IMG/VR virus record: IMGVR_UViG_2703718778_000012 | Reading direction: 5' to 3' (one strand) | Length of the DNA: 25,112 nucleotides | Source: a virus | Lineage: Duplodnaviria; Heunggongvirae; Uroviricota; Caudoviricetes | Shown here: one piece after another, positions 1 through 25,112 of the stretch | How the letters are laid out: each line of letters starts with the position of its first letter | Position numbering within the stretch: position 1 is the first letter of the stretch | Translations under genes and position numbers: made by a program | Notes under the pieces: model-generated | The model's input: only the letters and a program-made list of their open reading frames with translations | Database searches by the model: none | What the model was told of the DNA's origin: nothing

Positions 1-1053
1 TTACGGGGTAATGCCAACCGCTGCCGCCACTTTGTCGCCACTTGGCAGCGTTGCCAGAGGATTGAAACGGAGCGCCGTTTCTAGATGATCCGGTGCCAGA
101 TGTGCGTAACGCATAGTCATTTTTATATCGTGGTGTCCGAGAATTTTTTGTAAGGCCAGAATGTTTCCACCCGACATCATGAAGTGCGCCGCAAACGTAT
201 GGCGCAGAACGTGTGTGAGTTGACCGCGAGGGAGCACGATAGACGTTTTTTCCATCACGGATAAAAATTGAAAATAGCAGTCTGTGAAGAAATTGAACCC
301 ATCAAGCGCCATGATCTCTTCGTAAAGCTCTTTACTGATAGGGATGCTTCTGTTTTTCTTCCCCTTCGTTCTGACAAAGGTAATTCGGTATTTGGTCACC
401 TGTGAGCGGGTAAGATTTACGGCTTCACGCCAGCGTGCGCCTGTGCTTAAGCATATCTTAACTACCAGTGCCAGAATTGGGTCCTGACGTTTGCAATCAG
501 CCAGCAATTCAACAATCTGCTCATGGGTAAGCCATGCCATCTCTTTTTCTGCGATGGTGAATTTTCGCATGTTCTCCAGTGGGTTCGGATACGACCATTC
601 GCCCAGACGGGATAGTTCGCTAAAAACACTACTTAGATAGCTTTGCTCCAGGTTAATGGTGACCGGGCTTGCTCCTTTCTTCCATTTCTCGCTGAAGTAG
701 ATCTCGCCTGTCAGGCGTTTATCTCGATAGTGGGCAAACATTTTAGAGGTGAGATCGGTTGCAAGAGGATTGCCCAGAGCGTCAACCATCAACAGCAATT
801 TGTCATAGACATGCTGCCCAGCTGTCAGAGATTTACCATGTAGTTTGAACCATAGCTCAACCACGTCTTTCAGTGTTCGACGATCCACTGATTCACCCAG
901 CCAGGGCTTTGCTTCGGTTTCTTCCATCGTGTGGCGCTCAAAAGCCAGTGCTTCGCCTTTGGTAGCGAATTGTTTACGCACACGACGCCCACTTCGTCCG
1001 GCGGGGTAACATTCGCAAAGCCATTTCCCTGTGGTTAGTTTTCGTACTGCCAT
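1..1053 (-). CDS. int: Phage tyrosine integrase (P2/186 family)
   Basis: 350-aa ORF; N-terminus MAVRKLTTGKW...RRVRKQF is typical of P2/P4-type integrases; C-terminal catalytic region HVLRHTFAAHF...HHDIKMTMRYAHL carries the R/H-x-x-R/Y tyrosine-recombinase motifs. Stop codon is at 1-3. Confidence 0.9.
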   Translation of the reverse strand: MAVRKLTTGKWLCECYPAGRSGRRVRKQFATKGEALAFERHTMEETEAKPWLGESVDRRTLKDVVELWFKLHGKSLTAGQHVYDKLLLMVDALGNPLATDLTSKMFAHYRDKRLTGEIYFSEKWKKGASPVTINLEQSYLSSVFSELSRLGEWSYPNPLENMRKFTIAEKEMAWLTHEQIVELLADCKRQDPILALVVKICLSTGARWREAVNLTRSQVTKYRITFVRTKGKKNRSIPISKELYEEIMALDGFNFFTDCYFQFLSVMEKTSIVLPRGQLTHVLRHTFAAHFMMSGGNILALQKILGHHDIKMTMRYAHLAPDHLETALRFNPLATLPSGDKVAAAVGITP

Positions 1054-1077
1054 AAAAAGCCCTCATATCAGAGGGCT
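1052..1077 (-). terminator. Hairpin plus T-run on the minus strand immediately upstream of the int start; candidate intrinsic terminator/attenuator
   Basis: Perfect 7-bp stem AGCCCTC(1058-1064) / GAGGGCT(1071-1077) with a 6-nt loop; on the minus strand it is followed by TTTTAT and then the int ATG. The int Shine-Dalgarno candidate GAGGG lies in the stem. Confidence 0.4.
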
Positions 1078-1135
1078 AAATTTAACTGTATATGTAACCA
1101 GTAATCAATGTGTGATTACTATGAAACATACATTG

Positions 1136-2812
1136 CTAAGCAACATGTAGTTCATCGTTGGCGGAAGTGGCTGCTTTGCGCTCCTGCTCAATAGCTAGAG
1201 ACTCTCTATATTCTTTCGCCTCTGCAAACATTGTCCAGTGGGCGTTGATGTTCATGTCTTCAATAACTGATTTGATTTCTTTTAAATTTACGTTAAAAAA
1301 CTCTTTTCGTGAGTTAATTTTATTGACCTGCTTTTCGTTGAAAACTTTATGCAGATGGTTTTCTAATGATGGTGCATCATCACTATAAATCATCGCATGA
1401 ACATCGAACGAAAAAGGAACACTAGCATCTCCGAGTTCACGAACACGATCAAGTGGTTCAAGGCGGCGTGTCATTCCAATTTTATATACATCTTCGCCAA
1501 ATGAACCAATATTACTAATGATATAGACGTGGCCTGATCTGGTTTGTTGAGCCATAGAAATAGCTCGTTGATTTTTAGCTTCAGCTTCTTCATATTTTAA
1601 CTGTAGTTCAGCTATTTTTTGCTCTAAAGCTAAGCGTTGTTCTTCATTTGCAAGCATAAGTTCTTTCGTTGCTTTATTTATAGCTTGCTGAATAGCTTTT
1701 TCTTCTTTTTCAGCTTCTTTTATCGCTTTTTCATATTCTCTACGAGCTCTTTCCTCTTCACGAAGCTGTTCTTTAATCCTTCTTTGCTCTTCTTTTTCTT
1801 CGAGCATAATTTCATTAACTGCTACACCCCATTTTAGCTCGTTGAGTCTTGCCTGAAGATAGATGTCACTTATTTTTGCGGACCTAAAGGCAGAGCCATT
1901 GTAATTTACTAGTTGAAATGCATCTTTTATTTCTTGGGAAAGTTTTCCAAAATTGTTGTGTTTGACTTTTGATAAAATACTGTCAACTCTTCCATTGAAG
2001 GCATCCAAAACAAAGTTTATGGCAGTATTACGCCTGTTTTGCTCAACATAATCACACGAAGCAGCTTTATTAGTTTTTATTAATGATTTGGTTAACTCTC
2101 TGGCTTTTTGTAATTCCTTGCCTGCATCTGTAAATTCATAATTTTCTGCCAGCTCATCAAGTACACTACGGTTAGGGATGATCCATTCATCACCATAACC
2201 TTCAATTTTATTTTTCATTGATTTTGCAACTGCTTCATATTTTTCTGCAAACTCTTTAGCTTCATATGCTGAACCAGCAATCTCCTTTGCTCTTTCTTCT
2301 GCATCAGAAATAATTTTTACTGCATTGTCATTAGCATTTGAGATTAGCACATTTGCTTTATTATTAGCATTATCAAGACGTTCTTTGGCTTTCAGGCGTG
2401 CATCGCGAGCGTCTTTGGTGATTGCTATAGCTTCGCTATTAGCGTTGCTTATTGTCATCTGAGCTTGATAATTTGCTTCGTTTACTGTTTTAGCCGCCTT
2501 AATTTGGGCTTCATCTATTTTTTGCTTGGCTATTGAGTCCGCATTTTTTATCTTATTCTCTGCATCCATTACTGCGCTGTGCAATTCTTCGTATTGCCAC
2601 AATGGTGCTGCTCGCCCTTCAAGCTCTGATAATTCTCGTACGGTCTGTGCTAGTTTTTCTTGATTTTCAATCAGTTGGTTGGAAAGGGCTATGTTGTTAG
2701 CTGTCAGGTTATCTATAGCCGCTTTGTGTTTTTTACTTTGTTTAAATAATATTACAGCTAGAACAGGGGCGAGAAATGCTAATAAGAGTATAACGATGGC
2801 AAATGAATTCAT
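1136..2812 (-). CDS. Membrane-anchored coiled-coil protein with C-terminal GIY-YIG-like (T5orf172/DUF4041-type) nuclease domain
   Basis: 558-aa ORF. N-terminal hydrophobic helix (FAIVILLLAFLAPVLAVILF), about 350 aa of K/E/A-rich heptad-like sequence, then C-terminal GHVYIISNIGSFGEDVYKIGMTRR...E...FFNV, which fits a GIY-x(10-12)-YIG core with following conserved R/E/N. Strongly AT-rich compared with flanking int and cI. AAGGA Shine-Dalgarno 7 nt before the ATG; only 20 nt downstream of the cI stop. Confidence 0.65.
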   Translation of the reverse strand: MNSFAIVILLLAFLAPVLAVILFKQSKKHKAAIDNLTANNIALSNQLIENQEKLAQTVRELSELEGRAAPLWQYEELHSAVMDAENKIKNADSIAKQKIDEAQIKAAKTVNEANYQAQMTISNANSEAIAITKDARDARLKAKERLDNANNKANVLISNANDNAVKIISDAEERAKEIAGSAYEAKEFAEKYEAVAKSMKNKIEGYGDEWIIPNRSVLDELAENYEFTDAGKELQKARELTKSLIKTNKAASCDYVEQNRRNTAINFVLDAFNGRVDSILSKVKHNNFGKLSQEIKDAFQLVNYNGSAFRSAKISDIYLQARLNELKWGVAVNEIMLEEKEEQRRIKEQLREEERARREYEKAIKEAEKEEKAIQQAINKATKELMLANEEQRLALEQKIAELQLKYEEAEAKNQRAISMAQQTRSGHVYIISNIGSFGEDVYKIGMTRRLEPLDRVRELGDASVPFSFDVHAMIYSDDAPSLENHLHKVFNEKQVNKINSRKEFFNVNLKEIKSVIEDMNINAHWTMFAEAKEYRESLAIEQERKAATSANDELHVA

Positions 2813-2832
2813 TTTAAAATCCTTTTACTATA

Positions 2833-3429
2833 TTAATTCGAGACTATTGTACTTCTTATACAAGCAACCACTTCAATATCAGAAAATGCACATTCAAAGC
2901 TATTCTCTGCTGTTGTAATTTTAATCATTCCTTTAGGAAGCCTTGTGATTTTTCGAATGGAATAGGTTCCGTCGATATTGATTAACCAGTTTCCATCAAG
3001 TACTTCAGAAAATTTTTGATCACAAATGTATGTGACGAGTCCATCCTGAACAACAATTGGTGATGAAAGGTTTGCAGGAAGAAATGATGAATCGAAGACA
3101 TATGAACCGTCTTCAATCATTTTGCCTGCGGCAAGGCGAAACTTAACAAGCTCTTCTGTAGCTGCTGTCAGCGAGCTTTGCTTAAGGCCTTGTCCGGTAG
3201 TTAACCATTTGAGGGAGGTTCCTGTTTCAAGAGCACATTGGATTATCCAGTCAGCAGGAAATGTATCCCGCAAATACCTGTTCGCTAGTGTGCTTTTTGA
3301 TACTTCCAAGTGATCAGCTAAAGCCTGTCGTGTCGTAAAGCCATAGGCTTCGACTAATCGCTCAATCGCAGCCTTACCACCTTTATTGGGATTTATTTTG
3401 ATCTCACTTGGGTACTTTGATGTTGACAT
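2833..3429 (-). CDS. cI: CI-type immunity repressor (phage 186 CI-like)
   Basis: 198 aa (186 CI is about 192 aa). N-terminal segment AYGF..RQALADHLEVSKSTLANRYLR......CALETGTSLKWLTTGQG resembles a 186 CI-type DNA-binding domain. Position between int and a divergent apl/cII operon matches P2/186 synteny. Confidence 0.75.
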   Translation of the reverse strand: MSTSKYPSEIKINPNKGGKAAIERLVEAYGFTTRQALADHLEVSKSTLANRYLRDTFPADWIIQCALETGTSLKWLTTGQGLKQSSLTAATEELVKFRLAAGKMIEDGSYVFDSSFLPANLSSPIVVQDGLVTYICDQKFSEVLDGNWLINIDGTYSIRKITRLPKGMIKITTAENSFECAFSDIEVVACIRSTIVSN

Positions 3430-3458
3430 ATCTCTTTTGCGATCCTAGTATCAGTTTT

Positions 3459-3474
3459 GTACCCAATTGGGTAC
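3459..3474. promoter_or_regulatory. Perfect 16-bp palindrome in the cI/apl divergent control region; candidate repressor operator
   Basis: GTACCCAATTGGGTAC is its own reverse complement. The half-site TTGGGTAC recurs at 3408-3415 inside the start of cI. A TTGACA-like hexamer lies nearby at about 3422-3427. Confidence 0.4.
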
Positions 3475-3524
3475 TTGTCACGATTACTACAGGCTCACCA
3501 CAAGCCAATAGGAGATGTTGCATC

Positions 3525-3746
3525 ATGACCCCTAACATTTCAATAACTCTGAATACGCCACACGTCACAATCGAGCGTTATAGCGAACTTACTGGTCTTT
3601 CAATCGACACAATCAACGATATGTTGGCGGATGGTCGCATTCCTCGGCATCGTCTTCGTAAAGACAAGAAAAGAGAAAAGGTAATGATCAACCTTGCTGC
3701 TCTTACCGTTGATGCACTTACTGATTGCAATGTTGTATTCAACTAG
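3525..3746 (+). CDS. apl: Apl/Cox-like excisionase and transcriptional regulator
   Basis: 73-aa basic protein ([36 protein letters not shown]) consistent with a small HTH protein. GGAG lies 10 nt upstream of the ATG. First gene of the rightward early operon, directly before cII, as in 186. The ORF track extends it upstream to 3408, which I discount. Confidence 0.6.
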
Positions 3747-3778
3747 TTCCATTTTGGGATACATCAGAGGTGTCGACC

Positions 3779-4288
3779 ATGTTTGATTACCAAGTTTCCA
3801 AACATCCACATTTTGATGAAGCCTGTCGTGCATTCGCACTGCGCCACAATCTGGTGCAACTGGCAGAACGTGCGGGCATGAATGTGCAGATTCTGCGGAA
3901 CAAGCTGAACCCAGCTCAACCTCATTTATTAACCGCACCAGAAATCTGGCTGCTTACCGATCTGACTGAAGATTCAACGTTGGTAGATGGTTTTCTGGCA
4001 CAGATTCATTGTCTGCCATGTGTACCGATTAATGAGGTAGCAAAAGAGAAACTGCCGCATTACGTCATGAGCGCAACTGCAGAGATCGGGCGTGTTGCAG
4101 CAGGTGCGGTATCTGGTGATGTAAAAACTAGTGCCGGTCGTCGTGATGCTATCAGCAGCATTAACTCTGTAACACGACTGATGGCGCTGGCTGCTGTTTC
4201 ATTGCAAGCCCGTTTACAGGCTAATCCTGCGATGGCGAGTGCAGTTGATACCATGACTGGCCTTGGTGCTTCATTCGGTTTGCTGTGA
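3779..4288 (+). CDS. cII: CII-like lysogeny establishment activator (phage 186 CII family)
   Basis: 169 aa from the ATG at 3779 (186 CII is 169 aa). Sequence [20 protein letters not shown]...[16 protein letters not shown]...ASFGLL matches my recollection of 186 CII closely. CAGAGG Shine-Dalgarno upstream. Confidence 0.85.
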
Positions 4289-4295
4289 GGTGTTT

Positions 4296-4592
4296 ATGCT
4301 GACGAAAGAACCATCATTTGCATCGCTGCTGGTAAAACAAAGCCCGGCAATGCACTACGGTCACGGCTGGATCACGGGTGAGGATGGAAAACGCTGGCAT
4401 CCATGTCATTCACAAGATGAATTGCTGTCTGAATTGACCACGAGGAAACGGAGAAAGTCCAAATGTATGCGGCAGAAAGTGAAGTGGTTTATCAGTTTCG
4501 TTACAGAGGGGAGAGTTATTCAGTACCTGAAGATGATTTGCTCTGTTGCTATCCGTCATTGTCGGGCGATGGCAGTTACTTTTTCACGTTAA
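4296..4592 (+). CDS. Early-operon hypothetical protein (position of 186 fil)
   Basis: ATG at 4296 with GAGG upstream. The N-terminal about 55 aa (MLTKEPSFASLLVKQSPAMHYGHGWITGEDGKRWHPCHSQ...) look protein-like. The 3' third of the frame is W/C/M-rich and overlaps the next ORF, so the true stop is uncertain. Confidence 0.45.
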   Translation: MLTKEPSFASLLVKQSPAMHYGHGWITGEDGKRWHPCHSQDELLSELTTRKRRKSKCMRQKVKWFISFVTEGRVIQYLKMICSVAIRHCRAMAVTFSR

Positions 4593-4687
4593 AGGATGGG
4601 ACGTTTTTACGGGGAGAGCAGGTTAAAGAGACGATACGAAAAAATGTATCTCCTCTTGAGCGTTACCGTAAGAACAAAGAACGATAG
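4463..4687 (+). CDS. Early-operon hypothetical protein
   Basis: 74-aa acidic ORF with AGGAAACGGAG upstream of the ATG; composition is protein-like. Overlaps the 3' part of the preceding frame. Confidence 0.45.
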   Translation: MYAAESEVVYQFRYRGESYSVPEDDLLCCYPSLSGDGSYFFTLKDGTFLRGEQVKETIRKNVSPLERYRKNKER

Positions 4688-4709
4688 CTGCGTTTGGGGG
4701 ATATGAAGT

Positions 4710-5051
4710 ATGGCAATTAATGGCGCTGCAGCAACTGTTCCATTAAGCCCCGGTGAACGCCTGAATGGACTTAATCACATTGCGGAGTTAAGGGCGAAAG
4801 TTTTTGGCCTGAATATTGAGTCAGAGCTTGAGCGGTTTATTAAAGATATGCGTGATCCACGGGATATCAATAATGAACAAAATAAACGGGCACTGGCTGC
4901 CATATTCTTTATGGCAAAAATTCCAGCTGAACGTCATAGCATCAGCATTAATGAGCTGACCACTGACGAAAAGCGGGAGCTGATTAAAGCAATGAATCAT
5001 TTTCGTGCAGTGGTGAGCTTATTTCCCAGACGGCTAACCATGCCGAATTAA
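4710..5051 (+). CDS. Early-operon hypothetical protein
   Basis: 113-aa ORF in the co-directional early operon; GGGGGAT upstream of the ATG. Confidence 0.55.
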   Translation: MAINGAAATVPLSPGERLNGLNHIAELRAKVFGLNIESELERFIKDMRDPRDINNEQNKRALAAIFFMAKIPAERHSISINELTTDEKRELIKAMNHFRAVVSLFPRRLTMPN

Positions 5052-5118
5052 CCAACTAATGAAATTAATGGCGTAAACCCGCCGGGCATCCCTTTATCTA
5101 AATTCAGGAGAATTGATT

Positions 5119-5352
5119 ATGCGTAATATTGAAACCCTCACGACTAAAACCGGACCGGATGACGCAGGGCTTAATATTTTACTGACAGAGGCTCGTCTGG
5201 AAGAACGCCGGGCAAGGGCTGAAGCAATGGCTGCTCGCCTTGATAGCCTGGCGTGTCATATCTCATCCCGCCAGCTAAACCACGTGGAAGCGGCAGAACT
5301 GCTGCGCGTGACTGCTGAAGCAATCCAGAACGAAGCGCAGGAGATCCACTAA
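5119..5352 (+). CDS. Early-operon hypothetical protein
   Basis: 77 aa from the ATG at 5119 with CAGGAG 8 nt upstream. Stop overlaps the next start (TAATG). Confidence 0.55.
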   Translation: MRNIETLTTKTGPDDAGLNILLTEARLEERRARAEAMAARLDSLACHISSRQLNHVEAAELLRVTAEAIQNEAQEIH

Positions 5353-5579
5353 TGGCTGATGCAATGGATCTCGTACAGCAGCGCGTTGAAGAAGAACGCC
5401 AGCGCCATATCCGTGCAGCCCGTGCCAAATCACCGGGCGTGTCACGCGTACTTTGCATTGAATGTGAAGCGCCAATTCCGCCAGCACGACGCCGCGCCAT
5501 TCCGGGAGTGCAGCTTTGCATTACCTGTCAGGAAATCGCAGAACTGAAAGGCAAACATTACAACGGAGGTGCTGTATGA
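5352..5579 (+). CDS. TraR/DksA-family C4 zinc-finger protein
   Basis: 75 aa with CIECEAPIP-x(13)-CITCQE (Cys-x2-Cys ... Cys-x2-Cys) near the C-terminus, the arrangement of TraR-like proteins common in P2-like prophages. This is not the Ogr/B type of finger. Confidence 0.7.
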   Translation: MADAMDLVQQRVEEERQRHIRAARAKSPGVSRVLCIECEAPIPPARRRAIPGVQLCITCQEIAELKGKHYNGGAV

Positions 5580-6433
5580 GCACTATCCTGAAATGGGCGG
5601 GAAATAAAACCGCCATTATGCCAGAACTGAAAAAATACCTTCCTGCTGGCCCGCGACTGGTTGAACCTTTCGCGGGTTCCTGTGCTGTGATGATGGAAAC
5701 GGATTATCCCAGCTATCTGGTTGCGGATATTAATCCTGATTTAATCAACCTCTATAAAAAGGTTGCCGCTGATTGTGAATCGTTTATATCTCGCGCCAGA
5801 GTTTTATTTGAGATCGCAAACAGGGAGGTGGCTTATTACAACATAAGGCAGGAGTTTAACTGCTCAACAGAAATTACTGATTTCATGAAAGCGGTATATT
5901 TCCTGTATCTCAATCGTCACGGTTACCGTGGTTTATGTCGCTATAACAAGAGCGGGCATTTCAACATTCCCTACGGTAATTATAAAAATCCGTATTTCCC
6001 TGAAAAAGAAATTCGCGTATTTGCAGAAAAAGCCCAGCGGGCAACGTTTATCTGCGCCAGCTTTGATGAAACGCTGGCGATGTTGAAGGCGGGGGATGTG
6101 GTGTATTGCGATCCGCCGTATGACGGTACGTTTTCCGGCTATCACACTGACGGTTTCACTGAAGATGACCAGTATCACCTTGCGTCCGTTCTTGAACATC
6201 GGTCATCAGAAGGACATCCGGTCATTGTTTCTAACAGTGATACATCCCTGATCCGTTCGCTGTATCGCAATTTTACTCACCACTATATCAAGGTAAAACG
6301 CAGCATCGGTGTGGCAGCTGGCGAGGGTAAATCAGCAACAGAAATCATTGCTGTTTCCGGGCCGCGCTGCTGGGTGGGATTTGATTATTCGCGTGGCGTG
6401 GATAGTTCTGCCGTGTACGGAGTACGTGCATGA
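5576..6433 (+). CDS. dam: DNA adenine methyltransferase (Dam family, orphan)
   Basis: 285 aa. N-terminal ILKWAGNK...EPFAGSCAV (AdoMet-binding motif I) and CDPPYDG (motif IV, DPPY) are diagnostic of N6-adenine methyltransferases. Start overlaps the upstream stop (ATGA). No restriction partner is adjacent. Confidence 0.85.
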
Positions 6434-8844
6434 GTCATGCCGATATGAACAACTGCAGCGGCGTTAACGAGGTCGCCGCAGCATTCTCATGGAACAGTCC
6501 GAAAAAGGCTGTTAACCCTTATCTGGACCCGGCGGAAGTTGCGCCGGTTTCTGCGCTTTCAAACCTGATCACTCTGTACGCTGCCGATAACAAGCAGGAA
6601 CAACTGCGCCGCGAGGCACTGAGTGATCAGGTCTGGGAGCGTTATTTCTTTAATGAATCCCGTGATCCTGTCCAACGCGAAATGGAGCAGGATAAGCTCA
6701 TTAGCCGGGCAAAGCTGGCGCATGAGCAGCAGCGTTTTAATCCGGACATGGTCATACTGGCGGACGTTAACGCCCAGCCTTCCCATATCAGCAAGCCGCT
6801 GATGCAACGTATTGAATACTTCAGCAGCCTGGGCAGGCCAAAGGCTTATTCCCGCTATTTGCGTGAGACGATTAAGCCATGTCTGGAACGGCTGGAGCAT
6901 GTACGCGACAGTCAGCTATCCACTTCTTTTCGCTTTATGGCAAGCCATGAAGGGCTGGACGGCCTGCTGATTCTGCCTGAAATGAGTCAGGATCAGGTGA
7001 AACGCCTGTCCACCCTTGTTGCTGCGTATATGAGCATGTGCCTTGATGCAGCTTGTGGCGATTTGTATGCCACCGATGACGTTAAGCCAGAAGAAATCCG
7101 CAAGACATGGGAAAGGGGGGCGGCGGAAACCCTGCGTCTGGATGTCATTCCTCCTGCGTTTGAGCAACTCCGTCGGAAAAGAAACCGCCGTAAACCCGTG
7201 CCCTATGAACTCATTCCGGGTTCGCTGGCGCGTATGTTGTGCGCCGACTGGTGGTATCGGAAATTATGGAAGATGCGTTGCGAATGGCGGGAAGAGCAGT
7301 TGCGCGCTGTCTGCCTGGTCAGCAAAAAAGCATCTCCTTATGTCAGCTATGAAGCCGTGATGCATAAACGTGAGCAGCGCCGTAAGTCGCTGGAGTTTTT
7401 CCGTTCTCATGAACTGGTGAACGAAGACGGCGACACGCTGGACATGGAGGATGTGGTAAACGCCAGCAGCAGCAACCCGGCGCATCGCCGCAATGAGATG
7501 ATGGCCTGTGTTAAAGGTCTGGAGCTTATCGCGGAAATGCGCGGTGACTGCGCCGTTTTCTACACCATCACCTGTCCGTCACGTTTCCATTCCACGCTAA
7601 ATAACGGCAGGCCCAACCCAACCTGGACAAATGCGACGGTAAGACAAAGCAGTGATTATCTGGTCGGCATGTTTGCTGCATTTCGTAAGGCGATGCACAA
7701 AGCCGGATTGCGGTGGTATGGCGTGCGGGTGGCTGAGCCGCATCATGACGGTACAGTTCACTGGCACCTGTTGTGTTTTATGCGCAAAAAAGACCGCCGC
7801 ACCATCACTGCATTACTGCGTAAGTTTGCCATCCGTGAAGACCGCGAGGAGCTGGGCAATAACACTGGGCCGCGCTTTAAGTCTGAGTTGATTAACCCGC
7901 GCAAAGGTACGCCAACAAGCTACATCGCGAAATACATTAGTAAGAACATTGACGGGCGTGGTCTGGCTGGCGAGATCAGCAAGGAAACGGGGAAATCCCT
8001 GCGTGATAATGCTGAATACGTTAATGCCTGGGCGTCTCTGCATCGTGTTCAGCAATTCCGCTTCTTTGGCATTCCGGGGCGTCAGGCTTACCGTGAACTG
8101 CGATTGCTGGCTGGTCAGGCGGCAAGGCAACAGGGGGACAAAAAAGCAGGTGCGCCGGTACTGGATAACCCGCGCCTTGATGCCATTCTGGCTGCTGCTG
8201 ATGCTGGTTGTTTTGCCACCTACATCATGAAGCAGGGTGGCGTACTGGTTCCCCGCAAATATCACCTCATCAGAACTGCTTATGAAATCAACGAAGAGCC
8301 AACCGCCTATGGCGATCACGGCATTCGTATTTATGGCATCTGGTCACCTATTGCAGAGGGCAAGATCTGCACTCATGCCGTGAAGTGGAAAATGGTTCGT
8401 AAGGCCGTTGACGTTCAGGAGGCGGCAGCCGACCAGGGCGCTTGCGCCCCTTGGACTCGTGGCAATAACTGTCCCCTTGCTGAAAATTTGAACCAGCAGG
8501 AGAAAGATAAATCAGCTGATGGGGACACCAGAACGGACATTACCTGCATGGATGACAAGGAGTTGCACGATTATCTGCACAGTATGAGCAAAAAAGATCG
8601 CCGGGAACTGGCAGCAAGGTTACGCCTGGTGAAACCGAAACGGCGTAAAGACTACAAACAGCGAATTACAGACCATCAGCGACAGCAGCTTGTCTATGAA
8701 CTGAAGTCCAGAGGATTTGATGGCAGCGAGAAAGAGGTCGAGTTGCTCCTTCGCGGTGGCAGTATTCCGTCAGGAGCAGGCCTGCGTATCTTCTATCGGA
8801 ACCAGCGTCTGCAGGAGGATGATAAATGGCGGAACATGTATTAA
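6430..8844 (+). CDS. A: Replication initiation protein A (rolling-circle HUH endonuclease, P2 gpA family)
   Basis: 804 aa. HUH motif in VHWHLLCF and candidate catalytic tyrosine in YIAKYISK. Size and position after the early operon match P2/186 gene A. Start overlaps the dam stop. Confidence 0.9.
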
Positions 8845-8912
8845 TTACGCTGATTAACAATTCGTGCTCTTAATAATACCAGGCATATCAGGCTGATGAA
8901 CGTAAAAAAACG

Positions 8913-8954
8913 TTTTACATCAGTAAGATTATTATATACTGTAAATATAAACAG
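8913..8954 (+). promoter_or_regulatory. SOS promoter: TTTACA-N16-TATACT with an overlapping LexA box CTGTAAATATAAACAG
   Basis: CTGT-N8-ACAG at 8939-8954 matches the E. coli LexA consensus CTGTATATATATACAG at 14 of 16 positions and overlaps a sigma70-like -10 element; it lies about 45 nt upstream of the GGAGGA-ATG of the following ORF. Confidence 0.5.
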
Positions 8955-8997
8955 TGGTTATGTATACAGTATTGCTTGTGGTGTCATAGGAGGAAAA

Positions 8998-9186
8998 ATG
9001 CAGGACTATTTTTTGGAGTCTTTGAAGCTCCAGCGCATTGATTTTTTTCTTAAGCTTGTAGCGGCTAGTGAGTGTAGTGATGAAGAGAAGGGGCTGGCTT
9101 TGCAGTGGGTTTCTGAACTAACAGATGAACTCATGGCAAAAATCAGAACCCACGAATACAACCGCTCAATGGATGTCATCAGTTGA
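8998..9186 (+). CDS. Small SOS-induced protein (possible Tum-like antirepressor N-terminal part)
   Basis: 62 aa from the ATG at 8998, preceded by a strong GGAGGA Shine-Dalgarno. The ORF track's upstream extension to 8896 would read through the LexA box, so I discount it. Confidence 0.5.
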   Translation: MQDYFLESLKLQRIDFFLKLVAASECSDEEKGLALQWVSELTDELMAKIRTHEYNRSMDVIS

Positions 9187-9196
9187 GGTGACTTTT

Positions 9197-9430
9197 ATGC
9201 GCATTGAAATAATGATCGATAAAGAGCAGAAGATTAGCCAGTCTATCCTGGATGCCCTTGAATCCGAGCTTTACCGCAATCTGCGCCCCCTGTATCCAAA
9301 AACGGTAATTCGTATCCGCAAAGGTAGCTCTAACGGTGTGGAACTGACCGGACTGCAACTGGACGAAGAAAGAAAACAAGTGATGAAAATTATGCAGAAG
9401 GTGTGGGAAGACGACAGCTGGCTGCATTAG
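9197..9430 (+). CDS. DinI-family protein
   Basis: 77 aa. MRIEIMIDK...LDALESELYRNLRPLYP...VIRIRKGSSNGVELTG...KIMQKVWEDDSW parallels E. coli DinI (MRIEVTIAK...) in length and pattern. Confidence 0.7.
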   Translation: MRIEIMIDKEQKISQSILDALESELYRNLRPLYPKTVIRIRKGSSNGVELTGLQLDEERKQVMKIMQKVWEDDSWLH

Positions 9431-9558
9431 AGAACGTTGCGGATGATAAAACTAGCTTTTACCATCTGCAAGGCTGAACAACGATTGTAGCGAGGTGTTA
9501 GGTGGTTCAAAAGTAAAGCGGTTATTTTGCCCGTAAAAGTGAACCACCTGTATCTTGA

Positions 9559-10299
9559 TCAGTTTTCTTTGAATTTTTCACTTAATCGTTTCGTCAATAC
9601 TTCGACAGATTCTTTGCGACCGGAGAACAAGTCATTGACGACGTACTCCATAATCTCAAAAGCATCCTCAATGTCTTTGACTTTTACTTCATCGTAGGTA
9701 TGGCTTCCGGCATTTCCTAAAAATTTAATTGCCATAAGAGGTCTTGAAAACGATCCGTATAATTCAGGTAGCATCCCTAAACGGTGGTGTAGAGTTATGC
9801 GTTTGCCATTATCATTACGTTCAGCTACATCCATAGCGGTTAGCATTCTTTCAACTGAAATTCGAATTAGGTTTGCTGCTGCGCCAGGCTGTATTAGGAA
9901 AATGGAAAATGAGGCTTCAAGCGGTTCGGTAATTTCTTCTGGGCATTTTTCAGGTATTTCGAAAGGATGCAGTGATGGGTAAAAGGTGAAAGGTCTGTGC
10001 CATTGATAGTACTCAATATCATTTCTTTCTTCATCCCAACCTTGTTCCCATCCACTCTTACCAGTACAGGCCACAACTTCACCACATTGCATTCTTGAAC
10101 AGCGGGCCATGCAACTGAAAATAGATGAATCCATTTCTGGTTCAAACCAATCTTCACTGCGGAATTTTCGGGTATCATGTGTGTCATACGAGACGAAACT
10201 TTCTTTAATGATCTGTAGGGTTTTCTGATTGCAGTTAGGGCAGGGCCACTCAACCTGCATATCGTGGAAAAACGCACCAGAGAGCTTGTGCACAGTCAT
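9559..10299 (-). CDS. Hypothetical protein with N-terminal Cys-rich (zinc-ribbon-like) region and C-terminal alpha-helical domain (possibly DUF4145-like)
   Basis: 246-aa ORF, AT-rich relative to backbone. CPNCNQ ... CMARCSRMQCGEVVAC suggests a metal-binding module. The C-terminal half (AAANLIRISVERML...FLGNAGSH) is helical; the DUF4145 assignment is from memory only. Transcribed divergently from the HNH operon. Confidence 0.65.
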   Translation of the reverse strand: MTVHKLSGAFFHDMQVEWPCPNCNQKTLQIIKESFVSYDTHDTRKFRSEDWFEPEMDSSIFSCMARCSRMQCGEVVACTGKSGWEQGWDEERNDIEYYQWHRPFTFYPSLHPFEIPEKCPEEITEPLEASFSIFLIQPGAAANLIRISVERMLTAMDVAERNDNGKRITLHHRLGMLPELYGSFSRPLMAIKFLGNAGSHTYDEVKVKDIEDAFEIMEYVVNDLFSGRKESVEVLTKRLSEKFKEN

Positions 10300-10445
10300 T
10301 CTTTGTGTTCCTCATTTTTATGATTGGTAGGGATTGTATCTTCATACACGATTACAGTTGCATTAAAGATAAGCCATAGCAAGCTACTGGAAAAGAGACG
10401 AAACAGTTGGGCATATCAGATGTTTTTTCTTAAGGTAAGTTGTTG

Positions 10446-10546
10446 TGCATGCCTATACTGCATGAGATTGCATGATCGTTTGAGGATCGTTATTGCTAAG
10501 GCCCACCAGAACTGGCGGGCTTTTGCGTAGAGCATGCAGGTGCATG
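10446..10546. repeat. Cluster of five GCATG motifs, including the direct repeat TGCATGA-N3-TGCATGA
   Basis: TGCATG at 10446, 10459 and 10469; GCATGC at 10532; TGCATG at 10541. Lies between the 246-aa gene start and the cos-like sequence. Confidence 0.35.
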
Positions 10547-10569
10547 AAAACCACTACATAAAGCGGGCA

Positions 10570-10600
10570 GGCGTGGCGGGGATACGAGCGCGCGCTCACC
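10570..10600. other. cos: Candidate cos site (cohesive-end region)
   Basis: GGCGTGGCGGGGATACGAGCGCGCGCTCACC closely resembles the P2/186 cohesive-end region as I remember it (P2 GGCGAGGCGGGGAAAGCAC followed by TGCGCGCTGAC). Includes a perfect palindrome GAGCGCGCGCTC. This is a GC-rich island within AT-rich flanks. Confidence 0.5.
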
Positions 10601-10676
10601 ACAATTAGCAAGCTTGCTTATAGGGTTGTTCAGTAATAAATTAACATCCTAATTTCTATACTTTTAAGGTTAGTTC

Positions 10677-11372
10677 ATGGCTTGCAGTAGGGGAAAAGCT
10701 TCTCCAAACGCTAATACAGTTAGACGGCTTTTTGCCAGCTCAGGTGGCTTTTGCCAAAATCCACAATGCTTGCAACCTTTGTTTGTTGATGCTGGCGACA
10801 AAAATATAACAATTGGAGAACTTGCTCACATTTTTAGTGCCATTGATAATGGACCTAGAACCAATGCTGATCTAACTGATGAGCAGAGAGGTCATTTTGA
10901 CAACATTATTCTTCTATGTGCTAATTGCCATACGACAATTGATAAGGCAGAGGAACATTTTACTGATGAAATTATCCGTTCTTGGAAAAACGGCCATATT
11001 GATAAAATAAATGCAACCTTTGGTGTTAAAACATATGACAATCGAGAATCTGTTAGACAGGAGTTAGAAAAATACTTCAGAGAAAACAATACCATTTTTG
11101 TAACATATGGACCAACCCAAGAGAACAGCGTTGACCCTGAAAATCCAAATGCAGAAGTATGGTTAAGAAAAGTACAATCTCATATCTTACCCAACAATAG
11201 AAAAGTACAGCGACTGGTTGAACAAAACTATCACCTCATGAGTGAAGATGAGAAGAATGTTTTTTCAAAGCTTTGTGTTCATATAGATGACTTTGAATCA
11301 AAACATTTGGGCTTAACCGATGCTAATGGTAGTAGGTTTCCAGAAGCTGCATCTGAACTATTTATAGGATGA
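10677..11372 (+). CDS. HNH-family endonuclease
   Basis: 231 aa. GGFCQNPQC ... ELAHIFSAIDNGP ... DNIILLCANCHTTIDK contains the His / Asn / Cys-x2-Cys-His elements of an HNH beta-beta-alpha-metal fold. AT-rich. First gene of a three-gene operon with overlapping stop/start codons. Confidence 0.75.
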   Translation: MACSRGKASPNANTVRRLFASSGGFCQNPQCLQPLFVDAGDKNITIGELAHIFSAIDNGPRTNADLTDEQRGHFDNIILLCANCHTTIDKAEEHFTDEIIRSWKNGHIDKINATFGVKTYDNRESVRQELEKYFRENNTIFVTYGPTQENSVDPENPNAEVWLRKVQSHILPNNRKVQRLVEQNYHLMSEDEKNVFSKLCVHIDDFESKHLGLTDANGSRFPEAASELFIG

Positions 11373-12028
11373 ATCCAATGAGCATAAATGCGAGTGAAGG
11401 CTATATTTCATGGATGGCAGGAAAATTGCAAGAAAATAAATGTGTCGAAAATATAGAGGTGATAGGTGATGGTACTTTAGTGATTAATACTACACAGGGT
11501 GACACCTATTTGATCGGGGCAATCAATACTGGCCGGATAACATGTCCTGAGATAAATGAATACCTAGACAATAAAAAAATTGATTTTCTATCAGTCAAGG
11601 GAGGTGTTGAATTTATCTCTGGTGATGCAATGAGATTACTAGAACAAAAGAAAATAGGAGTGGGTTCATTTGGGCATATTGCATCTTCTTTAAGAGCTAA
11701 TAATCCGCTTGAGCATCTTGATAAAGAGCATTTGTTTATAAATAGAGTGTTCAATCAACATTCACATGTAAGCTCTGTAGAGCGAGAAACCAACAAAAAA
11801 TATAGACTTAAAAGACGTGGCTTGGCGGACTTAGTTATTATCGCTGCGAATGATTATGATATGACAGCGGGTTCTGTAAGAGATGCGATAGGGTTGCATG
11901 GCAATTGTGATGTTGTTTTTTCCTCCAATCCTAATGGACGATTGACGACTCAGGCAAAAGAGGCTGCTCAAAGTATCGGGGTGGAGCTTTACAAGTTGGG
12001 TGATTTATTACGAAGAATTTCACGGTAG
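11369..12028 (+). CDS. Hypothetical protein (middle gene of HNH/NTase operon)
   Basis: 219-aa ORF whose start overlaps the HNH stop (ATGA). No motif I can assign with confidence; contains RVFNQH (R-x4-H), which is weakly reminiscent of a HEPN motif. Confidence 0.65.
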   Translation: MNPMSINASEGYISWMAGKLQENKCVENIEVIGDGTLVINTTQGDTYLIGAINTGRITCPEINEYLDNKKIDFLSVKGGVEFISGDAMRLLEQKKIGVGSFGHIASSLRANNPLEHLDKEHLFINRVFNQHSHVSSVERETNKKYRLKRRGLADLVIIAANDYDMTAGSVRDAIGLHGNCDVVFSSNPNGRLTTQAKEAAQSIGVELYKLGDLLRRISR

Positions 12029-12345
12029 TGAATTTTAAACATACGATTGAATCGATCTGTGATGTTATTATCCATCATAGTTTATATATGGTGGATGTAT
12101 ATGTATTTGGGTCAGCATTAAAGAGTTTTTGCGATGCAAATGATATTGATATGCTTGTGATAGGTGATTGTGTCGATGGTTTATTATTGAAGCGAAAGCT
12201 GCGGGAGCTTGATTTATTTGTTCCTGTTCATATTATTACAATGACGCATTCAGAAGAGTATGAACTGGGATTTATTAAGTCAGTTGGCACTTCTCTGCTT
12301 GTTGTTGATAAAAGCGTTAAGATCAATTTTGTATGTGGTATATAA
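12028..12345 (+). CDS. Minimal nucleotidyltransferase (Pol-beta superfamily, MNT-like)
   Basis: 105 aa. VYVFGSALKSFCDANDIDMLVIGD fits the GS-x(9-13)-DxD signature of minimal nucleotidyltransferases. Probable GTG start overlapping the upstream stop (TAGTG); an internal ATG is an alternative start. Confidence 0.6.
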   Translation: MNFKHTIESICDVIIHHSLYMVDVYVFGSALKSFCDANDIDMLVIGDCVDGLLLKRKLRELDLFVPVHIITMTHSEEYELGFIKSVGTSLLVVDKSVKINFVCGI

Positions 12346-12356
12346 CGGGTGGCAAT

Positions 12357-12394
12357 AAGCCTCTTCTTTGGATGGGTTTCTAAAGAAGAGGCTT
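12357..12394. terminator. Strong hairpin between convergent operons (candidate bidirectional terminator)
   Basis: Perfect 13-bp inverted repeat AAGCCTCTTCTTT (12357-12369) / AAAGAAGAGGCTT (12382-12394) with a 12-nt loop, placed between the end of the NTase gene and the stop of Q. Confidence 0.5.
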
Positions 12395-12397
12395 TAA

Positions 12398-13426
12398 TTA
12401 CAAGGAGTAATCTTGGAATTTTATTACGTCATCATGTAGCCAATTGTTCACCTCTCTAATTCGTTGTTGAAGAGGCTTTAATTCATTACGTACAAAAACC
12501 GTGGATGCCTTCTCCACATCCCCAAACCCGCCAACATTATTCGGCATGATACCCATCATTTGCGGAGGCACGCGGTGTGCCGCCATCATGTCATCCCGGC
12601 TCACGTTCTTGATGTTCAGAAATTCATCCTTTGCCGCGACTTCTGACAACGGGATAATCTGAAGACCATCCTTTTTGCCGTTAGGTGAGTACATAAACAG
12701 GTTGCGGAAGTTGCCTGGACCTTTGGCGCTTTTCATTGCGTTGCGGAGGTTGTTCACATCCTCCTGGTTCTGCGCAGCATCGGTCATGTACATGATGAAG
12801 CCAGCATGACTGCCGTTAATGTAATACTTTCGGCGGAACAGCGTGGCGGACTCGTTGAGCAGGGCTGACGGAATGGCAGAAAGATAACCGGGCAGGCCGT
12901 AGATCTCCTGGTTGATGTCCGGTTCCATCAGATGAAAGATGCTGCCTTTCGTGAACTGATATGGCTGCGTGGTCATACCGTATTGCACAAACCAGTAGGT
13001 ATCCAGGTCTAACCCGCGTCGGGTGTATTTTGCCAGGGCAGGTTCAAGGGCGATAACTTCACCGAAGCGGTTCGTGCGTTTCTCCAGGTAGGCGTTACCA
13101 AATACCAGATAGTCCTGCACAAAACGCGAAAAAGCCTGCTGGCTGAGCAGCGGGTGAGGGATGTAGGTGCTGGTCAGAATGTTGCACTTTACTGCAATCG
13201 GGGAACTATGATGCACGGCAGCGCGGAAGGTGCGCGCCAGTCCGTCAAAGCTGACGGGCGGCTCATACCAGCGGTCCATCTGTACGCATTCCACATAATC
13301 CAGCAGTTCTCGGCGGTCCAGAACAGGAACGGGATCGCCGAAGCTGAATGCTTCGGCTGTAGTTTGACTTTTAAGCTGGATCTGTTTCGTCGCCGCAGTG
13401 CGGTTCTTCTTACTCTTTCCCATCAA
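12398..13426 (-). CDS. Q: Portal protein (P2 gpQ family)
   Basis: 342 aa. Extended similarity to my recollection of P2 gpQ (GDPVPVLDRREL..., YLVFGNAYLE..., LNESATLFRRKYY.NG.HAG.IMY.TDA, IPLSEVAAKD.F.NIK, FVRNEL.PLQ.RIRE.N.WL). Start overlaps the P stop. Confidence 0.9.
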   Translation of the reverse strand: MMGKSKKNRTAATKQIQLKSQTTAEAFSFGDPVPVLDRRELLDYVECVQMDRWYEPPVSFDGLARTFRAAVHHSSPIAVKCNILTSTYIPHPLLSQQAFSRFVQDYLVFGNAYLEKRTNRFGEVIALEPALAKYTRRGLDLDTYWFVQYGMTTQPYQFTKGSIFHLMEPDINQEIYGLPGYLSAIPSALLNESATLFRRKYYINGSHAGFIMYMTDAAQNQEDVNNLRNAMKSAKGPGNFRNLFMYSPNGKKDGLQIIPLSEVAAKDEFLNIKNVSRDDMMAAHRVPPQMMGIMPNNVGGFGDVEKASTVFVRNELKPLQQRIREVNNWLHDDVIKFQDYSL

Positions 13427-15189
13427 AAAATCTCCACAATATTGCTGGTATTGGCGGATTCGCCCTGCAGCGGTTCGTTAAACAGTGCGTGCATCGTTGC
13501 CCAGGCCAGATCGGCGTGGCTGGCTTCTTCGCTGCGGCTGGCTTCATAGGTCGGGCGGTTGCCACTGGCGGTGGTGGCGCGACGGATTGCCATAAAGGAC
13601 TGCGCTATGTCGGTGTGTCCGGCGTCAAACTCCAGACGGCGGTGGCTGATAATGTCGTAGGCCTTGAGTACCAGGGCGTTTTTAACGTTGGGGTTGTAGA
13701 CAAACTCCCGGACGGCAGGAAAAAACGCTTTCACGTTCTCGTAAACCCCGTGACCAACGCCGGTTGAGTCGATACCGATATAGGTCACGTTGTACTGTTC
13801 GGTCAGTTTTTTGATGGCGTCAGCCTGGGCGCGGAAGTCCATCCCGCGCCACTGGTGACGCTCAAGAATGCGAAACTTACCGCCTGGCACGGCTGGCGGT
13901 GCCACCACCACGCATCCGGCGCTGTCGCCGTTCTGCGTACCTTTTGCCGGGTCATAACCGATCCACACCTCGCGCCAGCCAAACGGGCGCAGGGCCAGTG
14001 CATGAAAGTCGGTCCAGACTTCCCAACTGTCCACCATGCACGCCTGCAGTTCGCTGAGCGGGAACACGGACGCGAGATCGTCCACGAACTCGCACATCAG
14101 CAGGTTCTGGTATTCGTCCGGGCTGTACTCCATGCGTAGCTGGTCGAGGTCGAACAGGTTACAGCCGCCGCGCACCGCATCTTCCACGGTGACTATCTGG
14201 CGGTATTGCCCGTCTGCGCACAGCAAGCCGGGGGCCAGATTGTTGTGGGACAGGTCGATGTCCACCTTATCGGCTTTGTTGCGCCCACGGTTAAACAGCG
14301 CACCGGACCAGAACGGATAAGCACTGTGTGTCAGGCTGGATGGCGTGGAAAAATAGGTTTGTCGCCATTTTTTGTGAATAGCCATACCGGAAGCCACTTT
14401 GCGCAGCTCCTGGAATTTCGGTATCCAGAAATATTCATCCAGATACAGGTTGCCGTGGTAACTCTGGGCCGTGCGGGCATTGGTGCCGAGGAAGTACAGC
14501 GTGGCCCCGTTAGGAAGCACCATCGGATCGCCTTTCAGCTCCACCTCCACTTCTTTGGCGAAGTCGATGATGTACTGCTTAAAGACGTGGGCCTGAGCCT
14601 TGCTGGCGGAAAGGAAAATCTGATTACGCCCGGTTAGCAGGGCGTCAATCAGGGCTTCACGGGCAAAATAGAAGGTCGCGCCGATCTGGCGTGACTTCAG
14701 CAGGTTGCGGATGCGGTTGGTTTTTCCGGCTTCCCACCAGTGGCGCTGGTAGTTGAACATGGAGGAATGGAAGATTTCTTCCAGCTTCTCAATCTGTTCA
14801 TCGGTGAAAACGTTCTTTTCCGGCTGACGGCGCGGGCCTTTGTTGCGGTTGGCGACGTTAGGGTTTAAGTCGGCTTCGTTGCCGCCATTGTTAAACTTGC
14901 CGATCCGCGCATGGCGCTCCGACTGGCGCGCCAGCAGGTCAATCTCTTTGAAATCTTTCCCTTCTTTGTGCTCCTTCATAATGAGCTGGCAGTAGCGTGC
15001 GGCGGTGGTGAGCTGCATCTGATCCAGCGGCCCATAGTCACCCCACTTGTCGCGTTTTTTCCAGCTGTGAACGGTTGCAACTTTCTCGCCCAGCATTTCA
15101 GCAATGCGGGCTACGCGGTATCCCTGAAAGTACAGCAGCATGGCCTGCCGACGGGGATCGAGATCTGCGGGTGTCAGTGTGGTGTTCAT
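13423..15189 (-). CDS. P: Terminase large subunit (P2 gpP family)
   Basis: 588 aa (P2 gpP is about 590). Location and orientation upstream of Q, divergent from O, match P2 synteny. Confidence 0.9.
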   Translation of the reverse strand: MNTTLTPADLDPRRQAMLLYFQGYRVARIAEMLGEKVATVHSWKKRDKWGDYGPLDQMQLTTAARYCQLIMKEHKEGKDFKEIDLLARQSERHARIGKFNNGGNEADLNPNVANRNKGPRRQPEKNVFTDEQIEKLEEIFHSSMFNYQRHWWEAGKTNRIRNLLKSRQIGATFYFAREALIDALLTGRNQIFLSASKAQAHVFKQYIIDFAKEVEVELKGDPMVLPNGATLYFLGTNARTAQSYHGNLYLDEYFWIPKFQELRKVASGMAIHKKWRQTYFSTPSSLTHSAYPFWSGALFNRGRNKADKVDIDLSHNNLAPGLLCADGQYRQIVTVEDAVRGGCNLFDLDQLRMEYSPDEYQNLLMCEFVDDLASVFPLSELQACMVDSWEVWTDFHALALRPFGWREVWIGYDPAKGTQNGDSAGCVVVAPPAVPGGKFRILERHQWRGMDFRAQADAIKKLTEQYNVTYIGIDSTGVGHGVYENVKAFFPAVREFVYNPNVKNALVLKAYDIISHRRLEFDAGHTDIAQSFMAIRRATTASGNRPTYEASRSEEASHADLAWATMHALFNEPLQGESANTSNIVEIF

Positions 15190-15235
15190 GGCACAAACCT
15201 ACAGCCTTGAATGAAGGCTTTCCCCGCCTGCGGTT

Positions 15236-15253
15236 TGTGTGGTTGTCGGTACA
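15236..15253. promoter_or_regulatory. Candidate late-activator (Ogr/B-type) binding site TGT-N12-ACA upstream of O
   Basis: TGTGTGGTTGTCGGTACA fits the TGT-N12-ACA element described for P2 late promoters; it is centred about 88 nt upstream of the O start codon, in the P/O divergent intergenic region. Confidence 0.45.
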
Positions 15254-15331
15254 AATACCGCGCATTGTTTCATTGCCCCCATCACCGCAACCATAAGGCT
15301 CCAGTAAGTTTTTTCTAACGGAGCACGGCTC

Positions 15332-16165
15332 ATGACAGTGAAAGCAAAGCGTTTTCGCATCGGTGTGGAAGGTGCCACCACCGACGGACGCGAAATCCAG
15401 CGTGAATGGTTGGAACAGATGGCAGCCAGCTACAACCCGGCGGTGTATACCGCGCTGATTAACCTTGAGCACATCAAGTCTTATCTGCCGGACAGCACCT
15501 TTAACCGCTACGGCAAGGTGACGGCGCTGTTTGCTGAAGAAATCACGGAAGGTCCGCTGGCAGGCAAGATGGCGCTGTATGCCGACGTTGAGCCAACGGA
15601 GTCCCTGGTGGAACTGGTGAAAAAAGGCCAGAAATTATTCACCTCTATGGAAGTCAGCCCGAAGTTCGCTGATACGGGCAAAGCCTACCTGGTCGGCCTG
15701 GCTGCCACTGATGACCCTGCCAGTCTGGGTACGGAAATGCTGACATTCAGCGCCAGTGCAGCCCATAACCCGCTGGCAAACCGCAAGCAGAATCCTGCCA
15801 ATCTCTTTACCGCTGCAGAGGAAACGGTGATCGAACTGGAAGAAATCCAGGACGACAAACCGTCCCTGTTTGCCCGCGTCACGGCGCTGTTTACCAAAAA
15901 AGAGCAGTCCGATGACGCCCGGTTCTCTGATGTGCATAAGGCCGTGGAGCTGGTCGCCACTGAGCAGCAGAACCTGAGCGCACACACCGAAAAATCCCTG
16001 TCTGAGCAGGAAGAACGCCTGTCTGAGCTGGAGACTGCCCTGCAGGCACAGCAGACCGCCTTTAACGAACTGGTGGACAAGCTGAGTCATGAAGACAGCC
16101 GCCAGGACTACCGCCAGCGTGCAACAGGCAGTAACGCCCCCGCTGACACTCTGACCAATTGCTGA
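15332..16165 (+). CDS. O: Capsid scaffolding protein (P2 gpO family)
   Basis: 277 aa. KRFRIGVEGATTDGREI...INLEHIK...YTSMEVSPKFADTGKAYLVGLAATDDPASLGTEML... parallels P2 gpO. AACGGAG Shine-Dalgarno upstream. Confidence 0.9.
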   Translation: MTVKAKRFRIGVEGATTDGREIQREWLEQMAASYNPAVYTALINLEHIKSYLPDSTFNRYGKVTALFAEEITEGPLAGKMALYADVEPTESLVELVKKGQKLFTSMEVSPKFADTGKAYLVGLAATDDPASLGTEMLTFSASAAHNPLANRKQNPANLFTAAEETVIELEEIQDDKPSLFARVTALFTKKEQSDDARFSDVHKAVELVATEQQNLSAHTEKSLSEQEERLSELETALQAQQTAFNELVDKLSHEDSRQDYRQRATGSNAPADTLTNC

Positions 16166-16181
16166 TGGAGCACAAAACCCG

Positions 16182-17240
16182 ATGAAGAAGAATACCCGCT
16201 TTGCTTTTAACGCTTACCTGCAGCAGCTGGCGCGTCTGAATGGTGTGGCAGTTGAAGAACTGTCCAGCAAATTCACTGTGGAGCCGTCTGTGCAGCAGAC
16301 GCTGGAAGACCAGATCCAGCAGTCCGCCGCTTTCCTGACGCTGATTAACGTCACGCCAGTGACTGAGCAGTCCGGTCAGCTGCTGGGGCTGGGTGTTGGC
16401 AGCACCATTGCCGGAACCACTGACACCACCGCGAAAGAGCGTGAACCTGTCGATCCGACGCTGATGGTCGATGTGGAATATAAATGCGAGCAGACCAACT
16501 TTGACACGGTGCTGACCTACGCGAAGCTGGACCTGTGGGCGAAGTTTCAGGATTTCCAGGTGCGTATCCGTGACGCCATCGTGAAACGTCAGGCACTGGA
16601 CCGCATCATGATCGGCTTTAACGGCGTGAAGCGTGCGAAAACCTCCAACCGTAGTGAAAACCCGCTGCTGCAGGATGTGAACAAAGGCTGGCTGCAGAAA
16701 ATCCGTGAGGATGCACCGGATCACGTCATGGGCAGCACCACCACGGGCGGCGAAACCACACCGGGTGCGGTGAAAGTCGGGAAAGGTGGCGAATATGCCA
16801 ACCTGGACGCTGTGGTGATGGATGCGGTCAATGAGCTTATCGACGTGGTCTACCAGGACGATGACGATCTGGTGGTGATTTGCGGTCGTGAACTGCTGTC
16901 TGACAAGTATTTCCCGCTGGTCAACAAAGAGCAGGAAAACAGTGAAAAATTGGCAGCCGATATGATTATCAGTCAGAAACGCATGGGCGGTCTGCAGGCC
17001 GTGCGTGCGCCGTTCTTCCCGCCGAATGCGCTGCTGATCACCCGTTTGGATAACTTGTCCATCTACTGGCAGGAAGATACCCGCCGCCGTTCAGTTATCG
17101 ACAACCCGAAACGTGACCGGATTGAAAACTTTGAATCCGTTAACGAAGCCTATGTGGTTGAGGACTACCGCTGCGCCGCACTGGTGGAAAACATCCAGAT
17201 TGGCGACTTCAGCGCCGCAGCAGCAGAAACCGGAGCGTAA
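16182..17240 (+). CDS. N: Major capsid protein (P2 gpN family)
   Basis: 352 aa. TRFAFNAYL...KFTVEPSVQQTL...LDLWAKFQDFQVRIR...GFNGVKRA.TS.RS.NP.LQDV..GWLQK...VGKGG.YA.LDA.VMDA...KYFPLVNKEQ.NSE.LAAD.IISQKR are near-collinear with P2 gpN. Confidence 0.95.
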   Translation: MKKNTRFAFNAYLQQLARLNGVAVEELSSKFTVEPSVQQTLEDQIQQSAAFLTLINVTPVTEQSGQLLGLGVGSTIAGTTDTTAKEREPVDPTLMVDVEYKCEQTNFDTVLTYAKLDLWAKFQDFQVRIRDAIVKRQALDRIMIGFNGVKRAKTSNRSENPLLQDVNKGWLQKIREDAPDHVMGSTTTGGETTPGAVKVGKGGEYANLDAVVMDAVNELIDVVYQDDDDLVVICGRELLSDKYFPLVNKEQENSEKLAADMIISQKRMGGLQAVRAPFFPPNALLITRLDNLSIYWQEDTRRRSVIDNPKRDRIENFESVNEAYVVEDYRCAALVENIQIGDFSAAAAETGA

Positions 17241-17243
17241 TTC

Positions 17244-17894
17244 ATGAGCCTGAGTCCCGCACGGCAGCATCGCCTGCGCGTTCAGGCTGAACAGGCCGCC
17301 CGCGAGGGCGGCAGTGTTCGCCACGCGTCGGGCTATGACCTGATGCTGCTGCAACTGGCGGAAGACCGCCGCCGTCTCAAGGGCGTTCAGTCCACGGTCA
17401 AAAAAGCGGAAATCAAGGTGGAGCTGCTGCCGAAATACGCCGCCTGGGCAGAGGGTGTCCTGGCTGCCGGAGGCGCTCAACAGGATGACGTGCTGATGTA
17501 CGTGATGCTGTGGCGCATTGATGCCGGAGATTATGCCGGGGCGCTGGAGATCGGGCGTCATGCCCTGCGTCATGGCTGGGTGATGCCTCTGGGTAACCGC
17601 AATGTGCAGACCGTGCTGGCAGAGGAAATGGCAGACGCGGCGCAGAGCGCAATGCTTGCCGCCACCGGCTTTGATGCTGATCTGTTGCTGCAGACGCTGG
17701 AGCTGACAGACGGTCTGGATATGCCGGACCAGTCACGGGCACGTCTGCATAAAGCGATTGGCACTGTCCTGAGTGAAAGCAATCCGGCTTCCGCCCTTAA
17801 TCATCTCAACCATGCGTTACAGCTCGATCCCCGCTGTGGCGTGAAAAAAGACAAACAGCAGCTGGAGCGCAGGCTGCGCAATGACAGCCGCTGA
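17244..17894 (+). CDS. M: Terminase small subunit / endonuclease (P2 gpM family)
   Basis: 216 aa. MSLSPARQHRLRVQAEQAARE...GAQQDDVLMYVMLWRIDAGDYAGALEIGRHAL...TLELTDGLDMPDQSRARLHK resembles P2 gpM. Confidence 0.85.
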   Translation: MSLSPARQHRLRVQAEQAAREGGSVRHASGYDLMLLQLAEDRRRLKGVQSTVKKAEIKVELLPKYAAWAEGVLAAGGAQQDDVLMYVMLWRIDAGDYAGALEIGRHALRHGWVMPLGNRNVQTVLAEEMADAAQSAMLAATGFDADLLLQTLELTDGLDMPDQSRARLHKAIGTVLSESNPASALNHLNHALQLDPRCGVKKDKQQLERRLRNDSR

Positions 17895-17989
17895 CAGAAC
17901 GTGCCCCCGCGCACGGGCGGCACGGGGTGGCGAAAGGCACTGCCACATCAAAACCCCGTCCACCGCCCTTTATTTCAGGAGAAAGCAGC

Positions 17990-18454
17990 ATGAAGTTTGT
18001 TGCGCCAGAACAGGCACCGGAACAGGCGGAAATCATCAGGAATACGCCGTTCTGGCCTGATGTGGACCTGTCGGAGTTTCGCAGCGTGATGCGCACTGAC
18101 GGCACGGTGACGCAGCCGCGTTTAAAGCAGGTTGCGCTGTCGGCAATTTCGGAGGTCAACGCAGAGCTGTATGAGTTTCGCAGACGCCAGCAGATGCTGG
18201 GGTATGCCTCGCTGGCAGAGGTTCCGGCGGAACAGCTGGACGGCAAAAGTGAGCGCATTCAGCACTATTTCAACGCGGTTTACTGCTGGGCACGCGCCAT
18301 GCTCAACGAACGTTACCAGGACTATGACGCCACGGCGTCCGGTGTGAAGCGGGGCGAGGAACTGGCGGAAGCAAGCGGTGATTTGTGGCGTGACGCCCGC
18401 TGGGCCATCAGCCGGGTGCAGGATGCGCCGCACTGCACAGTGGAGCTTATCTGA
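17990..18454 (+). CDS. L: Head completion / stabilisation protein (P2 gpL family)
   Basis: 154 aa from the ATG at 17990 with AGGAG upstream. Synteny after M. The ORF track's N-terminal extension from 17927 is discounted. Confidence 0.8.
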   Translation: MKFVAPEQAPEQAEIIRNTPFWPDVDLSEFRSVMRTDGTVTQPRLKQVALSAISEVNAELYEFRRRQQMLGYASLAEVPAEQLDGKSERIQHYFNAVYCWARAMLNERYQDYDATASGVKRGEELAEASGDLWRDARWAISRVQDAPHCTVELI

Positions 18455-18657
18455 TGAAAGTGCGTGCGTATCAGTATGACACGGTGGACGCGCTTTGCTG
18501 GCGTCATTACGGGCGCACGCAGGGTGTCACGGAGCAGGTACTGAAGGCAAATCCGGGGCTTGCCGAATACGGCCCCTTTTTACCTCACGGGCTGCAGGTG
18601 GAGCTGCCGGACATTCCGACCACCACCACCGTGCAGACCGTCCAGCTATGGGACTGA
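18454..18657 (+). CDS. X: Tail protein X (P2 gpX family)
   Basis: 67 aa. MKVRAYQYDTVDALCWRHYGRTQGVTEQVLKANPGLAEYGPFLPHG..VELPD matches P2 gpX (67 aa). Confidence 0.85.
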   Translation: MKVRAYQYDTVDALCWRHYGRTQGVTEQVLKANPGLAEYGPFLPHGLQVELPDIPTTTTVQTVQLWD

Positions 18658-18660
18658 ATT

Positions 18661-18876
18661 ATGACGCTTGAGCGAATCAGCGCCTTTATCACGTATTGCA
18701 TCGCCGTCGTGCTGGCCTGGCTGGGCGATTTGTCCATCAAGGATGCCTCAACGCTGGGCGGCCTGATGATTGGTGTGCTGATGCTGGCTATCAACTGGTA
18801 CTACAAACACAAAGCCTACCAGCTTCTGCGCGACGGGCAGATCTCGCGGGAGGACTATGAATCCATCAATCGTTAA
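18661..18876 (+). CDS. Holin (two-TM, pinholin-like)
   Basis: 71 aa with two hydrophobic helices (ITYCIAVVLAWLG; LGGLMIGVLMLAINWYY) and a charged C-terminal tail. Sits immediately upstream of and overlapping the endolysin gene. Confidence 0.6.
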   Translation: MTLERISAFITYCIAVVLAWLGDLSIKDASTLGGLMIGVLMLAINWYYKHKAYQLLRDGQISREDYESINR

Positions 18877-19372
18877 ACGCTGCCTTGTCGGGGCTGTGCT
18901 GGCTATTGCTGCCACGCTGCCGGGTTTTCAGCAGCTTCACACCTCCGTGGAGGGACTGAAACTGATCGCCGATTACGAAGGCTGTCGTCTGCAGCCGTAT
19001 CAGTGCAGCGCGGGTGTCTGGACCGACGGCATTGGTAATACATCGGGCGTCATTCCCGGCAAAACAATCACGGAGCGACAGGCAGCAGAAGGGCTGATCT
19101 CCAACGTGCTGCGTGTGGAGCGGGCGCTGGAAAGGTGTGTGAAGCAACAGCCACCGCAGAAGGTGTATGACGCTACGGTGTCGTTTGCCTTCAACGTGGG
19201 GACGGGCAATGCCTGTAGTTCCACGCTGGTGAAATTGCTCAATCAGCGGTGCTGGGCGGATGCGTGCCGACAGTTGCCGCGCTGGGTGTATGTAAAAGGT
19301 GTGTTTAATCAGGGGCTGGATAACCGCCGTGCGCGGGAGATGGCCTGGTGCCTTAAAGGAGCTGGACTATGA
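18857..19372 (+). CDS. K: SAR endolysin (phage lysozyme, T4-lysozyme/GH24-like)
   Basis: 171 aa. N-terminal signal-anchor-release-like segment (KRCLVGAVLAIAATLPGF) followed by YEGCRLQPYQCSAGVWTDGIGNT, a lysozyme catalytic region of the E-x8-(D/C)-x5-T type. GGAGGA Shine-Dalgarno upstream. Confidence 0.8.
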   Translation: MNPSIVKRCLVGAVLAIAATLPGFQQLHTSVEGLKLIADYEGCRLQPYQCSAGVWTDGIGNTSGVIPGKTITERQAAEGLISNVLRVERALERCVKQQPPQKVYDATVSFAFNVGTGNACSSTLVKLLNQRCWADACRQLPRWVYVKGVFNQGLDNRRAREMAWCLKGAGL

Positions 19373-19797
19373 CACGTGCGCTGGCGGTAGTGGCGGCGCT
19401 GGCACTCGTTGCGCTGGGCTGGCAGTCGTGGCGGCTTAACAGCGCCAGCCATACCATCGAAACGCAGCGCGCGGCGCTGAAAAGTAAAGCGCACGAACTA
19501 ACGAAGAAAAATAGCCAGCTGATCAGTCTGTCCATTCTGGCTGAAACCAACAACCGGGAGCAGGCGCGGCTCTACGCCGAAGCAGAACAGACCAGTGCAC
19601 TGCTGAGACAACGACAACATCGGATTGAGGAACTGAAACGTGAGAACGAGGATTTACGCCGCTGGGCTGATACTCCTTTGCCTGCTGACATTATCCGGCT
19701 GCGGGAACGTCCGACACTCACCGGAGGTGCAGCTTACCGTCAGTGGTTGTCCGCGAGTGACGCCGTGTCGGCTGGATCAGGCAACGTCGCGCACTAA
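19369..19797 (+). CDS. lysB: Rz-like inner-membrane spanin (P2 LysB analogue)
   Basis: 142 aa. N-terminal transmembrane helix (ALAVVAALALVALGW) followed by a coiled-coil periplasmic domain. Directly after the endolysin gene. Confidence 0.7.
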   Translation: MTRALAVVAALALVALGWQSWRLNSASHTIETQRAALKSKAHELTKKNSQLISLSILAETNNREQARLYAEAEQTSALLRQRQHRIEELKRENEDLRRWADTPLPADIIRLRERPTLTGGAAYRQWLSASDAVSAGSGNVAH

Positions 19798-19930
19798 CGG
19801 TGATCTGAACGCGTTGCTGGATGAAACGGAGGCCGCCTGGGCGGTCTGTGCAGACAAAGTGGACATGATTATTGCGTGTCAGGAGCGAAACAGTGAACAA
19901 ACCACAATCCCTGCGCCACGCCCTCAATAA
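19640..19930 (+). CDS. lysC: Rz1-like outer-membrane lipoprotein spanin (P2 LysC analogue), embedded in an alternate frame
   Basis: Signal peptide ending in lipobox LTLSG|C (MRTRIYAAGLILLCLLTLSGC). Embedded out of frame within the 3' part of lysB, as is typical for Rz1. The exact start and functional length are uncertain. Confidence 0.55.
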   Translation: MRTRIYAAGLILLCLLTLSGCGNVRHSPEVQLTVSGCPRVTPCRLDQATSRTNGDLNALLDETEAAWAVCADKVDMIIACQERNSEQTTIPAPRPQ

Positions 19931-20324
19931 AGCGGTGCCTTATGTCCGCAATAACCCGGACAAACTGCATCTGTTTGTGGATAACGGTTCGCTGGTTGCC
20001 ACGGGGGCCAGCTCCATGTCATGGGAGTACCGTTACACCCTGAACGTGGTGATTGAGGATTTCAGCGGCGACCAGAATCTGCTGATGGCCCCGGTTTTGC
20101 TGTGGCTGAGGGATAACCAGCCCGATGCTATCAATAACCTGGCGTTACGGGAAAAGCTATTCACCTTTGAGGTGGATATTCTGCGCAACGATGTCTGTGA
20201 TATCAGCCTGAACCTGCAACTGACGGAGCGTGTGCTGGTCAGCACTGACGGCAGTGTGTCGAGCGTTGAAGCTGTAGCGGAACCTGATGCACCTGAAGAA
20301 ATGTGGACGGTGAAACGTGGCTGA
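19893..20324 (+). CDS. R: Tail completion protein R (P2 gpR family)
   Basis: GTG at 19893 preceded by AGGAG (7-nt spacer). VNKPQSLRHAL...NPDKLHLFVDNGS...RYTLNVVIEDFSGD..LL.APVLLWLRDNQPD parallels P2 gpR. Confidence 0.85.
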   Translation: MNKPQSLRHALNKAVPYVRNNPDKLHLFVDNGSLVATGASSMSWEYRYTLNVVIEDFSGDQNLLMAPVLLWLRDNQPDAINNLALREKLFTFEVDILRNDVCDISLNLQLTERVLVSTDGSVSSVEAVAEPDAPEEMWTVKRG

Positions 20325-20763
20325 ACTGCAGAAGGTGGACGACTGGCTGAGTGCCTTGCTGGCGAATCTGGAACCAGCCACGAGAAGCCGCATGATGCGC
20401 CAGCTGGCGCAGGAACTGCGCCGGACACAGCAGCAGAATATCAGGATGCAGCGCAATCCAGATGGCAGCAGTTATGAACCGCGCAGGGTAACAGCACGTA
20501 GCAAGAAGGGGCGCATCAAACGTCAGATGTTTGCAAAGCTGCGCACCACCAAATACCTGAAAACCGCCGCCAGCGCCGACTCTGCCTGCGTACAGTTTGA
20601 AAGTAAGGTGCAGCGCATTGCCCGCGTTCACCATTATGGCCTGCGCGATCGCGTCAGCCGCAAAGGACCGGAAGTGCGTTACGCAGAGCGTCGTTTGTTG
20701 GGTCTTAATGGTGAGTCTTACGTTCTAACTCTTGATATATTGAATAGATTCCTTCTGTCTTGA
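20317..20763 (+). CDS. S: Tail completion protein S (P2 gpS family)
   Basis: 148 aa. ...LAQELRRTQQQNIRMQRNPDGSSYEPRRVTARSKKGRIKRQMF...VQRIARVHHYGLRD.VSR.GPEVRY parallels P2 gpS. GTG start overlaps the R stop. The last roughly 18 codons are AT-rich and overlap the convergent cargo gene. Confidence 0.85.
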   Translation: MAELQKVDDWLSALLANLEPATRSRMMRQLAQELRRTQQQNIRMQRNPDGSSYEPRRVTARSKKGRIKRQMFAKLRTTKYLKTAASADSACVQFESKVQRIARVHHYGLRDRVSRKGPEVRYAERRLLGLNGESYVLTLDILNRFLLS

Positions 20764-21511
20764 ATTCACCATATGCCCAATGAATTGCATTTTTTTGTTC
20801 AGTCAGAATATATTTCCTAACTTTTTTAGAATAGTGAATGGTCAGTATAAAACCCAAAGAAATCCATAATAGAATAAATATGGTTGTTGGGGCAAAGGAA
20901 TAGATAAAGAATTTGTCTTTAACGAAATTCTTGACTTCTTCATCAATGTAAGCATTCCCTTCATCAGTGGTTAGTAGTTTACAAAGAATTTCTTTATGTT
21001 CGATAGTTAATGATTTGTACTTCTCTGTACTGGCAGAGGATGACTCTTCGCAATCATCCTTTGATATTTCCCAATCAGGAGTGGTTAATATTGTAGCTGC
21101 AGTCGCCAGTTTTTTTGACATATAAAATGATTCACCGGACTTTATCCAATAAAGCAATGTGCTATTTGGTGGGGTTCTAATGGCTTGGATGAAAACTGGA
21201 CCAAAAATATAAATTGCATACAAAAAAAGAAGTGAAAAGAGAACCGTGATTGATTTTTCAGCCCATGTGATAGTAGGCAGCCTTTTTAATGATATTCGTA
21301 TAAGAAAAAAATTTAATATAAACGCAGGTATTCCTGATTTTTTCAAAATTACATCATGAGATTTTCTATATTTGAATAGTGCTCTTATAACTATCGTCAC
21401 CAAAGTTATAACAGCTCCAATAATGGAAATCCATGCGGCAAGTGCCGCTGCCGGGGTGTTTAAAAATTCAGCATTAAATATATTAGAACTTATTGGATTC
21501 ATAACACTCAT
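20705..21511 (-). CDS. Multi-pass membrane protein (cargo gene, unknown function)
   Basis: 268-aa ORF, strongly AT-rich. At least three hydrophobic helices (AALAAWISIIGAVITLVTIVI; SITVLFSLLFLYAIYIFGPVFI; FIYSFAPTTIFILLWISLGFILTI) flank a roughly 80-aa charged soluble segment. GGTGG Shine-Dalgarno 4 nt before the ATG. Inserted between S and V, antisense to the late operon. Confidence 0.7.
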   Translation of the reverse strand: MSVMNPISSNIFNAEFLNTPAAALAAWISIIGAVITLVTIVIRALFKYRKSHDVILKKSGIPAFILNFFLIRISLKRLPTITWAEKSITVLFSLLFLYAIYIFGPVFIQAIRTPPNSTLLYWIKSGESFYMSKKLATAATILTTPDWEISKDDCEESSSASTEKYKSLTIEHKEILCKLLTTDEGNAYIDEEVKNFVKDKFFIYSFAPTTIFILLWISLGFILTIHYSKKVRKYILTEQKNAIHWAYGEFKTEGIYSIYQELERKTHH

Positions 21512-21550
21512 TTATCCACCTATTGGTTGTTTTTTATCCTTTTATCAATT

Positions 21551-21568
21551 TGTACCATCGATACCACA
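21551..21568. promoter_or_regulatory. Candidate late-activator (Ogr/B-type) binding site TGT-N12-ACA upstream of V
   Basis: TGTACCATCGATACCACA fits TGT-N12-ACA and is centred about 55 nt upstream of the V ATG. Confidence 0.4.
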
Positions 21569-21614
21569 ATTTGCAAGAAGTTATAAACAAGTTTTCAGCT
21601 GTCATCATATATCT

Positions 21615-22193
21615 ATGAACGCACAACTAACCGAAATCATGCGCCTTATCACCAATCTGATCCGCATAGGTGTAGTCACCGAAGTGGACCGGGAAAACTG
21701 GCTTTGTCGGGTGAAAACGGGCGACCTTGAAACCAACTGGATTAACTGGCTGACGCTGCGCGCGGGTAATGCCCGCACATGGTGGCGACCATCGGAAGGT
21801 GAGCAGGTGGTGCTGCTGAGTCTGGGCGGCAATCTGGAAACCGCCTTTGCGTTACCCGCCATCTATTCGAATCAGTTCGCGCCACCGTCGACGTCGGCGG
21901 ACGCCTGCGTGACAGAACATCCTGACGGTGGCTGGTTTGAATACGAACCCGCCACCGGGCGCTGGTATGTCAGGGGCATCAAATCAATGGTCATTGAGGC
22001 CGCTGACAACATCACCATGAAAACCAGTGAGTTTGTACTGGAGGCTGACCGCACGCGCATTAACAGCGAAGTGGTGATCAATGGTGGTATTACCCAGGGC
22101 GGCGGAGCGATGAGTTCTAACGGGATCGTGGTTGATGCGCATCAGCATACTGGCGTCCTGAAAGGCGGCGATACAACTGGAGGCCCGGTATGA
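21615..22193 (+). CDS. V: Baseplate spike / assembly protein V (P2 gpV family)
   Basis: From the ATG at 21615: MNAQLTEIMRLITNLIRIGVVTEVD...WINWLTLRAGNARTWWRPSEGEQVVLLS.GG.LETAF.LP.IYS parallels P2 gpV. The ORF track's extension upstream to 21372 runs through the promoter region and is discounted. Confidence 0.85.
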   Translation: MNAQLTEIMRLITNLIRIGVVTEVDRENWLCRVKTGDLETNWINWLTLRAGNARTWWRPSEGEQVVLLSLGGNLETAFALPAIYSNQFAPPSTSADACVTEHPDGGWFEYEPATGRWYVRGIKSMVIEAADNITMKTSEFVLEADRTRINSEVVINGGITQGGGAMSSNGIVVDAHQHTGVLKGGDTTGGPV

Positions 22194-22549
22194 CTCTTTA
22201 TAGCGGGATGAACAATACCAGCGGCAAAGCCATTACTGATATTGACCATCTGCGCCAGTCGGTGCGGGACATTCTGCTGACACCACAGGGTAGTCGCATT
22301 GCCCGTCGTGAATATGGTTCCCTGCTGTCGGCACTGATAGATCAGCCACAAAATCCGGCGTTACGCCTGCAGGTTATGTCGGCTGTGTATGTGGCACTGA
22401 GTCGCTGGGAGCCACGGCTGACGCTGGATTCCATCACTATTAACAGCAATTTTGACGGTTCAATGGTGGTGGAGCTGACCGGGCGGCGGAATAACGGTGT
22501 GCCTGTGTCCCTTTCAGTATCAACAGGAGCAGAGAATGGCAGTGATTGA
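22190..22549 (+). CDS. W: Baseplate protein W (gpW/gp25 family)
   Basis: 119 aa. ...DIDHLRQSVRDILLTPQGSRIARREYGSLLSALIDQPQNPALRLQ...SRWEPRLTL parallels P2 gpW. Start overlaps the V stop (ATGA). Confidence 0.85.
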   Translation: MTLYSGMNNTSGKAITDIDHLRQSVRDILLTPQGSRIARREYGSLLSALIDQPQNPALRLQVMSAVYVALSRWEPRLTLDSITINSNFDGSMVVELTGRRNNGVPVSLSVSTGAENGSD

Positions 22550-23444
22550 CCTTTCGCAGTTGCCTGCGCCGCAGATTGTGGATGTGCCGGACTTTGAGAC
22601 GCTGCTTTCCGAACGCAAGGCCGAATTTGTGGCGCTTCATCCGAAAGATGAGCAGGAAGCAGTGATCCGCACGCTGGAACTGGAATCTGAACCCGTCACC
22701 AAATTGTTGCAGGAGAACGCTTACCGTGAATTGCTTCTACGCCAGCGCATTAACGAAGCCGCGCAGGCGGTGATGGTGGCTTACGCGATGGGCGGAGACC
22801 TTGACCAAATTGCTGCCAACTACAACGTGAAACGCCTGACGGTGACACCTGCTGATGATGACGCTGTACCGCCTGTTGCGGCTGTGATGGAAAGTGATGA
22901 AGCGTTACGCCTGCGTGTGCCTGCAGCCTTTGAAGGACTTTCAGTTGCGGGGCCAACTGCAGCTTATGAATTTCATGCCCGAAGCGCCGACGGTCGGGTG
23001 GCGGATGCCAGTGCAACCAGCCCAGCACCTGCAGAGGTGGTGCTGACTGTCCTTAGCCGCGAAGGCGATGGAACTGCAGAAAAGGACCTGCTGGACGTGG
23101 TGGAAAAAGCTCTGAACAGTGAGAACGTCCGCCCGGTGGCTGACCGTCTTACGGTTCGCAGCGCAGAAATCATCCCGTATCGCGTGGAAGCCACCATTTT
23201 TCTCTATCCGGGACCGGAAGCAGAGCCGGTAATGGCAGCGGCAAAAGCCAGCCTGCAGAAGTACATCGCCAGTCAGACGCGTCTTGGTCGGGATATTCGC
23301 CGTAGCGCCATCTTTGCCGCCCTGCATGTTGAGGGAGTGCAGCGTGTGGAGCTGGCTTCACCGCTGGCGGATGTGGTCCTGAACAAAACACAGGCGGCAT
23401 CATGTACGCAGTGGAGCGTAACCAACGGAGGAACGGATGAATAG
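22536..23444 (+). CDS. J: Baseplate protein J (P2 gpJ family)
   Basis: 302 aa from the ATG at 22536, identical in length to P2 gpJ; synteny. The track ORF begins 39 nt upstream in the same frame. Confidence 0.9.
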   Translation: MAVIDLSQLPAPQIVDVPDFETLLSERKAEFVALHPKDEQEAVIRTLELESEPVTKLLQENAYRELLLRQRINEAAQAVMVAYAMGGDLDQIAANYNVKRLTVTPADDDAVPPVAAVMESDEALRLRVPAAFEGLSVAGPTAAYEFHARSADGRVADASATSPAPAEVVLTVLSREGDGTAEKDLLDVVEKALNSENVRPVADRLTVRSAEIIPYRVEATIFLYPGPEAEPVMAAAKASLQKYIASQTRLGRDIRRSAIFAALHVEGVQRVELASPLADVVLNKTQAASCTQWSVTNGGTDE

Positions 23445-24042
23445 TCTGCTGCCACCGGGTTCAACACCACTGGAGCGCCGACTGGCGCAAACCTGCAGCG
23501 GGATTTCTGATCTGCAGGTGCCGCTTCGTGACTTGTGGAATCCGGCAACCTGTCCGGTCAGTTTCCTGCCTTATCTCGCCTGGGCGTTCTCTGTGGATCG
23601 CTGGGACGAGGGCTGGACAGAAAGCGTCAAGCGCCAGGTGGTGAAGGATGCTTTTTATATTCATCAGCATAAAGGGACCACCAGTGCCGTGCGGCGGGTG
23701 GTGGAGCCGTTCGGCTTTCTGATCCGCATTATTGAGTGGTGGCAGACCGGAGAGGTACCGGGCACGTTTCGCCTGGATATCGGCGTGCAGGACCAGGGCA
23801 TCACTGAAGATACCTATCTGGAACTTGAGCGACTGATAAGCGATGCCAAACCATGTAGCCGTCACATGATCGGCATGTCCATCAACCTGCAGACCAGCGG
23901 CCCGCATTGGGTGGGAGCCGCCAGCTATCTTGGCGAAGAAATCACGATCTATCCGTATATCAACGAAACAATTATTTCCGGCGGCACCGCGCATAAGGGT
24001 GGGGCGGTCCATGTTATTGACACAATGAGAGTGAATCCATGA
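23437..24042 (+). CDS. I: Tail/baseplate protein I (P2 gpI family)
   Basis: 201 aa. LPPGSTPLE...ELWNPATCPVSFLPYLAWAFSVDRWDE.W.E..KR.V..DAFYIH.HKGT..A.RRVVEP.G.LI...EWW......PGTFRLDIGV...GITE parallels P2 gpI. Confidence 0.85.
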   Translation: MNSLLPPGSTPLERRLAQTCSGISDLQVPLRDLWNPATCPVSFLPYLAWAFSVDRWDEGWTESVKRQVVKDAFYIHQHKGTTSAVRRVVEPFGFLIRIIEWWQTGEVPGTFRLDIGVQDQGITEDTYLELERLISDAKPCSRHMIGMSINLQTSGPHWVGAASYLGEEITIYPYINETIISGGTAHKGGAVHVIDTMRVNP

Positions 24043-25112
24043 GCACAAAATTTTATACCCTGCTGACGGATATTGGCGCGGCGAAACTTGCCAGCGCCGC
24101 CGCGCTCGGTGTGCCTTTAAAAATTACCCATATGGCGGTCGGCGATGGCGGCGGAACATTGCCAACGCCGGACGCAAAGCAGACAGCATTAGTAAATGAG
24201 AAACGCCGGGCTGCGCTGAATATGCTCTATATCGACCCGCAGAACAGCAGCCAGATTATTGCTGAACAGGTGATCCCTGAAAACGAGGGCGGTTGGTGGA
24301 TACGTGAAGTGGGCCTGTTTGATGAGTCCGGGGCATTGATTGCCGTGGGCAACTGCCCGGAAAGCTATAAGCCGCAACTGGCTGAAGGCAGCGGGCGTAC
24401 CCAGACCGTGCGCATGGTGCTGATTACCAGCAGCACGGACAATATCACCCTGAAAATCGACCCTGCCGTAGTGCTGGCAACCCGCAAGTATGTGGATGAC
24501 AAGGTACTGGAACTGAAGGTGTACGTGGATGACCTGATGGCAAAACATCTTGCCGCACCGGACCCGCATTCACAGTATGCACCCAAAGAAAGTCCGACGT
24601 TTACCGGAACCCCCAAAGCGCCAACGCCAGCGGCGGGGAATAATACCACGCAGCTTGCGACCACCGCATTTGTTCAGGCGGCACTGACGGCTCTTATTAA
24701 TGGTGCGCCAGCCACGCTGGACACGCTGAAAGAAATAGCCGTAGCCATTAACAATGATCCGAAATTTAGTACCACCATTAACAATGCGCTGGCACTGAAA
24801 GCGCCTCTGTCGAGTCCGGCACTCACCGGAACGCCAACAGCCCCCACGGCGGCGCAGTCGGTCAACAATACACAGATTGCCACTACGGCTTTTGTGAAAT
24901 CGGCGATTGCAGGAATGGTGGGTTCTGCACCTGCGGCACTGGATACACTGAACGAACTGGCGGCGGCACTGGGGAATGATCCGAACTTTGCCACGACAAT
25001 GCTTAATGCGCTGGCAGGTAAACAACCGCTGGACAATACGCTGACTAATTTGAGTGGAAAGGATGTAGCTGGTCTTCTCACATACCTTGGTTTGGGAGAA
25101 GGTTCGGCATTA
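24039..25112 (+). CDS. H: Tail fibre protein H, 5' partial (continues past window end)
   Basis: Open frame from ATG 24039 (overlapping the I stop) to the window edge: MSTKFYTLLTDIGAAKLASAAALGVPLKITHMAVGDGGG... is a conserved P2-type tail-fibre N-terminus, followed by fibre repeats. Absent from the ORF track because it has no stop within the window. Confidence 0.85.
   Translation, partial: MSTKFYTLLTDIGAAKLASAAALGVPLKITHMAVGDGGGTLPTPDAKQTALVNEKRRAALNMLYIDPQNSSQIIAEQVIPENEGGWWIREVGLFDESGALIAVGNCPESYKPQLAEGSGRTQTVRMVLITSSTDNITLKIDPAVVLATRKYVDDKVLELKVYVDDLMAKHLAAPDPHSQYAPKESPTFTGTPKAPTPAAGNNTTQLATTAFVQAALTALINGAPATLDTLKEIAVAINNDPKFSTTINNALALKAPLSSPALTGTPTAPTAAQSVNNTQIATTAFVKSAIAGMVGSAPAALDTLNELAAALGNDPNFATTMLNALAGKQPLDNTLTNLSGKDVAGLLTYLGLGEGSAL
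24591..25035 (+). repeat. Two tandem protein-level tail-fibre repeats (about 70 aa each) inside H
   Basis: SPTFTGTPKAPTPAAGNNTTQLATTAFVQAAL...APATLDTLKEIAVAINNDPKFSTTINNALALKAP is followed by SPALTGTPTAPTAAQSVNNTQIATTAFVKSAI...APAALDTLNELAAALGNDPNFATTMLNALAGKQP. The copies are conserved at protein level and diverged at nucleotide level. Confidence 0.6.

Follow-up and report, generated by a model that had tools for sequence, protein, structure and literature searches.

How an integrase gene is expressed when a defence gene stands between it and the phage repressor gene is the question raised by this locus. The window, that is, the whole 25,112-nucleotide stretch analysed (Caudoviricetes, IMG/VR record IMGVR_UViG_2703718778_000012), carries int on the minus strand at positions 1–1053, coding for a 350-aa tyrosine integrase of the P2/186 family (Pfam Int_N, 3e-32; Phage_integrase, 7e-22) whose start is supported by relatives that align from residue 1. 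Upstream on the same strand lie a cargo gene (1136–2812) for a 558-aa homologue of the SNIPE/PD-Lambda-1 anti-phage nuclease and, 20 nt before it, the 186-type immunity repressor gene cI (2833–3429; Phage_CI_repr, 8e-32; Phage_CI_C, 3.5e-27), the first gene of the lysogenic transcript. The cargo was assigned by its Pfam domains DUF4041 and T5orf172/MUG113, a PADLOC match to PD-Lambda-1 (3.6e-120) and the RefSeq name 'SNIPE associated domain', SNIPE being a described anti-phage system (PMC13190303). In its lysogeny module (cI, cII and int family), the window matches phage 186 in type, and it also holds a 186-style, LexA-controlled antirepressor-type operon. However, while cI and int of 186 overlap by one base (22433) in one operon without spacer, box or hairpin and are co-expressed from pL/pE, those of the window are split by the defence gene, a hairpin and a LexA box: int neither overlaps nor directly follows cI, and the 1.78 kb separating them consists of the cargo and an 82-nt spacer with the hairpin. 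Since the overlapping 186 genes have neither box nor hairpin, the window arrangement appears to be a derived, uncoupled architecture.

Read on the minus strand, the spacer runs TTAAATTT, then AGCCCTC TGATAT GAGGGCT TTTT ATG GCA. The hairpin (1058–1077) has its 5′ arm at 1077–1071, loop at 1070–1065 and 3′ arm at 1064–1058, and is followed by a T-run (1057–1054) and the int ATG (1053–1051). GAGGG (1064–1060), in the 3′ arm and 6 nt 5′ of the ATG, is the sole SD-like sequence within the last 20 nt before int. Thus, the arrangement given in the original prediction, with stem, T-run, ATG and an SD inside one arm, proved exact on re-reading, its claim of a single int SD was borne out within those 20 nt, and the cargo gene ends at 1136, as it had implied. 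The folding-energy check that it proposed gave a computed −13.3 kcal/mol for the hairpin alone, while the 101-nt spacer folded at −32.1 kcal/mol (z = −5.46), a stability reached by 0 of 200 shuffles. In the predicted fold of the window's read-through RNA, the SD had an unpaired probability of 0.00, and base pairing of the SD was equally found among 43 relatives (median unpaired probability 0.04). The int hairpin is therefore real and conceals the int ribosome-binding site. Three other identities for it were considered and rejected: a known RNA family, as Rfam matches were sub-threshold only (RyhB at 28.5 bits against a gathering threshold of 55; TarA; SpF51); an RNA thermometer, as the stems are perfect and G+C-rich; and, in the window, an antisense terminator, as the opposite strand has AAATTT after the hairpin and no U-run. 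In the relative L029, a terminator-like site on the antisense strand was called by the scanner, but as marginal.

Directly upstream of the hairpin, a LexA/SOS box was found by pattern match and weight matrix, with the core CTGGTTACATATACAG (CTGG-N8-ACAG, 1101–1086) inside the 20-mer TACTGGTTACATATACAGTT (1084–1103, minus strand). By a non-curated LexA weight matrix made from known operator sequences (training range 12.8–25.6 bits), this box scored 22.7 bits, the second score in the window, and the next non-SOS site scored 8.1 bits. Ahead of it ranked the promoter of a small-ORF and DinI-like (Tum-type) operon (DinI domain, 2.5e-22), with two overlapping SOS boxes (8937–8971, plus strand; 23.3 and 15.4 bits), which indicates that LexA control is already part of this phage's circuitry. 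The 43 distinct boxes of the int loci all scored 15.1–26.1 bits, compared with 12.8–25.6 for real operators by the same matrix, and only 53 of 647,198 scanned positions reached at least 14 bits. The 20-mer accordingly shows the SOS-box palindrome (CTGT-N8-ACAG, A/T-rich centre) with a score in the known-operator range, and LexA may bind it.

The box is flanked by promoter-like hexamers, a candidate −35 TTGATT (1103–1108, minus strand) in a conserved 'ACATTGAC' block, for which the scanner calls counterparts in relatives (TTGACC, TTGACA or TTTACA), and a candidate −10 TTAAAT (1080–1085, minus strand) in a conserved T(T/A)AAAT column block right after the box. The 16–17-nt spacer of this pair is wholly occupied by the LexA operator; an alternative −10, TAAATT at 1084–1079, would give a spacer of 18 nt. 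Operator and hexamers hold orthologous positions across the box loci, with the anchored consensus ACATTGAccA-box-T(T/A)AAAT, and an independent promoter scanner calls the equivalent −10 in L029 (TAAAAT, 10/12) and L009 (TAAATT, 9/12). On the window itself, it called no promoter at 1108–1080, where TTGATT and TTAAAT, the latter without the usual A at position 2, are weak hexamers. TACAGT and TATACA inside the box, 10–12 nt from the observed −35, were rejected as −10s by inspection. A second hairpin, AGTAATCA / cacat / TGATTACT (1100–1120, minus strand), overlaps the −35 and the beginning of the box; it was limited to the window and L007, the two SNIPE-linked loci read in this part, and the other loci have a different sequence there. 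The predicted LexA operator, lying inside a promoter-like element, is the other half of what appears to be a conserved int control unit. The original prediction had missed the box and the hexamers (1108–1080), and its proposal that the hairpin keeps Int low in the lysogen is therefore recast as a reading in which int would be uncoupled from the lysogenic operon and placed under SOS control.

Conservation of this unit was followed across related int loci. The int-proximal flank (1054–1134, minus strand) forms the right border of a cargo slot, which between cI and int holds SNIPE/PD-Lambda-1, Old, AbiU, PDC-S20/PifA-like or AriA-like genes; in the alignment, its conservation sets in directly behind the stop codon of each of four unrelated cargo genes, and the ~80-nt spacer with the hairpin is common to loci with SNIPE/PD-Lambda-1, Old, AbiU and PDC-S20. 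The hairpin is thus not part of a SNIPE cassette. Megablast matches in E. coli genomes stop at ~1111–1135, and int of the window type was found, in matches that also cover the neighbouring spacer, in about one-fifth of complete E. coli genomes. At this locus, E. coli MS8345 and phage vB_EcoM-813R9 share 99.9–100% identity with the window. The flank is also carried by isolated 4LV2017-type phages, by the cargo-less phage ESSI2_ev129 (cI, 77 nt, int), and by Rahnella/Pantoea-type prophages in a second context, gpU-gpD-ogr-[box+hairpin]-int, which rules out a unit confined to cargo-bearing loci. That the hairpin might have been created when the cargo was inserted, as had been suggested, is contradicted by the same loci, since unrelated-cargo, cargo-less and ogr contexts share it.

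Among 76 related int loci, 44 from more than 15 genera carry a LexA box (CTG[T/G]-N8-ACAG) at −45 to −52, and the SD-sequestering hairpin was present in ~40 of 43 distinct box sequences but in 0 of 29 box-less loci. This co-occurrence bears on whether the hairpin is simply an intrinsic terminator ending the cI–cargo lysogenic transcript, with the SD in the stem through a short spacer and the box irrelevant, which is close to the original prediction minus any promoter. In a terminator consensus scan of positions 1–4500, the int hairpin did rank top (7 pairs, 5 of them G-C, loop of 6, tail TTTTATGGCA), its stem and loop fall within the range of intrinsic terminators (G+C-rich stem of 5–14 bp, 3–8-nt loop), it lies 58 nt past the cargo stop codon (TAG, 1138–1136), and the cargo, so close behind cI, has no evident promoter of its own. 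The window's U-run is short, UUUU (1054–1057, minus strand) and then the A of AUG, with 5 U among the 7 nt after the stem; runs are of 4–7 U in Escherichia/Klebsiella-type relatives, the longest of 6–7 favouring termination. However, the hairpin lacks a U-run in Serratia, Yersinia, Brenneria, Rahnella, Ewingella and Pantoea variants, in some of which the stem reaches the AUG, and a tail with 5 or more U among its 8 nt was found in only 19 of 43 variants. A plain terminator would also leave unexplained the hairpin at the cargo-less ESSI2_ev129 locus, its absence from box-less int loci with an upstream cargo, such as PSP3, and its strict co-occurrence with the box, the SD always lying in the 3′ arm; this reading is considered improbable. 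Because only about half of the variants have a U-tract, the conserved feature is SD occlusion rather than termination. Of the dual role first assigned to the hairpin, the occlusion of the int SD is thus upheld by its conservation, while a terminator role on the cI–cargo transcript is plausible for the Escherichia/Klebsiella-type variant found in the window and is not the conserved function.

The stability of the int initiation region was then compared with a background of 458 long ORFs from related loci, whose 32-nt initiation regions were folded. Median energies were −13.3 kcal/mol for box loci, −2.25 for background genes (n = 458) and −0.9 for box-less int (n = 29); 74% of box loci, but 0.9% of background genes and 0% of box-less int, lay at or below −12 kcal/mol (box loci vs. 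background, Mann-Whitney p = 3e-22). In an alignment-free half-swap test, cognate halves folded at −12.2 and chimeras at −6.2 kcal/mol (0 of 5000 permutations). Double-sided stem changes numbered 35 vs. 8.9 in shuffles (0 of 500), on a stem-registered alignment fitted to the structure, in which 100% pairing is built in and the shuffle control alone is informative. MAFFT plus RNAalifold on 26 hairpin regions returned no consensus structure, because the stems vary in length and register. The swap test, the double-sided changes and the background comparison show that the two arms co-vary, across 14–16 families, by compensatory change, and together with the conservation they indicate that occlusion of the SD is the feature kept by selection across genera.

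The strand and use of the box are a further point. A palindromic box alone gives no strand and the window hexamers are weak, so it could be argued that LexA serves as a roadblock to polymerase arriving from the cargo, or as the operator of an antisense promoter, with the hairpin acting independently. Against this, −35-like TTGAC(C/A)/TTTACA and −10-like T(T/A)AAAT hexamers are conserved in the int sense at 16–18-nt spacing, the opposite strand as read in the window has no comparable hexamers, and no other promoter is obvious for int where it follows ogr. Such a use of the box is considered very improbable.

The position of the predicted promoter relative to the hairpin was also conserved. Counted from the predicted −10, the end of the 5′ arm fell at +7 to +10 in each of 41 sequences, and in 40 of them half or more of the arm would be lost from RNA that starts at +7. 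Median predicted SD accessibility over relatives was 0.04 for the read-through RNA vs. 0.38 for the promoter-start RNA. In the window, the predicted release of the SD is partial and strongly dependent on the start site, with 0.09 at +7, 0.39 at +8 and ~0.5 at +9/+10, and pyrimidines occupy every position from +6 to +9, counted from the −10. The nearest purines are at +3/+4 (A1077 and G1076, the first arm bases), which favours a LexA-controlled start at or upstream of the first 5′-arm base, so that all int mRNA would carry the full stem-loop, damping translation of a potentially harmful recombinase and stabilising the message as a 5′-terminal structure. RNAs starting from +1 to +5 are predicted to hold the SD fully paired, and Int synthesis in P2 is reportedly low and under post-transcriptional control, as ascribed to Yu, Barreiro and Haggard-Ljungquist in 1994. 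Nevertheless, a start 3–4 nt past the −10 is unusual, U-run variants would terminate their own transcripts ~25 nt after initiation and make the promoter pointless, and the fixed +7 to +10 end of the 5′ arm across families would be left unexplained. A hairpin constitutively present in int mRNA is thus also doubtful.

The preferred reading, to which a probability of about one-half is given, is a two-part control unit, in which a sigma-70-type promoter with a LexA operator filling its spacer is followed by an SD-burying stem-loop. Int would own an SOS-derepressible promoter (−35, 1108–1103; −10, 1085–1080). RNA arriving from pL/pE through cI and the SNIPE cargo carries both arms, so the hairpin would form and bury the SD, and in the window's Escherichia/Klebsiella-type variant the U-run, short as it is (4–5 U, then A), should terminate most upstream transcripts as well. 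The unit would then act as an insulator, closing the cI–cargo operon and holding read-through RNA translationally silent. RNA from the int-proximal promoter would start ~7 nt past the −10, within the 5′ arm; missing much of that arm, it would escape termination and leave the SD at least partly exposed. The net effect would be that Int synthesis no longer follows the expression of repressor and defence genes in the lysogen and depends on LexA cleavage instead, in parallel with the Tum-type antirepressor, which this phage also has under LexA control. Two counterpoints to this model are that the U-run is missing in about half of the variants, so that termination and SD occlusion need not coincide, and that blocked read-through plus a LexA-repressed promoter leave Int for lysogenisation without a source. 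Taken together, the sequence features suggest that the integrase gene has been detached from the repressor operon and linked to SOS instead. It is proposed more tentatively that a large 186-like clade across Enterobacterales has swapped a cI-coupled int for an SOS-gated, read-through-proof cassette, whose hairpin would span the transcription start site and be absent from the promoter's own RNA.

Several known systems share parts of this design. In IS10 and IS50, only read-through RNA folds back onto the RBS, and the transposase promoter is said to start inside the inverted repeat, as reported by Davis, Simons and Kleckner in 1985 and by Krebs and Reznikoff in 1986; the same geometry is proposed for int. 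The sib element of lambda, downstream of int, directs RNase III decay of anti-terminated pL transcripts and likewise discriminates int transcripts post-transcriptionally by promoter of origin, whereas the window element lies upstream of int and would act on translation initiation and termination. In IS200, one stem-loop terminates incoming transcripts and another occludes the RBS (PMC3196728), so that a recombinase gene is similarly shielded by RNA structure against impinging transcription. Unlike in IS200, IS10 and IS50, a single hairpin would do both jobs here, the gene encodes a phage integrase rather than a transposase, a LexA operator lies in the internal promoter, and there is no sequence relationship. 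Integron integrase promoters (PintI) have a LexA box overlapping the promoter, with its prevalence established by comparative genomics (PMC3108266), and thus also tie a tyrosine recombinase to SOS through a conserved box. However, they belong to another recombinase clade and element type, the box here fills the −35/−10 spacer of a phage int, and the integron unit as described in PMC3108266 has no SD-sequestering or terminator hairpin.

In the related P2-like prophage DuoHS, induction runs through LexA and Tum, and only LexA-to-tum control is documented in that Phollow/DuoHS paper (PMC12055606). The interchangeable anti-phage genes of the cI–int slot fit the reported minor 'integrase-primase' hotspot, which holds 8% of P2 systems (PMC13586616) and is presented in that work without an int-side border, LexA or terminator element, these terms being absent from its text. 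No report of a LexA box ahead of a P2/186-type int came up in a literature search, and no description of the box-plus-hairpin unit was found in the searchable literature, although it may have been reported elsewhere.

If the model is true, SOS acts at two points in 186-type phages, the antirepressor and the integrase, beyond Tum alone, and LexA would license excision directly at int, parallel to Tum acting on CI, with a bearing on the timing of excision relative to derepression. A defence slot that is co-expressed with cI in every lysogen, yet does not raise integrase expression with it, would likewise be accounted for: the cassette would let the cI–int junction take plug-in constitutive defence genes without Int over-production, and the conserved spacer would serve as the border that insulates this defence hotspot. 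The unit is a compact natural part that combines a predicted SOS-inducible promoter with a read-through insulator, and its box-plus-hairpin signature is an easy marker of this int class in E. coli, Klebsiella, Enterobacter, Serratia, Yersinia, Rahnella and Pantoea prophages.

Just upstream of int, the window carries a compact unit of a LexA box, promoter-like hexamers and a hairpin that contains the Shine-Dalgarno (SD) sequence. The minus-strand sequence at 1085-1048 reads TTAAAT TT AGCCCTC TGATAT GAGGGCT TTTT ATG GCA, in which a perfect 7-bp stem with five G-C pairs and a 6-nt loop is separated from the int ATG (1053) by four T's, and the sole SD-like sequence, GAGGG (1064-1060, 6 nt 5′ of the ATG), lies entirely within the 3′ arm. 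The original prediction of a hairpin in front of int with its SD in the stem was thus borne out, and the folding-energy calculation suggested along with it gave -13.3 kcal/mol for the hairpin and -32.1 kcal/mol (z = -5.46) for the complete spacer. The hairpin, with its short U-run, was also the top terminator-like site of a consensus scanner in 1-4500, and only 0.9% of 458 long ORFs from related loci had an equally structured initiation region. The int hairpin is a true feature, and chance is excluded. A second hairpin, AGTAATCA/cacat/TGATTACT (1100-1120, minus strand), extends over the candidate -35 and into the start of the LexA box; it was present in both SNIPE-linked sequences read there (the window and the related locus L007) and in no others, and its RNA would join the very stable spacer fold. 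An Rfam match to the RyhB sRNA at 1051-1119 (minus strand) was sub-threshold (28.5 bits vs. a gathering score of 55, E = 0.0024) and family membership was rejected, the two hairpins plus the U-run being the most likely cause of the match.

A lysogeny module of the phage-186 type occupies the left end of the window, with int (1-1053), a 558-aa DUF4041 + T5orf172 gene (1136-2812) and cI (2833-3429) on the minus strand and a divergent cII. The 558-aa cargo between cI and int is a homologue of PD-Lambda-1/SNIPE (PADLOC, 3.6e-120), a characterised membrane-bound anti-phage nuclease (PMC13190303), and because it starts only 20 nt past cI, co-transcription with cI is the simplest reading. The isolated phage vB_EcoM-813R9 was 99.9% identical to the window across 3.5 kb. 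Among E. coli rcdA-site prophages with the same int, the cI-int gene differed between genomes, the alternatives being an Old nuclease (9e-235), an AriA/Old-like ATPase, a 329-aa unknown and a lone 63-aa ORF, and AbiU and PDC-S20/PifA-like cargos were found in further genera. A stretch of ~80 nt that begins just past the cargo stop, contains the hairpin and runs up to the int ATG was common to all these E. coli prophages (alignment A1), the L004-type loci carrying the stem TGCTCTC/GAGGGCA in place of AGCCCTC/GAGGGCT (outer pair inverted, one C-G changed to U-G). The hairpin goes with int, not with the cargo. For P2-like prophages, a minor 'integrase-primase' defence hotspot that corresponds to this slot has been reported (PMC13586616), in a paper that mentions neither LexA nor a terminator. 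Beside the same int unit, some rcdA-site prophages carry an annotated 'phage repressor protein CI' of 312 aa (L001, 5991-6929; L002, 5191-6129) vs. the usual ~190-200 aa, which suggests a repressor with an additional domain.

In phage ESSI2_ev129 (L084), which lacks any cargo, cI and int are separated by a 77-nt spacer that contains the same type of unit; its serine acetyltransferase gene 3′ of int, towards the att end (3807-4424), would be in keeping with an 'integrase-att' cargo position named for P2-like prophages (PMC13586616). While int adjoins the repressor and is convergent with ogr in P2 and 186, in Ewingella, Rahnella, Pantoea and related prophages it lies directly 3′ of ogr, a late activator gene, with the unit between the two in the single-strand order gpU-gpD-ogr-unit-int (L028-L040, L047 and L080; e.g., L032, 1910-4001). 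This context is rearranged, and the SOS-box/hairpin unit has been kept there. As the unit is found in cargo-less ESSI2_ev129 and in the ogr context, cargo insertion was not the hairpin's origin; the earlier suggestion that it possibly was is also at odds with the unrelated cargos.

The 60 nt upstream of int were collected from 70 further loci on genome contigs from >15 genera (Int identity 48-100%). The int loci divided into box-bearing and box-less architectures, CTG[T/G]-N8-ACAG being found at -45 to -52 from the ATG in 44 of the 76 loci (43 distinct sequences). The box-anchored consensus, caaACATTGAccA-CTGtTtatAtATACAG-T(T/A)AAAT, consists of a -35 (TTGACC, TTGACA or TTTACA), a 16-17-nt spacer wholly filled by the SOS-box palindrome, and a -10. 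With a LexA weight matrix of 22 E. coli operators, whose scores are approximate, the window int box (1084-1103) scored 22.7 bits, second in the 25-kb window to a site at 8937-8956 (23.3 bits; next non-SOS position, 8.1), the 43 int-upstream boxes scored 15.1-26.1 bits vs. 12.8-25.6 for the training sites, and at least 14 bits was reached at only 53 of 647,198 scanned positions. With a probability of about 0.9, the int-upstream site would be a genuine LexA operator. An independent scanner called int-proximal promoters in loci L029 (TTTACA-16-TAAAAT, 10/12) and L009 (TTGACC-18-TAAATT, 9/12) and none in the window, where the hexamers TTGATT and TTAAAT are weaker than in relatives; the candidate promoter is likely functional. 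The original account was right on the hairpin but missed the adjoining conserved LexA box in its promoter-like frame, and this LexA-box promoter is a more interesting feature than the hairpin alone.

Of the 43 distinct box-bearing sequences, ~40 have a stable hairpin 3′ of the -10 and 5′ of the ATG whose 3′ arm includes the SD; across the 43, SD accessibility in read-through RNA had a median of 0.04. The stems varied widely (AGCCCUC/GAGGGCU, UGCUCUC/GAGGGCA, GUAGCCC/GGGCUAC, CCCCCUU/AAGGGGG, ACUCUCCUAA/UUAGGAGAGU, CACAUUCUC/GAGAAUGUG, UCCUCCAUU/AAUGGAGGA and ACAGUCCUC/GGGGGCUGU). Since a G-rich SD is present in every 3′ arm, co-variation was assayed by exchanging hairpin halves between 14 families; cognate hairpins averaged -12.2 kcal/mol vs. 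-6.2 kcal/mol for chimeras, and 0 of 5000 permutations reached the observed value. In a stem-registered alignment, where pairing is 100% by construction, 35 double-sided changes were counted vs. 8.9 ± 3.2 in shuffles (0/500). The int initiation region of box-bearing loci (n = 43) had a median of -13.3 kcal/mol with 74% at or below -12, vs. -2.25 kcal/mol and 0.9% for background long ORFs of the same loci (n = 458, p = 3e-22), and -0.9 kcal/mol and 0% for int of box-less loci (n = 29). The hairpin is almost certainly under selection, as judged by these comparisons. Box-less loci were mostly compact, with 1-3 nt between the end of a ~200-aa cI and int, the arrangement of Fels-2 and of 186, the latter having cI and int overlapping by one base in one pL/pE operon. 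PSP3, with a small cargo but no box, likewise lacks the hairpin, so that hairpin and box go together. The 115-nt C-int spacer of P2 (L086) holds a GGTGGCT/AGCCACC stem-loop ~60-85 nt upstream of int, without U-run or LexA box, and the P2 int SD (GGAGGG) lacks strong pairing (-4.1 kcal/mol); P2 solves this junction in another way.

At least five U's in the 8 nt 3′ of the stem were found in only 19 of 43 variants, indicating that termination is an addition of certain clades and not what the unit conserves; the U-run was absent from ogr-context variants and from Serratia, Yersinia and Brenneria cargo-context variants, and some stems reach right up to the AUG. SD occlusion is the conserved feature and probably reduces translation of read-through RNA, and termination may well be efficient in the window variant. 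Of the original interpretation, occlusion is supported, termination is plausible for the window variant, and the cargo-insertion origin finds no support.

The 5′ arm ended 7-10 nt past the -10 hexamer in all 41 hairpin-bearing sequences (hexamer-to-ATG distance, 23-30 nt), and with a start at the canonical seventh nt at least half of the arm would be missing in 40 of 41. A terminator-like hairpin between a promoter and its own gene, only ~25 nt from each, is an apparent paradox that this geometry resolves, since such a layout is sensible only where RNA made from the promoter itself lacks the complete hairpin. That transcription does start inside the 5′ arm has about an even chance. In the window, SD accessibility was 0.00 in read-through RNA as well as in RNAs starting at +1 to +5, 0.09 at +7, 0.39 at +8 and ~0.5 at +9/+10, so that SD release would be partial and dependent on precisely where transcription begins; only pyrimidines occupy positions +6 to +9. 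Beyond sequence, conservation and geometry, we infer that the unit would act as an insulator plus SOS-gated promoter: cI and cargo RNA would be stopped at the hairpin, the read-through remainder would be untranslatable, and RNA of the LexA-controlled promoter would evade both termination and occlusion. If read-through is indeed blocked and LexA represses the promoter, Int for lysogenisation could come from basal promoter activity or, alternatively, from some read-through of transcripts that start at the CII-activated promoter.

Two overlapping SOS boxes, TACTGTAAATATAAACAGTG (23.3 bits) and CAGTGGTTATGTATACAGTA (15.4 bits), lie at 8937-8971 (plus strand) on a promoter just past the replication gene, in a tandem layout resembling that of colicin promoters. 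On their 3′ side are ORFs 8998-9186 (62 aa, no Pfam match) and 9125-9430 (101 aa, with a DinI domain), which presumably make up the Tum-type antirepressor module of the phage. The operon is a Tum-type SOS operon like that of 186, which demonstrates that the phage is under LexA control; in a related P2-like prophage, induction goes through LexA and Tum (PMC12055606). Directly after the operon on the opposite strand, 9559-10299 (minus) encodes a 246-aa protein with a DUF4145 domain (5e-13) and a weak PADLOC match to PD-T7-4 (2e-05). Since P2-like phages have their known gpA-gpQ defence hotspot in this region, the gene may represent a second cargo.

No prior description of the unit was found in the searchable literature. 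It is a variation on types of control already known, namely recombinase promoters under SOS regulation and the hairpins that insulate mobile elements from read-through. IS elements offer the nearest precedents; in IS10/IS50, the promoter fires within the fold-back repeat. In IS200, one stem-loop terminates impinging transcripts and another occludes the RBS (PMC3196728). SOS control of a tyrosine recombinase has its precedent in LexA-controlled integron integrases (PMC3108266). The int 5′ end and adjoining spacer (950-1250) were matched in 1082 of 5426 complete E. coli genomes, and the unit thus occurs in a common prophage class.

Follow-up and report, generated by a model that had tools for sequence, protein, structure and literature searches.

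The window, that is the whole stretch of 25,112 nucleotides of viral DNA that was analysed, contains a 558-aa ORF between a gene for a 186-type CI immunity repressor and a gene for a P2/186-type tyrosine integrase (Table 1). The ORF opens with an ATG and closes with a stop codon at 1136..1138. Its ATG lies exactly 20 nt beyond the cI stop codon and its end lies 82 nt from int, whilst at 37.0% GC it is poorer in G and C than the window (49.6%) or int (48.8%). The preliminary description of this locus had drawn attention to an AT-rich 558-aa gene between cI and int, 20 nt past the cI stop, and the ORF, its spacing and its composition all bear this out. The same description had stated that int directly follows the repressor gene in phage 186, and the two genes are indeed adjacent there, both belonging to the pL lysogenic operon. 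The int side is the end of the prophage, which adjoins rcdA/ybjJ in E. coli (from the context in strain JNEC-KY179).

Table 1. Coordinates of features at the cI-int locus (positions in the window)
Feature	Position	Strand	Basis
P2/186-type tyrosine integrase, 350 aa	1..1053	-	PF24624 3.2e-32 and PF00589 7.2e-22
Terminator-like hairpin AGCCCTC-TGATAT-GAGGGCT followed by TTTTT	1058..1077	-	Terminator scan; ends directly at the int ATG
SNIPE / PD-lambda-1 family protein, 558 aa	1136..2812	-	Identical to WP_062896810.1 (exact-sequence look-up)
GIY-YIG-type (T5orf172/MUG113) nuclease domain, residues 426-528	1229..1537	-	Invariant residues
Charged helical linker, residues 336-425	1538..1807	-	AlphaFold2 (AF2) helices 316-387 and 390-425
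Globular DUF4041/'SNIPE' region, residues ~205-335	1808..2200	-	PF13250 core 267-322 = 1847..2014
Helical stalk, residues 25-204	2201..2740	-	AF2 helices 3-131 and 136-205
Predicted N-terminal TM helix, residues ~4-24	2741..2803	-	Kyte-Doolittle 19-residue maximum 3.16 at residues 4-22
cI-to-ORF spacer, 20 nt	2813..2832	-	Shine-Dalgarno AAAGGA at 2820..2825, 7 nt before the ATG; read from sequence
186-type CI immunity repressor, 198 aa	2833..3429	-	PF07022 8.2e-32 and PF16452 3.5e-27
Candidate early lytic promoter pR, TTGACA-17-TAGTAT	3423..3451	+	10/12 consensus match; faces pL
Candidate lysogenic promoter pL, TTGAAA-17 nt-CAACAT	3515..3543	-	Positional homology to annotated 186 pL (pairwise alignment)

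The layout matches the lysogenic operon of phage 186, whose order is pL-cI-int-orf69. The candidate pL overlaps the start of an apl/cox-like gene and has a weak -10 element (the annotated 186 pL reads TTGCGA / CATGAT); a simple scan for the sigma-70 consensus did not call it. The candidate pR and the pR annotated in 186 are placed alike with respect to the start of cI. Between cI and the ORF the terminator scan found no terminator-like site, and in or near the spacer the sigma-70 scan found no promoter-like site; same-strand promoter-like matches occur only deep within the ORF, close to its 3′ end. Given a 20-nt gap that contains a Shine-Dalgarno sequence, a junction free of terminators and an operon layout like that of 186, it is plausible that the ORF is co-transcribed with cI from pL in lysogens. 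The hairpin downstream of the ORF carries the likely Shine-Dalgarno sequence of int (GAGGG) in its 3′ arm, and its counterpart beside a Klebsiella copy of the gene has an identical stem and a different loop. Homology with prophages carrying other cargo begins at ~1133 or 1115, and therefore we assign this hairpin to the int module.

The protein can be divided into five parts. At the N-terminus lies a single predicted TM helix, as first supposed, which is also helical in the AlphaFold2 model. Only three residues precede it and the positively charged KQSKKHK follows it, and thus an N-out/C-in topology is predicted. Next comes a stalk rich in Ala, Lys, Glu and Asn, with an 11-residue periodicity over residues ~84-195; its self-similarity peaks at offsets of 11, 25, 36, 47, 58 and 69, and the best score, 64, exceeds the highest value reached in 200 shuffles, 44. 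The region beyond the stalk is globular, with mixed helices and short strands modelled at 217-315, and precedes the charged helical linker. The coiled coil of about 350 aa proposed in the preliminary description is thus helical in large part but not continuous, as the AlphaFold2 model resolves it into a stalk of ~180 aa, a globular DUF4041 region of ~130 aa and a helical linker of ~90 aa.

Pfam profiles place known domains on two of these parts. PF13250 (DUF4041, now named 'SNIPE') matches residues 267-322 (3.1e-12; 46.6 bits, gathering score 27). At the C-terminus, T5orf172 (PF10544) matches residues 427-520 (64.9 bits, cut-off 20), and MUG113 (PF13455) matches residues 443-520 (72.7 bits, cut-off 22.3). 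The combination of DUF4041 and T5orf172, which the preliminary description had named, is therefore present, with PF13250 and PF10544 both above their Pfam thresholds. The C-terminal GIY-YIG-like domain had been recognised from the motifs GHVYIIS and YKIGMTRR, which start at residues 427 and 443, within the PF10544 and PF13455 matches.

The nuclease domain shows what distinguishes the GIY-YIG superfamily, an alpha/beta fold in which Tyr, Arg, Glu and Asn are conserved. Its invariant residues include Y430 (codon 1523..1525), K444, G446, R449/R450, R456, E484, H488, N497 and N500. The catalytic Glu E484 (codon 1361..1363) and 17 other listed residues of the domain are invariant across 68 sequences. 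A Foldseek search of the full-length model against the PDB returned only proteins with long helices (the SK4 channel, ciliary microtubule inner proteins and Vipp1), all at E > 0.1. As this was uninformative, residues 418-558 were modelled alone. Sequence searches against PDB chains, with the protein and with the domain profile, returned only two nanobodies at E ~1.

The ORF matches the PD-Lambda-1 models of PADLOC over most of its length: PDLC03976 (3.6e-120) aligns positions 45-481 of its 491 with residues 124-550, and PDLC03977 (1.4e-116) covers residues 106-551. It also matches phrog_1847 (1.7e-132), and the precomputed Pfam annotation of a Klebsiella homologue labels PF13250 'SNIPE'. RefSeq names copies of 99.9% nucleotide identity mostly 'DUF4041 domain-containing protein' and in some cases 'SNIPE associated domain-containing protein'. 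PD-lambda-1 was discovered as an anti-lambda gene (Vassallo et al. 2022, Nat Microbiol, PMC9519451). Under the name SNIPE, it has since been characterised as a GIY-YIG nuclease of the inner membrane, which cuts phage DNA while the latter is being injected (Saxton et al. 2026, Nature, PMC13190303; 10.1101/2025.11.03.685801).

Much is known of how SNIPE works. PhoA-LacZalpha fusions showed an N-out/C-in topology, membrane anchoring prevents self-cleavage, and the protein becomes toxic once its TM helix is removed (PMC13190303). The E414A substitution abolishes defence (PMC13190303), and E484 of the ORF is the equivalent of this catalytic residue. Both DNA and the tape measure protein are ligands of the DUF4041 domain, and via its N-terminal region and DUF4041 SNIPE associates with two kinds of partner, ManYZ and the tape measure proteins of siphoviruses; the N-terminal half has been proposed to act as a specificity 'adapter' (PMC13190303). 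Defence is direct and not abortive, and SNIPE had no effect on any myovirus or podovirus of the BASEL collection (PMC13190303). The only family homologue tested experimentally is PD-lambda-1 of ECOR26 (PMC13190303). Whether any protein with DUF4041 and T5orf172 had been characterised was left open in the preliminary description, and these two studies (PMC9519451; PMC13190303) answer it in the affirmative. Moreover, that description had suggested a membrane-tethered nuclease acting on incoming DNA. Since a family member works in this way experimentally and the ORF matches the PD-Lambda-1 models, the evidence supports this interpretation as correct, for a defence system that was already known.

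The ORF was compared with SNIPE by way of a proxy, a 500-aa protein of E. coli MP1, rather than PD-lambda-1 (RCP76574.1) itself. The proxy was chosen because it has the length of PD-lambda-1 and carries each of the nine residues to which the SNIPE paper refers by name (E223, N250, L253, W257, E264, K305, I308, T319 and E414). BLASTP aligned the ORF with it at 50% identity over 293 aa (E = 5e-77). Identity to the proxy is 35% overall. The nuclease domain (70%) and the linker (50%) are more similar than this, and that speaks for a shared effector chemistry. Identity falls to 27% over the DUF4041 core (265-335), and it approaches background throughout the TM helix and stalk and over the first half of the globular region. 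In the stalk no BLASTP alignment was obtained, with only 7/49 and 3/44 identities.

The stalk is also ~72 aa longer than that of SNIPE, with 270 aa preceding the conserved AFN motif as compared with mostly 195-244 in the SNIPE clade. Three residues that tune recognition of the tape measure protein differ (W257 to K327, E223 to S292 and N250 to Q320). The regions responsible for association with ManYZ and tape measure proteins are thus the most diverged, and so this association may not carry over to the ORF. On these sequence comparisons we place the ORF in a distinct, diverged subfamily of the SNIPE family.

SNIPE of ECOR26 (RCP76574.1) and the ORF nevertheless share the order of an N-terminal TM helix, helical stalk, DUF4041, charged helical linker and C-terminal GIY-YIG/T5orf172 domain, and both are single-gene systems borne on prophages. 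The former has 500 aa and the latter 558 aa, the extra length lying in the 11-residue-periodic stalk. Their genomic settings are different: the SNIPE proxy belongs to a lambdoid prophage, where the nin region and ren/P flank it and an HD-domain gene adjoins it, whereas the ORF is flanked by cI and int and its prophage is 186/P2-like. Zorya, Kiwa and the superinfection exclusion protein gp15 of HK97 likewise belong to the inner membrane and act at or just after DNA injection (10.1101/2025.11.03.685801; PMC13190303). HK97 gp15, like SNIPE, depends on the tape measure protein but blocks entry without a nuclease. All three are unrelated to the ORF in sequence and architecture, and Zorya and Kiwa are multi-gene systems.

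Near-identical copies of the gene occur in 164 of 5426 complete E. coli genomes (~3%). The cI allele, at ≥90% nucleotide identity, occurs in 163, and it is from the similarity of these two genome counts that a putative linkage of allele and gene is read. The family is much wider, with 3370 cluster representatives at E ≤ 0.001, and homologues are on record from Citrobacter, Salmonella and Enterobacter. In Klebsiella prophages the cI-gene-int layout recurs with the same 20-nt and 82-nt spacers and the same AAAGGA. Against the Klebsiella copy, pN/pS is 0.098/0.774; this measure is given in place of dN/dS because synonymous sites are saturated (pS 0.77) over the whole gene and in most regions. The ORF is therefore a real gene, under strong purifying selection over its whole length across genera.

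In sister prophages the slot between cI and int holds other, unrelated cargo. Defence genes between cI/int and the primase gene of P2-like phages have been reported (PMC9122126; PMC13586616), and according to a 2026 survey in NAR, 8% of the defence systems of P2 are located between integrase and primase (PMC13586616). The variable cargo slot occupied by the ORF is thus already noted in the literature, whilst these papers make no mention of PD-Lambda-1/SNIPE at the cI-int slot (0 occurrences in PMC13586616). The slot shows the same pattern of fixed position and alternative cargo as the known defence hotspots of P2-like prophages (Rousset et al. 2022, PMC9122126; PMC13586616), but it differs from the major gpA-gpQ (old/tin) and Z/fun hotspots.

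Taken together, these data make it highly probable that the gene encodes an anti-phage protein of the SNIPE (PD-lambda-1) family, carried as cargo of the lysogeny operon in a 186/P2-like prophage. We infer that a lysogen would make the protein together with CI on the pL transcript, probably constitutively. The N-terminal helix is predicted to insert in the inner membrane with ~3 residues in the periplasm and the rest in the cytoplasm, as shown for SNIPE. The stalk and DUF4041 would then put the protein at the sites where phage genomes enter, and DUF4041 would bind DNA as well as the infecting phage's tape measure protein, again as in SNIPE. The C-terminal domain would cut incoming DNA as it crosses the membrane and the cell would survive, a direct defence and not abortive infection, whilst the membrane tether would keep the nuclease away from the chromosome. 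Given the strong divergence of the N-terminal half and of the DUF4041 surface facing the tape measure protein, this protein probably differs from SNIPE in which phages it excludes and in any host entry factor on which it docks.

The same divergence could be taken further. A protein of this family might act on another target, such as heteroimmune P2-like myoviruses or conjugative or transforming DNA, or in another mode, as a triggered toxic nuclease of the abortive kind instead of a direct defence against siphoviruses. The 'adapter' half is unrelated to that of SNIPE at the BLAST level and ~72 aa longer, the DUF4041 core is only 27% identical, and the carrier, a prophage of myovirus type, has other P2-like phages as its competitors. 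However, SNIPE was without effect on the BASEL myoviruses and podoviruses, its defence is direct, and its nuclease and linker are the parts best conserved here. We therefore regard a different target or mode as unlikely.

Phage homing endonucleases include proteins with T5orf172 and GIY-YIG domains, and a far less probable reading is that the gene is a selfish, free-standing homing endonuclease inserted between cI and int, from which the lysogen gains nothing. Its AT-richness relative to the flanks and the coincidence of its stop codon with the downstream boundary to the int module would fit. Against this stand the TM anchor, the 180-aa stalk and DUF4041, a full architecture matching that of an experimentally validated defence protein, and the purifying selection on the full length across genera. 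Among the Pfam matches there is no DNA-binding module of homing endonucleases, only weak coiled-coil matches beyond the domains named above. Moreover, unrelated cargo in the same slot of sister prophages is the pattern of a cargo hotspot and not of a homing site. We reject this reading on the architecture and the variable-cargo slot.

Least credible of all is a structural or cell-biological coiled-coil protein, as implied by the names 'chromosome segregation ATPase' (GenBank, phages vB_EcoM-813R9 and KP12) and 'vacuolar-type H+-ATPase subunit H' (JGI) and by weak DivIVA and SMC matches: the protein has no Walker A motif, its confident domains are DUF4041/SNIPE and the nuclease, and the SMC (TIGR02169, 15.5 bits against a cut-off of 729.4) and DivIVA (DivIVA_Wag31, 22.4 against 260; Pfam DivIVA, 18.3 against 28) matches, like the V-ATPase-subunit label, are rejected as sub-threshold compositional matches of a helical Ala/Lys/Glu-rich sequence.

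For the SNIPE-family protein that we favour, there is a more speculative extension, which we hold to be improbable: that this subfamily, given its unrelated and longer 11-residue-periodic stalk and its diverged DUF4041 surface, docks on other entry machinery and so extends injection-coupled cleavage to phages that SNIPE spares, for example heteroimmune P2-like myoviruses in competition for one host. Were this true, the gene would represent a repressor-linked, immunity-independent superinfection-exclusion nuclease.

In summary, a prediction from raw sequence had correctly captured the mechanism that experiments later established for a defence family, and a putative defence function can be assigned to a gene still labelled 'chromosome segregation ATPase' in GenBank phage records. 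The remaining value is comparative, in that this is a natural variant of SNIPE whose nuclease is conserved and whose proposed specificity parts (TM helix, stalk and DUF4041 surface) are replaced. Therefore, with its occurrence in both E. coli and Klebsiella, it offers a convenient partner for domain-swap work on how SNIPE chooses its phages.

Profile searches place ORF558, the SNIPE-like gene, in a described defence family. The DUF4041 plus T5orf172 combination named in the preliminary description was found: PF13250, PF10544 and the GIY-YIG-type family MUG113 all matched above Pfam gathering scores. Moreover, PADLOC PD-Lambda-1 models match residues 106/124 to 551 at 3.6e-120 and 1.4e-116, and phrog_1847 (function not assigned in PHROGs) matches at 1.7e-132; no NCBIfam profile matched above threshold. 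The exact protein is WP_062896810.1. Copies at 99.9% nucleotide identity are named 'DUF4041 domain-containing protein' in RefSeq, with 'SNIPE associated domain-containing protein' used in some genomes, and newer Pfam names PF13250 'SNIPE'.

PD-lambda-1 was found by functional selection for anti-lambda genes in E. coli ECOR26 (QOXL01000020, RCP76574.1, 1503 nt) and renamed SNIPE by Saxton et al. (bioRxiv 10.1101/2025.11.03.685801; Nature 2026, PMC13190303); among homologues, experimental data are limited to ECOR26 SNIPE (PMC13190303). Defence is direct and non-abortive: the protein lies in the inner membrane, N-out/C-in, its DUF4041 binds DNA, and radiolabelled lambda DNA is cleaved during injection, not after prophage induction (PMC13190303). 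E414A abolishes defence, and removal of the transmembrane (TM) helix is toxic because the chromosome is then cut (PMC13190303). Protection is weak to strong against most BASEL siphoviruses and extends to no myovirus or podovirus (PMC13190303). Single DUF4041 substitutions (e.g. W257R, E223K) retune SNIPE towards particular tape measure proteins, and the N-terminal region, the least conserved part, is a suggested specificity 'adapter' (Saxton et al., PMC13190303).

As a proxy for RCP76574.1 we used the E. coli MP1 protein WP_032286722.1 (500 aa), because it matches SNIPE in length and carries each of the nine residues that the SNIPE paper names. BLASTP gave 50% identity over ORF558 residues 265-555 (E = 5e-77), leaving residues 1-264 unaligned, and overall identity was 35% in a 68-sequence alignment. 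Identities per aligned residues were 4/25 in the TM helix, 7/49 and 3/44 in the stalk (residues 26-125 and 126-200), 7/61 in residues 201-264, 19/70 in the DUF4041 core, 44/88 in the linker and 71/102 in the nuclease. The SNIPE catalytic Glu (E414) aligns with E484, one of 18 nuclease-domain residues invariant in 68/68 sequences (G427, Y430, K444, G446, T448, R449, R450, R456, E459, D470, H472, E484, H488, N497, N500, R502, K503 and E504). The specificity-tuning positions W257, E223 and N250 are K327, S292 and Q320 in ORF558, 270 aa precede the conserved AFN motif compared with mostly 195-244 in the SNIPE clade, and the characterised SNIPE has a stalk ~72 aa shorter. By sequence, ORF558 appears to represent a diverged subfamily of SNIPE. 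The MP1 gene, of the characterised type, is carried by a lambdoid prophage, where it is flanked by the nin region and ren/P, with a 515-aa HD-domain protein directly downstream on the same strand (comparison locus L002:7846-9393).

The architecture first proposed, a membrane-anchored coiled-coil protein with a C-terminal nuclease domain, is essentially right, yet the coiled coil of ~350 aa is helical without being continuous. A full-length AlphaFold2 (AF2) model from the 68-sequence alignment (mean pLDDT 75, pTM 0.33) lays it out as two helical segments either side of a globular domain of ~130 aa. The Ala/Lys/Glu/Asn-rich stalk has 11-residue (hendecad) periodicity, with self-similarity peaks at offsets 11, 25, 36, 47, 58 and 69 (best score 64; 200 shuffles reached no more than 44), which accounts for weak DivIVA and V-ATPase-subunit matches. 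Modelling gives moderate support to a GIY-YIG fold for the C-terminal domain: a separate model of residues 418-558 (pLDDT 70, pTM 0.62) returned top-ranked PDB proteins in Foldseek at E-values of 0.19-0.37, and this reading agrees with the Pfam families matched and with what HHpred assigned in the SNIPE paper (PMC13190303). Against the Klebsiella homologue (84% amino acid, 76% nucleotide identity), pN was 0.098 and pS 0.774 (saturated), pointing to strong purifying selection from end to end. Amino acid identity is lowest in the TM helix (64%) and stalk (74%) and highest in the DUF4041 region and linker (92% each) and the nuclease (89%).

Features of the window, of ORF558 and of the compared prophages (L-numbers are comparison loci; aa, residues of ORF558)
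Feature	Position	Strand	Details
Integrase, P2/186-type	1..1053	-	350 aa; PF24624 + PF00589; downstream of ORF558
Terminator-like hairpin, then TTTTT	1058..1077	-	ends exactly at int start codon
ORF558	1136..2812	-	ATG start, 558 aa
Hendecad stalk	2240..2560	-	aa ~84-195
CI repressor, 186-type	2833..3429	-	198 aa; PF07022 8.2e-32, PF16452 3.5e-27; upstream of ORF558
Candidate pR	3423..3451	+	TTGACA-17-TAGTAT; position equivalent to 186 pR
Candidate pL	3543..3515	-	TTGAAA-17-CAACAT; from alignment with 186 upstream of cI
Dam-type D12 N6-adenine methyltransferase	5516..6433		PF02086 1.7e-74; PADLOC orphan MTase 2.9e-110
gpA	6430..8844
gpA-gpQ hotspot	8845..12397
DinI-like gene	9125..9430		in hotspot
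DUF4145 protein	9559..10299	-	in hotspot; weak PD-T7-4 match, 2e-5
Three overlapping co-directional ORFs	10677..11372, 11369..12028, 12028..12345		in hotspot
Portal gpQ	12398..13426	-
DUF4041 (PF13250)	aa 267-322
T5orf172 (PF10544)	aa 427-520
MUG113 (PF13455)	aa 443-520
AF2 continuous helix	aa 3-131		TM helix running into stalk
AF2 second helix	aa 136-205
AF2 mixed globular region	aa 217-315
AF2 helices	aa 316-387, 390-425
AF2 beta/alpha domain	aa 427-528
cI-int cargo, HS, 1EC213, MB19, CX12			63-aa ORF
cI-int cargo, KO11FL	L008:2550-4001		483-aa KAP P-loop NTPase
cI-int cargo, PK5074	L006:1814-2803		329-aa hypothetical protein, alongside tandem-HTH CI
cI-int cargo, Klebsiella phage 4LV2017	L004:1609-2658		349-aa hypothetical protein
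cI-int cargo, ESSI2_ev040			none
int-att cargo, sister prophages	L009:4799-5551; L010:4746-5974		DUF2971 protein; Panacea-domain protein + partner

In phage 186 cI abuts int, both annotated in the pL lysogenic operon (pL-cI-int-orf69-terminator), and in the relative ESSI2_ev040 int directly follows cI; ORF558 is therefore an insertion between the two, as originally suggested. The AT-rich character and close spacing also hold, with 37.0% GC against 49.6% for the window and 20 nt from the cI stop to the ATG, which has a Shine-Dalgarno AAAGGA 7 nt upstream. Klebsiella prophages share the layout (cI, 20 nt, gene, 82 nt, int). A terminator scan found no terminator-like site between cI and ORF558, and promoter-like matches on this strand lie only deep within ORF558, near its 3′ end. 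Given these and the candidate pL, the most economical reading is that ORF558 would be co-transcribed with cI in lysogens. Homology with prophages carrying other cargo starts at window ~1133 or 1115, which assigns the hairpin before int to the int module. The likely int Shine-Dalgarno, GAGGG, falls within the 3′ arm of this hairpin, and the Klebsiella copy has an identical stem and a different loop; the hairpin could reduce read-through from cI and ORF558 and also mask translation of int.

Prophages that share essentially this int and are integrated beside rcdA hold varied cargo in the cI-int slot; the 349-aa protein had no match in PADLOC or Pfam. The interval from int to the attachment site forms a second variable slot. 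By genome totals, this cI allele (163) and ORF558 (164) are nearly equally common. A cI-int hotspot had been described before, in Vibrio K139-like P2 relatives (Rousset et al., PMC9122126), and in a 2026 survey of P2 defence systems the integrase-primase interval accounted for 8% and the integrase-att interval for 3% (PMC13586616).

Genes also occupy the gpA-gpQ interval, the classical defence hotspot of P2. The HNH-like N-terminus of the first of its three overlapping ORFs matches PADLOC candidate PDC-M68A (2.3e-29); the other two had no matches. Just upstream of gpA, the Dam-type methyltransferase is common to this prophage lineage.

At ≥90% nucleotide identity ORF558 occurs in 164/5426 complete E. 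coli genomes, always chromosomal and single copy, and the whole family comprises 3370 cluster representatives (50%-identity clusters) at E ≤ 0.001. Two deposited Peduoviridae phages, vB_EcoM-813R9 (ON470620.1, L001:6001-7677) and KP12 (OM835953.1), have the cI-ORF558-int order. Their GenBank label, 'chromosome segregation ATPase', and the JGI label for homologues, 'vacuolar-type H+-ATPase subunit H', are compositional mis-annotations. In E. coli DETEC-S560 (NZ_CP116094.1 1542550..1545564) the gene matches in two pieces around an IS4-like ISVsa5 transposase, so it is disrupted in at least one genome. Window 1188..1800 (linker and nuclease) shows ~69% nucleotide identity over ~610 nt to Marinitoga (Thermotogota) virus genes (E = 1e-63); genes of Synechococcus and Clostridium phages match it less strongly. 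For the nuclease module this is unusually deep DNA-level conservation, reaching across phyla.

ORF558 is a real feature of an already known kind of system, matched itself by standard defence-annotation models (PADLOC), and the function first proposed for it, a membrane-tethered nuclease acting on incoming DNA, agrees with the experimentally established mechanism of the SNIPE family.

Follow-up and report, generated by a model that had tools for sequence, protein, structure and literature searches.

The control region between cI and apl in the 25,112-nt stretch of viral DNA analysed here (the window) holds a perfect 16-bp palindrome at the start of the early lytic promoter pR and a degenerate copy of it 59 bp away. 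We consider it about 75% probable that the two are a pair of 186-type CI operators bracketing pR. As a predicted CI operator the palindrome, O-right, carries that same confidence, and the degenerate copy, O-left, is also a probable site, though a less secure one. Judged from its sequence, the element is most likely an ordinary predicted case of a well-known type of phage switch.

The window begins at an integrase gene and continues through a set of switch genes (Table 1). The 198-aa cI product contains both domains of 186 CI (Pfam Phage_CI_repr, 8e-32; Phage_CI_C, 3.5e-27), shares 32% identity with it and matches the 186 CI crystal structure in the PDB (2FJR, 6.7e-27; 2FKD, 2e-8). The 73-aa protein falls in PHROG 575, ‘Cox-like excisionase and repressor’ (1e-31). 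These CI domain and structure matches, the Cox-like 73-aa protein and the Phage_CP76 cII identify the locus as a 186-type lysis–lysogeny switch. The 558-aa gene encodes the anti-phage defence protein PD-Lambda-1 (PADLOC, 3.6e-120; Pfam DUF4041 and T5orf172/MUG113) and is probably co-transcribed with cI as part of the lysogenic operon. A 14-bp palindrome, AAATGAATTCATTT (2801-2814), overlaps its start codon. Over positions 2800-4300 the window is 100% identical to Escherichia phage vB_EcoM-813R9 (ON470620, Peduoviridae). We dropped the idea that the window is this truncated prophage record, as it covers only 85% of the whole window at 96.9% identity. The name of this phage reportedly occurs once, in a bioRxiv preprint about prophages from carbapenemase-producing E. 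coli. The cargo region at 9125-12028 differs from ON470620.

Table 1 Coordinates of genes and of observed and predicted control elements in the window.
Feature	Position	Strand	Details
Integrase gene	1-1053	minus	First gene in the window
558-aa gene (PD-Lambda-1)	1136-2812	minus	Between cI and int; 20 bp downstream of cI, same strand
cI	2833-3429	minus	198-aa 186-type immunity repressor; ATG at 3429; recognition helix SKSTLANRY
O-left (predicted left operator)	3400-3415		Degenerate dyad GATCTCACTTGGGTAC; cI codons 5-10; about -59 to -44 of pR
pR (predicted early lytic promoter)	3423-3451	plus	-35 TTGACA 3423-3428; 17-bp spacer; -10 TAGTAT 3446-3451
O-right (predicted right operator)	3459-3474		GTACCCAATTGGGTAC; about +1 to +16 of pR
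Conserved block	3475-3524		Candidate place of Apl operators and pL start; apl ribosome-binding site AGGAG 3510-3514
pL (candidate lysogenic promoter, weak)	3515-3543	minus	TTGAAA 3543-3538; 17 bp; CAACAT 3520-3515
apl/cox	3525-3746	plus	73-aa Cox-like excisionase and repressor; first gene of the pR operon
CII box	3779-3805		ATGTTTG-N13-CAAACAT at the start of cII; for establishment promoter pE
cII	3779-4288	plus	Phage_CP76
fil-like genes, Dam-type methylase, replication gene A	Right of cII	plus side	
Dam-type methylase ORF	5516-6433		
DinI-like gene	9125-9430		Cargo region
DUF4145 protein	9559-10299	minus	Cargo region
HNH-like endonuclease	10677-11372		Cargo region; resembles PADLOC candidate PDC-M68A
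Unknown 219-aa ORF	Within 9125-12028		Cargo region

A promoter scan of positions 3200-3900 returned a single promoter-like match, a strong sigma-70-like sequence with 10 of 12 consensus bases. We take it to be the equivalent of pR, because it is directed towards apl and its -35 element runs into the cI start codon. Its position is conserved across four CI classes. Transcription would start at about 3458-3459, and this predicted position puts the palindrome, which begins 8 bp past the -10 element, at about +1 to +16. The same scan of 3200-3900 yielded no pL. The candidate listed in Table 1 matches the consensus at 8 of 12 positions, under the threshold of the scan, and its offsets from the apl ATG (the -10 ending 5 bp upstream, the -35 starting at +13) equal those of the annotated 186 pL. 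Judged by position only, it would converge on pR, with the start sites roughly 50 bp apart. Other hexamer combinations near 3483-3510 were rejected, having a -10 element without A at position 2 or T at position 6, or the wrong spacing. The face-to-face promoters suggested in the earlier note by analogy with 186 are therefore plausible, with a clear pR and a pL placed by positional inference.

Further right, the CII box has the same two heptamer half-sites as the CII site annotated in 186, with a spacer that differs at five positions, and the box is conserved in all CI classes. Seven phages that differ in their upstream apl codons have no synonymous changes at positions 3684-3760, a stretch made up of the last ~60 bp of apl and the gap before cII. 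This indicates constraint at the DNA or RNA level, which probably comes from the pE promoter and its leader.

The palindrome lies exactly at 3459-3474, with two perfectly matched 8-bp arms, and its half-site TTGGGTAC recurs exactly at 3408-3415, both as first described. The second copy had been assigned to a 96-bp divergent control region; it lies instead within cI, at codons 5-8 (K-Y-P-S), and the true gap between the cI ATG (3429) and the apl ATG (3525) is 95 bp. Exact matches to the 8-mer occur at three places in the 25-kb window, all around the cI-apl switch, and its one-mismatch copies are at chance level (13 seen, 14.4 expected). The expectation is about 0.49 perfect 16-bp palindromes per window, and at least one turns up in 40% of Markov-simulated windows. 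A 16-bp palindrome as such is not rare; this one stands out from chance because it sits at the pR start, is repeated 59 bp away and is backed by the comparison of related loci. Another perfect 16-bp palindrome, TGCGCCAGCTGGCGCA, is present at 20396-20411. A literature search found no paper containing the palindrome sequence in a switch context.

For comparison, we assembled 69 loci of the window’s cI class from seven GTDB genomes (Silvania, Klebsiella michiganensis, Dryocola, Raoultella, Citrobacter, Escherichia sp. and another Enterobacteriaceae), 57 IMG/VR contigs found using the pR core as the search pattern, and E. coli and Klebsiella records. Of 5426 complete E. coli genomes, 165 (~3%) carry the family, which several further enterobacterial genera also harbour. 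The right site is present in all 69 loci, across seven or more enterobacterial genera, as 23 distinct variants with the consensus GTnCCCAwTTGGGkAC. G1, CCC4-6, TTGGG9-13 and C16 are invariant, and T2, A7 and A15 nearly so. Altogether 14 of the 16 positions are invariant or nearly invariant, and free variation is confined to positions 3 and 14, which are dyad partners. Between the -10 element and the dyad (3453-3458), three of six positions are highly polymorphic. Perfect symmetry is found only in the window’s own lineage (10 of 69 loci) and in locus L085, most relatives having one or two arm mismatches. The L085 site, GTTCCCAATTGGGAAC, owes its symmetry to a complementary change at positions 3 and 14. 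The block 3450-3479 as a whole has 11 variable columns, the most of any 30-bp block in the control region and about the level of coding sequence. An apparent covariation between operator position 14 (T/G) and CI residue 53 (L/M) was set aside, since it has exceptions and probably reflects phylogenetic linkage.

At the upstream site, TTGGGTAC forms the right arm of the 16-mer GATCTCACTTGGGTAC. This 16-mer and the palindrome region are taken in by a 22-nt direct repeat (TTTTG...TTGGGTACTT) with a start-to-start spacing of 59 bp. O-left has three mismatches to the operator consensus and in a scan of the window is joint second-best with a chance-level match at 12436-12451, 1.7 such matches being expected per strand. 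Its TTGGGTAC arm is nevertheless kept in every one of the 69 loci. In L085 the N-terminal codons of CI differ, yet the upstream site is a full copy, GTTCCCATTTGGGTAC, which provides the best comparative argument that this may be a real second site. Positions 3385-3429 (45 bp) are almost without synonymous variation. Among the GTDB loci only three columns vary in the 60 bp at 3390-3449, against 10-15 per 30 bp in cI and apl, and this scarcity argues that the first ~15 cI codons are under constraint at the DNA level. The conservation of O-left is confounded with that of the coding sequence, the promoter and the ribosome-binding and translation-initiation region of cI. Two other features occur close by. 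An invariant TTGGGAT at 3386-3392, 22 bp (two helical turns) left of the right arm of O-left, could represent a weak third half-site; the sequence in the place of its left arm departs from the consensus. GATC (Dam) sites are found at 3400-3403, in O-left, and at 3441-3444, in the pR -35/-10 spacer; the family conserves the two sites, and a Dam-type methylase is among the phage’s own genes.

Exchange of modules between related phages indicates to which gene the palindrome belongs. More than 200 E. coli genomes and the Klebsiella 4LV2017-type phages have the window’s DNA from about 3477 rightward, together with another CI and no palindrome. Heteroimmune prophages and phages of this kind encode an identical Apl (WP_000188448) and a CI of 299-312 aa, lack the palindrome and carry TGTGAwkTTT at both equivalent positions. 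Three loci of the window’s CI class (L056, L085 and L090) keep O-left, pR and O-right with a diverged Apl; the DNA right of their dyad differs and is about 10 bp shorter, in L085 by one helical turn within 3475-3540. In both groups the breakpoints coincide with the palindrome’s right edge, homology breaking at about 3477. The sequence of the site is specific to the cI (immunity) class. The palindrome is part of the cI module, and the block 3475-3524 part of the apl module. This latter region has five variable columns in 60 bp (3480-3539) among the GTDB loci, is common to the heteroimmune phages and is replaced when Apl differs; the block 3475-3540 probably holds the Apl operators and pL. A search of 3475-3524 for Apl-type repeats with a 10-11 bp period gave nothing convincing.

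The same comparison bears on the choice between CI and Apl, either of which had been put forward in the earlier note as the binder. An Apl/Cox operator could repress pR, pL or both during lytic development and excision, and the dyad does lie between the predicted pR and apl, in the stretch between promoters that, in P2/186-like switches, houses the seven Apl sites of 186 and the P2 Cox arrays. However, Apl and Cox bind at least three direct repeats 10-11 bp, or one helical turn, apart (PMC7498355). Their arrays consist of 6-9 bp direct repeats at that spacing, bound by cooperative monomers, with a motif that recurs at att. The window has one dyad and one degenerate dyad 59 bp apart, which do not co-segregate with apl: prophages with an identical Apl lack the palindrome, and loci with a diverged Apl retain it. 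No related motif was visible by eye in the attL arm beside int in ON470620. We rejected the Apl reading on repeat geometry and module segregation and regard it as highly improbable. The CI half of the original suggestion gains support from co-segregation with the cI class, the conserved core, the overlap with the pR start and the likeness to 186.

Three further explanations do not involve CI or Apl. That the palindrome arose by chance, its conservation being due to the neighbouring promoter and recent common ancestry, is unlikely, despite the frequency of such palindromes in simulated windows, the lack of conservation of perfect symmetry and the coding-level variability of the block 3450-3479. 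On this account the G..CCC..TTGGG..C core should not be invariant across genera next to highly polymorphic positions at 3453-3458, nor should the variable positions be dyad partners; a second copy at 59 bp, complete in L085, and a coincidence of the element with the exact boundary of the immunity module also argue against it. A hairpin at the 5′ end of the pR transcript, stabilising the early mRNA or modulating its translation, is a little less probable still. The predicted start does place the palindrome at the very 5′ end of the transcript, where GUACCC/AAUU/GGGUAC folds at -9.4 kcal/mol and the GTTCCC...GGGGAC class at -8.7 kcal/mol with a U.G pair at T3/G14. The only variable pair (3/14), however, is unpaired in 13 of the 23 distinct variants. 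No covariation measure rises above shuffled alignments, the covariation score being under the shuffle mean; common variants fold at just -4.7 kcal/mol, like shuffled sequence, and there is no Rfam match. A structured mRNA element would also leave unexplained the second DNA copy, which lies upstream of the promoter and outside the transcript. With no support from covariation, we rejected it.

It is very unlikely that the element is instead bound by some protein of the host or by a further phage regulator, for example an antirepressor partner. The GATC sites in O-left and in the pR spacer hint at further inputs, but the element switches with every change of cI class and at no other time, and its half-site looks like the operator used by the homologous 186 CI. 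Binding by CI remains the reading that we prefer, and the known 186 operators, taken from the GenBank annotation NC_001317, provide the closest standard for it.

In 186, three annotated CI sites at pR (23011-23067) run from the cI ATG and span 56-57 bp. The 17-bp FL and FR sites lie ~300 bp away, the seven Apl sites fall between pR and pL, and pL overlaps the start of apl. The three operators are two helical turns apart, and a CI 14-mer wheel wraps and loops the DNA (PMC3675496). The window resembles this system in its homologous repressor, with an HTH N-terminal domain and a wheel-forming C-terminal domain, in the leftward cI and rightward apl-cII with a CII box of matching half-sites, and in sites that abut the cI start codon and overlap the lytic promoter. 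As in 186, dyad sites overlap pR beside the cI start, although here the promoter and its start site are predictions. The central pR dyad of 186, ATCTCTCAATTGGGAGAT, and the window element both have the core CAATTGGG and the layout TCyC-N4-GrGA.

The two systems differ in anatomy. The 186 dyad lies inside the -35/-10 spacer, flanked by two more operators at two helical turns. The window has only two recognisable sites, outside the core promoter at about -52 and +8. Their centres are 59 bp apart, or ~5.6 helical turns, a spacing at odds with the 63 bp expected from the 21-bp phasing of the 186 wheel. The outer half-site bases are GTn in the window and ATCT in 186, and the 186 operators, unlike the predicted pair in the window, have been footprinted experimentally. 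No arrangement of three adjacent operators two turns apart was found, since only two sites with three or fewer mismatches occur, 59 bp apart, and comparison with the heteroimmune loci revealed no immunity-specific motif in the pR spacer. FL and FR of 186 read ATTCAC-N5-GTGAAT; a consensus scan of the whole window for FL/FR-like distal sites or a third operator gave only chance-level matches, and no immunity-specific distal site was found. A match at the FR position (3746-3761, four mismatches) is equally conserved in heteroimmune phages, and a 9-bp inverted pair, ATGTATCCC (3261-3269) and GGGATACAT (3756-3764), was also rejected as FL/FR. Heteroimmune phages have exactly the same apl-cII gap, which is therefore not specific to CI and is more probably part of pE. 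The comparison with 186 operators called for in the earlier note thus upholds a common CAATTGGG core and layout and does not extend to the three-site and FL/FR anatomy, in which the predicted operator set departs from a full structural homologue of that of 186.

Other well-known switches are more distant. In the convergent switch of P2, the repressor sites O1 and O2 likewise bracket part of the early promoter, but P2 C belongs to a different, 99-aa repressor family and binds non-palindromic direct repeats (PMC2995052, PMC1904268). The lambda OR and OL operators are likewise 16-17 bp dyads, at which HTH repressor dimers bind and cooperate by way of a C-terminal domain. They differ in having back-to-back promoters and three adjacent operators, in the unrelated C-terminal domain of the repressor, and in induction via RecA-mediated cleavage.

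If the two sites are CI operators, each dyad would bind one CI dimer through the HTH N-terminal domains. O-right would then cover the pR start (+1 to +16), with O-left (-59 to -44) just where the RNA polymerase footprint ends upstream. Because one site covers the start and the other borders the footprint, CI occupancy would keep polymerase off pR, and apl, cII and the replication genes would fall silent. The C-terminal oligomerisation domain would probably link the two dimers, with the core promoter clamped or wrapped between them. As in 186, silencing of pR should relieve transcriptional interference on the weak convergent pL and so sustain cI expression.

Each of the three other CI classes has its own motif upstream of the -35 element, in the first cI codons, and its own dyad just past the -10 element. 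Xenorhabdus prophages have GATCTCAATATTGGTAT and GTTCTCGAwATGAGATC, ~61 bp apart, the plasmid-borne prophage CP019275 has CAAACCCC and TGGTTT-N8-AAACCA, and the long-CI class has TGTGA-type motifs. The long CIs (299-312 aa; L003 1519-2460, L007 275-1213, L008 275-1213 and L009 253-1152) contain two tandem Phage_CI_repr HTH domains, and the recognition helix of the second is almost that of the window’s CI (alignment A5). The helix, SKST[L/M]A[N/T]RY, is nearly identical across CI classes whose putative operators differ, a point that weighs against the operator reading. The half-site is TCCCA in the window, TCTCA in Xenorhabdus, TCACA in the double-HTH long-CI class, and both TCTCA and TCCCA in 186, and the half-sites would appear to be variants of TCnCA. 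Within the long cI genes, GTTCTCATTTGGGGAT (L009 844-859) and GGTCTCGATTGGGAAC (L008 845-860) have two and three mismatches, respectively, to the operator consensus. These sites occupy a position homologous to O-left, ~300 bp left of their own pR, and may be relics of domain insertion or FL-like distal sites.

A more specific, and rather doubtful, proposal is that this is a minimal two-operator form of the 186-type switch. In it, pR would be held from both flanks, at about -52 and +8, by a CI oligomer, with no central operator, FL or FR involved, and immunity classes would be split mainly by the middle base of TCnCA and the arm spacing. Such a split, if true, would offer a natural series for heteroimmunity evolving by small operator changes and HTH duplication. 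Unless the two-site clamp geometry is confirmed, the locus adds little conceptually to the 186 paradigm.

The consensus GTnCCCAwTTGGGkAC and its cI are together the likely immunity determinant of a P2/186-like prophage family, and the right edge of the operator marks the junction between exchangeable ‘immunity’ and ‘apl-cII’ modules. The switch probably also drives the PD-Lambda-1 defence gene directly downstream of cI. In practical terms, the repressor and its sites are a candidate orthogonal repressor/operator pair.

Repeats were also seen just beyond the left end of the window, in the attL arm of ON470620 (L001 140-200) between rcdA and the int stop codon. An 18-bp unit, AACAATAAGTTAGGTT(A/G)(A/G), is repeated in tandem with a 19-bp period and followed by GGTGGT-N4-GGTGGT. 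These are likely to be IHF, Int-arm or Apl sites at the attachment region.

Follow-up and report, generated by a model that had tools for sequence, protein, structure and literature searches.

In phage 186, the promoter p95 is LexA-regulated and Tum sequesters the CI repressor (Murchland 2020, PMC7708051), binding its repressor and blocking operator binding (Lemire et al. 2011, PMC3121763). The 186 gene is also known from the literature to be required for induction by UV or mitomycin C, and the same activities are reported for PsP3 TumA. The 25,112-nucleotide stretch of viral DNA analysed here (the window) carries at 8913–9430 what an earlier note, made from the sequence alone, had described as a tum-like locus split into a 62-aa open reading frame (ORF1) and a separate DinI-like one (ORF2). 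This arrangement raises the question of whether tum was frameshifted, is naturally split, or was disrupted by an assembly error. Our analysis supports the second option: the locus very probably represents the SOS operon of a 186-like prophage in a two-cistron form, tumA-tumB, working through LexA, TumA, and TumB.

Features of the locus and their genomic setting

All of the elements previously noted were present, either exactly where they had been placed or within a few bases of there. The features considered in this work are as follows.

8914–8919, plus strand: −35 hexamer TTTACA of a p95-like promoter; 5/6 matches to TTGACA
8937–8942, plus strand: −10 hexamer TACTGT, also the left arm of the LexA box; 3/6 match TATAAT (positions 1, 2, and 6)
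8937–8956, no strand assigned: LexA (SOS) box TACTGTAAATATAAACAGTG; 3 mismatches to the consensus TACTGTATATATATACAGTA; unique in the window
8952–8971, no strand assigned: second, degenerate LexA-like site CAGTGGTTATGTATACAGTA; 5 mismatches; left arm GTGG, not CTGT
8988–8993, plus strand: tumA Shine-Dalgarno AGGAGG, read from the sequence; 4 nt 5′ of the ATG at 8998
8998–9186, plus strand: tumA (ORF1), 62-aa predicted antirepressor, helical hairpin; 98.4% identical to Fels-2 STM2728; phrog_698, E 3.6e-38
9185–9191, plus strand: tumB Shine-Dalgarno GAGGTGA, read from the sequence; overlaps the tumA stop
9197–9430, plus strand: tumB (ORF2), 77-aa DinI-family protein; Pfam PF06183, E 1.3e-22
9437–9556, plus strand: strongly folding region, possible transcript end; hairpins 9437–9471 and 9492–9556; fold −44.5 kcal/mol
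2833–3429, minus strand: cI, 186-type immunity repressor, presumed TumA target; PF07022 and PF16452

The locus lies directly 3′ of the replication gene gpA (gpA 6430–8844; tumA from 8998), within a gene order (int, cI, apl/cox, cII, fil, B, dam, A, then portal) that matches 186; the host element is a 186-like (Peduoviridae) prophage. At its other end, the folding region at 9437–9556 separates tumB from a convergent cargo gene, with a z score of −4.0 and 0/200 shuffles folding as well. No call of a canonical intrinsic terminator fell in this region, similarity to relatives stops at 9428 or 9501, and a terminator role for this region is possible.

The SOS box had been proposed to overlap a sigma70-like promoter, and this reading agrees by eye with the p95 layout of 186. 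TTTACA and TACTGT are separated by 17 nt; in p95 as annotated (TTCACA, 18 nt, TACTGT) the −35 position is equivalent and the −10 hexamer is identical, there too forming the left arm of a LexA box. A simple sigma-70 consensus scan of 8700–9700, requiring at least 4/6 matches in each hexamer, gave 0 sites, and the promoter assignment is therefore based on positional equivalence with the annotated 186 p95. The same layout was found again in diverged relatives, with MLG42 and ESSI-2 retaining TTTACA despite a differing spacer sequence.

The SOS box had been described as near-consensus, and 0/100 shuffles reached the score of the 20-mer. Its core, CTGTAAATATAAACAG at 8939–8954, is the sole CTGT-N8-ACAG in the 25-kb window; by itself this pattern is weak evidence, as 0.36 chance matches are expected and 25/100 shuffles contained at least one. 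A CTGT-N8-ACAG box is located 35–67 nt 5′ of the tum or tumA start in 13/13 related loci inspected, which include distant ones (34–45% protein identity) as well as 186 with its annotated LexA site. The second LexA-like site overlaps the first box by 5 nt, has 4–5 mismatches in Fels-2 and MLG42, and is weaker in 813R9; this predicted site may be just a half-site. The predicted LexA box overlaps the promoter directly 5′ of tumA, the arrangement of a tum operon.

ORF1 had been called strongly ribosome-bound, in agreement with the AGGAGG found 4 nt before its ATG. Database gene calls of ORF1 vary in length from 62 to 109 aa, with an inconsistent N-terminal extension. We rejected a 96-aa version beginning at the ATG at 8896: this start lies 5′ of the promoter and LexA box and is without a ribosome site.

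Two cistrons in place of a fused tum gene

The tumA stop codon occupies 9184–9186, and ORF2 begins 10 nt later in the +1 frame, as had been claimed. The description of 186 Tum as a protein of about 146 aa with a DinI-like C-terminal half was accurate (146 aa, with the DinI domain at residues 87–145), and the two ORFs do sum to 139 aa (62 + 77). These figures are also what one might expect if a single 186-type gene had been hit by a frameshift, or by a sequencing or assembly error, leaving one or both ORFs as non-functional remnants; the +1 frame of ORF2 relative to ORF1 would fit such damage, as would the ORF2 frame being open for 72 nt 5′ of its ATG (ORF 9125–9430).

Comparison with relatives argues against damage. 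The length of ORF1 is constant in 11 related phages, whereas the spacer (3, 10, 11, 12, or 13 nt), the stop codon (TGA, TAG, or TAA), and the relative frame all vary; the ORF1 stop occupies the same codon position in 10/10 window-type relatives, where the spacer measures 10–13 nt, compared with 3 nt in PsP3. Alignment to relatives had been suggested as a way to find a 1-nt indel that restores one frame, and it revealed no common indel, since frame offsets of 0, +1, and +2 all occur. Both ORFs are under purifying selection, as judged from dN/dS values below 0.1 (~0.09 for tumA and ~0.07 for tumB), and the variable sites fall mostly at third codon positions (36/56 in ORF1, 53/81 in ORF2). A separate ribosome site precedes each ORF, and in the relatives each tumB likewise has its own purine-rich site, within spacers of differing length.

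Wider searches pointed in the same direction. Among 5,426 complete E. coli genomes, 1,125 (about one fifth) carry annotations of two genes at this locus, and a search of 1.84 billion proteins gave 66 representatives of the ORF1 family, none of them with a fused DinI module. The split has also been called natural in the literature (PMC3121763). With the layout found in 11/11 relatives, damage to a single tum gene is effectively refuted, and we give it almost no probability; natural splitting is the option that stands, and both the frameshifted tum and the assembly error can be set aside.

A different possibility is that a programmed +1 frameshift or stop-codon readthrough yields a Tum-like fusion, beside the separate products, and that this fusion is the active antirepressor. 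In its favor, the PsP3 and MLG42 ORFs share one frame and are parted by a single TAG, and 186 obtains both a full-length and a DinI-only product from one gene. Against it, offsets of 0, +1, and +2 among close relatives leave no single conserved recoding mechanism, no slippery sequence was seen at the tumA/tumB junction, and TumA-like genes stand alone, without any DinI, in some phages. The hairpin at the junction (9175–9192) was the sole terminator-like call, against a chance expectation of 0.8 calls, and its fold is not significant (z = −1.2; 28/200 shuffles fold equally well). We consider recoding highly improbable.

For the same reason, that the junction fold is not significant, we dropped translational coupling through a structure hiding the tumB ribosome site. 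In Cartapus, tumA is identical to that of the window and tumB is 84% identical, which points to recombination between the two genes. The antirepressor and DinI modules of the window are located in separate cistrons, and there is no single-polypeptide Tum of the 186 type.

The products of tumA and tumB and the CI repressor

The second cistron was readily classified. ORF2 scored 80.4 bits against PF06183 (cut-off 24.2), covering profile positions 1–63 of 63, and its product is 98.7% identical to the Fels-2 DinI-family protein, 76.6% to PsP3 TumB, and 41% to residues 71–145 of 186 Tum, with the match in Tum beginning exactly at the annotated internal start Tum95.5. Alignment to E. coli DinI (PDB 1GHH) extended over the full length (E 3.6e-6) and retained the acidic C-terminal helix with its W-E-acidic-W pattern. 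Unlike E. coli DinI, ORF2 is phage-borne, is predicted to be co-transcribed with an antirepressor, and falls below the cut-off of the NCBIfam DinI equivalog NF007893 (42 bits against 111). TumB is, by these comparisons, a DinI-like protein rather than an orthologue of chromosomal DinI, and we presume that it acts on RecA filaments or their co-protease activity.

For the first cistron, homology was detected at the profile level only. In pairwise comparisons BLASTP could not align ORF1 with either 186 Tum or PsP3 TumA, and ORF1 has no family in Pfam, NCBIfam, or PADLOC. PHROG profile searches linked 186 Tum(1–70) to phrog_698 (E 5.9e-6) and ORF1 to the Tum N-terminal families phrog_8554 (E 2.4e-8) and phrog_1993 (E 2.2e-3). 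Through hhalign against 186 Tum-N, PsP3 TumA, and YenM Tum, ORF1 matched at 94.8% probability (E 4.8e-8) in a colinear alignment of ORF1 6–42 to Tum 6–42, from shallow profiles (the Tum-N alignment holds 3 sequences). A confident AlphaFold2 model of ORF1 (pLDDT 89) contains two helices, 2–23 and 28–61, but a Foldseek search of this model against the PDB returned generic helical hairpins only, all with E of at least 0.9, and was uninformative. The profile matches indicate remote homology between ORF1 and the Tum N-terminal half of 186, and, together with the identity of ORF2 to Tum, they uphold the earlier assignment of this tum-like locus as the likely SOS-induction module of the prophage.

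We then considered the repressor on which TumA would act. The window CI carries the CI helix-turn-helix domain PF07022 (E 8e-32) and the CI C-terminal domain PF16452 (E 3.5e-27), and is 32% identical to 186 CI. No peptidase family was found in it among Pfam hits at E up to 0.1, so that this CI is presumably not self-cleaving in the manner of lambda CI. Among phages with identical or 98%-identical TumA, the partner CIs are 72–83% identical in the N-terminal domain and 26–31% in the rest. In a comparison of 10 phages, a small sample picked by TumA type and related by descent, TumA similarity correlated with that of the CI N-terminal domain (rho 0.85, Mantel p 0.0004). No such correlation was obtained with the CI C-terminal domain (rho 0.07, p 0.33), where identity is near the floor in almost all pairs and a correlation could for this reason fail to appear.

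This pairing bears on whether ORF1 is instead an unrelated small SOS-induced protein, with prophage induction depending on something else. Such a reading draws on the missing Pfam or NCBIfam family and pairwise Tum similarity, on the "levan regulatory" protein name given to ORF1 in two sources, and on the pairing of identical TumA with CIs only 43–47% identical overall, at first odd for a specific antirepressor. The pairing is not incoherent, because the CI N-terminal domain is conserved among TumA-sharing phages and TumA similarity tracks it. The "levan" label found no support in any analysis run. Moreover, the profile homology to the Tum N-terminal half is significant and colinear, the gene position and predicted LexA control are those of tum, and the PsP3 tumA annotation refers to "UV induction of prophage". 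We judge a role other than antirepressor to be unlikely, and retain ORF1 as the predicted antirepressor TumA.

The same data raise the idea that TumA recognizes the N-terminal DNA-binding domain of CI and not its C-terminal oligomerization domain, and that, since the N-terminal domain is well conserved, one TumA allele could serve, and cross-induce, several immunity types. We put this forward tentatively, as a possibility to which we give somewhat less than even weight, and such a contact may already be known.

Relation to known SOS operons and significance

Essentially the same locus occurs in Fels-2 of Salmonella LT2, as STM2728 and its DinI neighbor (numbered STM2726.1 in the phage record and, it appears, STM2727 in LT2). 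Fels-2 shares with the window the −35, −10, LexA box, and ribosome site, in which the two are identical, as well as the 10-nt spacer, the +1 offset, and the position after gpA. The two differ in the cargo genes 3′ of tumB and in CI, whose overall identity of 43% breaks down into 72% for the N-terminal domain and 27–28% for the remainder. The Fels-2 operon STM2726-2727-2728 is reported to respond to the mutagen MX: STM2727 rose 5.5- to 14.8-fold and is grouped with LexA-regulon genes (PMC2225428). The title of Bunny et al. 2002, as cited in PMC3121763, links Fels-2 to a lexA null mutation being lethal.

PsP3 also has a two-cistron tum after gpA and behind a LexA box, the latter with 1 mismatch to the consensus. 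Its cistrons lie in one frame with 3 nt after the TAG, whereas those of the window are offset by +1 and 10 nt apart, and its TumA belongs to another sequence family (phrog_1993), without pairwise similarity to ORF1. The PsP3 record names the pair tumA and tumB, and its tumA note reads "similar to 5' end 186 tum; UV induction of prophage". That tum is split in two in Fels-2 and PsP3 was stated, with reference to Bunny et al. 2002, by Lemire et al. 2011 (PMC3121763), who identify the upstream PsP3 gene as the antirepressor through a personal communication, which reaches us second-hand. A literature search on TumA, TumB, and PsP3 returned irrelevant papers only.

The 186 Tum/p95 system shares with the window the genome position, the promoter layout, and a LexA box over the TACTGT −10, but fuses both Tum modules in one reading frame. 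An internal GTG, equipped with a separate ribosome site and placed exactly where ORF2 begins, gives 186 a second product that consists of DinI only. The 186 operon also carries orf97 downstream, whereas the next gene in the window is the convergent cargo gene. The Gifsy prophages (GfoA, GftA) follow the same logic of a LexA-repressed operon with a small antirepressor and a DinI homologue; there, dinI comes first, the antirepressor and repressor families differ, and the phages are lambdoid, not P2/186-like (PMC3121763).

By analogy with 186, PsP3, and Fels-2, we infer that the same regulation would hold in the window prophage. In an undamaged lysogen, LexA bound to the box overlapping the −10 of the p95-type promoter would keep the operon off. 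Upon DNA damage, active RecA would promote LexA self-cleavage and a bicistronic mRNA would be made. TumA would bind the 186-type CI and stop it from binding its operators, derepressing the lytic promoter; TumB, translated from its own ribosome site, would most likely bind RecA filaments and tune how strong or how long-lasting the SOS signal is, a RecA/SOS-tuning role also annotated for the internally initiated, DinI-like Tum95.5 of 186.

A split tum is already on record for Fels-2 and PsP3, both in publications and in the GenBank annotation of PsP3, and the split itself adds no new biology; the sole new lead is that TumA similarity tracks the N-terminal and not the C-terminal domain of CI. The finding is useful for annotation, as tumA goes by "hypothetical protein" in RefSeq records of E. 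coli, or else bears the unsupported "levan regulatory" name. The locus marks a prophage predicted to sense DNA damage by a LexA-controlled antirepressor and not by repressor cleavage, and its recognition helps to predict which prophages SOS-inducing antibiotics induce. Should TumA indeed recognize the N-terminal domain of CI, that would be relevant to cross-induction among P2/186-like prophages that share a host.

Two cistrons in a 186-like prophage

The window is a 186-like (Peduoviridae) prophage with the gene order int, cargo ATPase, cI, apl/cox, cII, fil, B, orf80-like, zinc-finger gene, dam, gpA and tum locus, followed 3' of the tum locus by variable cargo and then the portal, terminase and structural genes; in phage 186, tum lies at the same genome position. 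The elements an earlier note described at 8913–9430 (a LexA box, a 62-aa ORF and, 10 nt on in a different frame, a 77-aa DinI-like ORF) were all confirmed:

6430–8844: gpA, directly before the tum locus
8914–8919 and 8937–8942: promoter hexamers TTTACA and TACTGT, 17 nt apart, laid out as in the annotated p95 promoter of 186
8939–8954: LexA-type box CTGTAAATATAAACAG
8988–8993: AGGAGG upstream of ORF1
8998–9186, + strand: ORF1 (tumA), 62 aa
9185–9191: GAGGTGA upstream of ORF2
9197–9430, + strand: ORF2 (tumB), 77 aa, 10 nt past the ORF1 stop in the +1 frame

Eleven phages were examined side by side at this locus (the window, Fels-2, 813R9, MLG42, SopEPhi, SEN8, two Klebsiella phages, 500465-1, Cartapus and PsP3). 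ORF1 was 62 aa long throughout except in PsP3 (60 aa), with a constant end position and TGA, TAG or TAA as stop codon; the spacer to ORF2 was 3, 10, 11, 12 or 13 nt, and all three possible frame offsets between the two ORFs were seen. Consequently, no common indel restores a single frame, as the 1-nt indel envisaged in the earlier note would have done, and conservation of one recoding mechanism is impossible. Against diverged relatives, dN/dS was ~0.09 for ORF1 and 0.04–0.09 for ORF2, and third codon positions hold most of the variable sites of both. The locus is carried by 1,125 of 5,426 complete E. coli genomes, labelled "hypothetical protein" and "DinI-like family protein". When 1.84 billion representative proteins were searched exhaustively with phmmer, 66 ORF1 relatives were returned, all small and none fused to DinI; longer ORF1-family entries are extensions to upstream start codons. 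A frameshifted or broken tum and an assembly error, two of the three explanations originally offered, are thus excluded by the varying spacer, stop and frame, the low dN/dS and the wide distribution of the locus, and the third, a naturally split gene, agrees with the 11 phages and the literature.

A split tum is indeed an already described and very common arrangement. In PsP3, tumA is annotated "similar to 5' end 186 tum; UV induction of prophage" and tumB "similar to dinI and 3' end of 186 tum", and Lemire et al. 2011 (PMC3121763) liken Tum to a fusion of an antirepressor with DinI. The same paper, citing Bunny et al. 2002, reports that in Fels-2 and PsP3 tum is divided into two genes, and that the antirepressor activity of PsP3 resides in the upstream one. 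The window proteins share 98.4% and 98.7% identity with Fels-2 STM2728 and its DinI-family neighbour, respectively, and the window and Fels-2 do not differ in promoter, LexA box or ribosome site; in both, the halves occupy different frames, 10 nt apart, whereas the published wording is separation by a stop codon.

Damage of the type first suspected was seen in a phage other than the window, Escherichia phage 500465-1 (locus L013, positions 601–1131). Its tumA has a local divergent stretch (EERGWLCSGV for EEKGLALQWV), its DinI gene lacks the usual start and reads through, giving a product of 105 aa whose tail is unrelated, and the upstream gpA is annotated solely as a 216-nt "endonuclease" fragment. 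This copy looks like a decaying locus or the product of sequencing errors.

LexA box and promoter

The 25-kb window has a single match to the loose pattern CTGT-N8-ACAG, and 25% of shuffles have at least one. Stronger evidence comes from the 20-mer TACTGTAAATATAAACAGTG, which departs from the E. coli consensus at 3 positions, is found nowhere else in the window and was reached in 0 of 100 shuffles. A simple scan reported no sigma-70 promoter, because the −10 hexamer fits TATAAT at only 3 of 6 positions; the LexA-repressed p95 of 186 is annotated with TTCACA, 18 nt and the same TACTGT, and there the −10 doubles as the left arm of the LexA site.

A CTGT-N8-ACAG box with 1–4 mismatches to the 20-mer consensus was found 35–67 nt 5' of the start codon in all related loci inspected (186, PsP3, Fels-2, 813R9, MLG42, ESSI-2, ESSI2_ev040, YenM_06.16-2 and four metagenomic/genomic contigs in which TumA is merely 34–45% identical). 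The surrounding sequence is otherwise unalignable; by this comparison, the putative LexA box is a phylogenetic footprint. In a Fels-2-positive Salmonella strain, STM2726-STM2727-STM2728 was a responsive operon by microarray, with STM2727 5.5- to 14.8-fold up with the mutagen MX and tabulated among LexA-regulon genes (PMC2225428).

The main box is overlapped at its 3' end by a second, degenerate LexA-like site (CAGTGGTTATGTATACAGTA, 8952–8971; left arm GTGG, 5 mismatches). This site has 4–5 mismatches in Fels-2 and MLG42 and is weaker still in 813R9, and neither 186 nor PsP3 showed it; it might contribute cooperative binding of LexA or have arisen by chance.

Homology to Tum, separable modules and cargo

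ORF2 encodes a complete DinI-family domain (Pfam PF06183, E 1.3e-22) that can be aligned along its whole length with 1GHH, the solved structure of E. coli DinI, and is 41% identical to residues 71–145 of 186 Tum. That stretch starts exactly at the annotated internal GTG of Tum95.5, which "modulates SOS induction" and has its own ribosome site, so the DinI module is made separately even from the fused 186 gene.

Pairwise BLAST gave no alignment of ORF1 with 186 Tum or PsP3 TumA. ORF1 belongs to phrog_698 (E 3.6e-38), with further matches to phrog_8554 (2.4e-8) and phrog_1993 (2.2e-3); Tum(1–70) matches phrog_1993 (1.5e-23), phrog_8554 (3.4e-12) and phrog_698 (5.9e-6, 6–44 to 6–44). PsP3 TumA is phrog_1993, and a Yersinia "tum protein" is phrog_8554, cross-matching all other families. 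With hhalign, the ORF1 family aligned to a 186/PsP3/Yersinia alignment at 94.8% probability (E 4.8e-8; ORF1 6–42 to Tum 6–42). Profile similarity thus connects ORF1 to 186 Tum and PsP3 TumA, and together with the ORF2 alignment this bears out the suspected tum-like identity of the locus. The family core is D3, E7, R13, I14, C26, W37, E40, L41 and L45 (window numbering), and ORF1 is confidently modelled as a two-helix hairpin (AlphaFold2, pLDDT 89) for which no informative structural neighbour was found.

Some LexA-box phages have a TumA-like gene alone, with ogr and the portal gene directly after; others have a 77-aa DinI gene 11 nt downstream. Occurrence alone, adjacent or fused (186) indicates that antirepressor and DinI are separable modules. 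In phage Cartapus (L014/L016), the TumA protein is identical to that of the window, TumB 84% and CI 47% identical; the cistrons therefore recombine as separate modules, and the implied breakpoints separate tumA from tumB, and the SOS operon from the immunity region. Similarity to relatives ends at 9428 or 9501.

The region 3' of tumB (9437–9556) folds unusually strongly (−44.5 kcal/mol, z = −4.0), with hairpins at 9437–9471 and 9492–9556. The latter (11-bp stem, 30-nt loop) lies exactly between tumB and a convergent cargo gene; unlike 186 t95a, 9437–9556 holds no canonical T-run terminator. A variable cargo island (9559–12345) then extends to the portal gene:

convergent: 246-aa DUF4145 protein (Pfam E 5e-13; weak PD-T7-4 match, 2e-5)
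+ strand: HNH-type nuclease, 231 aa (PADLOC candidate PDC-M68A, 2.3e-29)
+ strand: 219-aa ORF without family
+ strand: 105-aa ORF, nucleotidyltransferase matches below threshold

The three + strand genes after the DUF4145 gene look like an operon. Relatives carry different cargo here (Hypoth_Ymh protein, TIR-domain protein, GAPS4-domain genes). Between int and cI, a 558-aa ATPase gene (1136–2812, − strand; "chromosome segregation ATPase" in the closest phage record) matches PD-Lambda-1 (PADLOC, E 3.6e-120), an anti-phage defence protein, and by this match looks like prophage-borne defence cargo. A 268-aa DUF6216 protein (20705–21511, − strand; Pfam E 1.5e-11; no PADLOC match) lies inside the tail/baseplate block; in the closest phage, 813R9, the corresponding place is taken by two different minus-strand genes, so this site is probably another cargo hotspot.

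CI and the proposed induction route

Both 186-type domains (PF07022 and PF16452) are present in the window CI, and its Pfam matches at E up to 0.1 included no peptidase family. RecA-stimulated repressor cleavage is therefore an unlikely induction route, and an antirepressor is the expected one. LexA-box conservation, the position after gpA and Tum homology support the earlier note's main interpretation, a split tum-like SOS module.

Phages sharing identical TumA have CI proteins merely 43–47% identical overall, the divergence being limited to the linker and C-terminal domain (26–31% identity), with N-terminal HTH domains 72–83% identical. Across 10 phages (45 pairs; a small sample picked by TumA type, of non-independent sequences), TumA/Tum-N identity correlated with CI N-terminal domain identity (Spearman 0.85, Mantel p 0.0004) but not with C-terminal domain identity (0.07, p 0.33), which is close to its floor in almost every pair. 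This suggests, as hypotheses rather than findings, that TumA contacts the CI DNA-binding domain and may be active across immunity types.

In 186, the SOS response derepresses LexA-regulated p95, and CI is sequestered by Tum (Murchland et al. 2020, PMC7708051). By homology and by analogy with the 186, PsP3 and Fels-2 literature, LexA would keep the p95-like promoter of the window repressed until DNA damage removed it; TumA would then be made and would titrate CI away from the operators, and TumB, translated from a separate ribosome site, would modulate RecA filament activity and thereby the SOS signal.

Follow-up and report, generated by a model that had tools for sequence, protein, structure and literature searches.

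The DNA analysed here, referred to below as the window, is a single stretch of 25,112 nucleotides from a tailed virus of the Caudoviricetes (IMG/VR record IMGVR_UViG_2703718778_000012), read on one strand from 5' to 3'. The window is a P2-like (Fels-2-type) prophage. The replication gene, the portal gene and both terminase genes were assigned with Pfam, and all features under discussion are collected in Table 1. The cos site is located between the replication and cargo region and the genes for the portal (Q) and the large terminase (P), and the subunit gpM is encoded nearby. In the ORF map, the block of repeats that is the subject of this analysis falls between two divergently oriented genes. 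Positions of repeats are counted throughout from the predicted top-strand nick at 10569/10570.

Table 1. Genes and sequence features of the window; offsets preceded by a sign are relative to the top-strand nick.
Feature	Positions	Strand	Description
gpA, replication protein	6430-8844		Pfam assignment
DinI-like gene			follows gpA in the gene list
246-aa DUF4145 gene	9559-10299	-	
Whole conserved cos module	10444-10596	+	about -126 to +27
Distal repeat R1	10446-10450	+	TGCAT; -124..-120, inside GTGCATGCC
Distal repeat R2	10459-10465	+	TGCATGA; TGCAT at -111..-107
Distal repeat R3	10469-10475	+	TGCATGA; TGCAT at -101..-97; 10 bp after R2
Two GATC (Dam) sites	10474-10477 and 10485-10488		-96 and -85; 11 bp apart, adjoining R3
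Inverted repeat in spacer	10501-10524		GCCCaCCAG-aa-CTGGcGGGC, then TTTT
Proximal inverted copy Rp'	10534-10538	-	ATGCA, i.e. TGCAT on the - strand; -36..-32; within GCATGC
Proximal repeat Rp	10541-10552	+	TGCATGAAAACC; TGCAT at -29..-25; part of the published 55-bp core
Left nicking half-site	10563-10569	+	GCGGGCA; ends at the top-strand nick
19-nt cohesive-end sequence	10570-10588	+	GGCGTGGCGGGGATACGAG; Fels-2 type; predicted
Right nicking half-site	10589-10595	+	CGCGCGC; conserved part of the 10586-10597 palindrome
Three-gene operon	10677-12345	+	first protein HNH-like
Portal gpQ	12398-13426	-	Pfam assignment
Large terminase gpP	13423-15189	-	Pfam Terminase_6N, Terminase_6C and Terminase_5 (E = 3e-27)
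gpM, P2-type 'small terminase' subunit	17244-17894	+	Pfam Phage_term_smal (E = 2e-40)

Several genes of the window appear to be cargo. A 558-aa ORF (1136-2812, - strand) matched the PADLOC model PD-Lambda-1 (E = 4e-120); it is flanked by an integrase-like ORF (1-1053) and a 198-aa ORF (2833-3429, - strand), has a local GC content of 0.35-0.39, and probably serves the prophage as an anti-phage defence gene. The three-gene operon is AT-rich and inserted between cos and the portal gene, at the cos-adjacent hotspot of P2. Its 231-aa protein begins with a region similar to HNH effector domains (PADLOC PDC-M68A, E = 2e-29; SAVED-HNH/'Effector' families), the 219-aa protein gave no match, and the 105-aa protein is weakly nucleotidyltransferase-like (Polbeta, E = 0.002), which makes the operon a candidate for defence or toxin-antitoxin-like cargo. 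The 246-aa DUF4145 protein, which is common to Salmonella phage SEN8, gave a weak PADLOC match to PD-T7-4 (E = 2e-5). A 268-aa ORF (20705-21511, - strand) is located in a sharp island of low GC (0.35-0.42) within the late-gene region of 55-60% GC; it had no PADLOC match and is likely to be another cargo insertion, possibly at the Z/fun-type hotspot of P2-like phages.

A motif scan of the window located GCATG on the + strand at starts 10447, 10460, 10470, 10532 and 10542, so that the five motifs that the original prediction had placed to the left of a cos-like core are all present. The predicted arrangement TGCATGA-N3-TGCATGA was likewise found, at 10459-10475, as two copies (10459-10465 and 10469-10475) separated by GAT, and a third copy of TGCATGA lies at 10541-10547. 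The GCATGC at 10532-10537 is best read as an inverted copy, with ATGCA at 10534-10538. GCATG is otherwise scarce window-wide, with 42 matches on both strands compared to 97 +/- 11 in dinucleotide shuffles, and 7 of these 42 strand-matches are packed into 100 bp at the cluster. Since 20,000 random placements of an equal number of sites gave at most 5 GCATG per 110-bp stretch, the cluster is not a product of chance. The GC palindrome GAGCGCGCGCTC at 10586-10597 has no second occurrence in the window, and 0.07 occurrences were expected per shuffle.

The extent of the conserved block was determined by a blastn comparison of 10300-10680 with 50,697 phage records, 83 of which were matched. These records comprise phages of Klebsiella, Salmonella, Yersinia, Escherichia, Erwinia and Aeromonas and, among the matches listed, all but SEN8 cover only 10441-10597 of the window, at 90-95% identity, while the genes on both sides of the block vary among the matched phages. 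Per-column agreement across 43 Fels-2-type sites was about 0.45 outside the module, rose to 0.85-1.0 from about -126, and dropped after +27. Because the block is conserved amid differing neighbours, 10444-10596 stands on its own as an element under selection, whatever genes flank it; it is the complete cos packaging site of a Fels-2/P2-type prophage.

Within 10440-10600 the window reads ...ttgtGCATGCctatacTGCATGAgatTGCATGAtcgtttgaggatcgttattgctaaGGCCCACCAGAACTGGCGGGCttttgcgtagaGCATGCaggTGCATGAaaaccactacataaagcgggca / GGCGTGGCGGGGATACGAG / CGCGCGCtcac. The central 19-mer, which was found in 43 loci, corresponds to the annotated P2 cosL/cosR sequence GGCGAGGCGGGGAAAGCAC (NC_001895), and the cohesive-end sequence matches those of P2, 186 and Fels-2. 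The deposited genome of SEN8 is 92% identical to the window over 10300-10569 and ends exactly at the base matching 10569, and the top-strand nick was placed at 10569/10570 for this reason; the bottom-strand nick was placed after 10588. Cutting by terminase at these positions to yield the virion DNA ends is predicted from the comparison.

The nicking site proper is organized as two mirrored half-sites. GCGGGCR directly precedes the top nick in 56 of 57 representatives of the P2-type sites (described below), and the seven bases at +20..+26, read as their reverse complement, are GCGCGCR in 54 of the 57. GCGCGCG, the reverse complement of the right half-site, mirrors the left half-site, and the nicking site is therefore two-fold symmetric, with the form GCGGGCR / 19 nt / YGCGCGC. 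The palindrome, which had been predicted to sit inside the cos-like sequence, does exist, but it straddles the 3' border of the 19-nt cohesive end instead of lying inside it, and it is composed of GAG from the tail of the cohesive end, CGCGCGC from the right half-site, and a terminal TC. The YGCGCGC part is kept, whereas the TC is present in only 5 of 43 Fels-2-type sites, as is the full 12 bp, and the TC of the palindrome is two chance bases. An independent operator-like palindrome was thus ruled out, the conserved portion being the right nicking half-site.

To place the repeats in a wider family, IMG/VR was searched for cos sites with nothing but the 18-bp nick core GGGCRGGCGWGGCGGGGA, so that the repeats themselves were not selected for. 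The search yielded 116 genuine cos sites, together with 3 chance matches that carried no repeats at all, and 57 non-redundant representatives were retained (less than 70% identity over -140..-45). Against a background rate for GCAT of 0.005 per base per strand in these representatives, GCAT was found at -110/-109 in 50 of the 57, at -100/-99 in 52, within -123..-119 in 49, and at -28 in all 57; in other words, (T)GCAT stands at about -123, -110, -100 and -28 in 86-100% of the sites. When the positional occurrence of all 4-mers was scanned from -140 to -45, GCAT at -100, -110 and -120 ranked first. In this unbiased scan the GCAT of R3 was the top-ranked positional 4-mer and that of R2 the second-ranked, the latter at the same position in P2 and P4, and the GCAT of R1 falls within -126..-118 in 47 of 54 non-redundant phage-type sites. 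Of the proximal pair, ATGCA occurs at -36 in 33 of the 57 representatives, and the GCAT of Rp is followed by AAAA, each of whose four positions is kept in 55-57 of the 57. Conservation in relatives had been named as one way to check the original prediction, and the repeats proved to be kept at fixed positions in more than 50 non-redundant P2-type cos sites.

At the level of the family the conserved word is TGCAT. A G follows it in only 30-60% of relatives, the share differing from repeat to repeat, so that 'GCATG' is the variant of this lineage. The base after GCAT (G or T) showed no concerted variation among the repeats within a site, which indicates that it is probably not read. Among named phages, GCAT at -110, -100 and -28 is common to the right ends of P2, P4, 186, PSP3 and Fels-2; GCAT at -123/-122 is present in P2, P4, 186, Fels-2 and the window, and PSP3 has it instead at -119. 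P2 was also compared with its satellite P4: the P2 terminase packages P4, and the cos region is all that the two genomes have in common (PMC9122126). With both sequences anchored at the nick, the spacer is 16% identical, yet GGTGCATG and TTGCAT stand at identical positions. The array is tied to packaging by this comparison, because P2 and P4 keep the repeats, not the spacer, under one shared terminase. All 8 of the 8 P4-like loci, recognised by psu, carry the array.

Between -95 and -40 hardly any sequence is conserved, and the length of this spacer varies by no more than 1 base. The 55 bp between the two groups of repeats are free in sequence and fixed in length. In the window the spacer holds an inverted repeat (10501-10524), with an RNA fold of -18 kcal/mol (z = -2.67) and only four T after the stem, which was not called by a consensus scan. 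Its arms are perfect in Fels-2, it is kept only in the Fels-2 lineage, and P2 has none. Inverted repeats in -90..-41 were not enriched family-wide, the mean best stem being 4.58 compared to 4.21 in shuffles, with stems of at least 6 in 16% of sites compared to 8% in shuffles, and a conserved structural element in the spacer was therefore rejected. Judged from its distribution, the hairpin is probably a lineage-specific, terminator-like filling of the spacer and not part of a recognition code; it may keep transcription from crossing cos. A small RNA ending at the hairpin was also considered and set aside: a search of Rfam gave no relevant match for such an RNA from the block, and TATACT at 10454-10459, the one passable -10-like hexamer, is free to vary, relatives having TATGCT, TATGCC or TATGGT at the same position. 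Of the 116 cos sites, 46 have the first of the two GATC sites adjoining R3 (-96) and 47 have the second (-85), with no enrichment among the non-redundant representatives; the cos sites concerned are apparently all of the Fels-2 lineage, and P2, P4 and 186 lack the GATC pair. Modulation of the cos arm by Dam methylation is conceivable.

With the phiCTX/Smp131-type core GGCGTGGCGGGGRGACGA as the query, 61 non-redundant representatives of a second clade were obtained. In this clade GCAG was found at -111..-109 in 46 of 61 and at -101..-99 in 42 of 61, in addition to -36/-37 and -28, and GCAT showed no positional conservation in the 260 bp examined in the same 61 representatives. The phages phiCTX and Smp131 themselves carry GCAG at the array positions. 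Every copy has thus switched together with positions unchanged, which is the pattern expected if one co-evolving protein reads all of them. Repeats R1-R6 are annotated in three regions around cos in the phiCTX GenBank record (NC_003278), the R4-R6 region spanning cos, so that repeats around cos had been noticed before in that phage. One locus of the second clade (L193) has GCAA at -110 and -100 (CGCAACGCCGCGCAACC) and TGCGC followed by TTTTT at -29, and its array may be a third specificity variant. A third clade was sought by means of the published cohesive end of Ralstonia RSA1, which had no match in the viral contigs.

Taken at the comparative level, these data indicate with a probability of roughly 0.8 that the array is the terminase-recognition part of the P2-type cos site. 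The cosB-like role that had been suggested for the repeats is favored by their fixed positions relative to the nick, by their sharing with P4-like satellites, and by the concerted change to GCAG. The array would serve as a docking platform for the phage terminase (gpM and gpP), offering three direct copies at about -124, -111 and -101 and an inverted/direct pair, ATGCA-nn-TGCAT, at -36 and -29. With distances of 10 bp between R2 and R3 and about 72 bp between R3 and Rp, these repeats face roughly the same side of the helix, where a single terminase assembly would touch them through several of its DNA-binding modules. Such contact might bend or wrap the right arm, in a geometry suggested by the spacing, and the bent arm would set the gpP nuclease on GCGGGCR / 19 nt / YGCGCGC, where cutting would yield 19-nt 5' cohesive ends. 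Conservation of this kind is a sign of selection and does not in itself identify the ligand.

Two other readings of the array are improbable to about the same degree. The first is that a host protein, architectural or regulatory, binds the repeats and bends the cos arm, much as IHF does at lambda cosB. A spacer of fixed length and free sequence, combined with helical phasing, does suggest a bent or looped complex, and neither terminase subunit is positively identified as the reader. On the other hand, TGCAT is not known to match a site of any enterobacterial nucleoid protein, and the switch from GCAT to GCAG between clades that live on different hosts, with positions fixed, is most simply accounted for by a phage-encoded partner that moves along with the site. 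IHF sites are annotated near the phiCTX cos, a point in favor of a host protein, but they are 300-400 bp away and outside the module.

The second is that the array acts after recognition, either in termination or in holding the last-packaged end, in the manner of lambda cosQ, or in anchoring the end to the portal or tail. In the mature chromosome the array falls at the right end, with the nick between it and the terminase genes, and lambda cosQ has the same placement. The label 'cosB', which in lambda denotes the first-packaged side, may be wrong, and the array could act at cleavage or termination instead. It has also been reported that P2 and P4 package covalently closed circles, so that initiation and termination use one copy of cos (PMC2231350); a closed-circle substrate at the same time blurs the distinction between first- and last-packaged sides. 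Repeated and phased elements that change specificity in concert, however, resemble multi-site docking, unlike the single short cosQ, and recognition by terminase is the reading preferred here.

It is very improbable that the repeats are operator or promoter elements for the divergent DUF4145 gene on the left and the HNH operon on the right, as had been offered as an alternative in the original prediction, even though the block does lie between two divergently oriented genes: the block is kept whatever flanks it (the DUF4145 gene, STM2726 on the other strand, old, orf97 with a terminator, or psu on the left; the HNH operon, STM2723.1, or Q directly on the right), its positions are fixed to the nick and not to any gene start, the P4 array adjoins the 3' end of convergent psu, and a promoter scan of 10200-10750 predicted no sigma-70-like promoter, manual candidates there being weak. 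The point in favor of transcription comes from P2, in which the old-tin mRNA start is mapped at -151/-149 and the inferred -35 box overlaps the edge of R1. In the P2 locus (L001, 2425-2461) this inferred -35 box, TTGAAT on the - strand, overlaps R1 by 2 bp, and binding of terminase late in infection could occlude the old-tin promoter. A secondary transcriptional role of the array may therefore exist in some phages, an example being the P2 -35 box that abuts R1.

The two terminase subunits were compared as possible readers of the repeats. The AlphaFold2 model of gpM (26 sequences; pLDDT 85, pTM 0.78) is all-helical and TPR-like, with a disordered basic N-terminus. A Foldseek search of the model against the PDB returned nothing at E <= 0.001, neither a terminase small subunit nor any other protein, its hits being weak and of TPR type; a sequence search of the PDB retrieved no relatives of gpM or gpP. 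In gpP, an N-terminal helix-turn-helix domain was found at residues 11-68, the Terminase_5 match at this end of the protein being overlapped by weak matches to Sigma70_r4_2 and HTH_23. The small subunit gpM had been named as the protein that would recognize the repeats. That assignment is a reasonable guess that the models do not support, as the gpM model is TPR-like and helical without a canonical DNA-binding domain, and gpP has the N-terminal HTH. Clade-specific residues were uninformative in choosing between the subunits: the putative gpP recognition helix, TVxSWKxRDxW, hardly differs between the GCAT and GCAG clades, so that the gpP helix alone does not explain the T-to-G switch, and gpM differs throughout. 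From the models, gpM and gpP may both be regarded as candidate readers, neither of them with positive support. The pairing of a TPR-like gpM with an HTH-bearing large subunit is an unusual division of labour for a terminase. A tentative and rather unlikely scheme is that the N-terminal HTH of gpP reads the DNA, with one TGCAT per gpP subunit and five for a pentamer, while the TPR-like gpM acts as an assembly factor or adaptor; if this were true, the TGCAT/GCAG array would be the first cos recognition code read by a large subunit.

The element belongs to the P2-family cos sites: it has their cohesive end, core and genomic position, and the window carries the cognate terminase genes. The P2/P4 cos is reportedly the subject of work by Ziermann and Calendar in 1990, from which the '55-bp core' is said to derive. 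The window agrees with P2 and P4 in a GC-rich, 19-nt 5' cohesive end beginning GGCG(A/T)GGCGGGG, in the core TGCAT(T/G)AAAACC...AAGCGGGCR / cohesive end / YGCGCGC, in the location between the gpA/cargo region and the portal-terminase genes, and in TGCAT at -123, -110, -100 and -28. It differs from them in the 3' part of the cohesive end (ATACGAG in the window, which is of the Fels-2 type, compared to AAGCAC), in the terminator-like hairpin and two GATC sites of its spacer, which are absent there, and in the three-gene cargo operon that separates its cos from the portal gene. The cos sites of phiCTX (NC_003278) and Smp131 share this architecture and its distances, with repeats at -110, -100, -37 and -28 and a GGCGTGGCGGGG cohesive end; there, in phages of GC-rich hosts, the repeat is (Y)GCAG(GG) instead of TGCAT, and the annotated cohesive end of phiCTX is 21 nt.

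A further parallel is lambda cosB, with its gpNu1 sites R3, R2 and R1 and the IHF site I1. Both have short repeats beside a two-fold symmetric nicking site, with a spacing that lets a bent arm bring the elements to one protein assembly. The repeats of lambda cosB are required in cis for packaging, and by analogy the TGCAT array may be as well. The two systems have no sequence similarity, and they differ in that the nick separates the array of the window from the terminase genes, that no IHF-type element is conserved in the P2-family spacer, and that gpM is predicted to be TPR-like and not winged-helix, gpP carrying its own HTH. The P2/P4 substrate, in addition, is a circular monomer (PMC2231350).

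In the papers searched, only the '55-bp core' is treated, and text searches found no description of the TGCAT array. The array is thus an ordinary part of a known kind of site, whose fine structure is little described in the literature searched. P2/P4 cos cassettes are used for cosmids and for phage-like particles in antimicrobial delivery. A P4-cos cosmid with longer flanks was transduced about 2000-fold better than one whose cos segment was short (0.035 compared to 1.7e-5), the cause being unexplained (PMC9594776). When a longer cos signal was swapped into two constructs, transduction rose by 11,000- to 51,000-fold. The likely functional unit is about 153 bp (-126 to +27), compared to the '55-bp core', and the elements to be kept in a cassette would be the three distal and two proximal copies of TGCAT at fixed spacing, with a spacer whose sequence is replaceable and whose length is not. 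The switch from TGCAT to GCAG would be usable for orthogonal packaging systems and for finding the DNA-reading subunit of the terminase. For the P2-like phages themselves, the cos module is the fixed border of the cos-adjacent defence-gene hotspot.

Follow-up and report, generated by a model that had tools for sequence, protein, structure and literature searches.

Packaging in the P2 family of phages centers on a short, well conserved site. [quoted passage not shown] In the retron Ec67 and Ec86 prophages (Dodd and Egan 1996), and in phiCTX and phiRSY1, foreign DNA takes the place of the segment that runs from the cos core to the terminator, or to the 3' end, of the packaging/portal gene. A P2 defence hotspot has since been defined as the whole gpA-gpQ interval by Rousset et al. 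2022 (PMC9122126), and the two sides of cos are not separated in the available portions of that study or of a P2/P4 hotspot survey (PMC13586616). The cos-Q slot, then, was described decades ago and is one half of the gpA-gpQ defence hotspot.

The window analyzed here, a stretch of 25,112 nt, is a prophage of Escherichia coli that falls in the Fels-2-like branch of the P2 family. Its genes run from gpA (6430-8844) through cos to Q (12398-13426) and P (13423-15189), which puts the replication/accessory region on one side of cos and the packaging genes Q and P on the other, as in P2, 186 and P4. Q, on the minus strand with its stop codon at 12398-12400, matches PF04860, is a phage portal protein in RefSeq and shares 62% identity with each of P2 Q and 186 W. 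Between cos and Q lies a three-gene operon that encodes an HNH protein, inside the gpA-gpQ hotspot. The slot and the kind of boundaries are those of the Ec67, Ec86, phiCTX and phiRSY1 cargo, and the cargo itself is a three-gene HNH module rather than a retron or toxin gene. It is very likely that the site at 10570 is a P2-family cos and that the cargo beside it occupies this known slot in an ordinary layout.

A 31-nt string resembling the P2/186 cohesive-end region had been picked out at 10570-10600 in the initial annotation, which proposed aligning it with P2 and 186. The string is present exactly as given, and multiple alignment sets 10570 against the first nucleotide of each of the P2 and 186 records, which is annotated there as the cohesive end. 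A degenerate P2-family cos pattern (GGCGWGGCGGGGAWASSAB, at most two mismatches) matches the 25-kb window once, at 10570-10588 on the plus strand, and has no match in 100 dinucleotide-preserving shuffles. Pattern and alignment, together with the record of Salmonella phage SEN8, predict these 19 nt, GGCGTGGCGGGGATACGAG, as the cohesive end with which the left end of the mature genome begins. They agree with 186 at 15 of 19 positions, with P2 at 14 of 19 and with SEN8 at 19 of 19; the annotated "putative" cos of SEN8 is identical over the first 26 nt from 10570 (26/26), and its record starts with the same 26 nt and has as its last base the equivalent of window position 10569. Judged from sequence, cleavage would fall at 10569/10570, and 10570-10588 would form a 19-nt 5' cohesive end. 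Features held in common with P2, 186 and P4 include the GGCG(A/T)GGCGGGG start, the GCGCGC directly after the 19 nt, and an upstream TGCAT(G/T)AAAACC...AAGCGGGC segment aligned in register; around the cut, alignment with P2 and 186 holds from about -36 to +26. Overhang positions 14-19 differ, reading ATACGAG in the window, AAGCAT in 186 and AAGCAC in P2. The window's variant, a predicted cohesive end, is common to SEN8 and most Enterobacterales relatives of the window's Q.

Comparison by blastn delimits a conserved cos block of about 155 bp at 10441-10596, with limits at about 10441/10445 and 10594/10596 and unrelated DNA on both flanks. It is kept in 54 of 78 usable loci with a related portal gene, nearly all of them from Enterobacterales. 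Five GCATG(A/C) elements lie within it, at 10447, 10460, 10470, 10532 and 10542, as does a terminator-like hairpin at 10501-10525 on the plus strand (GCCCACCAG..CTGGCGGGC, then TTTTG), found by direct reading. This hairpin is conserved in the alignment, its stem is perfect in relatives, and its position corresponds to that of 186 terminator t95b, annotated upstream of the 186 right end, so that it may well act as a terminator. Of the packaging signal delimited by this block, about 129 bp belong to the right-end side and 26-27 bp to the left-end side of the cut. Because conserved sequence reaches so short a distance into the left end, everything from about +27 as far as the 3' end of Q is free to vary, and the left-end side tolerates any cargo.

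From the cut to the Q stop this free interval measures 1,828 bp at a GC fraction of 0.368 (Q and P, 0.554; gpA, 0.531), in agreement with the AT-rich gap of about 1.8 kb first described. The P2 spacer had been given as about 0.1 kb; it is indeed short, but the figure is nearer 0.19 kb (186 bp in P2, 195 bp in 186). A short spacer is typical of the P2 and 186 clades (175-189 bp in 77 of 79 P2-clade spacers) and not of phages outside them. The idea that the cargo sits at an unusual insertion point is not supported by the comparison of cos-Q spacing across P2-like prophages, since an occupied spacer is the rule in the Fels-2-like lineage, exceeding 300 bp in 45 of 54 and 73 of 75 loci with medians of about 1.6 kb. 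The first of these samples, GTDB species-representative loci, has a median of 1,618 bp (under 300 bp in 9, at least 1 kb in 38), and the second consists of IMG/VR relatives whose Q is 93-98% identical, with a median of 1,574 bp (under 300 bp in 2) and at least 45 distinct cassettes; both were picked by similarity to the window's Q and the IMG/VR set includes close relatives, so the counts are not of independent events. Cargo between cos and the portal gene is normal in this P2-like branch, and the layout of the window is therefore ordinary.

What fills the slot varies widely. It holds a 1.7-kb gene in Fels-2, an AIPR gene in RE-2010 and, in Klebsiella phage 4LV2017, a gene for a retron effector with one annotated "polymerase" after it; in SEN8 it holds 2.2 kb of DNA that includes an annotated HNH endonuclease. 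PADLOC and Pfam searches of 89 spacer ORFs recovered bSEFIR, AbiLi, AriA, Old, PD-T4-9, TIR, SIR2, KAP and DndB, and nearly all cassette ORFs are directed from cos toward Q. The extent of the replaceable unit is clearest against the prophage of E. coli MS8345, which matches the window at 99.4% identity over 8800-10594, has unrelated DNA in place of 10595-12461, and matches again from 12462 at 94.8%. The replaceable cassette thus spans 10595-12461 (plus strand, GC 0.367) and includes ~21 codons at the 3' end of Q. Other cassettes have the same boundaries, and in the window no transposase, integrase or repeats flank this one. A 15-nt exact repeat at 12385-12399 and 12469-12483 was considered as a candidate recombination footprint; it is only partly present in an Enterobacter copy of the cassette. 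Unrelated low-GC cassettes are exchanged in the slot, and the presumed route is recombination within the conserved sequences on either side of it, the cos block and Q.

As first proposed, the operon lies across cos from the classical tin/old (TO) slot of P2. If the prophage packages, about 107 bp would separate the left terminus of its linear DNA from the start of the operon. The operon resembles the TO region in being made of low-GC accessory genes, candidates for defence here, that adjoin cos and are transcribed away from it, but the TO region is on the right-end side. That side of the window is occupied as well, by a DUF4145 gene at 9559-10299 on the minus strand (PF13643, 5e-13; PADLOC PD-T7-4, 2e-5; PHROG 1305), also directed away from cos. 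MS8345 shares this gpA-side gene at 99.4% and has a different cassette on the Q side.

The three genes of the cassette all lie on the plus strand, at 10677-11372, 11369-12028 and 12028-12345; each stop overlaps or abuts the next start, and the genes are translationally coupled. Gene 1 encodes 231 aa with an N-terminal HNH nuclease domain of the Cap5 type, spanning aa 5-125 and followed by a C-terminal portion of ~110 aa without an assigned domain; its HNH residues, by reading, are C26/C31/C81/C84, H51, N76 and H85. It matches Pfam HNH_2 (E 2e-4) and, in PADLOC, CBASS HNH-SAVED effectors (1e-22) and the candidate system component PDC-M68A (2e-29, over profile positions 8-110 of 253 only), while its closest solved relatives are the Cap5-type chains 8fm1 and 7rwm, CBASS Cap5 effectors. 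A literature search for PDC-M68 returned no paper. Gene 2 (219 aa; RefSeq start 11378) has a restriction-endonuclease-like PD-(D/E)xK fold. Gene 3 (105 aa) resembles a small nucleotidyltransferase of the Pol-beta superfamily, with Pfam matches to Polbeta (E 2e-3) and NTP_transf_2 (E 9e-3) that are both below gathering score; it shares 39% identity with the third gene of a Hymenobacter module, which itself has a weak Polbeta match. NCBIfam has no match to any cassette gene, PHROGs gives gene 1 weak matches to families of unknown function and genes 2 and 3 none, and genes 2 and 3 match nothing in PADLOC, including its models of named systems.

No convincing sigma-70 promoter emerged from a consensus scan of 10597-10676; judged by eye, the nearest approach is a -10 hexamer, TATACT at 10657-10662, whose -35 partner is poor. 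At the other end, the converging stop codons of the cassette and Q are separated by a 16-bp stem-loop at 12357-12396, missed by a terminator scan and revealed by direct folding (-28.9 kcal/mol, z -5.3, on the plus strand; -22.1 kcal/mol, z -8.0, on the minus strand). The Q strand has no clear U-tract. The records of P2 and 186 place tQ and tW, respectively, at the equivalent position, and the stem-loop is likely a bidirectional terminator, a function suggested by its fold and position. Each of the other cassettes inspected has a different hairpin at this same place, as though each would end in a terminator of its own against the Q stop.

Among known systems gene 1 comes close to the HNH-SAVED effectors of CBASS, and it is to the Cap5 N-terminal domain that its HNH domain is most similar. 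The similarity stops there. Membership of CBASS is defined by an HNH-SAVED fusion and a CD-NTase gene; residues 125-231 of gene 1 have no SAVED match, the cassette has no CD-NTase, and the partners are instead a nuclease-fold protein of ~220 aa and a nucleotidyltransferase-like protein of ~100 aa. The three genes are conserved as a unit that recurs across phyla. This three-gene set occupies the same slot in relatives, with gene 2 at 50-59% protein identity; E. coli STEC17-183 and the common laboratory strain E. coli ATCC 8739 carry the cassette, and the same gene order is found in Hymenobacter, a Pseudomonas prophage and a Chromobacterium defence island. Gene 1 has 376 full-length homologues across phyla. 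A word-indexed protein search had limited gene 2 to 12 Enterobacterales clusters, a result overturned by an exhaustive HMMER search and direct comparisons, which place its family in 289 clusters across phyla. Both the slot and the neighborhoods of the module elsewhere are rich in recognized defence genes. The module would most likely be an anti-phage or abortive-infection system expressed from the prophage, with the HNH protein as DNA-cutting effector; we give this candidate system about an even chance of having a defence role. Table S5A of Rousset et al. 2022 (PMC9122126) includes the products of genes 1 and 3 (WP_000752436 and WP_001009569) as "hypothetical", and the cassette proteins were not found in the part of that study's supplementary protein sequences that was searched. 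The operon was also considered as that study's validated system of "three genes without predicted domain"; no link was found, its sequences being absent from the same searched part and genes 2 and 3 having no match among PADLOC models of named systems.

Could the three genes be a selfish mobile element or an addiction cassette of the toxin-antitoxin type, with no anti-phage role, kept because the slot tolerates insertions? A nucleotidyltransferase antitoxin might, for example, act against a nuclease toxin. Small Pol-beta-type nucleotidyltransferases paired with nuclease-like proteins resemble MNT-type antitoxin arrangements, and a protein of this kind does stand beside nuclease-like proteins here, in a module of low GC and patchy distribution. 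The lack of any flanking transposase, integrase or repeats and the boundaries held in common with other cassettes argue against a self-mobile element, and the company of recognized defence genes, in the slot and elsewhere, argues against a purely selfish role. We regard this explanation as unlikely, and since toxin-antitoxin behavior and defence are not mutually exclusive, it is more a variant of the defence reading than a rival to it.

Far less probable is a site at 10570 that is a relic, or a defective prophage, with packaging elsewhere or nowhere and a 1.8-kb interval that is not terminal. The initial annotation had itself put forward 12350-12397 as a place where the ends might map, and the end at 10570 is a prediction from sequence. 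Yet the window holds no second cos-like sequence, near Q or elsewhere, even with two mismatches, and 12357-12396 is the cassette-specific hairpin that differs in each other cassette inspected. The 155-bp block, moreover, is 92-95% identical to the Fels-2, RE-2010 and Klebsiella phage records, which have the same layout, and the head, packaging and replication ORFs that flank cos are all intact.

The least probable explanation of all makes gene 1 a packaging accessory, an aid to terminase in cos cleavage of the HK97 gp74 type, and not cargo: HNH proteins adjoining terminase genes reportedly participate in cos-phage packaging, gene 1 starts 107 bp away from cos, close to the genes for terminase and portal, and the same interval of SEN8 includes an annotated HNH endonuclease, but that protein is unrelated to gene 1, phages with near-identical cos, Q and P hold at least 45 unrelated cassettes there, mostly without HNH, so that no HNH gene is conserved with terminase and cos among related phages, P2 and 186 have annotated cohesive ends with only ~190 bp and no gene in the interval, and gene 1 is roughly double the length of packaging HNH proteins, has CBASS Cap5 effectors as its closest solved relatives and occurs with the same two partners in non-phage chromosomal contexts in other phyla.

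With the cargo thus best read as a candidate defence module at an ordinary P2-family cos, the cos finding itself adds little, one more Fels-2-like E. coli prophage with the layout standard for its lineage. Its wider interest is in how the gpA-gpQ hotspot is organized: it behaves as two sub-slots split by cos, and cargo lies on the gpA side in the P2 clade and mostly on the Q side in the Fels-2 clade. We tentatively propose, at somewhat less than even confidence, that the two sub-slots assort independently, with a strict outward (cos-to-Q) gene orientation on the left-end side, and that the module is an unnamed anti-phage system ranging from Enterobacterales prophages to Bacteroidota chromosomes, in which gene 2 or gene 3 would control the HNH protein. 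A compact three-gene module that crosses phyla and has no assigned function is a candidate for a defence assay.

The window is a P2-family prophage. Its segment 10300-12700 recurs at 100% identity in the chromosomes of E. coli STEC17-183 and JNEC-KY179, and at about 99% in ATCC 8739 and some ten further complete genomes. The integrase (1-1053) and CI repressor (2833-3429), both on the minus strand, are followed on the plus strand by the gpA replication endonuclease (6430-8844) and a DinI/Tum-like gene (9125-9430), and then by a minus-strand DUF4145 gene (9559-10299) on the classical gpA-cos (tin/old) side. Portal gene Q (12398-13426) and terminase gene P (13423-15189) lie on the minus strand, with O, N, M, L and other late genes beyond P. 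The initial annotation placed an operon between cos and Q, and this map is correct: the 1,828 bp from 10570 to the Q stop hold three genes on the same strand, each stop overlapping or abutting the next start, at a GC content of 0.368 as against 0.554 for Q and P. Integrase and repressor flank a low-GC gene of 558 aa (1136-2812, minus strand; GC 0.35-0.39) with DUF4041 and T5orf172/MUG113 domains and a PADLOC match to PD-Lambda-1 (4e-120); it forms a second defence cargo of this prophage, located in another slot. A further low-GC island (20705-21511, minus strand; 0.35-0.42) sits within the late genes between the presumed S and V ORFs, at the position of P2 orf30, and encodes, on the opposite strand, a 268-aa DUF6216 protein with no PADLOC match.

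The first gene of the operon (10677-11372; 231 aa) carries an N-terminal HNH domain, with key residues, by reading, at C26/C31/C81/C84, H51, N76 and H85. It matches PADLOC PDC-M68A (2e-29) in its N-terminal half only, as well as the HNH domains of CBASS HNH-SAVED effectors in PADLOC and solved Cap5-type structures. There are 376 homologues at E <= 0.001, and the best 120 of these are almost all full-length, 45-55% identical and spread over many phyla. The second gene (11369-12028) has a restriction-endonuclease fold, and the third (12028-12345; 105 aa) gives below-threshold matches to Pol-beta nucleotidyltransferases. The three travel together as a widespread unnamed unit of constant gene order (HNH, ~220 aa, ~100 aa). 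Other P2-like phages have them in the same slot (gene 2 at 50-59% identity), and they recur in an Enterobacter prophage (84% nucleotide identity), on a Hymenobacter chromosome (locus L098, 4001-5651; identities of 29% for gene 2 and 39% for gene 3), next to the S24 repressor of a Pseudomonas prophage (L099, 4001-5359), and in Chromobacterium (L101, 4001-5631) beside an ABC-three-component-like system (CTD7/MC3/LmuB_C) and an nSTAND3/Mrr gene. The unit may be an uncharacterised defence or abortive-infection module in which the HNH protein would be the effector. Could the cassette be purely selfish, or a toxin-antitoxin unit? This seems rather unlikely, and such a role would overlap with the defence reading. 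A role for the HNH protein in packaging, like that of HK97 gp74, is contradicted: the cassette is freely swapped among phages with the same cos and terminase, the HNH protein of Salmonella phage SEN8 is unrelated to gene 1, and the gene 1 family is found outside phages too.

The 31-mer likened by the initial annotation to the P2/186 cohesive-end region is present at 10570-10600. A degenerate P2/186-type cohesive-end pattern, allowing up to two mismatches, has a single match in the 25 kb, at 10570-10588, and none in 100 shuffled sequences. Nucleotides 1-19 are annotated as the cohesive end in the P2 and 186 reference records; the window's 19-mer is identical at 15/19 positions to that of 186 and at 14/19 to that of P2, and GCGCGC follows immediately in all three. 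The SEN8 record opens with the same 26 nucleotides as the window, annotated as a "putative cos site", and its final base aligns with 10569. When the circularised ends of P2 and 186 are aligned with the window and eleven prophages, 10570 corresponds to nucleotide 1 of P2 and 186, and the upstream segment TGCAT(G/T)AAAACC...AAGCGGGC is shared. The in-register alignment with 186, P2 and SEN8, together with the single pattern match, bears out the cos call at sequence level, with 10570 as the predicted left end. That 10570 is a relic and the real site lies near 12350-12397 is contradicted, as the window contains no second cos-like sequence and the hairpin at 12357-12396 is specific to the cassette.

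Conservation around the cut was surveyed in 80 loci, one genome per species, encoding relatives of the window's Q. Of the 78 that were usable, 54, almost all from Enterobacterales, keep a discrete block with edges at about 10441/10445 and 10594/10596 and unrelated DNA on either side. Because the block edges fall there, the conserved signal covers about 129 bp on the right-end (gpA) side of the cut and just 26-27 bp on the left-end (Q) side. It includes five GCATG(A/C) elements in two clusters, separated by a terminator-like hairpin followed by TTTTG (10501-10525), in the same position as t95b of 186. The GCATG repeats are putative terminase recognition elements. For the cos regions of the P2 family, PMC5694545 cites a conserved 55-bp core (Ziermann and Calendar, 1990), which agrees with the portion of the block that can be aligned to P2 and 186.

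The short cos-Q spacer given in the initial annotation holds for P2 (186 bp) and 186 (195 bp) but is clade-specific, and the idea of an unusual insertion point is not borne out. Across the 54 species representatives that have the cos block, the distance from cut to Q stop has a median of 1,618 bp (9 below 300 bp, 7 between 300 and 1,000 bp, 38 of at least 1 kb). A set of 75 IMG/VR contigs, with a Q 93-98% identical to the window's, gives a median of 1,574 bp; only two of these spacers are below 300 bp, and they form at least 45 unrelated sequence clusters, with the window's cassette found once. Deposited phage records of the group have the same layout. Between cos block and Q, Fels-2 carries a 1.7-kb gene and SEN8 two genes; in RE-2010 the slot holds an AIPR gene with the annotation "prevents superinfection", and in Klebsiella phage 4LV2017 an effector gene of the retron St85 family precedes a gene annotated "polymerase". 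A 1.8-kb spacer is therefore not unusual, and the window's lineage carries cargo in this slot by default. Of 79 IMG/VR contigs whose Q matches that of P2 at 99% identity or more, 77 have spacers of 175-189 bp. The other two have 1,458 and 1,894 bp, as against the usual ~188 bp, so that the P2 clade occasionally uses the slot too.

A prophage of E. coli MS8345 delimits the exchanged unit. It is 99.4% identical to the window over 8800-10594, a stretch that includes the gpA end, the DinI gene, the same DUF4145 gene and the cos block; past 10594 it is unrelated, with one 470-aa gene in the slot, and identity returns at 12462 (94.8%). The replaceable unit therefore spans about 10595-12461 and takes in the hairpin as well as the final ~21 codons of Q. 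Since the same DUF4145 gene accompanies a different cos-Q cassette, the two sides of cos assort independently. The DUF4145 protein has a weak PD-T7-4 match and belongs to PHROG 1305, "DNA binding protein". Each further cassette inspected has its own, different GC-rich hairpin between cargo stop and Q stop; that of the window (12357-12396) forms a far more stable fold than shuffled sequence, with z -5.3 and -8.0 for the two strands. The simplest mechanism of exchange would be recombination within the flanks that are conserved. An exact 15-nt direct repeat, GAAGAGGCTTTAATT, lies at 12385-12399, where it makes up the right arm of the terminator hairpin and runs on into the stop codon of Q, and at 12469-12483, 84 bp away inside Q and in the same frame. 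Nucleotide homology with the window's Q ends exactly at 12483 in many relatives. The Enterobacter cassette has just part of the repeat, which may be a recombination footprint. Q also contains a terminator-like hairpin with a T-run (GGATGTGGAGAAGGCATCC ACGGTTTTTG; 12503-12521, minus strand), about 100 nt ahead of its stop and near the start of its variable 3' tail.

What else does the slot carry? In 45 loci of a GTDB sample, 86 of 89 cargo ORFs read from cos to Q, as in the window, and hence convergently with Q, a strong orientation bias that was not found stated in the literature consulted. PADLOC assigns bSEFIR, AbiLi, AriA, Old, PD-T4-9, PD-T7-4 and several candidate systems among the 89, and Pfam adds TIR, SEFIR, KAP NTPase, SIR2, DndB, Schlafen/AlbA_2, putAbiC and OLD-like TOPRIM domains; one case from E. 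coli is a TIR gene pair. The cos-Q slot is a defence-gene hotspot. The cosL-Q position was suggested as a hotspot for foreign genes in PMC5694545, citing Dodd and Egan (1996) and Nakayama (1999), and foreign-gene uptake there is repeated in PMC6868368 and PMC7826664. Rousset et al. (2022; PMC9122126) delimit the P2 hotspot, near cos, by gpA and gpQ, with 1,650 gene arrangements. Among the hotspot content in their Table S5A, WP_000752436 and WP_001009569 appear as "hypothetical", for example in NZ_CP022959 (ATCC 8739); in RefSeq these are genes 1 and 3 of the window's operon. The accessible portions of that paper and of a later survey of P2/P4 defence hotspots (PMC13586616) do not treat the two sides of cos separately. 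The slot has been cited for foreign-gene uptake since 1996, and two of the operon's proteins stand in a published hotspot catalogue. The residual value of the finding lies in a three-gene module of putative defence function and in a finer picture of the hotspot as two sub-slots.

Follow-up and report, generated by a model that had tools for sequence, protein, structure and literature searches.

What does a set of three small, AT-rich genes do between the cos site and the portal gene of a 186/P2-like prophage of Escherichia coli? The window analyzed here, namely the whole stretch of 25,112 nucleotides, matches the strains STEC17-183 and JNEC-KY179 at 100% identity, and an earlier note on this DNA had proposed that the three genes constitute an unnamed cassette of the defence or toxin–antitoxin type, in which a nuclease effector is combined with a minimal, non-CBASS nucleotidyltransferase. 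All three open reading frames that had been placed within 10677–12345 are present on the plus strand: gene 1 (g1; 10677–11372, 231 aa, ATG start) is predicted to encode an HNH DNase with a C-terminal four-helix bundle and is the proposed effector, gene 2 (g2; 11369–12028, 219 aa) encodes a tandem-duplicated restriction-endonuclease-like domain and is the proposed sensor, adaptor, or modification target, and gene 3 (g3; 12028–12345, 105 aa, GTG start) encodes a minimal nucleotidyltransferase of the Pol-beta superfamily, MNT class. As had been claimed, the cassette with the size of 1.7 kb is more AT-rich than the backbone; the GC content is 0.34–0.39 over 11001–12500 versus 0.52–0.60 in the structural genes. 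The overlapping stop/start codons described earlier were also found (ATGA at 11369–11372 and TAGTG at 12026–12030), but the former overlap is possibly not the real start of g2, because the start given in RefSeq is the next ATG at 11378 (resulting in 216 aa), which is preceded by AGGA. Whichever start applies to g2, the three genes are tightly coupled. They are, furthermore, real genes and not chance open reading frames, since full-length homologues with 20–50% identity occur in the same order in many phyla.

The operon begins ~90 bp from the core of the cos site. This P2-type cohesive-end core (GGCGTGGCGGGGATACGAG; 10570–10588, plus strand), which has one exact match only in the window, lies within a block (10441–10596) kept in P2-like phages of Klebsiella, Escherichia, and Salmonella; it is flanked by the trio on the portal side and by a DUF4145 gene on the opposite side, and in four enterobacterial P2-like loci, the core directly abuts the trio. 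The same core sequence is printed beside the cloned fragments of P2/P4 hotspots in Table S2 of Rousset 2022, according to which the cos-proximal hotspot of P2 houses defence systems; the P2 and P4 slots are experimentally enriched for them. The trio occupies this known defence hotspot of P2. A candidate sigma-70 promoter that may serve the operon is located upstream of g1 (10614–10642, plus strand; TTGCTT and TAAATT with a 17-nt spacer); its sequence is kept in the copies of E. coli, Enterobacter, and Winslowiella. With agreement to the consensus at 3/6 and 4/6 positions, the match is weak and did not reach the cutoff of the promoter scan. At the other end, a hairpin terminator (12357–12394) is common to the operon and the convergent portal gene and consists of a 16-nt inverted repeat with 94% complementarity, a 6-nt loop, and then a U-rich tail; its free energy is −24.8 kcal/mol (z = −6.0 versus shuffled sequence). 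Besides this hairpin, a repeat search of the window gave nothing but short, low-identity repeats at the chance level, and no Rfam match to a non-coding RNA component of the retron or ToxIN type was found in the window. A homologue of PD-Lambda-1 is also encoded on the same prophage.

Such closeness to cos, with the portal and terminase genes adjoining the operon, brings up the alternative raised in the earlier note: namely, the HNH protein might assist terminase at cos as a cofactor of the HK97 type (gp74). That alternative, however, is not supported by a comparison of the locus across E. coli genomes, a check that had been suggested for recognizing a variable slot. The cassette was present in 14 out of 5426 complete E. 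coli genomes, whereas its P2-type flanks were matched in 1276 (i.e., the cassette is in ~1% of the flank-matching genomes), and P2 itself has no trio; the position is hence not conserved in relatives, and the cassette is variable cargo. Copies of the trio are also known from non-phage chromosomes in many phyla; in a lambda-like prophage of Pseudomonas, the trio adjoins a cI-like repressor. In PHROG, furthermore, g1 matches families of unknown function and has weak matches to the HNH families, and the constant company of a nucleotidyltransferase and a third protein is atypical of terminase-associated HNH proteins. We therefore regard the role in packaging as extremely improbable.

The settings of the trio are indeed diverse and include P2-like prophages, a P4-like satellite, the above lambda-like Pseudomonas prophage, and plain chromosomes; the cassette is also present in E. 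coli ATCC 8739, a laboratory strain in common use. A relative of g1 was found in at least 280 of ~186,000 species genomes. In essentially all of the 80 species-genome loci with sufficient room, the genes are arranged in the order of g1-g2-g3 with overlapping or abutting ends, and these loci cover more than 10 phyla, including Proteobacteria, Bacteroidota, Acidobacteriota, Cyanobacteria, Chloroflexota, and Planctomycetota; the same order was seen in seven of seven viral loci. As far as can be read from these loci, the trio is an intact, horizontally mobile unit. Regarding its neighbors, the copy in the P4-like satellite of Pantoea adjoins a type I restriction-modification system, and another contig has the trio beside GajA/GajB-like (Gabija) genes. 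Across the trio loci, our neighbor census gave no conserved flanking gene, which agrees with an autonomous unit. Many immediate neighbors outside Enterobacterales are, however, housekeeping genes, and domains of the defence or mobile-element type were found in only ~7% of the 142 nearest large open reading frames, from which the defence-island signal is considered modest. The presence of the cassette on only seven of 2.9 million viral contigs was also counted against the defence reading.

Given that MNT proteins act as antitoxins elsewhere, a compact overlapping operon that resides on prophages and satellites and combines an MNT-class protein with a nuclease that is likely toxic could be a plain addiction (toxin–antitoxin) module, which would stabilize the mobile element and have no anti-phage role. 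Many copies, however, are located on chromosomes and have no mobile-element genes close by, and the P2/P4 slots that the trio occupies are those with the experimental enrichment for defence systems. Addiction without defence is hence thought to be quite improbable. The two roles are mutually compatible.

The evidence for a destructive output comes from g1. The HNH motif that the earlier note had read in this gene (ELAHI...GP...DNIILLCANCH) was confirmed in the translation, and the residues 1–114 (10677–11018, plus strand) correspond to an HNH (His-Me finger) domain with a zinc finger, of the Cap5/SPARHA class. More than 376 full-length homologues with ~231 aa were found, and among 84 sequences, Cys26, Cys31, Cys81, Cys84, Glu48, His51, Asn76, His85, Asp89, and Lys90 are conserved at 95% or more. 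In the search of PADLOC, the best match of g1 was PDC-M68A (2e-29), with CBASS HNH effectors down to 1e-22, and in that of PDB sequences, g1 matched HNH-APAZ of SPARHA (9om4, 1.7e-9) and Cap5 (8fm1, 5e-7). By both sequence and fold (AF2 model with pLDDT 83), the HNH domain falls in the same clade as those of Cap5/SPARHA, and this clade is described as silent until tetramers or filaments assemble and then as degrading DNA indiscriminately (PMC12738770). The remaining part of g1 (residues 123–227; 11043–11357, plus strand) is predicted to form a conserved four-helix bundle, to which no family is assigned; it had no match in Pfam or PDB. Signs of HEPN partners were also looked for; HEPN, DUF86, and NTase_sub_bind gave no match at E ≤ 10 in 76 C-terminal domains of g1 or in 76 sequences of g2, and the HEPN toxin signature, Rx4-6H, has no conserved occurrence in either protein. 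DefensePredictor, furthermore, assigned g1 a log-odds value of 5.96 with the cutoff of 4, and its tables label g1 as “Predicted novel defense gene.” Homology thus shows g1 to be the putative effector of the module, the output of which is probably assembly-activated collateral DNA cleavage.

For g2, nothing had been assignable in the earlier note; our analysis, nonetheless, allows its fold to be assigned as a duplicated restriction-endonuclease-like domain. The proteins in this family (289 clusters at 50% identity, all with ~215 aa) have no sequence match in Pfam, PADLOC, NCBIfam, or PDB. When the N half of g2 was aligned with its C half by hhalign using a 76-sequence alignment, however, a probability of 98.2% and an E value of 4.6e-14 were obtained. 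The N-terminal repeat (residues 15–108; 11411–11692, plus strand) is the diverged copy, and all near-invariant residues of g2 lie in the C-terminal repeat (residues 112–219; 11702–12025, plus strand): among 80 sequences, only Phe123, Gln130, His131, Tyr163, and Arg171 are conserved at 95% or more, and the NPxG motif (residues 187–190) and Thr193 are conserved as well. The AF2 model (pLDDT 92.5) has the core fold of restriction endonucleases, and Foldseek with this model gave no match at E ≤ 1e-3, the weak ones being EndoMS, the N-domain of RPB5, and MspJI. We also considered g2 as an active PD-(D/E)xK nuclease, with which the fold agrees, but the catalytic triad, D...(D/E)xK, is not conserved in the 80 sequences. 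Indeed, catalytic residues are kept in g1 and g3 and absent from g2. Taken from the alignment and the model, g2 would be a catalytically inert, internally duplicated pseudo-dimer of a nuclease fold with a single conserved pocket formed by Gln130, His131, Tyr163, Arg171, and the NPxG motif.

A nuclease fold of this kind could also act in restriction without suicide; that is, g2 would read some feature of foreign DNA (modification, ends, or structure) and recruit the HNH protein in the style of a type IV, McrA-type enzyme, with the transferase as an accessory. The weak resemblance of g2 to EndoMS/NucS and MspJI is in line with this explanation, and the type IV logic needs no cognate methyltransferase; however, the nearest HNH relatives by sequence are not McrA but the collateral DNases, Cap5 and SPARHA, and g2 has no recognizable reader domain for DNA modification. 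A transferase that is strictly co-inherited and catalytically intact would, furthermore, be left without a role. Restriction of this sort is hence considered as improbable as plain addiction.

What, then, would the transferase do? The GS-x(n)-DxD signature noticed earlier in g3 was confirmed in its translation (FGS...DIDML), in which Gly28-Ser29 (12109–12114, plus strand) and Asp39-x-Asp41 (12142–12150, plus strand) are the conserved catalytic residues. While Phe27, Gly28, Ser29, Asp39, Asp41, and Glu76 are conserved at 90–95% or more, the family (96–115 aa) is otherwise very weakly conserved (mean column identity, 22%). Polbeta and NTP_transf_2 of Pfam matched 74 and 70 of the 76 members, respectively, and the g3 profile found AF0614 (1ylq, 4.5e-6), 2rff (1e-4), HI0073 (1no5, 1e-3), and MntA (5yep, 5e-3) in PDB. 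The profile reached only an E value of 0.41 with HalB, and no match at E ≤ 1 was obtained in PADLOC, CD-NTase models included. On these profile matches, g3 is of the MNT class and not a CD-NTase, and the opinion in the earlier note that g3 is too small for a CBASS cyclase holds; with its 105 aa and no CD-NTase match, minimal nucleotidyltransferases are the nearest structures.

The trio may nevertheless work through a ligand. In that case, g3, maybe completed by the bundle of g1 or by g2, would make a small nucleotide or a short oligonucleotide, which would be bound by the g2 pseudo-dimer or the g1 bundle and switch on the HNH domain as in CBASS; alternatively, the product would keep the HNH domain inactive until its removal by a phage factor, like the oligo-dA guard of Hailong. 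As a fused duplication with one conserved polar pocket, g2 is formally like SAVED, which derives from two CARF domains, and its architecture would fit a ligand receptor equally well; also, a ligand controls the Cap5-type HNH in CBASS, and HalB, to which g3 has the above weak match, is a nucleotidyltransferase making inhibitory oligonucleotides. The small g3, however, has no helical substrate domain like that in CD-NTases and OAS-type enzymes, matches no CD-NTase or HalB model, and is hardly conserved outside its catalytic residues, and the fold of g2 is that of a nuclease but not of CARF, SAVED, or STING. Control by a ligand is thus regarded as rather unlikely.

Our preferred reading is that the trio is an autonomous mobile conflict module, most likely an anti-phage system of the abortive-infection type, carried as cargo of a prophage hotspot; we give this reading an even chance of being correct. 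The hotspot, the integrity of the trio, and the domain assignments all support what the earlier note had proposed for the cassette. In such a module, g2 and g3 would gate the activation of the HNH DNase in g1: g3 would nucleotidylylate g1 or g2 and thereby keep the nuclease off, and g2 would be either a sensor/adaptor or the protein that receives the modification, with Tyr163 as a possible site. Infection might lift this restraint through a phage trigger protein or DNA, depletion of nucleotides, or loss of a labile partner, whereupon assembly of the HNH domains would lead to the destruction of DNA. MntA reportedly AMPylates HepT, the way in which the MNT class neutralizes HEPN toxins, and nucleotidylylation of g1 or g2 by such an MNT-type mechanism is tentatively put forward as the control step.

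Whether the cassette had been described before deserves some care. In Table S5 of Rousset 2022, all three proteins are listed merely as “hypothetical,” and the peptides of the trio are absent from the supplement tables of tested systems in the same paper. PADLOC v2 and Pfam did not recognize g2 and g3 as part of any system; as for the PADLOC run suggested earlier, only the HNH part of g1 was matched. No nucleotidyltransferase or Cap5 operon was found in the domain-centric discovery paper, accession-number searches of the main texts of the literature returned nothing, and we found in the literature neither a precedent for the pairing of an HNH toxin with an MNT antitoxin nor a published test of the cassette. 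The claim of an undescribed system is therefore right in that no PADLOC model exists for g2 and g3 but has to be tempered, because the proteins do appear in Table S5 and g1 had been flagged by DefensePredictor. If validated, the trio would represent a compact, widely distributed defence system with known parts in an undescribed combination, a further way of gating the Cap5/SPARHA-type “megalonuclease,” and a non-HEPN partner for the minimal nucleotidyltransferases, which are abundant but little understood; it would also provide a function for two families absent from Pfam, namely the helical bundle of g1 and the duplicated domain of g2.

The trio is not a member of CBASS, HEPN/MNT, Hailong, or Rst_3HP. 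Among known systems, Rst_3HP (“hp + hp + hp” in Rousset 2022) likewise comprises three hypothetical-protein genes in the same cos-proximal hotspot of P2, but the proteins cloned from E. coli E1114 (Table S2A) are far longer and, by eye, dissimilar to g1–g3. None of the systems in the 2026 paper on P2/P4 hotspots (Crouga, Bandua, Aernus, Toga, Reve, and Hailong) has the composition of the trio. Hailong, which also comes from P4 hotspots, is likewise a defence system with a small nucleotidyltransferase controlling an effector; its HalA is, however, a channel, and HalB has ~230 aa, whereas the trio has no channel-like protein or transmembrane effector, and HalB aligned with g3 only at the E value given above. 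PDC-M68, a candidate in PADLOC, has in PDC-M68A a protein that is also ~250 aa with an N-terminal HNH domain, but the match is limited to the HNH region of g1 (residues 13–113), and no PDC-M68 model is matched by g2, by g3, or by the C-terminal domain of g1.

With CBASS, the trio shares the Cap5-type HNH nuclease domain in g1. A CBASS cyclase (CD-NTase/SMODS) has, however, ~300–400 aa, far more than g3, and no sensor domain such as SAVED or STING was found, the SAVED-HNH models aligning only to the residues 5–125 of g1. More broadly, the HNH domain of g1 has the zinc finger and the catalytic His/Asn/His in common with Cap5 of CBASS and with SPARHA, but the trio is without SAVED, APAZ, CD-NTase, and Argonaute; the sensor/regulator part of these systems is replaced by the four-helix bundle, the duplicated nuclease-fold protein, and the nucleotidyltransferase of 105 aa. 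The type VII system HEPN/MNT (HepT/MntA) is similar at the opposite end of the operon: it is likewise a compact operon of overlapping genes that includes a nuclease, and g3 carries the GSx(n)DxD signature of minimal nucleotidyltransferases (nearest to 1ylq, 2rff, 1no5, and 5yep). Like MntA, HI0073, and AF0614, g3 is a member of this minimal class, and its GS...DxD...E residues are conserved. The nuclease of the trio is, on the other hand, an HNH DNase instead of a HEPN RNase, and the genes are three instead of two with the transferase last. It is possible, albeit tentative, that the trio represents a new class of immune or toxin–antitoxin module, in which a minimal nucleotidyltransferase of the MNT type governs an HNH DNase of the Cap5/SPARHA type instead of a HEPN RNase. 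The control would pass via a hitherto undescribed, duplicated, and catalytically dead nuclease-fold protein, either as the target of nucleotidylylation or as the receptor of a product of the transferase. If so, the trio would define two new families of protein domains, and assembly-activated DNases would be added to the targets of covalent control in the style of type VII or of a minimal signalling pathway.

The cassette under study is a trio of genes on the plus strand, and its three open reading frames were found at exactly the positions of the earlier note: gene 1 (g1; 10677-11372, 231 aa), gene 2 (g2; 11369-12028, 219 aa) and gene 3 (g3; 12028-12345, 105 aa with a GTG start). The ATGA and TAGTG junctions read there are both present, but the exact g1/g2 overlap is uncertain, since RefSeq begins g2 at the next ATG (11378; 216 aa), which is preceded by AGGA; the coupling of the genes is not in doubt. 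As had been observed, the operon is richer in AT than the backbone, with a GC content of 0.34-0.39 versus 0.52-0.60 in the structural genes. The window is 100% identical to E. coli STEC17-183 and carries the prophage genes for an integrase, a cI repressor, the gpA replication endonuclease, DinI, portal, terminase and capsid proteins. While the flanks match in 1276 of the 5426 complete E. coli genomes, only 14, ATCC 8739 included, have the cassette, which is thus variable cargo inserted into a P2/186-like backbone, as proposed.

A P2-type cos core, GGCGTGGCGGGGATACGAG (10570-10588, plus strand), falls in a segment that is conserved in P2-like phages from several genera and is also printed beside the hotspot fragments cloned in Rousset et al. 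2022. This places the trio between cos and the portal gene, within the P2 hotspot next to cos that is rich in defence systems (Rousset et al. 2022); the direct junction of cos with the operon also occurs in Enterobacter, Winslowiella and one further P2-like contig. Upstream of the operon, a promoter-like element (TTGCTT-17-TAAATT; 10614-10642, plus strand) is conserved as a weak candidate, and between g3 and the portal gene, which runs convergently, there is a strong hairpin (12357-12394; -24.8 kcal/mol, z -6); an Rfam scan of the window gave no match. The hotspot also contains, across cos from the trio, a gene for a DUF4145 protein of 246 aa (9559-10299, minus strand; Pfam 5e-13, phrog_1305 8e-50, weak PADLOC match to PD-T7-4 at 2e-5), which probably represents independent cargo and may be a defence gene; ATCC 8739 carries another gene, WP_000700647, in its place. 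Furthermore, an AT-rich island flanked by the genes for the integrase (1-1053) and the cI repressor (2833-3429) encodes a 558-aa protein with DUF4041 and T5orf172/MUG113 (1136-2812, minus strand), whose PADLOC match to PD-Lambda-1 (3.6e-120) shows that the prophage has one more defence gene, a known one, in a different slot. A third AT-rich island (GC 0.35-0.42), which interrupts the late-gene region and may be another P2 cargo slot, encodes a DUF6216 protein of 268 aa (20705-21511, minus strand) with no PADLOC match.

Residues 1-114 of g1 form an HNH domain of a clade of defence effectors. Its top PADLOC matches are PDC-M68A (2e-29), CBASS HNH effectors and some SduA models, all restricted to residues 5-125, and its top PDB sequence matches are the SPARHA HNH-APAZ protein (9om4) and Cap5. 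Because the four zinc-finger cysteines and E48, H51, N76, H85, D89 and K90 are at least 95% conserved among 84 sequences, the enzyme looks active; members of this clade are silent until tetramerised or assembled into filaments and then cut DNA indiscriminately (PMC12738770). The remainder, residues 123-227, is a four-helix bundle with invariant R123, P146, E155, W162, P172, H202, H210 and P222, which has no Pfam family and no sequence relative in the PDB and matches in fold only generic helical bundles; a role as a HEPN-like partner of the transferase was tested and found no support. Also, the N-terminal tail MACSRGKASPN (residues 1-11; window 10677-10709) is strongly conserved (C3, G6 and P10 at least 95%; R5, A8 and S9 high) despite being predicted as disordered (model pLDDT 48), and may act as a site of regulation or modification, or belong to the surface through which the HNH domain dimerises.

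For g2, the earlier note could assign no motif, and indeed Pfam, NCBIfam, PADLOC and PDB sequences gave no match; a duplicated nuclease fold of the restriction-endonuclease-like type is nonetheless assignable. A word-indexed search returned 12 close clusters of relatives, all in Enterobacterales, and an exhaustive profile search 289 clusters at 50% identity, all of ~215 aa. The two halves are homologous (hhalign probability 98.2%, E 4.6e-14), which makes g2 a pseudo-dimer that arose by fused duplication. The acidic/lysine catalytic triad is not conserved in the alignment, where only F123, Q130, H131, Y163 and R171 reach 95%; NPxG (187-190) and T193 are also conserved, and all of these positions are in the C-terminal copy. 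Despite its fold, g2 is probably not a nuclease and more likely has a binding role (for DNA, a ligand or a partner) or is a target of modification; restriction of a type IV-like kind is less likely for the cassette.

As for g3, Pfam Polbeta is matched by 74 of 76 family members, and the family profile matches AF0614 (4.5e-6), 2rff, HI0073 and the antitoxin MntA (5e-3) in the PDB, with HalB at 0.41 only. No CD-NTase model matched, in agreement with the earlier reading of a minimal nucleotidyltransferase rather than a CBASS-type cyclase. Little is conserved besides F27, G28, S29, D39, D41 and E76 (mean column identity 22%), and g3 is apparently an active, bare catalytic core of the MNT class. 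The uncharacterised DUF6932, also matched by 27 of the 76 homologues in the g3 alignment (best E 5e-5), may be a related minimal nucleotidyltransferase group.

With one genome scanned per species, 280 species had g1 relatives, and in the 80 loci fetched the order g1-g2-g3 is kept, with the genes overlapping or abutting. The finding is real. The first g3 profile was narrow, and where it gave no match an ORF of ~96-114 aa with FGS...DxDL was still present; what gaps remain are due to contig ends, one IS insertion and degraded copies. All seven IMG/VR loci have the full trio. The hosts are alpha-, beta- and gamma-Proteobacteria, Bacteroidota, Acidobacteriota, Gemmatimonadota, Nitrospirota, Cyanobacteria, Chloroflexota, Actinomycetota, Omnitrophota, Planctomycetota, Spirochaetia and Clostridia. 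Conservation is highest in g1, with 45-50% identity between E. coli and Bacteroidota; g2 is at ~25-30% and g3 at ~20-30%. Homology supports strict co-inheritance of the three genes, which are probably translationally coupled.

Three copies of the trio are degenerate: L050 (7346-9322) has a transposase-like ORF directly after g2 in place of g3, L075 has truncated g2 and g3, and L084 has a truncated g1 with g2 and g3 absent; whether g1 stays intact after partner loss would be relevant to toxin-antitoxin logic. A pure addiction module is a less likely description of the cassette. In a Gemmatimonadales MAG (L038, 6707-7646), g3 continues the C-terminal part of g2 in one 182-aa frame after an earlier frameshift in g2, reflecting either indel errors of a long-read MAG or a natural fusion, which would argue for physical interaction. 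A divergent trio on an IMG/VR contig (L095, 4971-6286) has g1 at ~30% identity and a g3 keeping GS...DxD; its g2-like ORF, called at 161 aa, may be an artefact, as the longest-ORF starts overlap.

In Enterobacterales the trio occupies defence slots: it is found in the P2 cos hotspot with differing co-cargo, in a P4-like satellite of Pantoea (psu, delta, integrase) beside a type I restriction-modification system, and, on a related contig, beside Gabija-like genes (OLD-family ATPase and UvrD helicase). In Pseudomonas atacamensis it adjoins the cI-like repressor of a lambda-like prophage, and outside Enterobacterales many copies are chromosomal. Among the 142 nearest large ORFs at 71 loci, no neighbour is conserved; housekeeping genes are mixed with some AAA_15/AAA_21 ATPases, AbiEii, a DNA methylase, ResIII, DUF4276, integrases and a transposase. 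With no fixed neighbour and such varied settings, the module is autonomous and mobile, and the defence-island signal outside Enterobacterales is modest. In Hymenobacter psychrophilus (L087, 11675-11935), a Barstar-family (RNase inhibitor) gene directly follows a chromosomal trio. The alternative that the HNH protein helps terminase at cos, as in HK97-like phages, is contradicted on two counts, as the cassette is rare in P2-like phages and also occurs outside phages; a packaging helper is accordingly less likely.

Homology supports a catalytically intact HNH DNase of the assembly-activated clade in g1, a catalytically intact MNT-class transferase in g3 and an inert, duplicated nuclease-fold protein in g2. 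The HNH domain would then be the toxic output, gated by g2 and g3. To our knowledge, stand-alone MNT proteins of conflict systems have a single established activity, AMPylation of a partner toxin; MntA reportedly AMPylates HepT. For this reason, and because a core of ~100 aa needs a partner that provides the acceptor, we tentatively favour a model in which g3 nucleotidylylates g1 or g2 covalently, giving an "off" state that infection would release. The main rival, in which g3 would make a nucleotide or oligonucleotide that either activates or guards and the g2 pseudo-dimer would read it, appears rather unlikely. The presence of the cassette in E. coli ATCC 8739 makes it straightforward to test.

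A literature search by accession found no mention of the trio proteins in paper texts. Table S5 of Rousset et al. 2022 lists WP_000752436 (g1), WP_012304892 and WP_001009569 among P2 loci as "hypothetical", and they are absent from the systems cloned there; the proteins of the validated "hp + hp + hp" system are others, of larger size. In the supplementary table of DefensePredictor, WP_000752436.1 is a "Predicted novel defense gene" (log-odds 5.96; cutoff 4), with no sign found of its cloning. As the earlier note had supposed, the combination thus matches no named system in PADLOC, among the cloned systems of Rousset et al. 2022 or among the new systems named in a 2026 P2/P4 study. We regard the cassette as an unnamed candidate system for defence or abortive infection, which combines effector and transferase classes that are both known with two undescribed domains.

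Follow-up and report, generated by a model that had tools for sequence, protein, structure and literature searches.

The lysis genes of the window (the whole stretch of DNA that was analyzed, 25,112 nucleotides) lie at positions 18661–19930, all on the + strand, and comprise a holin, a GH24 lysozyme and the LysB/LysC spanins. Taken together, the analyses make it probable that the cassette joins an endolysin of the P1 Lyz type, that is, a signal-anchor-release (SAR) enzyme, to a class II holin of the HP1 family (most likely a pinholin) and a LysB/LysC pair. An earlier note, made from the letters of this DNA, had listed a 71-aa holin with two transmembrane domains (TMDs), a lysozyme and an Rz/Rz1 pair, and all are present where it placed them. 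The gene content, the families to which the products belong, the catalytic motif, the conservation of cysteines and the fold of the endolysin identify the usual complement of lysis genes of a P2-like E. coli prophage. The prophage belongs to the Peduoviridae and is Elveevirus-like; the cassette is the lysis module of its late operon.

The cassette type is already known. About one fifth of complete E. coli genomes (1038 of 5426) contain it, the exact endolysin protein occurs on 95 contigs from E. coli assemblies, and phages Cartapus, 4LV2017 and KP12 share 95–97% nucleotide identity with the window across the whole cassette. As a discovery it carries little weight: the SAR endolysin class (P1 Lyz, R21, Lyz103) was defined between 2004 and 2010, and both P2-like and closely related examples have been published. 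The P2-like example, HP1, was characterized in 2020 (PMC7312051), and a report on the relative KP12, whose cassette has ∼95% nucleotide identity, followed in 2023 (PMC9902359).

Family and fold of the endolysin

The endolysin gene (18857–19372) encodes a GH24/T4-type lysozyme of 171 aa, a putative SAR enzyme of the P1 Lyz subclass, for which the standard annotation is merely ‘lysozyme’. It matches PF00959 with 135.1 bits (cut-off 22.3), covering profile positions 2–125 of 125, and its best solved relative is P1 Lyz (PDB 1XJT; HMMER E 5.7e-26). The AF2 model (pLDDT 94.2) is closest in fold to active P1 Lyz, 1XJT (TM 0.85), as against 0.57 for 1XJU, the secreted inactive form; the top Foldseek matches are P1 Lyz, R21, DLP12 RrrD and P22 lysozyme. 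The predicted fold is that of a T4-like lysozyme.

A fusion protein, represented by 296-aa ‘endolysin+PF28015’ entries, was considered and rejected: those inspected read through frameshift junctions into LysA. Such entries are absent from the window, nearly all of them form single-member clusters, and they are probably assembly or pseudogene artefacts.

Catalytic motif and cysteines

The catalytic motif was located at 18977–19024 by regular expression, by direct reading and by alignment with P1 Lyz. It reads E41-G-C43-RLQPYQ-C50-SAGVW-T56, giving the E-x8-C-x5-T (E41, C50, T56) that had been reported from the letters alone, together with a partner, Cys43, two residues after the Glu (E+2). The codons are at 18977–18979 (E41), 18983–18985 (C43), 19004–19006 (C50) and 19022–19024 (T56). 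In the HMMER alignment with 1XJT all four residues fall, residue for residue, within the EGC...C...T block of P1 Lyz, with Cys and not Asp at the catalytic position; the motif is therefore not a chance match. We take the matching residues of P1 Lyz to be E42, C44, C51 and T57, and C9, C43 and C50 presumably correspond to its C13, C44 and C51. C9, E41, C43, C50 and T56 do not vary among 14 SAR homologues (35–56% identity; P1 Lyz and HP1 Lys included), and E41 and T56 are invariant throughout an alignment of 91 sequences.

The earlier note had drawn attention to Cys at the position where Asp is expected. The Cys is present, but it is no anomaly: it is a documented alternative form of the triad, E-8x-C/D-5x-T, and P1 Lyz has been described both as carrying this variant and as being regulated through its catalytic Cys (PMC3556154). 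Among non-redundant representatives with a catalytic Cys, the E+2 Cys occurs in all 14 with an N-terminal TMD, as against 19 of the 39 soluble ones (Fisher p = 3.7e-4). Because the pair is found in many soluble homologues too, E+2 Cys and catalytic Cys by themselves are not diagnostic of SAR regulation. A Cys inside the TMD is present in 12 of the 14 TMD-bearing representatives, and the other two look N-terminally truncated.

A catalytic Cys, accompanied by one at E+2 and another in the SAR segment, points to the LyzP1 subclass, whose active-site Cys would be held in a disulfide until isomerization releases it. Caging in the strict sense, that of Lyz103, is reportedly different (Kuty et al., 2010): the enzyme has no catalytic Cys, and its inhibitory disulfide joins cysteines on either side of the catalytic Glu. 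The suggestion of caging of a ‘Lyz103/P1 Lyz type’ had thus merged two subclasses; its P1 half stands, and its Lyz103 half does not, the Glu-flanking pattern being absent. Position 50 is Cys, residue 40 is Tyr, and C9 is the only Cys upstream of E41. Steric regulation of the R21 type (E-x8-D-x5-T, with a SAR segment devoid of Cys) was likewise rejected, both Cys50 and Cys9 being present.

Alignment with relatives also brought out an eighth, unpaired cysteine, Cys132 (TGC, 19250–19252). Residue 132 is Cys in none of 78 IMG/VR endolysins encoded beside an identical holin: it is Arg (CGC) in 73 and Leu in five. The Cys132 variant is rare yet present in E. coli assemblies (the 95 contigs mentioned above), and would represent an extra free thiol.

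The N-terminal segment

The evidence for the putative SAR region (18857–18928) comes from hydropathy and from conservation of the Cys9 column. The protein begins MNPSIVKR-CLVGAVLAIAATLPGF: a positively charged n-region with K7 and R8 is followed by 16 uncharged hydrophobic residues, C9–F24, the codon for Cys9 being 18881–18883. The SAR-like, Cys-containing hydrophobic N-terminus of the earlier note is thus recovered. Half of the residues in the segment (50%) are G, A, S, T or C, and its mean Kyte-Doolittle value is 2.11 (R21, 1.99; HP1 Lys, 2.14); at 16 aa the stretch is shorter than in P1 Lyz or R21. By analogy with these enzymes the lysozyme is likely to be a SAR-type GH24 endolysin, exported by Sec, tethered without cleavage and then released. 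Since the SAR segment carries a Cys, thiol-disulfide regulation fits. Sec-dependent export, tethering without cleavage, and release on depolarization or by a pinholin constitute the definitive SAR test (PMC9239132). Cys9 was also considered as a lipoprotein cysteine, an idea that was rejected since the V-K-R before it does not form a lipobox.

Two other readings of the N-terminus have to be weighed. The first places the true start at the GTG at codon 14, which would yield a soluble cytoplasmic enzyme of 157/158 aa that leaves through holin holes. The RefSeq record of 4LV2017 and the GenBank record of 813R9 do annotate the endolysin 39 nt shorter, whereas Cartapus and the PGAP annotations of E. 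coli have the long form. The GGGAGGA Shine-Dalgarno sequence stands ahead of the ATG at 18857, and the n-region and Cys are retained down to 35% identity. Moreover, codons 1–13 are kept as protein in diverged phages, the changes being synonymous: comparison with a diverged Yersinia phage gives seven identical, four synonymous and one non-synonymous codon, and this protein-level conservation supports ATG 18857 as the start. We give the GTG hardly any credence. The choice matters in practice: the several public phage records that start the endolysin at the internal GTG thereby lose the SAR domain and Cys9.

According to the other reading the ATG is the start and the segment acts as a conventional Sec signal peptide, cleaved after A16-I17-A18, the product being a soluble periplasmic lysozyme restrained in some other way, as is Lys44 of fOg44. 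The A-I-A|A at residues 16–18 could be a signal peptidase I site and, with the K7/R8 n-region and short h-region, resembles an 18-residue signal peptide; furthermore, SAR domains are often called signal peptides by tools of the SignalP kind (PMC7312051, PMC3765740). However, the AXA is not conserved in homologues, which have S-I-V, A-L-M or T-I-V, while Cys9 just upstream is invariant, and cleavage would remove the sole thiol able to free C50. AF2, moreover, packs residues 11–30 against the enzyme body at pLDDT >95, as in full-length active P1 Lyz. The earlier note had named two outcomes that would tell against its proposal, an Asp at the catalytic position and an N-terminal segment that is cleaved or cytoplasmic; neither check refuted it, the alignment giving Cys and the model a segment folded into the enzyme. 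A cleaved signal peptide is in our view very improbable, and we retain the SAR reading of the full-length, 171-aa protein. Work that uses such enzymes as antibacterials should take into account that the N-terminal segment and the three cysteines are probably regulatory.

The holin

The 71-aa holin (18661–18876) is a class II holin of the HP1 holin family (PF16080; TC 1.E.7) and a putative pinholin; its 3′ end overlaps the 5′ end of the endolysin gene by 20 nt. Hydropathy, the only means by which TMDs were assigned here, places TMD1, which contains Cys13, at residues 6–22 and TMD2, the weaker helix (mean Kyte-Doolittle 1.30), at residues 29–48, followed by a charged C-terminal tail. It scores 36.7 bits against PF16080 (cut-off 28.8) and E 1.9e-26 against the PHROG 20 holin, and carries the NCBI label ‘HP1 family phage holin’. 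Pairwise comparison with the HP1 holin gives 21% identity at E 0.19 (BLASTP), and hhalign, with the holin family aligned to the HP1 holin sequence by itself, a probability of 5%; assignment to the HP1 family therefore rests on the Pfam profile and not on pairwise similarity. With S21, BLASTP returned no alignment, and the score against the S21 holin profile, PF04971, was 23.2 bits, below the cut-off of 26; hhalign with S21 gave a probability of 65% and E 6e-5, which suggests remote homology.

No dual start was found in the holin: there is a single Met, and an ATG further upstream, at 18648, opens a different frame (MGLNYDA*). Relatives from Yersinia and Erwinia phages have the corresponding ATG in frame (MGLxM...).

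That the holin ‘would then be’ a pinholin had been argued in the earlier note from its partner. This step does not hold, since the SAR endolysin of P1 works with a canonical holin (PMC6116005), but the proposal itself is plausible on two other grounds, membership of the HP1 holin family and the consistent pairing of relatives with SAR endolysins. HP1 Lys is Sec-dependent, and the HP1 holin has been characterized as a pinholin acting with a SAR endolysin: it is lethal without lysis, causes no leakage of beta-galactosidase and is needed for phage release (PMC7312051). The pairing was seen in eight distant holin relatives from Yersinia, Erwinia, Pseudomonas and Haemophilus phages (∼21–37% pairwise identity), all eight adjoined by an endolysin with an N-terminal hydrophobic segment and none by a soluble one.

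It is possible, if rather unlikely, that the holin is instead a canonical class II holin that makes large holes and triggers depolarization, hole size being irrelevant, as for LydA with P1 Lyz. TMD1 is robustly hydrophobic, with a mean Kyte-Doolittle value of 2.12 and a summed Hessa dG of −0.56, where the SAR-like TMD1 of S21 has a mean of 0.52; this, the sub-threshold PF04971 score and the missing dual start all agree with a canonical holin, and exported endolysins may still go with such holins (PMC6116005). Against this, the founder of PF16080 acted as a pinholin (PMC7312051), the diverse relatives stand beside SAR endolysins in eight cases out of eight, and there is the remote profile similarity to S21. 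A pinholin remains the reading that we prefer.

Spanins and LysA

LysB (19369–19797, 142 aa) is an Rz-like i-spanin with an N-terminal TMD, identified by TIGR03495 (175.5 bits; cut-off 92.75) and PHROG 89. LysC (19640–19930, 96 aa, GTG start) is an Rz1-like o-spanin lipoprotein with the lipobox L-S-G-C21; it scores 120.3 bits against NF038368, P2_Rz1 (cut-off 27), and 56.3 bits against PF23793, LysC. The lysC gene begins within lysB in the +1 frame and extends 133 nt beyond the lysB stop, an overlapped architecture, and the two products constitute a P2-type two-component spanin.

As had been noted from the sequence, no LysA-like gene (NF038378 / PHROG 162) lies between the endolysin and lysB: the stop of the one overlaps the start of the other (ATGA). 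At that site Klebsiella phage 4LV2017 and Escherichia phage 813R9 have a LysA-like gene of 125 aa with multiple TMDs. Among 80 IMG/VR loci with 100% identical holins, a LysA-like membrane protein stands between endolysin and LysB in 51 and is lacking in 24. Cassettes with neither LysA nor a dual start, and hence with no recognizable antiholin, are common in nature. The lysA+/lysA− polymorphism, found next to identical holins, offers a tidy system in which to study the role of LysA together with a SAR-type endolysin; should the LysA of sister phages target either the holin or the SAR endolysin, whether as antiholin or in a releasin-like manner, the polymorphism would amount to a natural experiment on lysis timing.

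A model for lysis

Export, tethering, disulfide isomerization and hole size can be pictured by analogy with the characterized systems. The endolysin would be exported by the host Sec system and anchored in the inner membrane by its short, weakly hydrophobic N-terminal segment. In the tethered enzyme the active-site Cys50 would be locked in a disulfide with Cys43, and Cys9, placed where the membrane segment meets the cytoplasm, would be out of reach. On depolarization of the membrane the SAR segment would exit the bilayer and fold onto the enzyme body, and the thiol of Cys9 could then attack the C43–C50 disulfide, forming C9–C43 and freeing the catalytic C50. Depolarization by the 71-aa HP1-family holin would set the timing of lysis, most likely through small holes of the pinholin kind, and LysB and LysC would afterwards disrupt the outer membrane.

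A further idea, which we judge quite improbable, is that the window represents a natural minimal P2-type SAR cassette, defined by the lack of LysA and of a dual-start antiholin, by a holin whose hydrophobicity pattern, with strong TMD1 and weak TMD2, is opposite to that of S21, and by the extra Cys132, with TMD2 perhaps the mobile segment. For the HP1 holin, an active N-in/C-out form in which TMD2 is mobile has been proposed (PMC7312051).

Comparison with known systems

The pair S21/R21 of phage 21 resembles the present cassette in having a class II holin of 71 aa, predicted to be N-in/C-in, upstream of and overlapping a SAR lysozyme. The components differ: R21 has a catalytic Asp and no regulatory cysteines, its regulation being steric; the TMD1 of S21 is a SAR domain rich in Gly, Ala and Ser, and S21 also has a dual-start antiholin, whereas the holin here has neither such a TMD1 nor a dual start.

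P1 Lyz shares with the endolysin the GH24 fold, E-x8-C-x5-T, the E+2 Cys and a SAR Cys in aligned columns. Identity, however, is 35–37%, and the uncharged SAR stretch is 16 residues here versus ∼20 in P1. After the FNVG motif both P1 and HP1 have an 11-residue insertion that is missing from this endolysin, which in its place has a covarying pair of cysteines, C94/C120. P1 employs the canonical holin LydA and an antiholin, in contrast to the HP1-family class II holin of the window.

Haemophilus phage HP1, also of the Peduoviridae, has the same order of holin, overlapping SAR lysozyme and LysB-like gene, and its holin belongs to PF16080. The three cysteines recur in HP1 Lys, as does an uncharged N-terminal stretch of 16 residues, and a dual start and a known antiholin are missing from both holins. 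The HP1 holin is longer (78 aa, with a longer C-tail), and its weaker helix is TMD1, whereas here it is TMD2.

Closest of all are Escherichia phage Cartapus and Klebsiella phages 4LV2017 and KP12: their holins are 98.6–100% identical, and seven cysteines of the endolysin are shared; relatives mostly have Arg where the endolysin of the window has Cys132. Most relatives of the Elveevirus type have a LysA-like gene and a different LysB N-terminus, whereas the window, like Cartapus, is without LysA. The endolysin of Klebsiella phage KP12, KP12.peg.319, has been published as a SAR endolysin (PMC9902359).

Composition of the lysis cassette

Direct reading of window 18661–19930 recovered every feature that the earlier note had described there. 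The holin (18661–18876; 71 aa) does contain two predicted transmembrane domains (TMDs), as hydrophobic segments at residues 6–22 and 29–48, and ends in a charged C-terminal tail. It overlaps by 20 nt the endolysin gene (18857–19372; 171 aa), which is preceded by a GGGAGGA ribosome-binding site. The endolysin begins MNPSIVKR and continues with 16 uncharged residues (CLVGAVLAIAATLPGF), the hydrophobic, Cys-containing N-terminus (Cys9) that had been proposed, and its catalytic block, E41-G-C43-RLQPYQ-C50-SAGVW-T56, conforms to the reported E-x8-C-x5-T (E41/C50/T56). LysB (19369–19797) and LysC (19640–19930; lipobox LSGC) match the P2 spanins at equivalog level and show the overlapped architecture. 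The start of LysB overlaps the endolysin stop (ATGA), leaving no space upstream of the spanin pair for a lysA; the absence of that gene had been correctly noted.

The endolysin is of the P1 Lyz kind

The endolysin is a GH24 lysozyme (PF00959, 135 bits) and, among solved structures, is closest to phage P1 Lyz (1XJT; E 5.7e-26). In the HMMER alignment the EGC...C...T block of P1 Lyz lies opposite E41, C43, C50 and T56, and we take its counterparts to be E42, C44, C51 and T57. The signal-anchor-release (SAR) endolysin R21 (3HDE) is a weaker match than P1 Lyz and has Asp at the second catalytic position. Alignment to P1 Lyz does therefore place a Cys where the catalytic Asp was expected; this replacement is the established mark of P1 Lyz-like enzymes and no anomaly.

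The suggested mechanism, disulfide caging of a ‘Lyz103/P1 Lyz type’, mixes two mechanisms. According to what Kuty et al. 2010 reportedly found, the active-site Cys of LyzP1 is covalently blocked; Lyz103 is said to have no catalytic Cys and to be ‘caged’ by a disulfide that joins cysteines on either side of the catalytic Glu. In the window endolysin the residue preceding E41 is Tyr and the second flanking Cys is absent. Because the catalytic Cys50 is present and the flanking pair is not, the P1 Lyz part of the label stands and the Lyz103 part does not: judged on sequence, the enzyme belongs to the LyzP1 subclass.

An alignment of the window endolysin with P1 Lyz, Lys of the P2-like Haemophilus phage HP1 and 11 representatives (35–56% identity, each with an N-terminal hydrophobic segment) left C9, E41, C43, Y48, C50, A52, T56, G58, G60 and G153 invariant and C165 almost so. 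Among the catalytic-Cys homologues in a set of non-redundant representatives, out of 1.84 billion cluster representatives searched, all 14 that carry an N-terminal TMD have the E+2 Cys, as do 19 of the 39 that are soluble (Fisher p = 3.7e-4). Since the E+2 and catalytic cysteines are common in soluble relatives too, these two are not diagnostic by themselves, unlike the triple that includes a TMD Cys. The TMD Cys occurs in 12 of the 14, always toward the N-terminal, cytoplasm-proximal end of the TMD, and the other two start within the hydrophobic stretch and look truncated.

The remaining cysteines differ in their distribution. C94 (19136–19138) and C120 (19214–19216) covary inside the enterobacterial subfamily and may form an additional structural disulfide; neither is present in P1 Lyz or HP1 Lys, where 11 residues are inserted behind the FNVG motif instead. 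C137 and C165 are more widely conserved, P1 Lyz and R21 included. Codon 132 (19250–19252) reads TGC, so that Cys stands in place of the Arg (CGC) or Leu of relatives and gives a putatively thiol-regulated periplasmic enzyme an unpaired eighth cysteine. Cys132 is found in none of 78 IMG/VR endolysins adjoining an identical holin, yet is present on 95 E. coli contigs.

The N-terminus of the endolysin

The hydrophobic stretch is short, and 50% of its 16 residues are Gly, Ala, Ser, Thr or Cys. HP1 Lys likewise has ‘a stretch of 16 uncharged residues’; HP1 Lys alone lysed E. coli, and HP1 phage release was suppressed by azide (PMC7312051). That the segment is instead a cleaved signal peptide seems highly improbable: an A-I-A/A motif is a possible signal peptidase I site, but it is unconserved among homologues while the upstream Cys9 is invariant, and cleavage would remove the sole thiol capable of freeing C50. 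In the AlphaFold2 model (pLDDT 94.2) residues 11–30 form two short helices on the enzyme body (pLDDT > 95), and the fold matches full-length, active P1 Lyz (1XJT; TM 0.85, 173 columns) far more closely than it does the secreted, inactive form (1XJU; TM 0.57). With these residues packed and the match 1XJT-like, the modelled segment behaves as part of the mature enzyme, like that of P1 Lyz. A different reading is found in RefSeq 4LV2017 (a Klebsiella phage) and GenBank 813R9 (an Escherichia phage), where the endolysin starts at an internal GTG, codon 14 (loci L003 and L002, 1958–2470); this start would drop the n-region and Cys9 of the putative SAR domain. However, codons 1–13 compared with a diverged Yersinia phage comprise 7 identical, 4 synonymous and 1 non-synonymous, so that the protein is conserved, and even homologues at 35% identity keep the n-region and Cys; the shorter version of the gene is therefore very probably an annotation error. 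The endolysin of Erwinia phage ENT90 is recorded as a fragment of 86 aa, although a complete ORF for a P1-type SAR lysozyme exists there.

Presence and absence of lysA

In 4LV2017, 813R9 and the Klebsiella phage KP12 a 125-aa multi-TMD gene annotated LysA (NF038378, PHROG 162) lies between endolysin and LysB. Because the endolysin C-terminus (QGAN vs KGAGL) and the first ∼45 LysB residues vary along with it, the difference is a module swap and not a simple deletion. At 80 IMG/VR loci the holin is identical; the LysA-like gene is present at 51 of them, and at 24 the endolysin is followed directly by LysB, as in the window: the lysA-less cassette is a common natural variant.

Loci related to 19350–19372 also yield dozens of 296-aa database ‘proteins’ (P0006, P0015 and others) joining endolysin and LysA-like membrane protein (PF00959 + PF28015). 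A real fusion was considered and rejected: nearly all are single-member clusters, those inspected have frameshift junctions, and they are probably assembly errors or pseudogenes. P0015 is present on 30 contigs.

Is the holin a pinholin?

The evidence on the proposed pinholin divides, and we lean towards that reading with some reserve. The window holin scores 36.7 bits on the HP1 holin family (PF16080; cut-off 28.8) and 23.2 bits, under the cut-off of 26, on that of the phage 21 pinholin S21 (PF04971). BLASTP found no match between it and S21; a 24-homologue holin profile aligns to S21 over residues 2–51 (65% probability, E 6e-5), with a 6-residue gap exactly at the SAGSAG stretch of S21 TMD1. 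The S21 sequence used is a valid comparator, as it scores 122 bits across the full PF04971 profile. Compared pairwise, the window and HP1 holins are weakly similar (E 0.19). In HP1 the holin proved lethal but not lytic, let no beta-galactosidase leak out and was indispensable to phage release; the authors read it as a pinholin that works with a SAR endolysin and lacks both a dual start and an antiholin (PMC7312051). Eight distant relatives of the window holin were compared: that of HP1 (21% pairwise identity) and seven tblastn matches (∼28–37% identity) from Yersinia phages (two types), Erwinia phages EtG and ENT90 and two Pseudomonas Autographiviridae. All eight lie directly upstream of a lysozyme with an N-terminal hydrophobic segment (five of the Cys type, three of the Asp, R21-like type), as expected of a holin unable to release a soluble enzyme.

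Against this, P1 pairs its SAR endolysin with a canonical holin (PMC6116005), and such an enzyme thus does not require a pinholin. TMD1 of the window holin is a strong helix (mean Kyte-Doolittle 2.12, vs 0.52 in S21), and TMD2 is weaker (1.30). No dual start was found in the window holin: the ATG at 18648, inside the 3′ end of gpX, is not in the holin frame and encodes MGLNYDA and a stop (18648–18671). In the Yersinia and Erwinia relatives, by contrast, the equivalent ATG is in frame with the holin, and the resulting N-termini (MGLKM.../MGLTM...) are reminiscent of dual-start holin/antiholin motifs; an ancestral antiholin start may have been lost through a difference in register of 1 nt.

Prophage setting and cargo islands

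The window is a P2-like prophage: integrase, CI repressor, Dam-type methylase, gpA, portal and terminase are followed by a late operon in the order gpM-gpL-gpX-holin-endolysin-LysB/LysC-gpR-gpS. Between integrase (1–1053) and CI repressor (2833–3429) an AT-rich island (GC 35–39%) encodes a 558-aa protein (1136–2812, minus strand) with Pfam T5orf172/MUG113 and DUF4041 domains that strongly matches PD-Lambda-1, a protein of anti-phage defence (PADLOC E 3.6e-120). A second AT-rich island, of cargo genes (9559–12028; GC 34–43%), between gpA and the portal gene, holds a minus-strand 246-aa DUF4145 protein weakly matching PD-T7-4 (2e-5) and two plus-strand genes, one (10677–11372) with an HNH-like N-terminus and a PADLOC match to PDC-M68A (E 2.3e-29), the other (11369–12028) of no family and with its start overlapping the stop of the first. 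Located in a P2 hotspot, the pair (10677–12028) is a candidate for a defence system of two genes. A 268-aa multi-TMD DUF6216 protein (20705–21511, minus strand; AT-rich, GC 35–42%) with no PADLOC, PHROG or NCBIfam match is encoded between gpS and gpV, at the P2 orf30 position; Escherichia phage Cartapus and 813R9 carry other, unannotated genes at this spot, and for this reason it looks like a moron or cargo locus.

Comparison with known cassettes

Window 18400–20000 is 97.4% identical to Cartapus, which with 4LV2017 is classified in the genus Elveevirus, 95–97% identical to many Klebsiella and Escherichia Peduoviridae, and 100% identical to chromosomal prophages of E. coli STEC17-183 and JNEC-KY179. 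Among 5426 complete E. coli genomes, 1038 match the cassette, its genes being labelled by PGAP as ‘HP1 family phage holin’, ‘lysozyme’, ‘LysB’ and ‘LysC’; the exact endolysin occurs on 95 public contigs and the holin on >1000. What remains mildly interesting is the lysA+/lysA- polymorphism, the holin TMD hydrophobicity reversed relative to S21, Cys132 and the mis-annotated starts. The P2-type cassette of KP12 (endolysin KP12.peg.319) is ∼95% identical to that of the window at the nucleotide level, and the paper that describes KP12.peg.319 as a SAR endolysin also discusses a pinholin partner (PMC9902359). The finding is a correct reading of a well-understood, very common and already known cassette.

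Follow-up and report, generated by a model that had tools for sequence, protein, structure and literature searches.

The junction between the late genes S and V of an Elveevirus-like P2 prophage carries an exchangeable cassette with an antisense gene of the DUF6216 family. We consider it highly probable (roughly 0.9) that the product of this gene is a host-beneficial accessory membrane protein; that the benefit takes the form of anti-phage exclusion or defence is, judged from comparative evidence, about an even bet. Positions below refer to the window, by which we mean the whole stretch of 25,112 nucleotides that was analysed. The main features of the junction are as follows:

20317..20763, plus strand: gene S, tail completion/virion morphogenesis protein, 148 aa (PF05069, E 4.1e-38, residues 3-146)
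20705..20763, unstranded: S/DUF6216 dual-coding overlap at the left end of the cassette, 59 nt, GC 0.32
20705..21511, minus strand: DUF6216-family gene, ATG start, 268 aa, predicted three-pass inner-membrane protein, WP_000115390-like
20706..21614 (approximate), unstranded: exchangeable cassette, with breakpoints placed by alignment to the empty-slot phage 4LV2017 and to Cartapus and by the GC profile
21615..22193, plus strand: gene V, baseplate spike, 192 aa (PF04717, E 6.9e-18; Apex motif, E 6.7e-6)

The Pfam model for DUF6216 (PF19723) matches the protein with 44.6 bits against a gathering threshold of 27.3 (E 1.5e-11), the match being confined to residues 73-237 and to profile positions 115-265 of 270. 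Homologs fall into 32 clusters, and PF19723 is present in all 31 of the 31 full-length homolog clusters; wherever the source names an organism, it belongs to Enterobacterales. Full-length homologs with the same arrangement of three transmembrane (TM) helices and two cysteines reach down to 18-19% identity. RefSeq uses the name "DUF6216 family protein", for example for WP_000115390.1 of E. coli B/BL21(DE3), which occupies the same S-V slot, and the BL21 counterpart at that position is 98.9% identical in protein and 99.6% in DNA. Membership in the family names the window protein without explaining its function, as DUF6216 has no assigned function; literature searches on the family, the protein, and its BL21 gene turned up no relevant mention. 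Values of dN/dS are 0.14-0.33 at dS 0.34-2, including pairs from decayed prophage loci (0.20 for L010-L011 and 0.18 for L012-L013), and never exceed 1 in this gene. These comparisons indicate that the ORF is a real gene under purifying selection.

The preliminary description of this DNA had pointed to an AT-rich, convergent ORF of 268 aa with a GC content well below that of its neighbors, and this is what we find: GC is 0.33 in the ORF (20705-21511) and 0.55-0.59 in the flanks, and in 300-nt windows it drops from 0.55-0.59 to 0.31-0.37 over 20700-21600 before returning to 0.55 at 21600. The ORF had also been taken as inserted antisense between S and V. Its antisense position stands, but simple insertion does not, because the cassette of about 909 bp stands in place of about 127 bp of the empty-slot relatives; the alignments thus indicate a replacement cassette rather than a simple insertion. 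Sequence divergence from the empty-slot relative starts at about 20703-20712, and the cassette comprises the 3' end of S, the DUF6216 gene with its promoter, and the V promoter region in an AT-rich version. Looking for att-like repeats or scars of insertion at either end of the cassette yielded only short matches at chance level; exchange is more likely to have gone through recombination between homologous S and V flanks than through transposition. At the left end, S and the DUF6216 gene overlap tail to tail on opposite strands, each with its last 19 codons and stop codon, close to the overlap of about 18 S codons noticed initially. The overlapped end of S had been described as AT-rich yet gpS-like, and both properties are upheld. 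S is 89% identical to its counterpart in phage 4LV2017 up to about residue 130 and ends in NGESYVLTLDILNRFLLS here versus NDDVEAMTRDIILQWLAG in that empty-slot phage; the altered C-terminus keeps the gpS pattern, and the Pfam model for S aligns to residue 146 of 148. V is 96% identical to V of 4LV2017. Where S is intact, synonymous divergence is depressed in the overlap (pS 0.27 versus 0.47-0.79 elsewhere; six regions, window versus locus L014). The same S/DUF6216 overlap is found in loci L003, L014, and L005 and in the distant L023.

The S-V slot is empty in Klebsiella phage 4LV2017, where the gap between the two genes is 68 bp, and likewise in other Klebsiella and E. coli phages. Among 1,055 E. 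coli genomes with this S..V lineage, approximately 108 (about 10%) carry the DUF6216 gene, and the slot is empty in roughly half of the sampled related E. coli prophages. A tblastn search of 50,697 isolated-phage records, with the window protein and two distant family members as queries, returned no homolog. The gene also lacks the attributes of a P2 virion or morphogenesis core gene: it is absent from most relatives and from the isolated phages searched, and it is antisense. The preliminary description had treated the junction as a cargo slot, noting that P2 carries its nonessential orf30 there, and had held that conservation in all relatives as part of the virion would speak against this. 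No such conservation was seen, and P2 does have an antisense, nonessential gene at this junction, encoding Orf30 (NP_046770, 261 aa). Across relatives, the slot is empty, holds a DUF6216 gene, or holds an unrelated single antisense gene. Single antisense occupants elsewhere match the PADLOC families PDC-S59 (E 1.7e-197), PDC-S31/DUF2971, and PDC-S15/FRG, "PDC" families being defence candidates only; further occupants are a second DUF6216 protein (231 aa), a 176-aa ORF in Cartapus, and P2 Orf30. These comparisons show that the S-V junction is a genuine single-gene cargo slot and that the DUF6216 gene is accessory and dispensable for the phage. Other variable sites of the prophage hold PD-Lambda-1 and an HNH-type candidate. 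Distant homologs of the DUF6216 protein are encoded beside a GAAD/GASH/DO-GTPase conflict system and in a SIR2-bearing mobile island.

The slot resembles other P2 accessory loci (old, tin, and Z/fun) and the P2 defence hotspots in that its cargo is AT-rich, is exchanged horizontally, and occupies one fixed place flanked by core genes, with turnover of that cargo among close relatives. The hotspots described are gpA-portal, Z/fun/tail, int-att, and int-gpA (Rousset et al. 2022, PMC9122126; Vassallo et al. 2022, PMC9519451; a 2026 NAR survey, PMC13586616). The hotspot sections of these three papers do not mention the S-V junction, and the passages on the orf30 locus in PMC3091744 (citing Nilsson 2004) and PMC6823313 note it only as a site of horizontal transfer.

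The DUF6216 gene also outlasts its prophage. In seven loci it lies where E. coli B has its prophage, with ybjL on one side and rcdA/ybjJ on the other:

Citrobacter youngae: with remnants of V, S, and R
unassigned Enterobacteriaceae MAG: with an ogr remnant
Citrobacter sedlakii: the DUF6216 gene and a short S-tail trace only
Scandinavium: DUF6216 gene retained
Franconibacter: DUF6216 gene alone, its GC risen to 0.45
Cedecea: DUF6216 gene retained
unassigned metagenome contig, enterobacterial: DUF6216 gene retained

In two more loci, the gene adjoins truncated V, S, and R. It is a lone chromosomal gene in Franconibacter species (24 cluster members), with no adjoining defence genes, and likewise in Cedecea and others. 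The survival of the gene together with its conserved promoter, alone or among V/S/R remnants, emerges from these loci as a new finding. Since the gene is intact in several genera after decay of the prophage, it probably benefits the host.

As the preliminary description had proposed, the product has the appearance of a multi-pass membrane protein, with three hydropathy peaks and three long helices in the AlphaFold model (pLDDT 78.7). The parts of the protein are, from its N-terminus onward:

21374..21451, minus strand: TM1, about aa 21-46 (hydropathy peak 24-42; AlphaFold helix 20-46)
21257..21373, minus strand: basic loop, aa 47-85, predicted cytoplasmic (8 K/R versus 2 D/E; invariant columns)
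21176..21256, minus strand: TM2, about aa 86-112 (hydropathy peak 90-108; AlphaFold helix 83-112)
20912..21175, minus strand: predicted periplasmic domain, aa 113-200 (four short beta strands and helices in the AlphaFold model)
20834..20911, minus strand: TM3, about aa 201-226 (hydropathy peak 207-225; part of AlphaFold helix 183-245)
20708..20833, minus strand: basic amphipathic C-terminal tail, aa 227-268, predicted cytoplasmic (8 K/R)

Matching hydropathy peaks, two or three in number, were found in 13 members examined, TM1 being below threshold in two of them. The distribution of K/R residues gives an N-out/C-in topology; thus, the protein is predicted to start in the periplasm, to cross the membrane with three TM helices, and to have its basic loop and tail in the cytoplasm. 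Before TM1 lies a conserved, uncharged N-terminal peptide (aa 1-20, NIFNAEFLNxP) in which F12, E15, F16, and P20 are invariant, and the basic loop, with the motif LKKxGxPxFxLNxF...LxxLP, is among the most conserved regions (dN/dS 0.05-0.22). The last 22 or so residues (GEFKxEGIYxIYQELER), which overlap S, are an extension limited to the close subfamily, whereas distant members stop at about aa 246; the tail is conserved even in loci where S is gone (L011, L012, and L013). Across 32 family members, the only invariant residues are F129, C154 (21050-21052), and C177 (20981-20983), all within the predicted periplasmic domain, and this beta/alpha domain of about 90 residues is probably stapled by a C154-C177 disulfide. 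Between the window and the 47%-identical allele of L014, TM2, the periplasmic domain, and TM3 are 26-32% identical (the periplasmic domain 32%, all three being among the fastest-diverging parts), against 59-70% for the termini and 84-86% for the flanking S and V. On the one hand, such fast divergence is a possible signature of an arms race; on the other hand, these regions could simply be under less constraint.

Database searches matched the protein to no known fold and to no known defence family. The PADLOC-DB v2 defence models gave 0 families at E up to 1; PHROG, Pfam, PDB, and BFVD yielded no significant match, by sequence or fold, to a characterised exclusion protein; a PDB sequence-profile search gave no match, and PHROGs and NCBIfam gave nothing significant. 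A holin identity (Phage_holin_2_3, PF16080) was rejected at 14.5 bits against a threshold of 28.8 (E 0.037, TM1 only). The prophage's own holin is located upstream, at 18661-18876.

We propose that the S-V (orf30) slot is occupied by an exchangeable accessory ("moron") cassette whose DUF6216 product, a predicted inner-membrane protein, would benefit the host at the cell envelope. Its variable periplasmic domain may engage a component of an incoming phage, such as the tail tip or ejected proteins, or else a host inner-membrane entry factor, with the conserved cytoplasmic parts anchoring the protein or signaling; DNA entry would be blocked, resulting in superinfection exclusion. T4 Imm, P22 SieA, and HK97 gp15 are phage-encoded inner-membrane superinfection-exclusion proteins that have no enzymatic domain and are dispensable for the phage; SieA and gp15, which are prophage-borne, are made by the lysogen and counter incoming DNA at the inner membrane. 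By analogy, the DUF6216 protein might work in the same way, although it is larger (268 aa), has a sizeable periplasmic domain, and shows no detected similarity to them in sequence or fold. Superinfection exclusion or abortive infection, as the preliminary description had suggested, is still a hypothesis, with indirect backing from the defence-candidate slot-mates, from retention after prophage decay, and from the fast-evolving periplasmic domain.

Retention can, however, be read differently. The protein might be an envelope or host-physiology factor unrelated to phage and domesticated for that role, for example in envelope homeostasis, stress or antimicrobial tolerance, colonisation, or immunity to a membrane-acting bacteriocin or effector. 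Fixation of the lone gene at ybjL-rcdA in Franconibacter, Cedecea, and others, with no defence genes beside it, is in keeping with this, as are purifying selection and the lack of similarity to defence families; for genus-wide fixation, as in Franconibacter, a physiological role fits equally well as defence. Nevertheless, the slot-mates match defence-candidate families, other variable loci of the prophage hold defence systems, and distant homologs neighbor a conflict system or reside in a SIR2-bearing island. Furthermore, the periplasmic part far outpaces the flanking genes in divergence, which would be unusual for a housekeeping envelope factor. We regard a purely physiological role as rather unlikely.

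Another reading is an abortive-infection effector that senses infection and, in the manner of RexB, permeabilises or depolarises the inner membrane and kills the infected cell. Such an effector could well be a prophage-encoded multi-pass membrane protein without an enzymatic domain, and a signal could reach it through its conserved loop and tail in the cytoplasm; TM1 even bears a weak likeness to a holin family (E 0.037), but this match is below threshold and limited to one TM helix. The gene stands singly, with no partner sensor in any locus, and the variable, cysteine-stapled part is predicted to be periplasmic, where it would suit the recognition of something from outside. An abortive-infection role is improbable.

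Expression signals bear both on the proposed exclusion protein and on a possible role in the phage's own lytic cycle. Three elements lie between the ORF and V:

21516..21520, minus strand: Shine-Dalgarno sequence GGTGG, 4 nt before the ATG
21549..21576, minus strand: putative sigma-70 promoter of the DUF6216 gene, identified by cross-locus conservation
21551..21568, plus strand: TGT-N12-ACA dyad, putative Ogr-type activator site of the V-operon late promoter, by position and conservation

GGAGG or GGTGG is kept at the Shine-Dalgarno position in most aligned loci. The promoter consists of a -35 element TTGCAA (21576-21571), a 16-nt spacer, and an extended -10 element TGgTACAAA (TG at 21557-21556, -10 at 21554-21549). 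A strict consensus scan upstream of the ORF reported no promoter, the putative one being a moderate consensus match; its columns TCTTG..A and TG.TA.AA are invariant in nine of nine aligned loci, lone-survivor loci included, and are shared even by the 35%-identical Franconibacter gene. A terminator scan of 20300-21900 found none. The late-promoter element for V, which had been predicted just beyond the ORF start, is located between that start (21511) and the start of V (21615) and aligns with a conserved site upstream of V in 4LV2017 and Cartapus. The bare TGT-N12-ACA pattern occurs in the window at chance frequency (6 matches versus 6.4 expected); therefore, the meaning of the dyad rests on its position and conservation. 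Two more matches, at 15178 and 15236, fall in the divergent late-promoter region between the genes at 13423-15189 (minus strand) and 15332-16165 (plus strand). The dyad overlaps the -10 element and spacer of the antisense DUF6216 promoter, and in loci without V its TGT half-site is lost while the DUF6216 promoter elements stay. Host sigma-70 RNA polymerase would thus transcribe the gene in the lysogen, whereas in late lytic growth the gene would probably be shut down by Ogr bound to the dyad inside its promoter and by antisense late transcripts. H-NS may silence the AT-rich cassette.

A function in lysis timing, tail or baseplate assembly, or the phage's own DNA injection might be expected because the gene sits in the late morphogenetic region, flanked by genes for tail completion and the baseplate, and because it is physically coupled to S through the overlap and to the V promoter. 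However, the gene runs against the direction of both late operons and has a sigma-70-like promoter to itself. Viable isolated relatives and most related prophages lack it, and in loci where S, V, and R are pseudogenes or have disappeared, it is still intact and evolves under purifying selection. The present evidence already largely refutes a lytic-cycle function, which we consider very unlikely. Finally, long ORFs arise readily in AT-rich DNA and the gene has no known function, but the view that this ORF is spurious, left by an AT-rich spacer or by an insertion scar, is refuted, with next to no doubt left, by the distant full-length homologs with their shared three-TM, two-Cys layout and by dN/dS well under 1, along with the curated Pfam match and the conserved Shine-Dalgarno sequence and promoter.

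The relationship of the accessory protein to P2 Orf30 is harder to judge. The two genes share the slot, antisense orientation, similar length, and an Ogr-type site just past the start, and Orf30 has three hydropathy peaks at comparable positions as well as an invariant Cys pair. AlphaFold models of both proteins show the same order: TM1, a helical loop, TM2, four beta strands, a short helix with the first Cys, a helix with the second Cys, and the long TM3 helix. On the other hand, Orf30 does not match PF19723, it has no overlap with S, and an annotated terminator lies between the two. BLASTP gave E 0.63, and profile-profile comparison with hhalign gave E 0.002 at 14% probability over 71 columns, with both Cys residues and TM3 aligned. 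The HMM comparison scored 3.6 bits, a value that 113 of 1,000 window shuffles also attained; the match being no better than shuffled controls, assignment of the window protein to an Orf30 family was rejected. One may still picture, as a doubtful joint reading, DUF6216 and Orf30 as a single ancient, fast-diverging superfamily native to the P2-like S-V slot, whose members would act as single-gene, periplasm-facing sentinels against a foreign tail tip or ejected protein at the inner membrane, blocking DNA entry or triggering defence; several Enterobacterales genera would have domesticated the gene with its promoter, leaving it the sole prophage survivor at ybjL-rcdA, and the interleaved promoter and Ogr site would be a built-in off switch during the phage's own late development.

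Anti-phage genes of E. coli have a major reservoir in P2-like prophages, and three PADLOC defence-candidate families are among the occupants of the S-V slot. That DUF6216 is repeatedly the last gene left in a decaying prophage is a strong sign of host benefit. E. coli B, BL21(DE3), C41, and ATCC 11303 carry the gene, as presumably do other B derivatives, which makes its function directly approachable. It might account for part of the differences in phage sensitivity between E. coli B and K-12, and a phenotype could give the DUF family a function, and P2 Orf30 as well, provided that the two are related. Should that phenotype not be anti-phage, the gene would still offer a clean case of prophage-gene domestication.

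The window's P2-like prophage (integrase, CI, A, portal, terminase, capsid and lysis genes, then R, S, V, W, J and I) has Elveevirus phages of Klebsiella and E. coli as its nearest isolated relatives. Preliminarily, its S-V junction was described as interrupted by a low-GC antisense gene of 268 codons that overlaps the end of S, and this arrangement is borne out:

S-V region of the window
20317-20763, plus strand: gene S, strong Pfam match
20705-21511, minus strand: DUF6216 ORF between S and V, 268 codons, ATG start
21615-22193, plus strand: gene V, strong Pfam match

GC content falls from 0.55-0.59 in the flanks to 0.31-0.37 across exactly the DUF6216 interval (0.33 in the ORF). S and the ORF are convergent and share 59 nt (GC 0.32). 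The AT-rich S tail, NGESYVLTLDILNRFLLS as compared with NDDVEAMTRDIILQWLAG in relatives without the DUF6216 gene, is altered but retains the family pattern, and its alignment to the Pfam S model reaches residue 146 of 148. Synonymous divergence is lowered in the overlap where S is intact, as expected from dual coding. The overlapping C-terminal peptide of the DUF6216 protein is still conserved after loss of S; thus, it matters to this protein too.

In phage 4LV2017, the S-V gap is just 68 bp and contains no ORF, so the gene is not a virion component conserved in all relatives. Alignment with this phage places the left breakpoint of the cassette inside S (~20703-20712) and the right one at the V start codon: ~909 bp in the window stand in place of ~127 bp, and the stretch from the Ogr-type dyad to V is an AT-rich variant. 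Phage Cartapus has an unrelated antisense ORF (176 aa) at this junction, a 741-bp ORF was reported there in R18C (PMC6823313), and the orf30 locus of P2 is noted as a horizontal acquisition site in a passage of PMC3091744 citing Nilsson 2004. Among the complete E. coli genomes, 1055 have the S..V region of the window's lineage, and about 108 of these carry the DUF6216 gene; the slot is empty in roughly half of evenly sampled rows (span of 1718 vs 2501 bp), and other cargo sits in about a third of the rows matching both flanks. We inspected four alternative occupants, all in E. coli prophages; each is a single antisense gene:

Alternative occupants of the S-V slot
L017 973-1899, antisense: DUF2971 protein, PADLOC PDC-S31 match
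L018 838-1773, antisense: FRG-domain protein, PDC-S15 match
L019 1011-2300, antisense: 429-aa protein, PDC-S59 match (E 1.7e-197)
L020 969-1664, antisense: second DUF6216 protein, 231 aa, 24% identical to that of the window

The proposal that the junction is a cargo slot therefore holds: the gene is part of an exchangeable accessory cassette occupying a recognised P2 variable locus. The hotspot passages of recent P2 surveys (Rousset et al. 2022, PMC9122126; Vassallo et al. 2022, PMC9519451; a 2026 NAR survey, PMC13586616) locate hotspots at gpA-portal, Z/fun/tail and integrase-side sites; the S-V junction does not appear in these passages.

The window protein exceeds the Pfam DUF6216 threshold. 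Its homologs form 32 clusters at 90% identity; at the 50% level, 1.84 billion proteins contain just 49 representatives, and all named source organisms are Enterobacterales. Identical DNA is present in E. coli RM10466 and STEC17-183, and 99.6% identical DNA in the defective P2-like prophage between rcdA and ybjL in E. coli B, BL21(DE3), C41 and ATCC 11303. With dN/dS at 0.14-0.33 (Nei-Gojobori; pairs with dS of 0.34-2), the possibility of a spurious ORF is negligible. Searches with the window protein and two distant family members detected no homologs in 50,697 isolated phage genomes, and a literature search found no mention of the family in any relevant context.

The main new result is that the DUF6216 gene outlasts its prophage. 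We mapped core phage proteins and the genes flanking the BL21 prophage onto homolog loci, using gene calls. The late-gene region is intact (all genes K through I present in the fetched flanks), with the gene in the S-V slot, in an E. coli locus (L003) and a Buttiauxella MAG (L014); in the latter, the DUF6216 protein is 47% identical to the window's, yet S and V are 84-86% identical. Other loci lie between ybjL and rcdA/ybjJ, matching the E. coli B prophage in site and relative orientation. In Citrobacter youngae, just V, S and R fragments are left there; an Enterobacteriaceae MAG retains an ogr fragment, and Scandinavium has fragments of V together with a CI-like gene and an AAA ATPase. In C. 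sedlakii (L012; gene at ~8001-8795), ybjL and rcdA are ~1.5 kb apart, and no more than a trace of the S tail is left. Cedecea (L022; ~5001-5825) and a metagenome contig (L024; ~5001-5741) have the gene at the same site, and in Franconibacter (L015; ~6001-6732) it is there alone. The Franconibacter copy is 35% identical and has a GC content of 0.45, as against 0.33 for the copies in E. coli prophages, a difference pointing to long residence with amelioration; the 24 source-named members of its cluster come from F. pulveris, F. daqui or another Franconibacter species. Across several genera (L012, L015, L022, L024), we observed a lone DUF6216 gene between ybjL and rcdA, other recognisable phage genes being absent. 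In Klebsiella aerogenes (P0030) and for a 19%-identical family member (P0060), the gene adjoins truncated V, S and R, and in P0060 it still overlaps the remnant of S. Purifying selection persists in decayed loci (dN/dS of 0.20 for L010-L011 and 0.18 for L012-L013). A gene of the mid-late region that repeatedly stays intact amid the loss of its neighbours therefore benefits the host and not the virion, and a lytic-cycle role, which its position might bring to mind, is very improbable. The benefit presumably arises at the envelope.

As anticipated, the protein is a multi-pass membrane protein, with three hydropathy-based transmembrane (TM) segments (residues 24-42, 90-108 and 207-225). An AlphaFold model (pLDDT 78.7) has long helices at 20-46, 83-112 and 183-245 and a small sheet of four strands (118-150), after which come short helices.

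Charged residues of the DUF6216 protein
N-terminal 20 residues: K/R 0, D/E 1
Loop 47-85: K/R 8, D/E 2
Residues 110-202: K/R 12, D/E 16
Tail 227-268: K/R 8, D/E 5

By the positive-inside rule, the protein would be N-out/C-in, and residues 113-200 would lie in the periplasm. Among 32 family members, with identities as low as 18%, just F129, C154 and C177 are invariant; two invariant cysteines in the predicted periplasmic domain suggest a C154-C177 disulfide. The N-terminus, TM1, cytoplasmic loop and proximal C-tail are conserved (dN/dS of 0.04-0.28), whereas TM2, the predicted periplasmic domain and TM3 diverge fast: between the window and L014, identity is 26-32% in the latter parts vs 59-70% in the termini. 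The variable domain is thus probably periplasm-facing and disulfide-stapled. Neither fold nor sequence comparisons linked the protein to a neighbour of known function.

P2 itself carries nonessential orf30 at the S-V junction, in line with the preliminary description. Like the DUF6216 protein, Orf30 (261 aa) is encoded antisense, with the pV activator site just past the orf30 start, and has three hydropathy peaks at similar positions and an invariant Cys pair; in an AlphaFold model (pLDDT 72) of a relative that shares 98% identity with Orf30, the elements follow the same order as in the DUF6216 model. On the other hand, sequence tests of the relationship are weak or negative: BLASTP gave an E of 0.63, the HMM score was 3.6 bits (equalled by 11% of shuffles), and hhalign, which aligned the Cys pair and TM3, gave an E of 0.002 at 14% probability. 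Thus, Orf30 is a positional and architectural counterpart, and homology is plausible.

Aligning the 150 nt upstream of the DUF6216 gene from nine loci revealed a putative promoter interleaved with the late-promoter element predicted for V:

Signals upstream of the DUF6216 gene
21551-21568: TGT-N12-ACA dyad, aligned to a dyad that relatives conserve upstream of V
21576-21571, minus strand: -35 TTGCAA, conserved across nine loci
Minus strand: 16-nt spacer between -35 and -10, conserved across nine loci
21557-21549, minus strand: extended -10 TGgTACAAA, conserved across nine loci
Minus strand: Shine-Dalgarno GGTGG / GGAGG, 4 nt before ATG, conserved in most of the nine loci

The bare dyad pattern is about as frequent in the window as chance predicts; two further matches lie in the divergent promoter region between the genes at 13423-15189 (minus) and 15332-16165 (plus), the expected place of P2 late promoters. 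The defining bases of the putative promoter are invariant, Franconibacter included, and the TGT half of the dyad is missing in every aligned locus where V is gone. A strict consensus scan missed this promoter and found no terminator. Judging from these motifs, lysogens probably express the gene through host RNA polymerase. Since the dyad shares sequence with the -10 and the spacer, the gene would be turned off in late lytic growth, by bound Ogr along with late transcription converging on it through S. H-NS may plausibly target the AT-rich cassette as well. The putative -35 (21571-21576) is its own reverse complement and lies 3 nt from the dyad, so this 28-bp stretch could serve RNA polymerase in both directions.

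Other variable sites of the window also hold cargo:

Cargo and adjacent genes elsewhere in the window
1136-2812, minus strand: 558-aa ORF between integrase (1-1053) and CI-like repressor (2833-3429)
9125-9430: DinI-like gene
9559-10299, minus strand: DUF4145 protein, weak PD-T7-4 match (E 2e-5)
10677-11372: HNH-type nuclease-like protein, PDC-M68A (E 2e-29)
11369-12028 and 12028-12345: two ORFs without a family

The 558-aa ORF (DUF4041 and T5orf172/MUG113 domains) matches PADLOC PD-Lambda-1 (E 3.6e-120); thus, the variable site on the integrase side of the prophage holds a defence gene of a validated type. Several cargo genes occupy the variable A-portal region (9559-12345). In the BL21 prophage (L008), this hotspot holds a retron St85-family effector and reverse transcriptase (12791-14839); most of the capsid, tail-sheath and replication genes of this defective prophage are gone, yet R, S, DUF6216, V, W, J and I are still there, as are the fibre genes. 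In Scandinavium sp. (L004/L013, ~4836-9849), a GIY-YIG protein, a CI-like repressor and a 662-aa AAA_15/AAA_21 ATPase adjoin the DUF6216 gene and may be a second retained defence-type module. Two distant family members occur in other mobile contexts: a Pectobacterium MobA/TraD island, which also has a SIR2 gene, and a Serratia AlpA island. In the latter (S. marcescens L021, 5001-10741), the DUF6216 gene (27% identical) immediately precedes a GAAD / GASH / DO-GTPase1/2 / GAP1-N1 cluster, a conflict system, and AlpA, a CbtA toxin and DUF932 are also present.

The likeliest benefit to the host is that other phages are kept out, to which we assign a probability of about 0.5, and we favour exclusion at the DNA-entry step: the variable part is predicted to face outward, the gene has no partner gene, and slot-mates and neighbouring hotspots in these prophages are genes of defence type. 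An envelope or physiology role unrelated to phage is a less likely alternative, and an abortive-infection effector is unlikely.

The gene was already annotated as a DUF and its slot known as a site of horizontal transfer; thus, it counts as another prophage moron instead of founding a category of its own. It encodes a conserved multi-pass membrane protein, and the gene is nonessential to the phage and retained by hosts. Its interest lies in the recurrent lone-survivor pattern, the interleaved promoters, the defence-candidate slot-mates and its occurrence in the standard laboratory B strains of E. coli, where it is easy to test.
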